A DNA stretch of 44,990 nt, counting the filler, from Jimgerdemannia flammicorona (taxonomy: Eukaryota), in the NCBI GenBank assembly GCA_003990765.1. It is 2 parts of 2 records of this genome, joined end to end, with 100 filler letters (N's around TTAATTAATTAA, not from the genome) between each part and the next. Parts side by side here need not be neighbours in the genome. Positions count along the whole stretch, not along the records: positions 22,547 to 44,990 come from RBNJ01001279.1; 1 more part is not named here. The stretch is one strand, 5' to 3'. Within the stretch, counting starts at the first letter, position 1; each line of letters begins with the position of its first letter. Shown one piece after another: positions 1 to 44,990 of the stretch. Both the position numbers and the translations under genes were made by a program. The notes beneath the pieces are model-generated. The model worked only from the letters and a program-made list of their open reading frames with translations, was not told where the DNA came from and did no database searches.

Positions 1-784
1 AAAAAAAAAAAAAAAAAAAAAATACATCTATACATAAGTAGTAACCAGCATAAGGCATATCGAAGGATGTACACGGATTGCGCTGATCCATGCAATGGTG
101 CTTACGAAAATCCAATGCCGCGCGATATTAAGGCACCGGCAATTCATTGATGACACCGATTTTGACTTTGTCCAGTAGATATGTGTGTGTGCCGTAAGTT
201 AAAGAGAATTGACGTCCACCCCTCCAAATCTCTTGTGATATGACAGCCATTCCTTGTCTCTCTGTTTTTGTTTGACATTATTCTTCACAAGTCGACGTGG
301 TCCCCACAATTTCGACTGCGTATTTTTATTTTATTTTTATTTTTATTATTTTATTTTTTAAACCTTATTAAAACCTCCGGCCGATATACGACAAACATGC
401 CTTGCGCATGACAATTGTGCTGACGAGGGTTATCGGCGACACAGTCCTCCATCGCGTACCTTGGTTCCTGTACGCTGTACTGGAGGTCGACAGCCTCGGC
501 TTTGGGCAGGTACGTCGGGTTTCCTCCACGCCGCTGCTAAACAAAGTACTCGTTGCGAGCGACGAGTGAGTGCGGGGGCTCCCGGTAGTCGATTTCAAAA
601 GCGAGTGTCCGGGGTTTAGAGGCAATTCAACAATAGATATGACCGAATAGACTTTAAAGGTACAGTAACATAACTGGTTCTAACGAAATCTGTCGAAGAT
701 TAACAACGGTCGCTGGGGCTAGGTTCCATGAAACCCAAAAAGCATGACTTTGTTCAACACATGATAAAGCGCAAATATAACCAC

Positions 785-2736
785 GCAGTATTCACCTCAA
801 TGCAGGTCAAGTTGACACAGACCAACTAATCCATTGTCAAGAGGCATTCGCTTTTATGGTAAGTTGGAGATAATGTTAACGAGAGGCAAAGCCATAGTCA
901 GGTTAACATAGACCATCTGATCCATTATCAATGACCATTCGCTTTACAATAAGTTTGAAATGACAAAGCTCAGACTGATAGTAACAGCCGTGACGTCTAA
1001 AGCTTAGTATAATTTATTTTTGATATAAAGTACGCCGACCGAGTATAAGCATATGTAATATACAGCATAGAGAGTTGGAGCTCGGGAAGAAATGGGATGA
1101 CCAAGAATAAACTATATACGTGTAACGTTCCATAAGTGATGTTAGATTCAAATATGCTCGAGCATAATTTCGCTTGTATGTTCAACTCAATTATTAAAAC
1201 ATATGTAATAAGATTTTTTTTTAACCCCGGTTAATCTTTGGTGCTCTGGTCACAGCCCTCGCTGTGAGCCTCAATAAACACTATGATCCATAACAGTGGT
1301 GGCAATCTCGCGTTACGACGGGACATCACATTTTCTTGGTTGCTGGCCGAGTGTGGTTAGCATGCCCCTCTATGGGATCTTGCAGGTGGCCGATATTACT
1401 TCTGTATCGAAGCCGAGGTTGGAGTTGGTGTTGTCGCGCTAATCAAAAGATCGCGATAAAATGAGGATATGTTGCATTCTCGGCAATTGATAGCATAGAT
1501 CTTCTGGATGCCACCATGTTCCTTTAGATATTGTAGATAGTGGTCGCTTTCCTTCACTGACAATGCTATAAAGCTGCTCGATAGTCCGTCTTGTGATATT
1601 CTCATCCGAGTCGGACAGCTTATTGCATAAATAGTCGATGATGGTAGGATAGGTACTGTCTCCGAGACAAGTCGTGTCACGTTTTTTGCAACGAGTACAC
1701 GGGATGCCTCCAAAACATCTCTTGGCTTTCATCTTGCACCAAATGCATGCCTTGCCCCGCCCAACTCGATCCACTTTCTTCAAGGAGACGTGGCTAGGAC
1801 AGCGCTTCTTCCTACGCCGACAATCCGGGCATTGATTGTATTTAGGCGGTGTTGCAATGGATGAAGTCGACTCTTGTGTCGCATTAATTTTAGGGGAAGG
1901 TATCGGAAGAGAATTTTCGGTTGTGGTAGTTGGCGATCGACTTTGTGTAACTTCGTCGACTTGACAGGTCATCCAAGGCGTAGCAGCATGAAAATCTTCG
2001 CCGAATATGCTGGAGTTGAGATCATCCTCCATAATTGCTTCGTCAAATGTACTGGAGTTGAGGAATGATTGGAAATCATCCACCATGGTTATACCGCTGA
2101 AATTGGGATCTTCGTGGCAACATTGATTGAATCCCTCCATATTAATCTCACTGAGAGTGAGGCTGTGACCAGGGATGTCAAGTTCATCTTTGTCGATGTC
2201 CATGTGAAGGTTCTCGCTGAATAATTGGAAGAAATTTGGATATTCGTAGTGGTATTGGTTGAGGTCGTCACCGAGTGTGCGTAGTGAGTAGTCGATGTTG
2301 GGATCAGTGTCGGGTGTGTCGGAATGCGAGTCGACTTTATCTTTGTTGAAATTGTCGAAGTCAAAATACATGTCGAGCTCCTTTTTGACAGTGTTCATGC
2401 TGTTGTCATCAAAGATGCCATAGATTTCACAATCCAGGATGCTGAAATCTAGCTCGAAGTCGGATTGATCTTGCTGGATATGAGCATCGCTAGCATGGTA
2501 CTCCGATCCGAGTTGGCTTTGGAGGGCGTCTTCACCGTTAAATTTGGAGGGCGTCTTCACCGTTAAAAGTGTTAGACTCATAAGAATGGTGCAGAGGAGG
2601 CAGGACGTGTTTGGATGGTTTGATAGGGTGGTCAAATGGAGGAAAGGTATGATATTTGTTGGAGTCTTAGACTAGACGTGAAAAAGGCAGTCCTAAGTCT
2701 GAAAAGTAACGTCACTAACTTTTGGCGGAACCGCCC
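785..2736. repeat. Tandem ~2-kb segmental duplication, copy 1 (gene plus flanks)
   Basis: Starts gcagtattcacctc (cf. 2786) and ends ttttggcggaaccgccc (cf. 4707); colinear with copy 2 throughout. Contains its own ~70-bp internal duplication (about 805-870 vs 897-960). Confidence 0.9.
1439..2581 (-). CDS. Putative Zn(II)2Cys6 (GAL4-type) transcription factor with acidic N-terminus and C-terminal cluster, ~380 aa, no intron needed
   Basis: Canonical C-x2-C-x6-C-x5-C-x2-C-x6-C (CIWCKMKAKRCFGGIPCTRCKKRDTTC), preceded by CPDCRRRKKRCPSH; D/E/F-rich N-terminal two-thirds. First ATG is at 2581 (the ORF-track start at 2635 is TTG). Confidence 0.75.
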   Translation of the reverse strand: MSLTLLTVKTPSKFNGEDALQSQLGSEYHASDAHIQQDQSDFELDFSILDCEIYGIFDDNSMNTVKKELDMYFDFDNFNKDKVDSHSDTPDTDPNIDYSLRTLGDDLNQYHYEYPNFFQLFSENLHMDIDKDELDIPGHSLTLSEINMEGFNQCCHEDPNFSGITMVDDFQSFLNSSTFDEAIMEDDLNSSIFGEDFHAATPWMTCQVDEVTQSRSPTTTTENSLPIPSPKINATQESTSSIATPPKYNQCPDCRRRKKRCPSHVSLKKVDRVGRGKACIWCKMKAKRCFGGIPCTRCKKRDTTCLGDSTYPTIIDYLCNKLSDSDENITRRTIEQLYSIVSEGKRPLSTISKGTWWHPEDLCYQLPRMQHILILSRSFD

Positions 2737-2785
2737 AAAGGACAAGGAAAACGATGTCACAAACGTCACGTGGGAAGGTTGTGCA

Positions 2786-4707
2786 GCAGTATTCACCTCG
2801 ATGCAATCTATTTCGCAGTCGAGTTGACGTAGACCAACCAATCCATTGTCAAGGAGCATTAGCTTTATGGTAAATTTAACGAGAAGCAAAGCTCAGCCTG
2901 ATAGTAATAGCCGTGACATCTAAAGCATGGTATAATTTATTTTTGACATAAAGTACGCCGACCGGGTATAAGCATATGAAATATACAGCATAGAGAGTGA
3001 AGTCCGGGAAGAAATGGGATGACCAAGAATAAACTACGTGTAAGCACGCGCCATGAGTGACGTTATTCAAATATTGGATTCAAATATGTTCGAGCATAAT
3101 TTCGATTGTACGTCAACTCCATATGTAATAAGAATATTTTTAACTCCGGTTATTCTGTGGTGCGCTGGTCATAGCCTTCGCTGTGAGCCTCAACAAATGC
3201 TATTCCATAACAGCGGTGGCAATCTTGCATTACGACGGGACACCATATTTTCTTGGTTGCCGGCAGAATGTGGTGGGTATGTCCTTCTATGGGATCTTGC
3301 AGGTGGCCGATATTGCTTAGTTCTGTATCAAAGTCGAGGTTGAAGTTGGTGTTGTCGCAGCCCTAATAAAAATATCGCGATAAAGTGAGTGTTTTTGACA
3401 ATTGATAGCATAGATCTTCTGGATGCCACCATGCTCCTTTAGATATTGCAGTTAGCGGTTGACTTCATAGCGCCTTCTGCCACCGAGCTGTATGACAGCA
3501 TAAAGCAGCTTAAGAGTCTTTTCTGTGATCTTCTCATCTGAGTTGGACAGCTCATTGCACAAACCGTCGATGAATTTTGGATAGGTATTGTCTCCGAAAT
3601 AAGGCCTGCCACGTTTTTTTTTGCAAAGAGCACATGGGACACCCCAAAACATCGCTTAGCTCTCGCCTTGTACCAACTGCACACCTTTCCCCGCCCAACT
3701 CATTCCACTTTCTTCAAGGAGGCGCGGCGAGGGTAGCGCTTTTTCCTACTCGAACAGTCCGAGCATTGATTGTATTTAGGCGGCGTTGCGATGGATGGTG
3801 TAGTCGACGTTTATGTCGCATCAAGTTTAGGGGAAGGTACCGATGTTGCGATAGTTGGCGATTGTTTTTTTGCAACTTTGTCGACTTGACAGACCATCCA
3901 AGGCGTAGTAGCATGAATATCTTCGTCAAATATGCCGGAGTTCAGATCATCCTCCATGATTGCTTCGCCAAACGTGCTGTAGTTGAGGAACGACTGGAAA
4001 TCGTCCTCCATGATTGTACCGCTGACATTAGGATCTCCTTCATAGTGCTGATTGAATCCCTTCATATTAATTTACTGAGATCGACACTGTCGCTGGGTAT
4101 ATCGAGTTCGCTGAATAATTGGAATAAATTGGGGTCTCCGTGCGGCATTGGTTGAATGCGCTTAGTGAGAAGTCAATGTTGGGATCAGAATCGAGGTTAA
4201 CTTGAGTTGATGAAGTTGGGATCTTCATGGTGGTATTGGTTGAGTGCGCTTGGTAGGTAGTCAATGTTGGGATCAGAGTCGGGTAGGTCGAAACGCGAGT
4301 CGATTTTATCTTTGTCAAAATTGTCGAAGTTGAATAACGTGTTAAAGATCCACTTCGACAGTGTTCATGTTGCTGTCGTTGAGGATGCCATAGATTTCAC
4401 CATCCAGGATGCTGGGATCTAGCTCGCTGTCTGATTGGTCTGATTGGCCTTGTTGGATGAGTTGCGTCGCTAGCGTGGTACTCCGGTTGCGATTCCAGTT
4501 GAGCTTGGATGGCGCCTTCACCGTTAAAAAGAGCTAGACACATCGGAAAGGTGTAGAGGGAGGCAGGAGGTGCTGGAGTGGGACGATATTGTTTTGATAG
4601 AGGAATATTTGTTGGCCTTAGACTAGACGTGGACATTTTATAGGCCAACCAAATGACAATCCTAATTTCTGAAAAGGTGACGTATCCAAATTTTGGCGGA
4701 ACCGCCC
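2786..4707. repeat. Tandem ~2-kb segmental duplication, copy 2
   Basis: Colinear, diverged copy of 785-2736. Confidence 0.9.
3317..4543 (-). pseudogene. Frameshifted paralogue of the Zn-cluster gene
   Basis: Homologous peptides spread over several frames (MCLALFNGEGAIQAQ; MEDDFQSFLN...TTPWMVCQVD; CSWYKARAKRCFG; PCALCKKK; WWHPEDLCYQL). Second cluster Cys changed to Tyr. Confidence 0.8.
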
Positions 4708-4849
4708 TCGCGGGTTTGTCAAGGCAATGAAAACCCGCGGCAATGCAATGAAAAGCATGTACAATAAAGGTGGGAGTAGGGAGGCTACATTTGTGGCAAT
4801 AAGCAAACTAAAAAAAACCATGACATATTCAAGAAATAAATAGAAAAAT

Positions 4850-5160
4850 AATAGGTGTTATATGTAGTAGACTCTTGATATAATTACATTATTAGACCAG
4901 CTATCAAGTATTATATTAAAGTATCACTATATCAAGTGTAATTAAATTAAGAGTTTACTATAAAATAAATATTATTTAAATATACAAGATAATTACTATA
5001 TTATATTAATATTATATTTTAAGAGTAGTTATAAGTTTTATTATTATTAAAAAAAAAAAAAAAAAAAAAAAAAGTCATAGAATAATTGGAAAGAAAAGGT
5101 TTAGTTTAAATTATATATAAACACATCATCAATATTAAATACCTTAAATTACATTTTTAG
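4850..5160. repeat. Very AT-rich, CpG-free relic with poly(A) run; probably eroded TE
   Basis: Abrupt composition shift from flanks; A-run at about 5049-5073. Confidence 0.4.
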
Positions 5161-6102
5161 TAAGCTCCGATCAAGAACCAACTCACATGCGATAGTTTTT
5201 TTTTTTTTTTTTTTTTTTTTTGAATTAGCTAAGTTTATACAAGTGGAACTGAAGTTCGAGCCATGTTATTCTCCATCTCTTCCTCCACTCAATTCTACGC
5301 TCCGCGGGATCCCTCGACTGATCAATAACCTCATCCTTTCTTCGCCTCAACACCTCCCGCGGCCGGCATAATGTATGTCTCGAGCTCGCACGCCGACTTT
5401 GGACGCTTCCTCCGGCCAGCCCAGGGGGGTGGACAGGATCAGTATTAGGGATGAGGAACTTACAGGGTTGCGTCGTCGCTGGTGCATTCTGCATCTGAGA
5501 CAACTTGGAGCGAGTCTCTTTTGGAAGGGGTATGGCAAGTATTGTTCTGGGATTAGTAGGCGAGCGACACAGCACAATTCGGTGCGCATCATGAAGGCGG
5601 AAGGACTTCAGGCGGTAAACTGTTAATGTGGCACAGATCACATGTCAGTGATTGAAGACAATATATACATTTGTACACCGGTAATGTGAGGGGAAAATCA
5701 AATAAATTTAATAACACTCATTTTGAGAGTCCTTAGATTAAGGTATAGAGAAAACAAAACCATTCAGCATAAAAAGATGGAAATGTCCATGAATCAAAAG
5801 AGAAAAGTGGAAAAGGAGCGACGAGGAACGAGGAAAAGAAGGGTAGTTTTTATCCCGCCATCAGACGTTAATACTGTCCATAGCATGTAAATATACAGGG
5901 TTCCTGTGATGACCGACATCACAGAATAAAGGACTAGAAGAGCGGAGAAAGTGAAATGGAAGGGCCGAAGAAAAGTATGAAAGAAGTGGAACGTCTGAAT
6001 AAAATGGGTAATAGATGATTCATTGTTGTGTCGAGAAAAAAATTTCAAGCAACCCAGCTACGCAACAACGCTCTCTCCTCCGGCCACCACGCACCGCGCC
6101 GC

Positions 6103-7731
6103 TCACGCCGCGCTCGTACTCCCGCCCGTAACCATCACGCTAACCGTATTGGGCACCCATCCCGCCCCCGCGGGTCCCTCCTTTGGTATACTTCCCCAGC
6201 TCGGATCAGTGGCCTCAAATTCCTGGAACCCAAGATTCTCCATGCGGTTCCCAAGCTTCGGGATCTTAACATACGCGTCTGTCCCGAACCCGTCCATGCT
6301 AATGATGTTAAGCTCACCGCCCCAATACTCTGCATACACCTTGCTCATGGGCAGTCCGATACCGAGATGCGGGGTGGGGGACAGCAGGACGCCGTCTACG
6401 TGCTCGGCCATGGAAGCGGCCAAGCGTGGGACCTTGTCGAAGTTTACGAAGCCGTCAGGTGCGTGTGAGTAGGACCAGAGGTTGTTGGAACGAGAAGAGG
6501 GAATGCCGCCGGCCTGGTCTGAGACGCGGAAGATGAGATCCGAGTCGCCAGAACAGATGGTGACGGTGACGGGCGGGAGTGGGATAAGCGGGGAGGAAGA
6601 GTCAGGCGGGGAAAAGCGGAGGACGGTATAGGTCATTGAGTTCATGAGTAGCTCGTAGATGATATACTCAAGGTGGTCCGGAATGTAGGTAAAGGAGACG
6701 TCCGGGTGCCCGTTGACGACCACCTGCGGCGGCTCCCACCTGTCCGGTTGCCCGTGGCCGTACGTGCTGATACAATGGTCACGGGCAAGGCCCGCACACT
6801 TGCCGACGATCTCGATGGCACTGCAATGCGTGTTTACCATACCGATGCAGTCGCGCTTCTCCTCCGAGTGCGGTAGTTCATGGCTATGTGTGAGGGCAAG
6901 GTGCTGTTCGGCGATAACGCGACGGGAGATGCGGGAGCGGAGCATAGTGTTCATGAAGCGGTCAACCTGGGAGGGGCTGATGTGCTGTGCGCACTGGACG
7001 ATGCCGAGCGCGAGCTGAGGGATGACGACGAGGTGATCCTTGAGCGTGTCTTGGAGCATTTTGCAGAAGGCTTCGTTGTCATCCATGGTGTCAATCTGGG
7101 GGAAGCAGCGGAGGCAATCGAAGGCTTGCCAGTAGAGGTCGTAGACGTACGCGATGTGTGGGTTGGTGCCGACGATGAAGGGGAGGTTCTGGAAATCGTG
7201 AATGCGATGGGCGAGACGTATGGCCAGCTCCGTGCGTGCGTAGTTGGCCAAGCGAATTAGTTTCTGGTTCGTCATGTTGCGGCCGAAGAAGCAGAGCTGG
7301 CGCAGGGTGATGGTGTTGACGGGTTTCGAGACGTACTGCTCCAGAACGCGACTATGATAGAAGTGCTCGGAAGAGAAGGGCCGGTTCATAGAAGTAGGCT
7401 TGGGATGCGCAGGGGTTTTCGCGGGTTGTGCCGAGTGGGTTTGGTGTTGGTGGTGGTGCGCGTTGTTGTATTGGTGGGGCGGGTCATCATGGAAACTGGG
7501 CGCCTGAAATGAGGACGGTTGGGGTGCCGATAAGGCAACGGGCGCATACCTGCGGCCATGCGATATCGATGTCGTTAAATGCTGTCTCCGTGCTGCGCTA
7601 TTGATGTTGAGAGAGGTCGTTCTCCGTGCGGGTGAGGTGGTGGATAGCAAGGTGTGGTTCGAGGGCATGAACAGGTGTGAACGCCTCACAGAATAGCAAC
7701 ACTGTGAAGCCAGTCTCAGTGGAGGGGGCAT
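6103..7731 (-). CDS. Mitochondrial alpha-ketoacid dehydrogenase kinase (PDK/BCKDK family; BCDHK_Adom3 + HATPase_c), 542 aa, single exon
   Basis: R/S-rich presequence-like N-terminus; ITLRQLCFFG, ELAIRLAHRIHDFQNLPF, RSRISRRVIAEQH, HLEYIIYELLMNS (N box), FRVSDQAGGI (G1), GIGLPMSKVYAEYWGGELNIISMDGFGTDAYV (G2/G3). Confidence 0.92.
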   Translation of the reverse strand: MPPPLRLASQCCYSVRRSHLFMPSNHTLLSTTSPARRTTSLNINSAARRQHLTTSISHGRRYAPVALSAPQPSSFQAPSFHDDPPHQYNNAHHHQHQTHSAQPAKTPAHPKPTSMNRPFSSEHFYHSRVLEQYVSKPVNTITLRQLCFFGRNMTNQKLIRLANYARTELAIRLAHRIHDFQNLPFIVGTNPHIAYVYDLYWQAFDCLRCFPQIDTMDDNEAFCKMLQDTLKDHLVVIPQLALGIVQCAQHISPSQVDRFMNTMLRSRISRRVIAEQHLALTHSHELPHSEEKRDCIGMVNTHCSAIEIVGKCAGLARDHCISTYGHGQPDRWEPPQVVVNGHPDVSFTYIPDHLEYIIYELLMNSMTYTVLRFSPPDSSSPLIPLPPVTVTICSGDSDLIFRVSDQAGGIPSSRSNNLWSYSHAPDGFVNFDKVPRLAASMAEHVDGVLLSPTPHLGIGLPMSKVYAEYWGGELNIISMDGFGTDAYVKIPKLGNRMENLGFQEFEATDPSWGSIPKEGPAGAGWVPNTVSVMVTGGSTSAA

Positions 7732-7892
7732 TTGTGTTGGAATGGGGTTATCTGAGACAAAGAGAGAGAGGAGAGCAGAGGGGTGAAGAACAAGGGTTGG
7801 TGGCTGAGGTCAAGTCATCGTTTCGGGATTGCGTCACACCAACTCTTGCCATGATGTCCAATCCTGTTGTGTGACTCGTCTTGCGGTCCCAG

Positions 7893-8102
7893 TCCATCGA
7901 TCATCAGGTAACGGTGCGGGTTCATCGATCATAAGGTAAGTGCGGGTCCATCGATCATCAGCCAAACTTTACTTTTGGCATTTCTTTATCTCCTTCCCAT
8001 CTTGGCAACTGCCTTCTCTTTTCTCTGGCTCGTCCCCAAGTCTCCTTCCCATCTTGGCAACTGCCTTCTCACAAGGCTCTTTTCTCTGGCTCGTCCCCAA
8101 GT
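7893..8102. repeat. Short tandem repeats upstream of the kinase gene
   Basis: 3 x ~27-bp unit with core catcgatcat (7893-7960); 2 x ~50-bp unit tcccatcttggcaactgccttctc...ttttctctggctcgtccccaagt (7993-8102). Confidence 0.8.
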
Positions 8103-9572
8103 ATATTACCGTGCTTTTTTTTACATATACAGACGCTTATATATAGTACTAGCGTATCATAAATACAGGAATAGCTCGAGATCCGCAGATAGCGTTCCAG
8201 CGAGACTGCTATCCTGCTTTTGGGGATTCTGCCTGATTCAGTTCAAATATGTAGTGAATAGGAAGTAGTCTTTGCCGTCATGTATGTGATATAGACACGA
8301 AACGTAATACCTACACTATCACGATAGACAAACTTTCGCAAGACGCCACACACACACAATCTGGCGCTGCTTGCGGGTTTATTATTATTATTATTATTAT
8401 TTAAAAAAAAAAACTCCCCTTACTCAGCGACAGCAGGTCCTGGCGTTTTTTAAACATTTTTTCTTTCTGCGTTGCCCAGTATTGAGGGCCTCGTCAATAA
8501 ACATAACCTGAGTCAGACCTTCTTCGGCATCATATTGTTGCCGATCTTGACAAAATGAGCATTGTTTGATTTTATTTCTCTTTCCCCTCATCCTCTTTCA
8601 TTTGTGATTTTTGATATTGACCGCAATTTTCTCCGTAACCATTCTCTTTCGAAGCATGTACACACACATGTTCTCCATAACTCTGGCCGTCCGCGACCGT
8701 ATGGACCTGTGCCTGAGCATGGCGACGAGTTCGTCGATACAGATCACCTTGGTGATCAGTGGGTCGGCGGTGTCGGGTTGGTTGGTGTAGGGTCGTTTCA
8801 CGCTACCTTTTTTGTAAGTTTCCAACCTTTTCCCAAACGTGACAACACAGGAAGGCAAGTCTAATTGGCTTGAGGGTGTGATGCTTGTGGTTAGTCGCGT
8901 TTGTTTTCCTCATCCACATTTCCCATTTTTTACTTGAATCTCGAGCAGCAAGGACACGCATAATGGCACATTTTTCATTTTCATAAATGTCAACACTGAC
9001 GATCAAGCTTGCCTACGCCATTGTCGCCGTTGCCTTCTTCTTTCCCGAGAAGCTTACCGGCGTTTTCTTCGGATGACGTGAGAGTGGAGGGCGAAACGGA
9101 AACGGGAAAATCATGGTTGCCAGAAGCGTGTACTTTGGGCGGAGGCGATCTTCGGCTTTAAATAGTTAGGGATTCTTTTCAATGTAAATAAAACGGGAAA
9201 CCGTCAAGTGTTAAAGCCGCGGAAATCGCGCGGCCCCCAGAGGAAACGGGTCCCCCCACTTTGGCGCCAAGCGCAACAATCGATTCCGACGGGGAAATTA
9301 AATATTTATTTTTTTGTGGCAGTTTGTCGAGTAAACACAAGTGATCCCGACGATCGTTGCCCTATTGCGTGCAAAGACAATTTCAGTGTCCTTTCTGGAG
9401 ATTGCTGGCGCGGATATAGACCACATCAGGAGTATTACATAAAACTTGGGCCATGGGACATGGCTGCAGGACTCTAAATCAGGAACCGGAAAATTCCAAA
9501 TCCGATTAGGTTATAATGGTGGGATACCGACAAACAACACAGCCGTTTCCTTTCACTTGTCGTAACCAAACC

Positions 9573-10716
9573 ATGTCAGACACAAGCTCGAGTTCGCTCA
9601 GCGATCTCCCCGACGGGTTCAAGATCGTACACGATCGCAAATTCCACAATAGCAATAAGTACATATTACCTAATGATGAGAGGGAGGTGAGCAGGCTTGA
9701 TTTACAGCACTACATAATGCGGTAGGGTTTCTTCCTTGTTCTGTTTAAACGCAATACATAGCATTCGACTCAGCGCTCATAATAGTAATGCCTCCGACTT
9801 CATAGCCACCTTGTCCATGGCAACTTTAACGCACCCGTCGAAGAAGATCTAGAGCGCGGCATCAACGTCCTAGACAGTGAGGCCTGATTCTTTTTTCTGT
9901 TGGGTTATACTATGGGGATTTGGTCTAACCCCACACCCCCTGTATTTAGTGGGCTGCGGTAGCGGGCGCTGGGTTCTCGATATGGCAGTTGACTACCCGA
10001 ACTCCACGTTCACGGGCATTGACATGGCAGAAGTCTTTCCCGTGGACCCTGACGACATCCCGCCGAATGCGCGCTTTATGATTGCCAATACGCTCAAGGG
10101 CCTGCCTTTCCCGGACGAGACCTTCGATTACGTATTCCAACGCTTTATGGTGCTATCTTTCACGCCACAGGATTGGAAGTTCGCCGTCAACGAGATTGTT
10201 AGACTCACCAAACCCGGTGGGTGGGTGGAGCTGTTCGAGTTGGCGTGCACGACGGAGCGGCCGCCGGCAGATATAACCGTTTGGCAAGGATGTGAGTAGA
10301 CTTTTGAGGTTATCTGTAAACTAGTTTCATTCTTTGAGGTTGGAACCATGTACCATCGCACCCATCACCCAACGTAGTTTTCCCTTTTTCCATTTCCACC
10401 AGTCATGACCGTTTGCGCTGCCAAAGGCATCGATCACACCGAAGTCTGGCGCCTGAAGTCCCACCTGATGGCGCACAACTTCAATAACGTGGAGTTGGAC
10501 TACATCTCGTGCCCACTCGGGTGGAGCGGGAGGGTAGGAGAGATGCACGTCAATAACTTACATCTGGCGTATCTGGCCATGGGTCCCGTTGTGGCACCGG
10601 TTTTGGGAATCGATCAAGACGAGTGGTCGACCATAGTGCAAAGAAGGATGGACGGGTTCAAGGAGCGGAAGTCGTGGCAAAAGGCGCCATACGTGTACGG
10701 GAAGAAACCCGTGTGA
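9573..10716 (+). CDS. Class I SAM-dependent methyltransferase (LaeA-like/Methyltransf_23-25), 291 aa; exons 9573-9721, 9806-9876, 9950-10291, 10403-10716
   Basis: Three GT..AG introns splice to one open frame: YILPNDEREVSRLDLQHY, VLDMGCGSGRW (motif I), TGIDMA, GLPFPDETFDYVFQR, RLTKPGGWVEL, final VYGKKP. CTAAC branch point in intron 2. Confidence 0.92.
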
Positions 10717-11677
10717 CAATGAAATGGGAGATGGATCGAATCGGGTCATAGTAGTTTGCCGATGTGGGGCTGTCTTTGATAGCTAAGAACAATTGACAAT
10801 GAGAAATGCTGACAATATCATTTCGTACAGAAAAACACTGTTAACCGCGCAATTGTCAGTATAGTGCCGAAATCGCATCGACATAGAGTAGATTGAATAA
10901 AAATAAAAAATAAATTAATTTTTAATTTTTGAAAATCGAATTTTTATAATAAAACTGAACACAAAAAAGGCGTATAAGAGATTAAGGGATAAGTACCCCA
11001 ATATCGGACTTAGCCCACATTGGTTTAGATCGTACTGCGCCTCAGTTTGGTTGACAACTTTCTATACCTCCGGTTTTCTGTGTTCACTTATAAAAGCATA
11101 ATTAGTGAGTCATCGCGGCGTGCTCGCCCTAGCGCGCTACCTTGTCGGAACAAACCGCTATTTGTCGACTATGTTTTCCCTTAAAGTATATACAAAAGCC
11201 CCCCTTTTTTTTTGGGGGGGGGGGGGGGTTCTTCTTCTTCTAAAACTACATCAAGTTTGATAAATTCCGCACAGAGATAGACGAGCAATTTGCAAAGTCT
11301 ATAACGACGTTTGTGTAACTTAGCCGAAGAGCTTCATTGGGGGACGAGGATTATACCACGCTGAATTTCAGTCTCCGCCTCACGTCACAACCAAAAAAGC
11401 ACGACCATTATCCCCAGGACTAGACAACGCACCTCCCAACCAAAAAATAGGGGGTGCGTTACCACCATGCCCAAGACAAAGATCGAACTGGAAACGAGTG
11501 CTATGCACAATGGATTCATAATCAAGTTAACGTCTCATCCGACAAAAACGATTGGCGCACTACCAGGAAAGCAAAATGAGATGTACAGCAAGAGCGCCAC
11601 TAGCAGGTTCGTTTTGGGGGGTTCCTCGTCGAGAATTTCCTCTGTGCGATTGAGAATGGATGGGCGTAATTGGCTCG

Positions 11678-11945
11678 TGTTCTCCTGAGCAAAGATCACC
11701 CAATCCGAAATTCTCTTCTCGACTTTACTTTGCCCCTCCTCGTGTAATAGTTACTGAGCTGATCATTGGCTGGTGCTTTCCTGTCAACGAGCAAAGATCG
11801 CTTAATCCGAAATTCGATCTGCTTGACTTTGCCCGTTGTGCAATTGTCACATAAGCTGATCATGCTGATAACTGGTGTTCTCCTGTCGATCTGCTCGACC
11901 CCCCCCCCTTCGTGTAAGTCACGTGAGCTGATCATTGCTTGTGTT
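11678..11945. repeat. Three degenerate ~90-100-bp direct repeats
   Basis: Recurring gagcaaagatc..aatccgaaattc..actttgccc (x2) and agctgatcat (x3). Confidence 0.65.
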
Positions 11946-12539
11946 CATGTAATAATCACCACTCCAAACGTATTTCAGTAGTTGTCGCCCGAGGAACTGG
12001 AGATGACGGACCCGTACGCGCTCGGTTTGTTGTTGTGTTTTATGCGTGCTGGCTTCTCGTGCACTCACACTTCCTACCCCCGTCGCCGAGCTGACACGGT
12101 AGGCGAGTCAGACACGGTGCGACTGGCGGAGCGATTTGCGTGCGGTCGGCGAACGTTGCGACGTTTGTTCCATCCTTAACGATCATGGCCCAAACATCGG
12201 ATGGATCTACCCCACATCTTCTTAAATACACCAAATCCGTCGGATAATCATATTCACACCAACAACCTCAAACCATCGTGGCCGCTTCCCAGCTGGCACC
12301 AAGACATCTTCCCTTGACGCCTTGACAGCCTACATGAACGCCTCGCCCCGCACGACCAACGGCCGTGCCGGATGTTCCGATTGGGCTGGTTTGGTCCCAA
12401 CATGAAATCTTCGGTTCCCAATCCAAAACTTTTGGGCCAGGCACATGATCTCAGTCATGTGAGATTTAATGCACAAATGAAATCTGATCCCTTTAATAAT
12501 AAACTATTCTATCACCCATCATCCATCATTGCTTAATTC

Positions 12540-14469
12540 TTATGTCAAGTGACCTTTGCTACCAAGACCCTCTCTTATCTCACTCCATTTTTCAAGACCC
12601 TTAGAACGACCTTTGCTACTGCTTCCAGCTCGCCGTATTCGCCGCATTCGCCGCATTCCAGCTCGCTGCATTCCAGCAATTTCGTAAGTATTAGCTTTGC
12701 GTTCCAACTCACAGCATCCGTCACAGTTCATCTCACTGCTTGGTAATTATCAGTACTCGCTGCTCGATCTCTTGCATTTCAACTCGTCGCATTCCAACTC
12801 GCCGAATACCAGCTCTTCGCTGTATTCCAGCTTGCCGCATTCCAGCTTGCCGCATTCCAGTTCACTGCATTCCTGTTCTGTCACTGACCCCACCTCTGCC
12901 AACAGATCACACTTAGTCCATCATTGTCATCATCATCATCAGATTGTCATTCATAGTCTATCATCATTGCACTTAGTCTGTCATTACCATTTTAGGCCAT
13001 CAGTTATACTTAATCTGTCATTGCCATTCTGGGATTATCACTATTCAATCATCACTGTTTCATCATTGCTGTTCTGGATTATCACCATTTTGGATCATCA
13101 CTGTTCTAGATTATCATTTAACTCTTTTATCTCAAATCTTATTATAAATAATATCAACTTTATCTCCAACTCCTCTTCTATCTTAAATTATATTTTAACT
13201 ATAGACCAAAGAGATTACAGTTTATAGTTTATAATTATTTTATTATTCAGAATAATAAATTCAAATATAAGCACTATAAATAAGTATGAATTTTGTTAAG
13301 AAATTTATTTATATTAGATATTGTCATTTATCTACTATATATATAATTTTTTATTATTTTTATTTACTTTTTTATATTACTTAAAGAGATATTTATATAT
13401 AATAGTTAAAAATAGATCTACTTTTTCTTTTATAATAATTTCTTAGTTATAACTTAATTATAGTATATTTTTTATATTATTTTTTCAGTCTTTTCTTATC
13501 TTTTTATAAATATTTTATAATATTTTGATACTTTCTAAATACTTTCTTAATACTAAGACTTTACTAGAATATTTTTATCTTTTCTCATTACTAAGTATCT
13601 TAACTAGTTATAGAACTTCTTAAAATATTATAGAACTATATTAATCATCTTTTGTCAAGATTACTTTCTTGATTTATTTCTAAGATTCTTTCAGATTCTT
13701 CTTTCAGATCTTATATAAATAGCCTTTCTATCTACTTGAATAAAACTCAGAATATTTCTTTCAGAGATTCTTCAAGACTATCTAAATCTTTAAGTATTTT
13801 TTTAAACTACTTTAAGTCTATTAAAACTTTTAGATTTAGTTATTTTCTTTTAAAGAAACTAGAATTATTATACTTGATATTATTATATACCTATAAGTTA
13901 TTGGAAATTTCAACTAGTAGTCATAGTTATCCAAAATAGTATAAATGTGTATAAATATACCCAGTATAACATATTTAGTTATAGTCTCAAATATATATAA
14001 ATACTCTCTATACTGAGTATATTATAATCTTAGCTCTACTTTTTCCAAATATAAGAATAAAGTAGTATTCTTATTATAGAACTCTCAGATCTGACTTCTT
14101 AATGATTCTAAGTCTGATCAACTTAAGATATAAGTATAGTACCTTTATTAGTATAAGAACTTGAAAGCAATATCTAGACTCTATTACAATAAGTAATTGG
14201 AACTCAGTACTTCTTCAAAAACTCAAAACTTAGAACTAATAGTCACTATTAACTATATATCTACAATATATTAATTCTATTAGTATATAGTTTTATTATA
14301 ATTTGGTAGTAGTAGAAGTTACTTCCTACTCATAAGCAATCTTTCTTCAAGAATCTACTATAGACAATTAGAATCAGTTAATATTGCTAACATTATTAGT
14401 AATAGTCAAGAAGTATCTTTACTCTGAATACTTCTCAGACTCAAGCTAAAGAATCTAATAGAATTATTA
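12540..14469. mobile_element. Eroded repeat/LTR-retrotransposon relics, family unassigned
   Basis: Starts TGTCAAG with short gccgcattcc repeats; CpG fades out by about 12900; LTR-like tatataaatag/aataaa block at about 13710-13745. No protein motif recognisable. Confidence 0.4.
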
Positions 14470-15504
14470 TATTATATCTTTAATACCATTATTGATACTG
14501 GTGCTGGAGGATGTCTCATGAGTAAGAAGGCAATTGACTGCTTAGGCTGGGACATTGAAGAGTCCACCAAGATAGTCTATATTATAGTAGATAATATATA
14601 AACTATCCTCTTTGAAAAAATCTGAGAAGTCTCCATCAAGATAAGAAGAGCTATCATCCTAGTAGATGTGATTGTTACAAGTACTACCAACTATGATATC
14701 CTCATTGGTAACCAATGGCTTCACAAAGTCAAGGCCATCATTGATCTTAATACCCAGAAGATACAGATCAACTATAGAGGAAGAAAGGTATGAGTCTCTA
14801 TCAATGTCCACAAAGAAGTCCTACTAGATATAGAGGAAGGAGATAAAGAGGATACAGAAGTCTTCATGTACTCAGTGAAGAATAAGAATAAGACACCCAA
14901 GCTTACAGATAAGCAGTGGTACAATAAGATCATCAATGACTATATTCCTCAAGAAAGGGTACTAGAATGTACTGCTCTGAATACCTGAATTACTACTGGT
15001 TCTATATCAGTGAAGTCAGGAAAATCCACCAACAGAAATATGAGCAAGAAGCTGCTGAAGTAAAAAAGAAAGCTGAAGAAGATGACCAATCCTCCAAGCT
15101 TCAAGCTGACAGTGATGATGAGGAGAAACAAGAATCAGATATCACTCTCAAGGTCAAGAAGTTTCACTCTGAAGCCAAGATCCCAGAATATAAGACTGAA
15201 GGAGCCATAAGAATAGACCTTACCAGCATTCAAGATGCTACTCTCAAACCACAGACTACCACCCTACTTGGCACTAGAATTGGAGTCAAGTTACCAGAAA
15301 ACTATATCAGAATTATCACCAGAAGCAGTCTGGCCAAAAGCAAAATCTCAGTTAAAGGAAGAGTAATTGACTCTGATTATACTAATAAGATCTTTTTCAT
15401 AGTCAGGAATCACAACCCCACTACCCCATTCAAAGTCAAGAAGTATGACAGGATTGGCCAGATACTGATCTATGAAATCAAGAACAAAAAGAGTGATATC
15501 ATCT
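14470..15504 (+). mobile_element. Ty3/gypsy family 1 fragment (copy A): protease - domain X - dUTPase, fused by deletion to start of RNase H
   Basis: IIDTGAGGCLMS and YDILIGNQWL (retropepsin); RSSLA, GRVIDSDYTNKI, DRIGQ (dUTPase); colinear with the reverse complement of 30870-31900; then QEQKE*YH matching RNase H that resumes at 21386. Confidence 0.88.
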
Positions 15505-15581
15505 TTCTCTGGTAATATTCAGGTTACACAATCTTTTGGTAACACTTTCAACATAGTTTCTGGAGAAAAGCTACTAGTATC

Positions 15582-17607
15582 ATGGCGACCAATGAGCATC
15601 CGGAGGTGCAAACTGGGCAGGGTGACCCTGGAGTGTTTGAATGGCAGCAAGTGGGGAGAGGCCCCAGCTTGGGGGGAAGTATAAGGGGCCTGCTGGCAGG
15701 AGGCTGCAGTGGAGAAGGAGGCAGAGCTGGAGGTCAAGGGTCTGGCAGGGTGAGCTTTGCGGAGAAGATGAAGGGGAGTCGGCAGGGAGCTGGACTGAAG
15801 AGCTAGCTGAGAGAGGAGAAGGTACTGGTGAAGGCTACCAGGCAGCAACCTCTTGGGGGTACCTCTCTGGAGGGCCATAGGGGTGGAGCTGGGGAGGTAG
15901 CAGCTGGGGTAGGGACTGCTGATAGGGTGTGATGGGCAATCTGGAAAAAAATCTAGATAGGACTGCTGATAGTGAGCCGAGCAGTGGGAAGGGCATGAGG
16001 CCCAGGGATCTGGTGGATGGTGTAATGAGACTGGCGGTGGCTCCATTACTCAAGAAGTTGATCTTGGCATTCGCGGTCACACTGTGCTTCTGGGGCTTAG
16101 CAGTGACAGAAAAAATGGTGTTGGGGCTTATTACTAAGCAGGTGGCAGAAGCAGCTTCGGTGAAGTTTCTGAAGGGACTGGAGGGGGTGGAGGTGGGTTT
16201 TGAGGAGGTTGAACTGCTAGAGGAGGTACTGAAGGTTGGGTTGGTGGTTGGGGAGGTATGTGTTCCGATAGTGAGGTATTTGAAATGGGATCCAAGGGTG
16301 GTCCAACTGCTGGTGAAAGGAGTACCCATAGTAATGGTGATGGAGACAAGGAAGAGAGTGGAGGATGTCATGGTGGAGTACAGAGAGGTGGTGGATATCA
16401 GATTCAGGGTCTGGGAAGGGACCATGCTCAGGACTGGGGACATGGATGTGAGGATTTGGCTGGCTGGAAAAGAGGCTACTGGGAAGACAAGGGACTGGCC
16501 TTCAGTAATGGTTTGGGGAGCATTTCTGTGCAAGATGATATAGGTGAAAGGAAGTGAAGAAGAGGAGGAATATTTATTGGAAGCACTGGAGGAGCTAGAT
16601 GGGGCTGTGAAATGGTAAGCTAAGGCCTAGAAGACTTTCGAGGAGTTGACGCACCTGGAGGTGGTGGATGGAAAGAGGATTCGAGTGGACAAGGTGCAGT
16701 GGGAAAGGGCTCAGGGGCAGAAGAGGCAGAAGGATCTGCTGGCTAAACTGGGGAGTGGACCACAAAAGGATGCGAGCATGAAGATGGGTGCAGAAGGGGC
16801 CGAAGCGAGTGTCTGGACTGATGAGAGGAGTGAGAATGATGGGACAAAGACAGAGAAGGCAAAAGAGGTGAATATTAGCAACCCATATGCTGATGACACC
16901 TTGGAGGTTTGGGATGAAGTCTGGGAGAACTCCCCACTCCTTCCCCTCTTATCAGGTGTGGCCCGGCTTCTAGGAACAAGTCTGGGGAGGACATGATGAT
17001 ACTGGGGACCTAGCAGGTGAAATTCAGCATTCCAAAGATAATGAATGGGGACCAAGTAGTGACGGCTGGGGAGGAGGAACTGGTGGATGTCCCGGAGGTG
17101 TGGGATGAGGATATGAGTGCTGGAGCTGACACCATGATGCTGGACAGAGGGAGGCTGGTGACCCCTAGTGGGAAGGAGGTGGGGAACCTACTTTGGGTGT
17201 GCCGGATGATGAATAACCTGGCAGCAGAAGAGCTGGGGGAGGTGGACTTGCATGGGATAGGTGATGAGTACTGGATGAGAATTTTGCAGGGGGAAGGAGT
17301 GGTGATGGTGCTGAAGGTGGAAATTCTCGCAGTATATCTGGAGGAGGAAGGGTATGAGGTGGACAAGGAGAGGGAGGCAGAGTTGGCAGTTATTGCTGGG
17401 GAGAAGGCTGAGTACTGTTGAAACAGGCATCATGGATTGCAGCTTTGGCAGGAGACTTGCATCGAGTACAGAGAGGAGTTTGAGAAGAAGGCTGATGAGA
17501 AGATGAATGAGCTGTTGGCTGAACTGGAGGCTCAGAGGGCTGAAGAGGAGGAGGTGATGGCTGAACATAATCTGGACATAGTACAGGAGATGGGCATGGA
17601 GCAGTAG
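15582..17607 (+). pseudogene. LINE ORF1 (interrupted)
   Basis: ATG at 15582, Gly-rich start, SFAEKMK motif; position upstream of ORF2; multiple stops. Confidence 0.65.
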
Positions 17608-17637
17608 GGATTGATTGAGAACAAACCATATTTCATT

Positions 17638-20600
17638 ATGAACAGTATAACCAATATTTTTTCATTGAACGTGAATAGGCTAAGGGGCACAGTTAGATGC
17701 AGGAACATTTTTATTTGGTTGAAGGGATTGGAGGCCGATCTCTTCCTCTTGTAGGATATCAGGTGCGAGGATGATTCTGATAGAATGGAATGGACTAAGG
17801 AATAGGGTGGCATAGCAATTTGGAACAGCAAGGTCAGGATTCTGGTTCGGAAAGACAGAGGGGAGATAAGGGATGTGAGGAGCTGGGGGGAGAGACTGGT
17901 CTGGGGTGAGTGGATTCATGCAGGTTGGGAGCCAGTCACAGTTGGCTCCTGTTACTACCCTGCTGTGTGGGGGGAGCATGTGGATTGGGTGAAAGGGCTC
18001 CTAGAGAGTGGGATCCTTGCTGAAGCTGAGTTGGATATGCTTGGAGGAGATTTCAATATGGTTTGGGATGTACGGCTGGATAGAACTGATGGAGGATGGG
18101 GTGCTGAGAGCAGGAGTGGGGGGCTGGCAATGTGGGAGGAGGTCAAAAGACTAGGAGCACTGGTAGATACTGGTAGGGAGTACTGGGGGGACAGGAGGAT
18201 ATATACGCATTGGGCTGGAGGTCTGGAGACAAGGATTGACTGGATTCTGACAGCCGACTGTTGGGGCCGCAATGTTTGGAAGGTGCTAGAGGTAGAATGG
18301 TGTCCGTAGTCAGATTACTGATGCCTTTTGGGACAGGGGTATTTTGGGGGAAGTGGTGATGGGCCTAGACATTGGCATCTAAATTCCTCCTTGTTGGATG
18401 ATGAGTTCCAGTGGGAGGAGTGGGTGAAAGACATTCAGCTGAAGGTGGTGAATTGGCAGCAGAAAGGGGCTGCAATTGGGGTTCAGTGGATGAGGATGAA
18501 AGAGATAGCCAGGATGTATTGAAGCGAGGCTGGCAGAGTGGCTGGGAAGCAGTGAAGGCGGAGAGTGCATTGGGCTTCTACTAGATTGACTAAGCTCCTG
18601 GAGGAGTGGGCGAGACTGGCAGTAGTGGAGGGAGAAGAGGATTGGAGAATAATGAGGGTGAAGATAGAGGTTGAGGAACTACAACAGGTGCTGTGAGAAG
18701 AGAAAGAGTCAAGGATGCAAGGCCTGGTGGCACGGCTTCATTGGCAGAGGCTGAAGGAAGGAGAGAGGTCTTCCAAGTTTCTCATGAGGATACTTTGAGC
18801 GAGAAGGATACAGCAGTGGTGGGAAGGGGTACTTGACTTAGATGGTATACTAGTGCATAGTGTACAGGATATCCTTGGAACACTGAAGGCACAATAGAGT
18901 GGATTGTGGAGTGAGAAGGAGGGTGGAGCAGATGCTATAGCCATTGACCAAACATTAGAAGATTGGTACCCACCACAAGCTGAGGGATTAGGTGACCTGG
19001 TGATGCCTGTAAAGGAGGACGAGATCCACCAGGTTCTTGCCACAACAGCCTTGGGTATAGTGCCTGGGGAGGATGGCCTCCCCTGAGACTTCTGGAAGCG
19101 AATGGTTGGAGTCCCAGACATGTTGGGGGAGTTGACAGCACTGTGTGACTCTATATTGCAGTCAGAGAGATGGGTGGGGGAGCAGGATCTTAGACTGGTG
19201 ATGCTGCTTTATAAGAACAAGAGAAGGTGAGAGGATTGGAAGAACTGGCAGCTGATAATGTTGCTAGATATAGACAGAAAGTTGGTGACTAAGGTGGTGG
19301 TTGCAAGGCTACAGAAGGTAGCCCAGCAAATTGTGGGTATTGAGCAGAGGAGCTTCATAGGGGGTTGGCTTATTAGAGATGACATGGCCTGGGTACATGG
19401 AGTTATTGAAGGTACTTGAGCCTGTGGACTGGATGGGCATCTTGTCTTCTTGGATCAGGAGAAGGCTTATGACCAGGTGCAGTGAGTCTGGCTGGCGAAA
19501 GTATTAGATAGAATTGGGGTTCCAGTCCCATTTCAGTTGACGATAGTCAGCCTACTGGAAAGGAGTAGGGCTGTGCTCGTGTGTAATGGGCATAGAGGGG
19601 TAGCATTCCCTCTAGGTAGGGGAGTGCCCCAGGGGGACCCACTGTTCCCCATTTTGTATGCTCTTTTCTTGGAACCTCTAATGGATAGAATTCGGCAGAG
19701 GATAGTGGGGCTCTCTATCTATGGAGTTGGCTGGAAAGTTGGAGCCTTTGCAGATAACATGGTGGTTGATTTGGGAGTGACTGCGGATGTTGAGGAGTTC
19801 AAGAAGACAGTAGAGTGGTATAAGGAGAACTCTGGGGCGAAGCTGAATTGGCACAAGTGCGAAACAATAGTACTGGGCAATGGCCTGGTGGACAGAGAAG
19901 TTATTGGAACAATTGTCCCCACCAGAGAGGCAGTGCGGTACTTGGACATCTATTTGTCAGTCTATGGGTCTGTTCTGCCCAGGCTGTGGTGAGAGCAGAG
20001 GATTGGAAATTGGGAGGAGGACCTGCAGGGTTGGGGGGGAAGACACTTCTCTCTAGCAGGAAGGATCTCAATTTTGAATATATACTGGCTACTGAAGCTA
20101 TGGTATTTGGCTTATCATCTGGACTTCCCAGTCTGGATGGTGAAGAGATTGGTGAAGGTGGCCAAGGGATGGATTTGGGCTAGCAGACAGAGTCAGATTG
20201 GTTGGGAGACTTTGTCTCTACTGGTGGCAAGAGGTGGTCTTAGGCTGGTGGACTTCCCCAAAAGACTACACTGCTTGAGGGCATGGTGGCTTAGGAGGGC
20301 AGTAGAGTTGTGTAGAGAGGACTGGGTTCCCCTGCTACAGAAGGTATGGGAGAGGCAGATATTATCAAGAGGCTTAACTGGTGATCTTCTTTCATTAGTT
20401 GGGCTTCAGAACACTGCGCAACTGAGATATAAAGGCTTCTGGTGGGGGATAGCCAAGGGGACACACCACATTGGTATTCACTGGTGAGGGGATGAGGGGG
20501 AAAGAGCTTGGGGCCCAGTAATGTAGAGATGGGATGATATTCTTCTGGGAGGTATACCTTTACTTGAGTTCAACATTGGTGATAGAATCAAATGCCAAAG

Positions 20601-21293
20601 GGGACCAGGCCAGGATCTGTGGCCTAGTGATTAGCAAGGAGTTGGAATTGGTGAGGAGTGGGACTGGCATGGAGTTTGGACCTGGAGTACCGCAGTGAAA
20701 AATTGGATGCTGCTGAAGTACTGGGTGGTCTGGTGGTACATACTGAGGAGAAATGTGATGCTTAACTTCTGCTCAGAACACCTTGTTGTAGGGGGCTGCT
20801 TTGACTGTGAGGAGTGCCATAATGTAAAGCAGGAAGGATATTTATACAGATACCAGAACATTGGCTAGGGGAGTGTGAGATATTGGGAGACTTTTGGTGG
20901 GCCATTAGGGACTACTTGGGGGTAAGGCGTAGGGGTGATGATATACGGGGGAGGTGGGAGGACCTGAGGGATCGATTGATAGGAGGGGTAGGGAAGGAGT
21001 AAATTACTCTAGGCTGGGTATTGGCTATTTGGGTTGGGCTGGCCAGTTACTGGCTATTTGTATTTGAGGAGGAGAGGTAATAGAGCTTGGGGAGTCAGTT
21101 ATTATGGTGGCAGTGTCTTATGGAGAATACCTTGACAGGCTGGTGGCTTGGTTGGGGGCTGCAGGGGGGTCAGAGGCACCACTTAGTAGTGAAAATCTGT
21201 GGTCAGAGTAGTGGAAGAGTTGGAGTTATTGGTGAGAGAGTGGTCTTTATATGTGAAGAGGTGGGGAGGGGCCCCCCAATGGGGATTGGATAG
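17638..21293 (+). pseudogene. LINE ORF2: APE endonuclease + reverse transcriptase (interrupted)
   Basis: IFSLNVNRLR, LGGDFNMV, TRIDWIL (APE); LDQEKAYD, GVPQGDPL, AFADNM, RYLDI (RT); C-terminal Cys motif CFDCEEC. Confidence 0.9.
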
Positions 21294-21352
21294 TGGGTGG
21301 TGATATTGTATACTTATTCATAAACTGGTAATAAAGACAGAGTCCAAGGGAC

Positions 21353-21385
<33 letters not shown>

Positions 21386-21387
<2 letters not shown>

Positions 21388-21565
21388 ACATCACCCTATT
21401 GCCTTCAAGTCTTACAAGTTGATCTCAGCTAAATAAAAGCTAGTCACTTATATGAAAGAGCTACTGACAATAATACATACATTAGAATACTAATAATACT
21501 ATCTAGAAGATATTGAATTTGATATCATTACTAATCATCAATCTCTCAAATATATCAATATCTAT
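21386..21565 (+). mobile_element. Ty3/gypsy RNase H fragment, continuation of copy A after the LINE
   Basis: GHHPIAFKSYKL...KELLTIIHTLEY**YYLEDIEFDIITNHQSLKY. Confidence 0.85.
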
Positions 21566-21961
21566 TGTGAAAGAGAAGTAATTTTATTAAAGTTATATAG
21601 GTCATATATTTCTCATATTACTGATAAATAATATAAATCTGATGGAATGATATAAGGTTACATACTGACATATTAAGTTGCCATCTTAATACTCTTGCTC
21701 AATGAGATATATAACCAAAAAAAAAGAAAATACAACATATACTTAAAAAAAAAGAATATAAACTAGAATAGAAGCAAACTAGAGTAAACTAAATATGACC
21801 AATAGGATGCTATCTAGTGTGATAAACCAAAATGTACTGCCTGAATTATATCTTAACCAGATGATGCAAACAATTAGGCAAGATGATGTGAATATACAGC
21901 ATAGTAACCAGCAACCATTGCTGCAGAAAACTGTATAAATAGCCAGATATACCAGAAAGGG
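21566..21961 (-). mobile_element. 3' end of a Ty1/copia element: short 126-bp LTR (21566-21691), PPT and some internal sequence
   Basis: Reverse complement reads ttgagcaagag|tattaag...aataaaatt..ctttcaca, homologous to 22599-22730 and 25602-25737. Confidence 0.7.
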
Positions 21962-22446
21962 TGTAATAGAATGATGAACGATGAGCGATCACGTGACCCG
22001 GCGAGCGATGACGTCACCATACGATCGAAGCACGACATATGAATAGCGAGTACGAACAATGCGAAACGACGCGGAAAACGATATCCAGCTTACCCCCAAC
22101 AATCGGCGCCACAGTCAGTGCCGCAGCAACAGTTGCCACAGTTGCTGATCATTGCCTAGTAATTGAGGTCCTGATCACAAAGTTGTTTTTGCCAAAAACC
22201 ACCTGACAAAGGTCGCGATCACAAACCTTATTATAGTTACCAAATTAGTCACTCATACTTAGTCAGAAATCGCGGACCAACTTGTATAAATACCCCCCAG
22301 TTTTCCATCCGAAATAAACCAGTTTTAGTTCAGTCCTTGATACAAGAATCAAGTCCCCCCCACACACACACATTCCCCTGAGTCTTAGTAATGACATCTA
22401 AGTGACTCTAGTGTTTCTGACTAAACTCCAGAAGCCTAGCTAACTT
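21962..22446 (+). mobile_element. Gypsy family 2 LTR, 5' 485 bp (cut by contig end); CpG-retaining copy
   Basis: Begins TGTAATAG; colinear with 33219-33690; TATA (tgtataaatacc) and AATAAA present. Confidence 0.9.
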
Positions 22447-22546
22447 NNNNNNNNNNNNNNNNNNNNNNNNNNNNNNNNNNNNNNNNNNNNTTAATTAATT
22501 AANNNNNNNNNNNNNNNNNNNNNNNNNNNNNNNNNNNNNNNNNNNN
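22447..22546. other. Artificial contig linker / gap (N44-TTAATTAATTAA-N44)
   Basis: Exactly 100 nt; the central 12-mer gives stops in all six frames. Confidence 0.95.
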
Positions 22547-22587
22547 TTTTGGGTATATAATATATATTTTTTTAAATACATATCTTA

Positions 22588-22730
22588 TTGAGTAGGAGTA
22601 TTGGGATAGTAACTCAATATATAGGTATGTTACTTTATGATATATACTATTTTATTAGATTTATATTTTTTATCAGTAATATGTAAAATATTGAACCCAT
22701 GCAACTTCAATAAAATTGACTTCTTTCACA
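22588..22730 (+). mobile_element. Copia PPT + short 3' LTR (22599-22730)
   Basis: ttgagtaggag followed by t(a/g)ttggg...aataaa...tttcaca; homologous to two other copies in the window. Confidence 0.7.
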
Positions 22731-25252
22731 ATATAAAGGTCTATCAAGAGTGAGCAAATGCCAAAGTATAAGTTCTGAAATGAGACTTATTCCAATTTAG
22801 AGAGTTATTAGAATATGTTAAAGATATCTTAATATAAAGACTATATGAGTTATATCAAGATATATATATGAATATATATATATATACTATAATTCTAATA
22901 AGTCAAATATATATATCAAAGTAATAACTTTCTCTAATAATAAGAAATAGAAGTAAGCTATGAATAAAGAGTATAATTTACTTATCAAGAATAGTATATA
23001 ATATCTAATACTCCTTCTGACTAATTGATAAGATATAGGATTATATTGAGTCTATTAAATTAAGTACAAAAATGATGAAACTATAGATTGATATAAAGCT
23101 TATTTTATTACTAAGAGTTATTTACAAGATTATAGTATTGACTATGATAAGATATTTTTACTGATTTTTAAGCTTACTTTGTTAAAAATACTTCTTATAA
23201 TTAGTATTATATATAATCTAGAAATCTATCAGATAGATATAAAGATAGCTTTTCTTAATAGTAATATAGATATAGAGCAATATTTTCCAGCTATAATAGT
23301 ATAAGCAGAATGATGATCTTATATATAAATTATATAAAGAATTATATAGTATCAAGTAAACAGTCTGTTTATAGAATAGAAAAAATAATTAATATCTCTT
23401 TAATAATAGCTTTATATATTATAAAGTAGATAACTATATACATATATATATATTCAATACTATACTAATAGAGTAGTATATAAAGATATATAAGTAATAA
23501 TATCATTATTATTTTAATAAAAAACAAACTTAATAGAGTTAAAGAAACTTTGTATAAGAAATTCAAGATAACTAATAAAGGTAATATGTCTTTTCTTTTA
23601 GAGATATTCATTATATATAATAGGAGTATATATAATATATATCTATTGCAGTTAACTTATATCTATACTATTTTTAAATAATTCAATATAAGTAAATATA
23701 AGCTAGTAAATATTTTTATAAAACTTTAATAAAGTTAAGAAAGTCTGATACTCTATTAGAGAAAAACTACAATAATATTTCTTATTGATAAGCAGTCAGT
23801 TTCCTCATATATCTCATACTAGAAATAAGGCTAGATATTTTATATATTATAAATAAAGTTATATAATACTCATTATACTATGATAATTTATATTAGAGTA
23901 CTGTTAAGAGAATTTTCAGATATATTAAAGAAATAATATACTATATACTCACTCTTGGAAGATTGAGTGAGAGTAATAGCTATAATAATAATAATAAGGA
24001 TAGTATTCAACTATTCAGCATATGTGATACTGATTGAGTTAAAGACTTAGATAATTGTCAATCTATAATTGATTACTTCTTTTAGTTAAATAATAAAGGA
24101 GTTATTTTATAACAAATATATAAGTAAAATTTAGTAGTAATACTATCATATAAGTAAAGTACTAAGTATTGTTTATAGTAATAAAAGTAGCTATTTAACT
24201 ATGCCAGCTATTAAAAAAAACTCAGAGTTAATCAAAAATGACCCTCTATACTCATCTATCAGAATAACCAGTCTATATTTACTATGGTAAAGAACTCTAT
24301 TTATTATTGGGTAGGGTTGGCAGATTACTGGTTGTTTGTTTTTGAGAAAGAGAGGAGCATAGAGTTAGGGGTGAGACTTTTGCAATAGTAGGGGCTAATG
24401 GAGGACATTGTAATGGGCTGGTGGCTTGGTTGGAGCTTACAGAGTAGCCAGCAATATTGCTTGGTAGAGAAAATCTGTAGGCAGAGTGGGGGGAGAGTTG
24501 AGGTAGTGGGTGGAAAAGTAGTCTTCAAATGTAAAAAGATGGGGGGGGGCTCCTCTATGGAGATTGGGTAGTGGGAGGTGACACTGTAACTAAATCTATA
24601 AACTGGTAATAAATGGTGAAGTCTGAGTAAATATAAAAAAAAAAAAAAACTCTATTTATTGTAGTAAAACTAAATACATTAATATATAATATTATTATAT
24701 AAAAGAATATATAAAGAATAAAACTATATGCTTAGAATATATCTTTATAGAGTATATAATTATAGATTTACTTACTAAAGTTCTTCTCAGACTAAAATTC
24801 AAATAATATACCAAAGAAATAAGTTTTATAGTAATAATGAATAATTATAGAATATTTATATAATTATAAAAGAAGTAGAAAAACAATATAATATATCTTT
24901 CTACATTTCTTTCTTCAAGTATTATATTATAGTTATTCACTTGTTCTTCTTTATTTTCTTTTATATTTAAAATTTTCTACTATTGAGATCTATTTATATC
25001 CTTTATTTTTACTATAATTTCTTAGTTACATTATATTCTTACTATTATCTCATTGAGCAAGAGTGTTGAAATTTCTATTATTTTGATATCTTAATAATAT
25101 AACTTATATATAACTCTTTTTATATCACTAAATGTATAAATATTTACTATCTGGAATAATAAATAATACTACTTCTCTCTTCTCTTTATACTATATTCTA
25201 ACTAAGATACAATATTATTAGTATTAATTATACTATTATTAAATCTTGAACA
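22731..25252 (+). mobile_element. Heavily eroded Ty1/copia pol (RT + RNase H) with 3' LTR 25064-25252
   Basis: AMNKEYNLLIKN, YKAYFITKSYLQDYSIDY, EIYQIDIKIAFLN, ICDTD*VKD, KN..|..SKTKYINI*YYYIKE; PPT ttgagcaagag then TGTTGAA...TTGAACA. Confidence 0.88.
24306..24647 (+). mobile_element. 5'-truncated LINE (3' ~340 bp), related to 15505-21385
   Basis: Homologous to about 21025-21385, with AATAAA and poly(A); perfect 13-bp TSD aactctatttatt at 24293-24305 and 24648-24660. Confidence 0.9.
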
Positions 25253-25601
25253 CTTTATAACTATTTATAAAATTTATTATAAAGAAGAACAATAAGTAGT
25301 ATATTAACTATAGTTGACTTTATTTATTTTAACTTTAATTAAATAACTTATAAATATAATATTTATTTTTTGAATATATATATAATTTACAGATTCTACT
25401 ACTAGTTTAAAATCTATACAACAAGTATTTAATAATATAGTATCTTATAGTATTATATTATACTAAAGATATATATATAATAAATTTAATAAAAAACAAT
25501 TAATTCTCAATATATTGATACTTTATATTTATTTATAAAGAAGCTAATTAATAGAATTATTATTAGATTTCTACTTATATTTTTAAAAATAAGAATAGAG
25601 A

Positions 25602-25756
25602 TATTGGGATAGCAATTCAATATATAAATATATGACTTTATACTACATACTATTTCATCAGTTTTATATCTTCATTAGTAATGCATAAAATATGAGATAT
25701 ATATATTTTGAATAAATCACTTCTTTTGTTTATTATAATAGGTTATGTATGAGCCC
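25602..25756 (+). mobile_element. Copia short 5' LTR + PBS
   Basis: Third copy of the ~130-bp LTR, followed by ataggttatg(tatg)agccc, resembling the GGTTATGRGCCC PBS of copia-type elements. Confidence 0.65.
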
Positions 25757-27217
25757 TGGTTAGTAGCTAGAACTTCTTTAGTTTATATATTATACTGATG
25801 AATACAGGTATGAGCTAGAGTACTAAGATGGACATCTCTACAATAGCTCACCAGTAATAGAAAATATAATAACAAAGTTCTTTCTGGTGGTAGAAAGTAA
25901 TTATAATAAAGGTATCTACCTAGATATTCAAAACAATTATACATCCTCACCAACCGCAGGTAAAGTTCTTCTTGATATTGAGGTAATCATGAAGTTCTCA
26001 CAGATAATAGACAAAATTCTCCCTAGTATTGAGGTAATTATGAAACTCTCCCATATGGTCAAGGTAATTATGATAATAAGGAACCAGCTGATGAGGCCAA
26101 CAAAGCTAGTATCTAGATACTACTTTTATTCTTTTTCAATAGATTGAAGCAAAATATCATGCAACAAGCAAAATAACGTTGATTAGCTCCCTTCACCATT
26201 TCAAAACAGATTATATTACTGGTAAAATTGCAAGGAATAAACAACCTTCCTGAATATGATCATAAGGCCACCCACTTACCTAATATATTTAACTGAATCT
26301 CTCTCTTCACTATGAATGACAATTTAAGCTTGTTCTGTTGGATGTGTGGAGAAAAAACAAATTATTATCAGTACAGTCCCAATTCAGCAATAAAACATTG
26401 TATCTTACATCTGTTCACTATTCACATATAAAGAATTATCATATATAGGATTTGCATTGAAATAAGAAATAAGTAGAAATAAGACATGACTATGATACCT
26501 TGAGCTCTTTAACTGTTTCTAACAGTCTTGTTGTCCTCCTTAGTGATGCTTTTATTTGCATGCTAAAAATCAACCAATTATAACAGATCTATATCATATA
26601 AATGAAACTCAATCTTGTCTCTCACATTGGCCACCAACCTACAAATCCAACCTCAACAATGACCCCTTCCCCCCCCCCTCTTCTCACTTATACTCACTCA
26701 CCCCACATTTCCTTATACTTGAATGACCCTCTCTCTTCAACTCATATCTTTTCTTAGTCTGATGGCTTGCTATGCTGCTCAATTAGGAAATAGAAGGTAG
26801 AGAGCTCAGCATGTAGAGACATGAACTCCTCAGGGTTCATCAAGACTGAGGACTCATTAACTGTAAACTCTATATTAGACAGATATTTCACAATAGCATT
26901 TGAATCTTTTACTTATCATTCTACATTATACCCTATCAAATACAGATAGGAGATAGATATTATAACAGTGATCTCAGAATAATAATATCAGTATAGGAGA
27001 CAGCCTTTCCTTATAAGCCACCAGATCAGAGTATAGAAAGATTATATAGTATATGTAACTCATCTAGGCTATAAGATGAGTAATAATGACTAACTATGAG
27101 TTATTGTGACCACAAGACAGATATCTTGAGGAATATAAAAGAAGAATCAAGAAACTACAATAGCAGCAATCTAAACAAAGCTCACAGAAATAGTTCTAAA
27201 GACTTACTATAAACAAA

Positions 27218-28031
27218 ATACCTACTGCTTACCAAACCTCAAGATCCAGAAATTACTAAGGCCTCTCAGTCTAGGAAAGGATATTCCAAGACATCAGAAG
27301 AGTTATGAGGACCCACACAAGAAGGACTCCTAGTATCAATCTGAGTACTAGTGACCTCTAGTATTATATCCTTTACTGCCATGAAATGGAAATCAGGATC
27401 ACTATCACTACTGAATATCTTTGGATATAGTAGGAGTATGAAATAGGAAACCTTCTATGCTGGGAATAATCTCAGGCCAGTCACCAGAAAATACAAGATA
27501 CCACCCCTATAGATATATGAGAAATAAGGATAACTAAGAAGATTCATCAGGTCTTCAGACATACATTATAATTAATCTCCAACTTGGAGTATACTAGGAT
27601 CTCAGACTTCAAGGAACTGTCAGCCTGCCATACCAATGCAATAGAGGCCATAGTAGTCACAGAAGCTCAGTCTACTATTACCCTCAATAGTGATAAGGTA
27701 AGAGAGTTCTGGAATCTCATTCTTGAGGAGAATCCTGATCAATTTCTGCAACAATTGATCTCAGCATTCCAAGGCCCCAGTATCTGAGTTAGACCTCCCC
27801 AAGATCCCACATTTGTTCCTTATTTTGTAGAAGAGAATGTCATAGATTGGAGAGCCCTAGACTGCCACCAAACATGATGACATCATCACTGATGATATCA
27901 TCCTGCATGACATATATGAAGCATACAAAATGTGTAATATATATGATGAGATGAATGAAATATTTGTGGATCTCATCTTCTTCAGCAGTGATGAGGATGA
28001 AGCTCCTATAGCCCTGAACATTCTGCTTTAA
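27218..28031 (+). pseudogene. Gypsy family 1 accessory 'ORF3' of unknown function (~270 codons, eroded)
   Basis: One frame from a decayed start (ata) at 27218 to about 27862, one frameshift, stop at 28031; TATAAAA at 27134; aligns end to end with 40658-40917 joined to the minus strand of 30088-29537. Confidence 0.75.
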
Positions 28032-28533
28032 GTTCTTGATAACACCAGATTCTACCAGTATCCTTTTCCTGTATAACTGTTATTCTTCTGGCATTCTGAT
28101 CTTGTGTAACTCAGAATTCTTCTGGTATCCTTTTCTGTATCACCAAAATTCTACTAGCATCCTAAACTTATGCAACTATTTGTACAGACACTTGAACTTA
28201 TACTTACAACTGTAGTTTTCTGTGTTCTAGTATTTTATTTAGTTTTTGGAATTTATATTTAGCTTTATAACTTACTACTATTGAATTATATTTTGTATAA
28301 ATACCTCTTTTATTTAATTTGAAATAAAGTCAATCAAGTTCACTTACTCTCAATTCTATACAAGCAATCTAAGAGATAGCAAGACAGTTTAAAGATAAGA
28401 AATTTGAGGACTATAAGGCCTTAAGAAGGTACTCTAATAAGAACTTGCTTATAAAAAACTTGTAGTTAGTCTAAGAGATATACCTTGGAGAGAATCTGAT
28501 ATATTTGAAGGACTCAGCGACTACAATATGACA
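27838..28533 (+). mobile_element. Gypsy family 1 LTR (696 bp)
   Basis: Perfect 7-bp terminal inverted repeat TGTCATA...TATGACA; purine tract agaagagaa immediately 5'; tgtataaatacc and AATAAA inside; PBS-like act-TGGTGCCC immediately 3'. Confidence 0.8.
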
Positions 28534-28536
28534 ACT

Positions 28537-28744
28537 TGGTGCCCATTGGCTAGTGTTTCAAGATGAATCCCTCACTTTTAAGCTAAAAAATGAACAACTA
28601 CCACAACAGCTACCCTGACTACAAGAGTTACCCCTGCAAAAATTCAAGATAAAATGAAAATGCATCCCCCTACATTCTATAGATATACTACTGAAGAGTC
28701 AATCCTGACCTTTATTGAAGACTTTGAATAATTCACTGCTATAT
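28537..28744 (+). mobile_element. Family 1 PBS and gag N-terminus
   Basis: KMHPPTFYRYTTEESILTFIEDFE*FTAI; joins in frame, through the TSD, to the gag that reads leftwards from 33218. Confidence 0.75.
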
Positions 28745-29508
28745 TGTAATAACTCTCACTTCTTCTCCTCTCTTATCCTTTGGATAATTAGAGAAGTAAG
28801 ACTATTACTTAGGGACTTAGTACACAATGTGTACCAAGAAGCCTTCAGTTTGAGGAAGTGCTCACTTAAAAGTAGTTGTAGTAACAGTGTCTCATCTTTC
28901 AAAGGTCTTTTTCTTTTGTCCTATCTTTCAAGAGTCTTGTTCCTTACTGTACACAGACCGAATTTGCCTTGGAATTCAGGTTCAATGGATTTACTTAAGT
29001 CTTTGGGGATTTATATACCAGTCTCAGTTCTGGCAGAAGTTAGCTTGGCTTCTGGAGTTTAGTCAGAAACACTAGAGTCACTTAGATGTTATTATTAAGA
29101 CTCAGGGAAATGTGTATGTGTGGAGGGAACTGATTCTTGTATCAAGGACTAAACTAAAACTACTTTATTTTGGATGGAAACTGGGGGGTATTTATACAAG
29201 TTGGTCTACGAATTCTGACTAAGTATGAGTGACTAATTTGGTAACTATAATGAGCAACCTTTCTTAGGTGGTTTTTGGCAAAAACAACTTTATAATCAGG
29301 ACCTCAATTACTAGACAACGATTAGCTGCTATGGTAATAGTTTCTGTGGTGCCAATTGTCAGGAATAAACTAGATATCATTTTTTTGTATTGTTTTCTAC
29401 ATCATTTATTCATTTGTCATTCTTATGTCATGCTTGATCATATGATGATCTCATTGCTGGGTCATGTGATTACTCATCACATCTTGTCTGTTCATTCATT
29501 CTATTACA
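28745..29508 (-). mobile_element. Gypsy family 2 3' LTR (764 bp)
   Basis: TGTAATA...TATTACA termini; inverted near-copy of 33219-33982 with the same length; PPT aaggagagaag precedes it on the minus strand. Confidence 0.93.
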
Positions 29509-29536
29509 TGCTTCTCTCCTTAGAAATCAATATCCT

Positions 29537-30088
29537 CATTGATTCAGAAATTGAGAACCAGGGGAGAGAAAGGTAGAGAGTCTTCCTTAGTATTGTTGCC
29601 CTTTTCTTCAGTAGCAGGGGGGTGGTTGCTGATGGCTCGCTGTCCAGGATGGAGAAGTCAATGAGATCTACAAATAGTTCTTACATTGGGATGGGTGCTG
29701 GTATAGGGGTTCTCCATCTGATGCAGTTGGGACCATCCAAGTAGGGTTCTTGATTCTCATGCCTGGGGATATCTATTTGGATAGGTAGTCCTTTGAAGAG
29801 GTCAGAGAGATCTTGGCGCCATTGGTCTGAGTTGTCATTCAGGAGAGAGCTCTAGTGGGGTTCACAGTCAGTAGACTTGAGAGTAATCCAGAAGTTGGCT
29901 TCTTGGGCAATCTTAATCTCTAGCTCATCAACCTCAGAGAAAGAGAGATTCTGGGAATCCTTCAGTTGTATATAGTTGAGGTTGGGGATTACAAAGAGTA
30001 TATAGTGCATAATTTGATGGACCTTCTTGGCAAGTCTTTGCTCATGTCTGTCCAGGTGGATCCAGTCTGAGACCTGGTCAATGGGACT
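29537..30088 (-). pseudogene. Family 2 ORF3, C-terminal part
   Basis: SPIDQVSDWIHLDRHEQRLAKKVHQ...NLNY...EANFWITLKS...NSDQWRQDL...PY...NCIRWR...ELFVDLIDFS; homologous to 27490-28000. Confidence 0.75.
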
Positions 30089-33000
30089 GAAGATGATCAT
30101 ATCATTGATATAGACAAAGAGCCATTCTCCAATCTCATTACTGAAGACTCTGTTCATTATTTACTGAAAACATACTAGGGTATTGCACATTCCTAATGGT
30201 ATTTACAGATAGACATAGGTAGAATCAGATATAATAAAGGCTGATTTCTCACTGGCCTCTTGAGTGAGACCAATCTGATGGAAGCCTGAGAACAGATCCA
30301 AGGTGGTATAGTATTTGGCTACACTTTTAAGGGTGGTAAGGATTTCTTGAATATTTGGCAAGAGCTGTATATCCTTCTTAGTAATTGTATTGAGCTTTCT
30401 GTAATCAATACAGAGTCTTGGAGCAAACTCTCCAGGCTTACTTTCTTTCTTTAGAGCTAGGACAATGAGTGAAGCCCAGGGGCTGAAATCTTACTTGATG
30501 ATTCCAGCTTCTTCCATTTCCTTGAGTTCTGCTTGCAGCTATTCTCTGTAGGCAGGTGGTATAGGTCTGACTTTCTGGTAGATAGGCTTGGTATCACTAG
30601 TGTCAACTTCATGATAGTACTTGGGTTTTTGATTATAGATATCCCTGAAGACTGTGGTAAGTACTCCTTCATTCTGGTACAAGATCTTGAGAAGTTGATC
30701 TTCTAGGGAAAAGTTTTCTCTAATAATATATATATGCTTATTCTGGTCCTTATCTTTCTTATACTCAAGTTCAGTAATCTTGGTGGCAGCATAGGCTCCT
30801 CTTCCAGTAGATCTAAAGTCTTGTTCTTCTCTCTTAGTCTTGATGAGTTTGATGGCTTCAGTGATCTTAGGCTTCTTGACTTCATGGATCAGCATTTGGT
30901 CAATTCTGTCATGCATCTTGACTTTGAATAGGGTGGTGTGGTTGTAATTCCTGATTATGAGAAAGATCTCACCAGTATAATCAGGGTCTATTACTCCTCC
31001 TTCAACTGAGATTTCACTTTTGGCCAGACTGCTCCTGGTCTTGATAATTCTGGCATAGTTCTCTGGTAACTTGACTCCAATTCCAGTACCAAGTAGAGTA
31101 GTGATCTGGGGTTCGAGGATAGTATCTTGAAAACTAACAAGATTCATTCCTATGGCTCCTTCAGTCTTGTATTCTGAGATCTTGGCTTTGGGGTAAAACT
31201 TCTTGACCTTGAGATTGATGTCTGATTCTTGTTCCTCCTCATCATCACTGTTAGCTTGAAGCTCTGGGGGCTGGTCATCTTCTTCAGCTTTTCTTTTTGC
31301 TTCAGCAGCTTCTTACTCATATTTTTATTAGTGGATTTTCCTGACTTTACTAATATAGGACCAGTAGTCATTCAGGTGTTTGGAGCAGTACATCCTAGTA
31401 CTATGGAGATATCTTCCTTGAGGAATATAGCCATTGATGATCTTGTTGTACTACTGCTCATCTGTGAGCTTAGGTGTCTTGCTCTTGTTCTTGTACACCA
31501 AGTGTATGAAGACTTCTGTGTCTTCTTCATCTCCTTTCTCTATGTCTGGTAGCACTCATTTGTGGACATTAATAGAGACTCATACATTTCTTCCTCTATA
31601 GTTGATCTATATCTCTTGGGCATTGAGGTCAATAATAGCTTTTGCCTCATAAAGTCATTAGTTGCCAATAAGAATATCATAGTTGGTGGCACTTATAACA
31701 ATCACATCTACTGGGATAGTAGCTCCTCCAATCTTAATGGAGACTTCTCAGATCTTGCCTAGGGGGGTAGCTTATGTATCATCTACTGTGATATAGACTA
31801 TTTTGGTAGACTCTTCAATACCCCAGTCTAGATGGTCAATTATCTTCTTGCTTATGAGATATCCTCCAGCACTGGTATCAATGATGGTATTAAAGATATA
31901 ATCTTCAATCTGATATAGAGTAGAGACTGATGTCTTGTGTTAGTCTTCAGATTCTTCACCTAAGTCTTCAGATTATCCTTGTACATTGTGAGCTTCTACA
32001 ATCTTGTACTCTTGATTCTTGGCAGTAGTTACAAGTTCTACTCTCAACTACTGTCTGAAGGCTGGGACTTTGGCTAGTTGTCCAAAAGAAGCATTGACCT
32101 TCTGTTCCTTGAGGTCCTTGTAGATATCATACTGGTGGATCTTGGTCTTGTTTAGCTTCTGTTCTTTCTTGCTTTTACTTTCACCTGAGACTGGAGTAGT
32201 GCCTTCAATAATTTGGTGTGCAGCTTCATCTAACTCTATATCTTGATCAATTTCATCAGGTTGGGTCTTGCTTTAGATAGTGATAGCTGGGGTCTTCTTT
32301 AGTCTTCCAACTGGCTTGCTGTTGTTCTTCTTATTATAAGGCTTGGACCAGGTTCTATTACCTTTAGTAACAGAGTAGAATTTAGACTTCTCTTAGTATT
32401 CTTCATCATCAGTATCACCAATCTTCTCAATGACTACTGCATTAGTTTGTTCTCTAGTTCTGGTAGCATTGCTTGGGTGGGCTTTGTATCTTGTTTTGGT
32501 CATGCAACTCTTTATATAGTGGCCTTCTTCTAAATATCTAAAGCATATGATATTGTGTTCTTCTATAGCATCTGCAAATCTCTGTACTGGTCTCCTATTG
32601 GCACTTGAGTTCTCTAACAATATCACTAAGATATATAGTTATCTCAGTAAACTGCTTGGCAAGTTCCTCCACTGGGTCAGCTTTGGCTATCTTGGGGGTA
32701 GGTGGAGATAGTTGTCTGTTTACAACTATGGCAGGTATGATACTGATTGGCTTTGATAGCTCTATCTTAATGCCAGTTATTTTCTCCATTGAGTATTCAG
32801 CAGGATGTCTGGCAGTCCAAATCTCTGTACAAAGACCACTTTCTGATCGAGGTTCAGAGCAGCTAGAGTAGATAAGATTGCTATGGCAATTTCAGGGTGA
32901 ACTCCTTTCAGGAAGGTTGAATCTGCTATTTGGTCCTTGAGGGCATCATTATAGCCAGCCAAGATAATCTGATAGTAGATTCAAGTATAGAATGAGTTGG

Positions 33001-33218
33001 GATCTTCACTAAGTCTCTGGCAGATAGTGTTGAGTTGATCCTTCAGAGCTTGTTTGATCTCTTTGATATAGTATGTAGTTCTGAGGAAGGTCTCCATATT
33101 GCCAAGTTTGGCTGCACTAGCATCAGCAATAGTGGCTGCATTGAACTTGTCTCTGGCAGATCCTCTGAGACTGACTGATAGAAGGGCCAATTGTACATCT
33201 ATACTAAGAGCTCATATG
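30084..33218 (-). mobile_element. Gypsy family 1 (copy B): gag (Zn knuckle) - protease - domain X - dUTPase - RT truncated just after the YxDD box
   Basis: LLSVSLRGSARDKF; CFRYLEEGHYIKSC; IIDTSAGG; GGVIDPDYTGEI; LCIDYRKLN, TTLDLFSGFHQI, MPLGMCN, VYINDMIIFS. Confidence 0.92.
30785..31215 (-). pseudogene. dut: Trimeric dUTPase domain in family 1 pol (between PR and RT)
   Basis: All five motifs recognisable: AIGMNL, RSSLA, GGVIDPDYTGEI, DRIDQ, REEQDFRSTG. Confidence 0.9.
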
Positions 33219-33982
33219 TATAATAGAATGAATGAACAGATAAGATATGACAAGCAATCACATGATCTGGCAATGATGTTATCATATGATGAAGTGTGAC
33301 ATAAGAATGACAAATGAACAAATGATATAAAAAATGATGTGAAAAAATGATATCCAGTTTATTTCTGACAATCAGTACCACAGCAACTATTATCACAGCA
33401 GCTGATCATTGCCTAATAATTGAGGTCCTGATCACAAAGTTGTTTTTGCCAAAAACCACCTGATAAAGGTCTCATTATAGTTACCAAATTAGTCACTCAT
33501 ACTTAGTTAGAAATCATAGACCAACTTGTATAAATACTCCCTAGTTTCCATCCAAAATAAAGCTGTTTAGTTTGGTCCTTAATACAAGAATCAAGTCTCC
33601 TCTACACACACACACATTCTCCTGAGTCTTAGTAATGACATCTAAGTGACTCTAGTGTTTCTGACTAAACTCCAGAAGCCTAGATAACTTCTGCCAGAAC
33701 TGAGACTGGTATATAAATCCCCAAAGACTTAAGTAAACCCATTGAACCTAAATTCCAAGGTGAATTCATTCTGTGCACAGCAAGGAACAAGACCCTTGAA
33801 AGATAGGACAAAAGAAAAAGACCTTTGAAAGATAAGACACTACCACTATAACTACTTTTAAGTGAGTGCTTCCTCAAACTGAAGGCTTCTTAGTACACAT
33901 TGTATACTAAGTCTCTAAGTAATAGTCTAACTTCTCTAATTATCCAAAGGATAAGAGAGGGGTAGAAGTGAGAGTTATTATA
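33219..33982 (+). mobile_element. Gypsy family 2 5' LTR (764 bp) followed by PBS
   Basis: Eroded termini tataata...tattata; followed by act-TGGTTGTAGTGG. Confidence 0.92.
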
Positions 33983-35924
33983 ACTTGGTTGTAGTGGATT
34001 ACTAGCCAAGAAGGTACTAAGAACACACTTCTAAGAAGTTGGAACAAGACCAACCTTGGTCAGAAGTAAACTTCAGAACCAACTGTGGATCTCCAAACCA
34101 GAGCTAGAGAAGTCCTTCCTATTAGGACCAGGTGGTACCAGGAACCCACAGACCCAGGGACCTACTAGCTTGTAAATGACTAGGCTTACAAGGATCTATA
34201 ACCAGGCCTTTAGGGCTTACCACCCAGGGCTTAGGAATATAGTCAGCCATCATAGGTTCTATGAACTTCTCTGTAAACATATTGGAACCACTAGGACTCC
34301 AGAATCTACTACTGCAGCCACCCAGAATTTTCTAGATTATATCACCACCTACTGCAAGAGAAGCAGCTGCCAAGTGGATTACCTCTGATAGATATCATCA
34401 TACCCCTACCAAGACCTCCCTCTACTACAGACTAGTTGTATACTATGCCTCTGCCATAACCAGGTACAAGAACAAGCAAGCAGGGCATCCATCCACTACT
34501 GCTGAACAAGGAGCAGATCCATCTACCTAGCCAGAAACTAATATCCTCTTTAAAGGACCTAGTCAGTATGAGAACACACTCTCTCATCAGAGAAGGTAGT
34601 CAGATGAAGACCCTACTAGTTATCAGTCTAACGGTAGTTAACTAGGAACAGCAGGTCTAGGAATTTATCAAGGAATCACAGATCAAGAAGATCAGACCCC
34701 AGAACCAATCCAGCCACCTATACAGAGGTTTGGTTTACCCTTTCTCATGGGACTCTTTGATCTTATATCTGGGAATCAAGTAACCCCAAGTCATATAGCA
34801 CTACAACTCCATCAGAAAAAACAATCTTCAGGAGAATCTACCCCCACAGAACCACAATCAATAGTCAATATAATAATAGATGCCAATATTGCAGTACTGA
34901 CTACCCAGCTAGCCACACTAGCATGGATAGTAGGGCAGATTGCTGAACAGAAATAGCCAACCAAGATCTTGCAGATCCCAACATTCAGTGGAAAAAACAG
35001 TGACATCAAAAACTTCATTAATGTAGTTGACACAGATTACCAAGTAAACCAATGAAATGACAAATGAGTGCCTATAGGAATGCTTATGAACAATCAGAAC
35101 AATTCTCTTCAACAGCTATTTGTCACATCAGTAGCACAAGTAGAAACAGTAGCTACATTCTTCACTGGAACAATAGCTGAATTCTGGCGCACCCTAGAAT
35201 AATACCCAATAACCTGGGAAAACTGCCCTCAAGTCAATGAACAAGCACCTGCCAACAATAGACCAGGTTGGGATGACTATAAAGTAGGCCCAGGACTCAA
35301 GGCACTGCTACTGACCAAATTCCAAAATATGGCCTACATACAAGAAACTTGAAACAAACTGTCCCAGATGAAGTTCCACAAGAATGGTAAGGAGGATCTA
35401 GAGACCTTTGCCACCAGAATGAATGCCTACCTCAAAACCATTGGACTTACCTATCAGGAGAACAATTTGGCCATCAATAGTACTAGAGCCAACCATCTCT
35501 TTGGAGCCCTACCAGACGGACTCATCCAGAAAATCAAGGAACAAGGTCTTCTCTAAGGATGTCCCCACTATTCATAGTACTTTGCCCAAGTACAAAGAAG
35601 AGCCGGCAAAATCCTTGCTACATAGGCCCTATGAAATCAAGAACACAAAAAAGATAACCAAGATAGGAGAAATCCCACTAGGAGAAATGATCAAAGAAGT
35701 GACCAAAGGAATGATCAAAGGAACCAGTGAAACTCCAGAGGACCATGACCTCTTACTGAGGATGAAAAGAAGCAGCTCCATGAAAAGGGATTGTGCTTCA
35801 TCTGTAAGAAGGTAAGATATATCTCATTCAAATGCCCTGAGAAGAGAAACAGATCAGGTGAACCCAGTAACCAGAACATTACTATTATTGGAGAAGGTCC
35901 AGGAAAGAAAAACTCCAAGAATGT

Positions 35925-36338
35925 CATCAAAGTATAGAAAATATAGTACAAGGCTATCATCCCCACTAAGGCTCACTCCACTGATGCTAGATATAACCTC
36001 TACAGTAGCCAAGACCTCACTATTCCACTAAGTACCAATGCTACAGTGTGAACAGAAATTGCAATACAAGCTCCCAAAGGTATATATATCCATCTAGCTA
36101 AGCAAAGCAGTCTAGCCAAAGAGTTCAACATTGGGCTAGGAGGAGGAGTAGTTGGCCAAGGATTTACTGATGAAATCCATGTCATCTTGTGAAATTTTGG
36201 AGACACATCATTTGAAGTTAAAACAGGCCAAAGGATTGCCCAAGCAATTATTGAAGAAATCTATCAAGATCTCACTATTGAAGAAGTTCCCGAGCTCTCC
36301 CAGACAGACTATGGCAAGAAAGTGTTTGCATCAACCAA
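35925..36338 (+). pseudogene. dut: Trimeric dUTPase domain in family 2 (between Gag Zn knuckle and protease)
   Basis: PTKAHSTDARYNL, QSSLA, GGGVVGQGFTDEIHVIL, GQRIAQ, TDYGKKVFAST. Confidence 0.85.
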
Positions 36339-39300
36339 CAAACCTCCCAATCAAAAGGTCACAACTATGAAGGAAGATGATGAAAACTGGTACAAGAGAA
36401 TTGCAGATGGTTATGCACTATGTGGATAATGCCCTCATACTATCTGAATGTACTACATGGAATATATTAGTGAATGCCATGCATGCCTCTCCAAAGTTTT
36501 CAAAATTCAATCTAAGAAGTACCAAGCCCAACAGACTGAGGAACCCAAACAAGACTACCCTCCTTGTGAAAGATGGGAAGAAACTGACTTTGAGGAGACT
36601 GACAGCAATTGGGATAACAATGAAGATAAAGAGCTCAACATCATCAAGAAGAAGGACAGTTGCAATAAGTTCACAGGCCAAGTCTACAAACAGAATGTCA
36701 ATGTCTTGCTTGATAGCAGTACTACTGGAAACTATATCAGCACTAAGACTGCCAAGAGGATTGGAGCCCAAAGCAGATCAGCTACTGAGAAAAGAAGTGT
36801 TACCTTTAGTGATGGTAAGACTGCACCACTGACCAAGATCTGTGAAGATCTCTAGCTCAAGATTGGCAAATATCAAGAGAAGTTAAACTTCAGTATTATA
36901 GACCTCCCAGGATAAGACATTATCCTAGGAAAATGCCTGGTTGACCCAGTATAACCCAGATATCATCTGGAGAACCAATGAGGTTAATCTGACCCATGAA
37001 GGCAGAAAGATCACCCTGATACCCCAGGAAGGTACCAATTATCAATCCAAATGAAGAGACTCTCTTGAAAAAAAGAAAACACCTACTTCATCTGTACTGT
37101 ACAAGAAGTCACTAAAGCTACAAGTAGTCCAATTTCAACAGAAGCTCAAGAACTATTTGAAGAATTCTAAGATTTATTCCAGGACCCTCAAGGACTTCCA
37201 CCCAAGCACCAAATCGAACATAAAATTGATCTTATTCCAGAATCTGAACCCCCATACAAGAGTATCTATCAACTGGCCCAACCTGAACTCAAGACTCTCA
37301 AGGATGAGTTGACCAAACTACTGGTCCAAGGATATATTGAACCCAGCCACTCTCCATTTGGAGCCCCCATTCTATTTGTCAAGAAGAAGGATGGCCCTCT
37401 GCAAATGTATATTGACTACAGAGCCCTCAACAAGATCACCATTAAGAATTAGTATGCCTTGCCTAGGATTGATGAGTTGTTGCACCAAATCTTTAAGGCC
37501 AAGACCTTCTTCCTACTAGACTTGTGAAATAGCTATCACCAGATTCTTATTGATGAGAAGGACATTGAAAAGACAGCTTTCTGAACATGGTTTGGATACT
37601 ACCAGTTCTGAGTCATGCCTTTTGATTTGACCAATGCACCAGCAACAGTCCAATATTTGATGAATGATATCTTTAGACCACTCCTCAATATCTGTATCCT
37701 GGTATATATTGATGATATACTAATTTACAGTGAAACAGTAGAGTTACACTATACCTACCTCAGACAGATGCTGATTCTTCTGTGAGAATACTAGCTCTAT
37801 ACCAAGATGAGAAAGTATAAGTTCTATCAAGACCAGATCAAGTACCTAGAACATATCATCTCTGCTGAAGGTATCAATGTAGATCTCTGAAAGATATCAG
37901 CCCTCAAGGATATTCCTATCCCTACTACCCTCAAGCTACTTCAGTGCATTCTGGGTATTGTCAATTACTACCAAAAGTTTATCCAAGGATACTCTGCTAT
38001 TGTAGCCCCATTGATCAGTCTGGTTGACAAAGGAGTAAATATCAAAACTAAATAGACCCCCAAATATATCCAGGCTATGAACTATCTCAAGAGACTCCAT
38101 ACCAAGGTCTCAGTGCTAATTGCACCTAACCCTACTAGACCATTCACTCTGACTACAGACATCTCTGACATTACCATTAGGGCAGTATTCAGCTAAGAAG
38201 ATCACCCAGTGGCCTATCTTTCCCAAAAGCTCAAGCCAGCTGAGACTTAGTATACTACCCATAAGAAGAAACTTCTGGCCATTGTTACTGCACTCCAAGA
38301 ATAGTACTATTTCCTCCTAGAACAACCTACACTGACTACTATACTCTGTAGTACATTCATATACAGCCCATACTGACCCACAGACAAGCCCACTGGATGG
38401 AAATCATTGCTAATTTTGATATGAAAATCAAGTATATTCCAGGCAAAACCAACCATGTGGCTGATGGGTTCTCTAGGTATATGGAAGATGAACTTATCTT
38501 CATGGTCAAGATAATTGGAGACCTTATCCAGATAATCAAGGGTAGCTATCAGCAAGATAGCCCCCTGATGAAATTTCTTCAATTCTGCCAAGACCCAGAG
38601 GCCAAGGTCCCAGAACTCATGAGGCAAATGTTCAAGAGATTCACTTACTATGATGGACTTATCTACAGAGACTATGACAGAGTGGTTATATTCAATAATA
38701 ATACTCTGCAACTCAAGATCATGCAGGAACTCTAAAATACTCCTACAGTAGGATACTTTGGTTTTGAGAAGACCTACAATCTCCTCTCAAGAGAGTTCTA
38801 CTGGGCAAGAATGACCAAAGATATCAAAGACTTTGTGGCCTCATGTGAAATGTGCCAAAGATTCAAAAGTGATAACAAGTTACCAGCAGGACTTCTACAA
38901 CCTCTGCCTATCCTAAGCCACAACTGGGATCAGATTGCAATAGACTTTATTGTTCAGCTCCCCAAGACCAAGGCAGGATGGGATACCATTGTGGTATTCA
39001 TGGACCACCTAAGCAAACAAGTCCATTTTGCACCCACTAAGACCACTGCTACTGTACCAGAAATTGCCAAGATTTTCCTCAACCAAGTATTCAGGCTATA
39101 TAGTATGCCTAGTACCATTGTATCTGACCAAGATGCCAAGTTCACAAGTAACTTCTGAAAGGCATTCTTTTCTCTCTATAGTACTAAGCTGAAGTTCTCT
39201 ACTGCCTATCACCCTCAGACTGATGGTCAAACTGAGTGAACCAACAGAACCCTCAAGCAGATGCTTAGCATCTTCTACTATTACAGGCAGAATGATTGGG

Positions 39301-40657
39301 ACAAGTACCTAGCCCATGCTAAGTTTGCCTATAATAATAGCCAGCAAATCTCTATGAAGAAGACTCCATTCTTTCTGAACCATAGTCAACACCCAAGGAC
39401 CCTGAGTACTACTGCAAAATCAGTATTCCCAGCAGCCCAAGATCTAGCCGAGACCATTTTTGACCTTATCTGAATAACAAGAGATGCTCTCATAGAAGTA
39501 CAGAACTATTAGACAAAGTATGCAAACTTGAAGCAAAGAGAAGTCTCCTATAAATTGGTGACATAGTCATGCTCAGAACAGATTACCTCTACCCAGACAC
39601 TCTAGCACAACAATCTGCCAAGAAACTCCATATTAGAAGAATTGGACCATACAAGATTGTGGAAAAGGTCAGCAAAGTCAACTACAAGTTGTAACTTCCC
39701 TATAATATCTGAGTACACTCAGTATTCCATATCAGCCAATTAGTGGACTACTATGAGAACCCATTCCCTGAGTATACAGTTCCACCTCCATCCCCAATTA
39801 GGATCAATGATTATGAGGAATTCGAAATTGAGGAAGTACTTGACCACAAGATCTGCAAATACCCCAAAACAGTCAAGTGGTTTTTCCTCATCAAGTGGAA
39901 GGGTAACCCCACCCATGATGCTACTTGGAAAAAGGAAAAAACTCTAGAGAATGCATGCAAAGCCCTCCAGGACTACATGGAAACAATCACTCCCCAGCAA
40001 AGAAAGGAACTATAGCTCTAAAGAATTAGAGCACCTATTAAACAAGATACTACTATTTTATCCGAAATATATAATACTAAGTATTGCAGAAAAAGGAACA
40101 CTATATAATTAATAAGAAGACACTCAGGTGAAGGACAATCTAGCATAGTACAGCAAAATACATTTAAACAACTCCATTTCATGCCATTTGTATCATCTCT
40201 GCTGGATGATGATGAATGCTTCATATGGTACTTAGGAAAGCTGACAATGTTGAAACCAATCTAAGCCTATCCACATGACAGATATTGTTATTAGAAATTG
40301 TCTCAGATTACAATAAATGCTATTTCTGAGAGATTCAAACCTCTAGCCATAACAATAGGAGCTCTCACCCTAGACAAGAGTGGCTAGTCCTTACAAATAT
40401 ACTAATCAGACAAAAAAAAAAGGAACCAAGACCTGTTAACTCTGTGTAACCCTGACTACAAGTGACAATATCTTTGAAATCAGGATTTTCTCATGTGATC
40501 AGCACATACCCCACTTATAGCAATAGATTATACATTTTGCTAGAAAGCATAATCAAAAGAAGGTCACACCAGATAGGTGAATAAGTATAAATACCCAAGG
40601 CATAAACACCTCACAACCCTCATCTCCATCTCCTCACAAAGAAAAGACAAGACAAGA

Positions 40658-40917
40658 ATGCCTGCTACCTGCTGCCAAACTGCCCACCATAGTCAGCCCC
40701 TCTTAAGCCAGATTGACTGCCTTTTTGAACACATCCAGGTTGCTATCCAAAGAAGGAACCACGCCCTTAATCTCTCCAGCCTGGACCTAGGACAGTATGT
40801 TCTTGACCACTGTAAACTCATTAAAAGGGCCTACCTTGCCACCAGCCATCTAGAGATCTGAAATAAATATGAAATCAGCCACCAGCTTCTGTAACATATA
40901 AATGGCCTAGGGAGTCC
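40658..40917 (+). pseudogene. Family 2 ORF3, N-terminal part
   Basis: ATG at 40658, TATAAA at 40586; MPAT..QT...LSQIDCLFEHI...RRNHALNLSSLDLGQYVLDHC...ATSHLEI*NKYEI, homologous to 27218-27450. Confidence 0.75.
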
Positions 40918-41149
40918 TTTTTTCGGACCCATTTTGCCTTTCAGGTTTTTAAGCCTGGAAGCCTTCTTTTGCAAAGGGCTACATGCAATCCAGAATAAAT
41001 CTGGAAGCGTAAGTATTAGGAAAAAGCACCGAATCCCGGAGCATATTTATACTTGCCATTAAAATTTCATTTCTACAACGACCGAGACAGTCACATGACT
41101 CCATTTATTTGGCGCTGCGTAAACGCCGAATTCACACCAGTGTAGAACA

Positions 41150-42634
41150 ATGGTTGAGCAATCCGAAAGTGGTCTTAGTCTCAAGGACGACATTGCCTCC
41201 ATCTGGAAGGACCCGATCTATCATGATGTTTCCATCGTCTGTGCTGACGGTGTTGAACTTGGCGCATGCCGTGCTATACTGTCTTCAAGGTGTGAACGGT
41301 TTAGTTCCTGTTTGTTTCCAACACATTTTCTACGCACTGACAACATGTAATATCTTACAAGATGCCCAGTTTTCAAGGCAATGCTCTATGGAAACATGCG
41401 AGAGGGATCCTCTTCCCACGTCATCCTCAGTGACATCACCTCCGTGGTGCTCAACATCGTCCTCGGCTTCATTCACACCGAAACCATCGACATAACCATT
41501 TCCATTGCAGTCGAAATATATCGCGCTGCAAGCTTTCTCCTCCTCCCGGCGCTCATGAAGATGGTACTGGTGCGCGTGCACGATCTCGTTGATATTGGTG
41601 TCGCCTCCTCGCTTCTCAACGAAGCCGTCGCCGTCATACCGTGGAGCGAAGCCAACAATGACCTCTACGACGCACTCCTCAGCCATTTCCGCGACCACAA
41701 GCTCGCCATCGGTGAGCTGAATGATCTCTCCGAAGAATCTCTCGAGTTGCTCCTCACCGAGGAGATCACTCTTTCCACGCCAGAGCACGACCTTTTACTC
41801 TGTGTCGTCGACTGGGTCTGGGGACGCAACGAACGCGCTCCGTCGGCTTCGGAGCGCCGTGCCATTCTACATGACATCAACAATATGGTTGCGGGGTGCG
41901 AAGGAAAGGTCCGGCTAGGAGATGGTGCGTCGCGCGTTTTGCTGCTCAAAATGGTGAGCCACTTTGACCTCAGTCATGTTTGCCCTCATCGACTCAAGAC
42001 CCTCACAGAGGCAGTTGACACTTTCGCGGAGACCTCTCCACATTACATGGCCTTTTTCCATCACGCTTGCGAAAACACCGTATGCTCTACGGGTCATCCG
42101 TCCGTAAGTCGCGCAGAGGCGCTTCACAGTGCCGAACTTCAGTGGGATCGATCCAAAGTTGGTTCTCAAGTGATCATTTCCGAAGATGGCAAGGTTGTCG
42201 AGATTCCAACCGTGAACCAGTGGCAGACAGCAAGGATTGCCATCCCCGGGACGAAGGTTGTCGGCAATCTCTACGAATGGGCCATCGTCGTCGAATCCAT
42301 TGGAAGCAGCCACAATATGGTTGGGCTCGTTGGAGAGGGATTTTCATATTTTGATAACCACATGATAAACAAGCCGTATGCTTGGGGATTTTATTCTGAT
42401 GGCGGCGGCCAATATACATTTGATCCTGTAGGGAATAAGAATCTAAATTTCGGCAAACAAATTCAAAATGGCGATATCGTAACATTGCTTTTCAACCAAA
42501 ATGACCATACCTGTGCCGTTTCAATCAACGAATTTAATTACGGGACAGCCTGGAGCAATCTCCCTGACAAGGTATACCCTGCCGTGTCGTTTTACTCAGG
42601 AAGCAAGTGTCGGATCCAAGAGCGTCGAGGCTGA
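41150..42634 (+). CDS. BTB/POZ - BACK-like - SPRY(B30.2) protein, 470 aa; exons 41150-41289 and 41362-42634
   Basis: 72-nt GT..AG intron (CTGAC branch) restores DVSIVCADGVELGACRAILSSRCPVFKAMLYGNMRE (BTB); LSTPEHDLLLCVVDW (BACK-like); YEWAIVV, MVGLV, AWGFY, GDIVTLL, VYPAVS (SPRY). Confidence 0.88.
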
Positions 42635-43009
42635 GTGATGAGATTTTGGATAGTTAAATATCTCATAGTTTAGCAAATGAAGTATCATAGTATTGTTGTA
42701 ACATTTTAGTGAGCATTCATTTTTGTCGTATGTCTTATCTTTAGTAGTTATGTCTGACATGTCGTCTGCCAACCAAATATTAACATAATATATTATTTTA
42801 TACTGTTGGCGTATGATTTGATTAATCCGAAATCAGTGACGCCAAAATTTAATCGCATACTTTATACTCTTTAGCCTTTCTTTCAGAACCAAATGAGCAT
42901 CTTCAATGGATGGTTGAATGGTTGATTATTATCATTATTATTATTATTTCAATATCAAAGGAGTTCTTGAATTTGATATAAAACAAACACAGCTACGAGT
43001 TATTGAAAA

Positions 43010-43850
43010 GTATACAAAAATAACCAAAATGAAAAAATTAAATAATAGAAATAAAGAAGAATTGGTTCTTTATGAATAAATTGTTAGATCAGCTGCTATT
43101 TAATATATATATCAGAAATAGAGATATCTTTATCAAAAATATTTAGTTTGGTATAAAATTCATTTTTATTCCAATATTCATTTTTTAAGCTATTGATAAA
43201 AAATAATATAAAATCAAATTTAATTAATCTATTGAAACAAATTTTTAATTATTTGCTTATTTTATAAATACATATATATTAATAATATTACAATATTTTT
43301 ATTTATATAATTATATTTAACAAAAAAATTAATTTAAATATTACTTTAATATATTAATTTAATAATATCAACTAATTATTAATAATACAGATATTGATAG
43401 AATTATATTAATTATATTAATATATATATATTAGTTATATAATATTTCAATTCTTCTACTGTATAAGATATAAATTTAAAATAAATTACTAATTGTTATA
43501 AAATATAGAAAAATAAAAAAAAAATATAAATTTTCTACTCTGTAAATCTTTAAAAGTAGTATATCAAATAAGTTAAATCTGACCTAATTTAAATCTATCT
43601 TAATCAAACTTAAATCTATCTAGAACATATTTAATCTAGATACTCAAATTTAATCTTAATTTGAAAATAAAATTAACCAATTTAGAATTAAAATAATTAT
43701 TATCAGTATTTTATTTAATTTATGAATATTTATTCTTATTTAGAAAACTAGGTAAACTATATTCATCAAATTAAAAAAATTCTAATATTAAGATTTTATT
43801 AAATTTATATAAATATTTATAGAAATGTTTCTTTCTCTACTATCTTACCA
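43010..43850. repeat. Extremely AT-rich eroded sequence
   Basis: Near absence of C/G, no CpG, no ORF. Confidence 0.45.
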
Positions 43851-44990
43851 GTTATAAGATTTGGTAGATAATCTTCTAAGTTCACTTTCTATAACTATTA
43901 TACCCTCTATCTTGGATTGGTTTACTATACCTGTTGCAGGATAGTGGGAGAGAGGCAATGGTGATGAGTTGCCTCTTTATTGGTATCAGATCAGTATCTT
44001 CTTAACTTTTTTGTAATTTTTGGTATCTTTGACTACATCTGGAGTATATCTGTTTTGGTGCAGTACTATTTTTCTTTTACTATTATCAACAAGATATCAT
44101 CTAGAGTATCTTGGGCTATATATAGAGTTGGCTGACCTTGAGTGCCAAGTGCTAGTATAGGTTATCTGCAGGTCTCTGGTATCTGTGGTGGGGCCCTCTG
44201 AGCTTTGGTAAGCTTCCCAGTGAGTATAGTTCTAGTATACGTACTGCTTTTTAAGTAGTATCAAGATGGGAGAGAAGATGGTCATCACAAATAGGAGAAA
44301 GAGTAATTATGGTAAACCAGTAGAGTACTAGGCTGAAAGCAGTCATTAGAGCTGGGGTGAGTATTGCATTGATGGGATCTTCTGATTAGTACAGGGCAGT
44401 TAGGTGGTAGGTATTACTCTCAGTCTCTTTTGGTGATTTGTGGGATTGGGCCTCAGTTGTTGGGAGGGATCAGGGGGCCCAAGGCTATCTATTTCAGGTA
44501 TCTTACTATACTTAACTAGAACTGGAAGCTAAAATAGTAATGTGATTGAGGCCCGTAGGCTTGAGTAGTGAAGTATTGGAGATCTTCTCCTACCTCACAT
44601 ATAAGTCCTCTACTTATCTCAACTGAGAGATCCAGGCTCTACTCACTGTTCTGTACTTTGATAGAGGTTTTACTTTGCCTATCACTCTCTTTGTAGTAGT
44701 AGAAGCTATATAAATCAGCTTGGATGTAACCTTGTATATATGTTGGGGTTTCAGACATCTGCCCAAAGTATGTATCTGTTGCTCCTTAGTAGTAGGAAGA
44801 GTATGGTATATAGAATGAGATGCAGACAACTTTACCCTACTGCACCTAGTATAGTTAAGCTGCTGGATAATAGCTAGCCTAGATTTAATAGGAGTGTAGT
44901 GCTTGGTGAGTAGTAGGGGAGGGTTTTGGCTATATAGTCTAGGTTCTCTTTCAATAAAATCCACAGAACTTCAGATCTATTAAAAAAAAA
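43850..44990. mobile_element. CpG-depleted repeat-like relic, unassigned
   Basis: Same mutational signature as the identified TEs; no domain recognised. Confidence 0.35.

What the first reader, a model, noticed from the sequence alone, without database searches (positions are those of the whole stretch)
27218..28031. A third gene (ORF3) with its own TATA box in the env position, shared by both gypsy families
Seen: 27218-28031(+) aligns along its length with 40658-40917(+) joined to 30088-29537(-). Matches include RR..(I/L)NLS..DL..Y.L, T..L.I...YEI, E.R..KK.HQ, I.NL.Y, EA...ITL.S, N.DQ..Q.L...F.G, PY....N.I.WR and M.E.FVDLI.FS. Each start has a TATA box 70-85 nt upstream (27134, 40586). It has a basic N-terminus and acidic tail, with no obvious signal peptide or transmembrane segment. 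Known: extra 3' ORFs occur in some LTR elements (env, nef, plant antisense ORFs). Inference: a separately transcribed soluble accessory protein, such as a transactivator or anti-silencing factor, kept by two diverged lineages.
Basis: partly seen in the sequence, partly recalled or inferred. Interest (0 to 1): 0.75.

Follow-up and report, generated by a model that had tools for sequence, protein, structure and literature searches.

The report
Accessory gene in Gypsy retrotransposon LTRs
Two unrelated Gypsy-type jumping genes in this window carry decayed copies of the same unnamed extra gene with its own promoter, in one case inside the terminal repeat itself, and it probably encodes a small DNA-binding regulator of the element, though that function is not proven.

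Summary
The homology is real. Uninterrupted natural copies elsewhere in the genome align at 36% over 275 aa (E 9e-56). The split copy's join holds in 29 of 29 other loci. Shared variants favour third codon positions (p 3e-5 and 0.02). TATA boxes lie 80-90 nt upstream in 55/55 and 60/63 copies. The position claim is half wrong. Family B has the gene between pol and the 3' LTR; the given copy lies inside a 1.58-kb 5' LTR (U3), upstream of gag, and solo LTRs carry it too. Two more lineages in the genome and short metagenome proteins have relatives. No Pfam, PHROG, NCBIfam or PDB sequence hit; no transmembrane segment. Two predicted models give a helical core whose top matches are ParB/SopB helix-turn-helix domains (Z 4-5, not significant), plus an acidic disordered tail in three lineages. 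Best reading: a separately promoted accessory regulator, probably DNA-binding, swapped between lineages (0.45). Expression and function were not shown. The scan noted similar genes in other windows of this genome. New variant of a known kind.

The parts
26953..28534 (+). 5' LTR of a family-A Ty3/gypsy element (1582 bp); holds the whole ORF3 cassette in U3
   Evidence: Same block occurs at both ends of elements about 7.2 kb apart in other contigs, and is followed here by leader and gag
27134..27141 (+). TATA box of ORF3-A (first TATA of the LTR)
   Evidence: TATAWAW at about -90 in 55 of 55 family-A copies, against 22 of 780 control windows
27218..28031 (+). ORF3-A, decayed copy (ATA at the start position, nine early stops, frameshift in the tail)
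   Evidence: 67% over 215 aa to stop-free P0003, E 2e-92
28296..28328 (+). Main LTR TATA (28296-28303) and AATAAA (28323-28328) downstream of ORF3-A
   Evidence: same order and ~29-nt spacing in three young A LTRs and in B, C and D LTRs
28535..28744 (+). Family-A primer-site and leader region; ends at the target site (28740-28744) of the family-B insertion
   Evidence: Continues directly into window 33217 in uninterrupted copies; 5-bp duplication matches 4 of 5
28745..29508 (-). 3' LTR of the family-B element
   Evidence: 89% to 33221-33983 over 766 nt
29547..30087 (-). ORF3-B, C-terminal two thirds (decayed), ending just before the polypurine tract
   Evidence: 73-76% to P0004; order fixed by 29 of 29 other loci
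30087..33218 (-). Family-A gag, protease, Cys/His motif, dUTPase and RT start, cut at the inversion break
   Evidence: (dUTPase PF00692, E 3.5e-21)
33219..33983 (+). 5' LTR of the family-B element
34945..40015 (+). Family-B gag, zinc knuckle, dUTPase, Cys/His motif, PR, RT, RH, IN, chromodomain (decayed)
   Evidence: Translations; domain labels recognised from motifs (own knowledge), mapped
40152..40400 (+). About 250-nt stretch between pol and the ORF3 promoter, shared with lineage C at 74-78% DNA identity; may hold a small ORF
40586..40593 (+). TATA box of ORF3-B
   Evidence: present at about -80 in 60 of 63 family-B copies
40658..40909 (+). ORF3-B, N-terminal third (ATG kept, two stops), cut by the inversion
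   Evidence: 73% over 89 aa to P0004

Best explanation
ORF3 is a mobile accessory-gene cassette (TATA box, short leader, ORF of about 270 aa) of Ty3/gypsy retrotransposons in this host. SHOWN: it is protein-coding and was under purifying selection on active lineages; it has no transmembrane segment; it sits in U3 of the LTR in lineages A and C, between chromodomain and polypurine tract in B, and directly behind integrase as a core-only 145-aa form in D. INFERRED: it is transcribed from its own TATA as a short RNA ending at the LTR AATAAA, so solo LTRs can express it. INFERRED, weaker: the helical core (about residues 47-150) is a ParB/SopB-like helix-turn-helix unit that binds the element's own U3 repeats, and the acidic disordered tail recruits host transcription or chromatin factors. 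That would make it a trans-activator of the main LTR promoter, working like foamy-virus Tas from its internal promoter, in a host that methylates its transposons. The cassette has moved between lineages by recombination.
For: Homology. Selection: single-copy non-CpG transitions fall evenly on codon positions (A 28/26/34, B 26/25/35), shared ones on third positions (A 8/6/41, B 51/20/92); Fisher p 3e-5 and 0.023. pN/pS is lowest in the true frame of six (0.46 and 0.59). A-B codon-position identity is 51/61/38%. Promoter; a metagenome contig carries a B-like protein behind an A-like TATA and leader. LTR location; two solo LTRs with 4-bp duplications, one holding stop-free P0003. Fold: both models share a long helix followed by short helices. 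The top or near-top rows of 48,161 chains are ParB-family DNA-binding domains both times: VirB Z 4.0, rmsd 3.9, 75 aligned; SopB Z 5.0, rmsd 5.1, 83 aligned; also P1 ParB, Spo0J and KorB. The first Foldseek viral row for model D is a DUF3102 protein (E 0.5), a family I had noted as a guess beforehand. A basic R/K..A.[KR] helix recurs in all lineages. U3 holds lineage-specific repeats: an 18-nt near-palindrome 1-6 times in 30 of 30 young A loci and in 0 of 30 B loci; GACAnTGTC 2-5 times in 8 of 10 D loci. Transposon DNA is CpG-depleted, host genes are not. Exchange: IN identity is A-D 66% and A-B 29%, but ORF3 core identity is A-D 18% and A-B 38%; the IN tree rejects an A+B clade (p-AU 0.0045).
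Against: Every fold match is below significance: Z at most 5.0 where the tool says helical models reach 8-13 by common arrangement, rmsd 4-7, no Foldseek E under 0.001, and non-DNA-binding proteins tie with the ParB rows (Raf1, a PSI subunit). The two models share alignment rows, so they are not independent. The DUF3102 profile finds nothing in the genome or among the proteins. The core is net acidic (K+R 8-14 vs D+E 15-16 in lineages A-D). Lineage D lacks the acidic tail; lineage C lacks a canonical TATA (0 of 21); B has no clear repeat array. Tandem U3 repeats are common in LTRs without own factors (own knowledge). The ORF3 tree does not reject an A+D clade (p-AU 0.216), so exchange rests on distances. 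A fish retrovirus 3' ORF once proposed as a transactivator proved dispensable (PMC12193657, abstract).
Confidence: 0.45

Rival explanations
1. The gene is a real, separately promoted accessory gene, but the protein acts after transcription: RNA export or chaperoning, suppression of RNA silencing, particle assembly or copy-number control, using the helical core as a protein- or RNA-binding module.
For: Net acidic core and sub-significant fold matches. The tail is dispensable in lineage D. Precedents: CERV of C. elegans Cer1 for RNA export (PMC10309623, search listing only); accessory TE proteins with many predicted host contacts (PMC13547354, passages).
Against: ParB-type and other HTH DNA-binding domains recur in the top rows for both models. 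Lineage-specific palindromic U3 arrays sit beside the gene.
Confidence: 0.3
2. The protein binds the element's DNA but counters silencing or represses: it shields U3 from CpG methylation (VANC-like logic, recalled) or acts as a negative feedback factor made by thousands of LTRs.
For: Near-total CpG loss in old copies against 17-31 CpG per ORF in young A copies shows strong host pressure. The A repeat unit often contains a CpG. The same weak HTH signal applies.
Against: No catalytic or chromatin-reader domain was found. Nothing here separates this from plain activation.
Confidence: 0.2
3. It is an env remnant or passively captured DNA, kept open by chance or by cis-acting sequence constraint.
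For: Position behind pol in B and D. The window copies are all broken.
Against: No transmembrane or signal-like segment. Third-position bias of shared variants with an internal neutral control. Protein-level conservation without DNA-level match. Stop-free frames in 16 of 32 A and 5 of 52 B copies examined.
Confidence: 0.05

Closest known systems
Sense additional ORFs (aORF-3S) of LTR retrotransposons, and Grande gene23 (PMC7264820; parts 1-2 of 3 read)
   Same: Extra family-wide ORF at the 3' side of pol; gene23 has its own promoter and a nuclear product; function unknown.
   Different: The reviewed sense aORFs are env-like with transmembrane segments and the own-promoter cases are antisense. 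Here the ORF is sense, soluble, and inside U3 in two lineages.
ORF3 modules of bdelloid rotifer LTR retrotransposons (PMC5408684; abstract and outline)
   Same: dUTPase-bearing elements with non-env ORF3s shared between unrelated lineages.
   Different: Those ORF3s are env, GDSL esterase or DEDDy exonuclease; none of these families was hit here.
Foamy-virus Tas/Bel1 with internal promoter (PMC8003144; passages)
   Same: 3' accessory gene with its own internal promoter; Tas activates the LTR and the internal promoter. This is the working model.
   Different: No sequence or fold link was found; transactivation is untested here; the host element is a gypsy retrotransposon without env.
U3-encoded retroviral genes, MMTV sag and HIV nef (recalled, no call)
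   Same: Coding sequence inside U3, copied into both LTRs.
   Different: Those are membrane-linked immune modulators; this protein is soluble and unrelated.
ParB/SopB/VirB/KorB HTH DNA-binding domains and DUF3102
   Same: Predicted arrangement of helices over 75-87 residues.
   Different: Z 3-5 and no profile hit; no ParB CTPase domain; a lead, not membership.
dUTPase-bearing fungal Gypsy elements with 'add. ORF' of unknown function (PMC2864245; passages)
   Same: dUTPase at varied places in pol; a figure legend lists an additional ORF of unknown function.
   Different: That ORF's sequence was not seen (old .doc supplements not opened), so identity with this family is untested.

Membership tests
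Ty3/gypsy LTR retrotransposon (host elements A and B) | LTRs with target duplication and pol order PR-RT-RH-IN | tested here: met
Additional ORF (aORF/ORF3) of LTR retrotransposons | Extra ORF present in most copies of a family, beyond gag and pol | tested here: met
   29 of 29 B loci; both LTRs of A elements in 5 of the 9 contigs fetched, plus one
Additional ORF (aORF/ORF3) of LTR retrotransposons | Purifying selection on the ORF | tested here: met
Additional ORF (aORF/ORF3) of LTR retrotransposons | Located between pol and the 3' LTR | tested here: inconclusive
   True for B and D; in A and C it lies inside the LTR
env / env-like ORF | Signal peptide and transmembrane segment | tested here: not met
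   Best 19-residue hydropathy 0.17-0.97 in six proteins; no env family hit
ParB-type HTH DNA-binding domain | Significant structural match over the domain | tested here: inconclusive
   Top rows in two searches but Z 4.0-5.0, rmsd 3.9-7.1
ParB-type HTH DNA-binding domain | Sequence-specific DNA binding | not testable with these tools
   Needs a binding assay
DUF3102 (PF11300) | Profile score above the curated cut-off | tested here: not met
   No candidate in the genome; not reported for any protein scanned. Only a Foldseek row at E 0.5
Tas-like transactivator with internal promoter | Own promoter upstream of the ORF | tested here: inconclusive
   Conserved TATA in A, B and D, not canonical in C; no start site could be mapped
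Tas-like transactivator with internal promoter | Activates the LTR in trans | not testable with these tools
   Needs a reporter assay

The most novel reading that the evidence does not exclude
Gypsy retrotransposons of this host have evolved a complex-retrovirus-like control circuit: a ParB/DUF3102-type helix-turn-helix protein of prokaryote- or phage-like build, fused to an acidic activation tail, is made from its own promoter, binds lineage-specific palindromic repeats in U3, and switches on or de-silences the element. Moved into U3, the gene is copied with every LTR and survives in solo LTRs, so dead insertions keep supplying the activator in trans, and the cassette is traded between distant lineages.
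Probability: 0.3. Interest if true: 0.8.

Novelty: new variant of a known kind. Interest (0 to 1): 0.52.

Why it matters
Extra ORFs of LTR retrotransposons are known, but most have no function assigned. This one is an unnamed protein family in at least four lineages, with natural intact copies and candidate binding sites beside it, so the question 'do retrotransposons encode their own transcription regulator?' becomes directly testable. A whole gene inside U3 means solo LTRs are expression units, not inert scars. That changes how a genome full of such LTRs should be annotated and how silencing pressure might be countered.

Tried and rejected
Sequence libraries: no hit under E 0.1 in Pfam for the A, B, C and D proteins, PHROGs, NCBIfam or PDB sequences (one row at E 3.8); none in phage records, viral contigs or the first metagenome scan. 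An ankyrin protein (P0016, E 7.5e-5) was dropped as a repeat artefact. ESM Atlas hits (0.90-0.92 to unnamed clusters; DUF6546 for the core) share few features and were not pursued. Foldseek: nothing under E 0.001. Expression: no RNA holder on record was listed. Contigs of two runs guessed to be RNA cover the LTR and ORF but not gag, while a third run covers both; the runs were found with this stretch, so this is not counted as evidence. Homodimer prediction for the D core gave no answer (score 0.21, mark 0.32). Plain NG86 ratios (0.23, 0.27) overstated selection because of transition bias and were replaced. Topological conflict on the ORF3 tree was not shown. Paper searches listed no description of this family or of a U3-encoded gypsy ORF; one search found 0 papers with all five terms. 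The library lacks most subscription papers, so absence from print is not shown. (transposons of early-diverging fungi) was seen as a listing only. The host lineage was not determined by any search.

Full report
Setting. The window is eukaryotic DNA. Host genes include a BTB+SPRY gene at about 41150-42634 and a BCDHK-type kinase at 6103-7809. Transposon blocks have lost nearly all CpG (observed/expected 0-0.2) while host blocks have about 1.0. The genome, G000, has 231 Mb in 35,354 contigs.

Observation. Searches of the genome gave natural copies without stops. P0003 (family A, 273 aa) and P0004 (family B, 267 aa) align end to end at 36%, E 9e-56. First looks found 6,930 and 6,281 candidates, of which 141 and 144 were scored; these are not copy numbers, and the two sets may overlap. 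Among near-full-length copies in my loci, 16 of 32 A and 5 of 52 B had no stop. The window copies are broken.

Anatomy of family B. The element runs from a 5' LTR (33219-33983) through gag, zinc knuckle, dUTPase, protease, RT, RNase H, integrase and chromodomain to about 40015, then TATA (40586) and ORF3. The rest of ORF3 and the 3' LTR lie on the minus strand at 30087-28745. In 29 of 29 other loci the two halves are contiguous, so one inversion, real or of assembly, split this copy. The 5-bp target duplication matches 4 of 5.

Anatomy of family A. Undoing the inversion on paper puts 28744 next to 33218, as other copies show. So B was inserted into the leader of A, and the given ORF lies upstream of A's gag. 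The block 26953-28534 recurs about 7.2 kb apart at both ends of A elements in 5 of the 9 contigs fetched (one 3' copy truncated; a sixth contig has a partial second copy) and in one more. It is the LTR. In three young LTRs the order is: first TATA at about 155, ORF from about 243, tandem repeats, main TATA, and AATAAA about 29 nt later. The ORF is therefore in U3 (inference from the order of signals). Of 8 young LTRs with both ends resolved, among 30 loci, 5 are 5' LTRs, 1 is a 3' LTR and 2 are solo LTRs with 4-bp duplications; one solo LTR holds P0003.

Wider family. The profile search of 1.84 billion representatives gave 8 rows, 7 after dropping an ankyrin artefact; all are unnamed proteins on metagenome contigs under 5 kb where looked up. 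Two of them led to further lineages in this genome. Lineage C has a 328-aa form in a 2.35-kb LTR. Lineage D has a 145-aa core-only form directly behind integrase, before a 505-bp LTR. D is related by profile (E 1e-7, single comparison) and by shuffling (z 8-9 to A and C, 15 to P0017, but only 1.7 to B). P0012 has no copy above 56% here, so the family occurs in other organisms. One metagenome contig has a B-like protein, a B-like polypurine tract and LTR start, and a TATA and leader like A's.

Selection. With transition bias allowed for, pN/pS is 0.46 (A) and 0.59 (B) in the true frame, 0.69-0.70 in its antisense mirror and 1.1-2.0 in the other four. The copies were chosen by protein likeness, so an internal control was used. 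Variants seen in one copy fall evenly on codon positions; variants shared by three or more copies fall on third positions (A 8/6/41 vs 28/26/34, p 3e-5; B 51/20/92 vs 26/25/35, p 0.023).

Promoter. TATAWAW lies 50-110 nt before the start in 55 of 55 A, 60 of 63 B, 10 of 11 D (inside the integrase frame) and 0 of 21 C copies; C has a TATTTAA variant. Control: 22 of 780 windows. Copies of one family are not independent. No start site could be mapped.

Exchange between lineages. Integrase joins A with D (66-77% identity, support 98/98) and rejects A+B (p-AU 0.0045). ORF3 cores are 38% alike between A and B and 18% between A and D, although ORF3 changes faster than pol within a lineage (D vs D2: 63% against 84%). 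The ORF3 tree does not reject A+D (p-AU 0.216). Exchange is thus likely from distances but not proven by topology. Only one B integrase row was in the tree, on a long branch.

Protein. No transmembrane segment; the last 60 residues are acidic in A, B and C; the core is net acidic. The model of P0004 (12 rows, mean pLDDT 67) has a confident helical core, residues 47-149, and a disordered tail. The model of D (mean pLDDT 73) has the same helix pattern. Against 48,161 chains both put ParB-family DNA-binding domains at or near the top: VirB Z 4.0, rmsd 3.9, 75 aligned; SopB Z 5.0, rmsd 5.1, 83 aligned. These scores are within what common helical arrangements give, and Raf1 and a photosystem subunit tie with them. 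Foldseek's first viral row for D is a DUF3102 protein at E 0.5, the family I had guessed from memory, but the DUF3102 profile finds nothing. The HTH reading is a lead.

Candidate sites. Between ORF3 and the main TATA, A carries a 33-nt tandem unit with an 18-nt near-palindrome (30 of 30 young A loci, 0 of 30 B loci). D carries GACAnTGTC (8 of 10 D loci, none in 30 A loci, 15 sites in 30 B loci). C has other repeats and B no clear array. The window's own copy has decayed past recognition. Such repeats could equally be host-factor sites.

Mechanism. Most likely the cassette makes a short RNA from its own TATA, and the protein binds U3 and raises transcription from the main LTR promoter, as foamy-virus Tas does from its internal promoter (PMC8003144, passages): 0.45. 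Rivals: a post-transcriptional role 0.3; anti-silencing or repression on DNA 0.2; env remnant or passenger 0.05. A caution from print: the snakehead retrovirus 3' ORF, proposed as a transactivator, proved largely dispensable (PMC12193657, abstract).

Relation to what is known. Extra ORFs behind pol, some with own promoters and nuclear products, are reviewed for plants (PMC7264820, parts 1-2 of 3). ORF3s shared among unrelated dUTPase-bearing lineages are known in rotifers (PMC5408684, abstract and outline). Fungal Gypsy elements with dUTPase and an unnamed extra ORF are drawn in PMC2864245 (passages; its supplements were not opened and may hold related sequences). New here are the protein family and its place inside U3. 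My searches listed no paper on it. The scan itself noted similar genes in other windows of this genome (8 shown of 366 fitting notes); I read them after forming my reading, and they are not independent support. Verdict: new variant of a known kind, interest 0.52.

Noticed in passing
window 36388-36520(+) and 31411-31330(-): Both families carry a short Cys/His motif (WY.[RK]I.DGY...CPH..Y...H...C) next to dUTPase, in different domain orders (B: dUTPase-motif-PR; A and D: PR-motif-dUTPase). A possible unnamed zinc-binding module in pol.
   Followed up: partly
window 40152-40400(+); L175:3179-3426: A stretch after pol is 74-78% identical in DNA between lineages B and C, whose pol genes are only 33-43% alike in protein; it seems to hold a small ORF of 80-100 codons.
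   Followed up: partly
L080, L086, L105, about 900-1260: Family A has about 400 nt between the integrase stop and the polypurine tract, at the place where lineage D has its core-only ORF; it may hold another short decayed ORF.
   Followed up: no
L179:3086-9795: A mosaic element: B-like gag, zinc knuckle, dUTPase and protease followed by the shared stretch and a C-type LTR with ORF3, with no RT or IN match between; possibly non-autonomous.
   Followed up: no
window 21962-22446: A family-B LTR piece at a contig end keeps its CpGs, unlike the copies at 28745 and 33219; a young insertion.
   Followed up: no
window 785-2736 and 2786-4707: A tandem duplication of about 1.9 kb of host-like DNA (70-78% identical) holding a 410-aa minus-strand frame with no Pfam hit.
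   Followed up: no
window 15500-21370 and 24307-24649: A G-rich, CpG-poor block of about 6 kb ending in a poly(A/T) run near 21357, with a related end at 24307-24649; it looks like a decayed non-LTR element on the minus strand.
   Followed up: no
LTRs of lineages A-D (L081, L109, L155, L145): All four LTR types share TGTATAAATA followed 26-30 nt later by AATAAA, and C and D share about 25 nt upstream of it, despite unrelated U3 bodies.
   Followed up: partly
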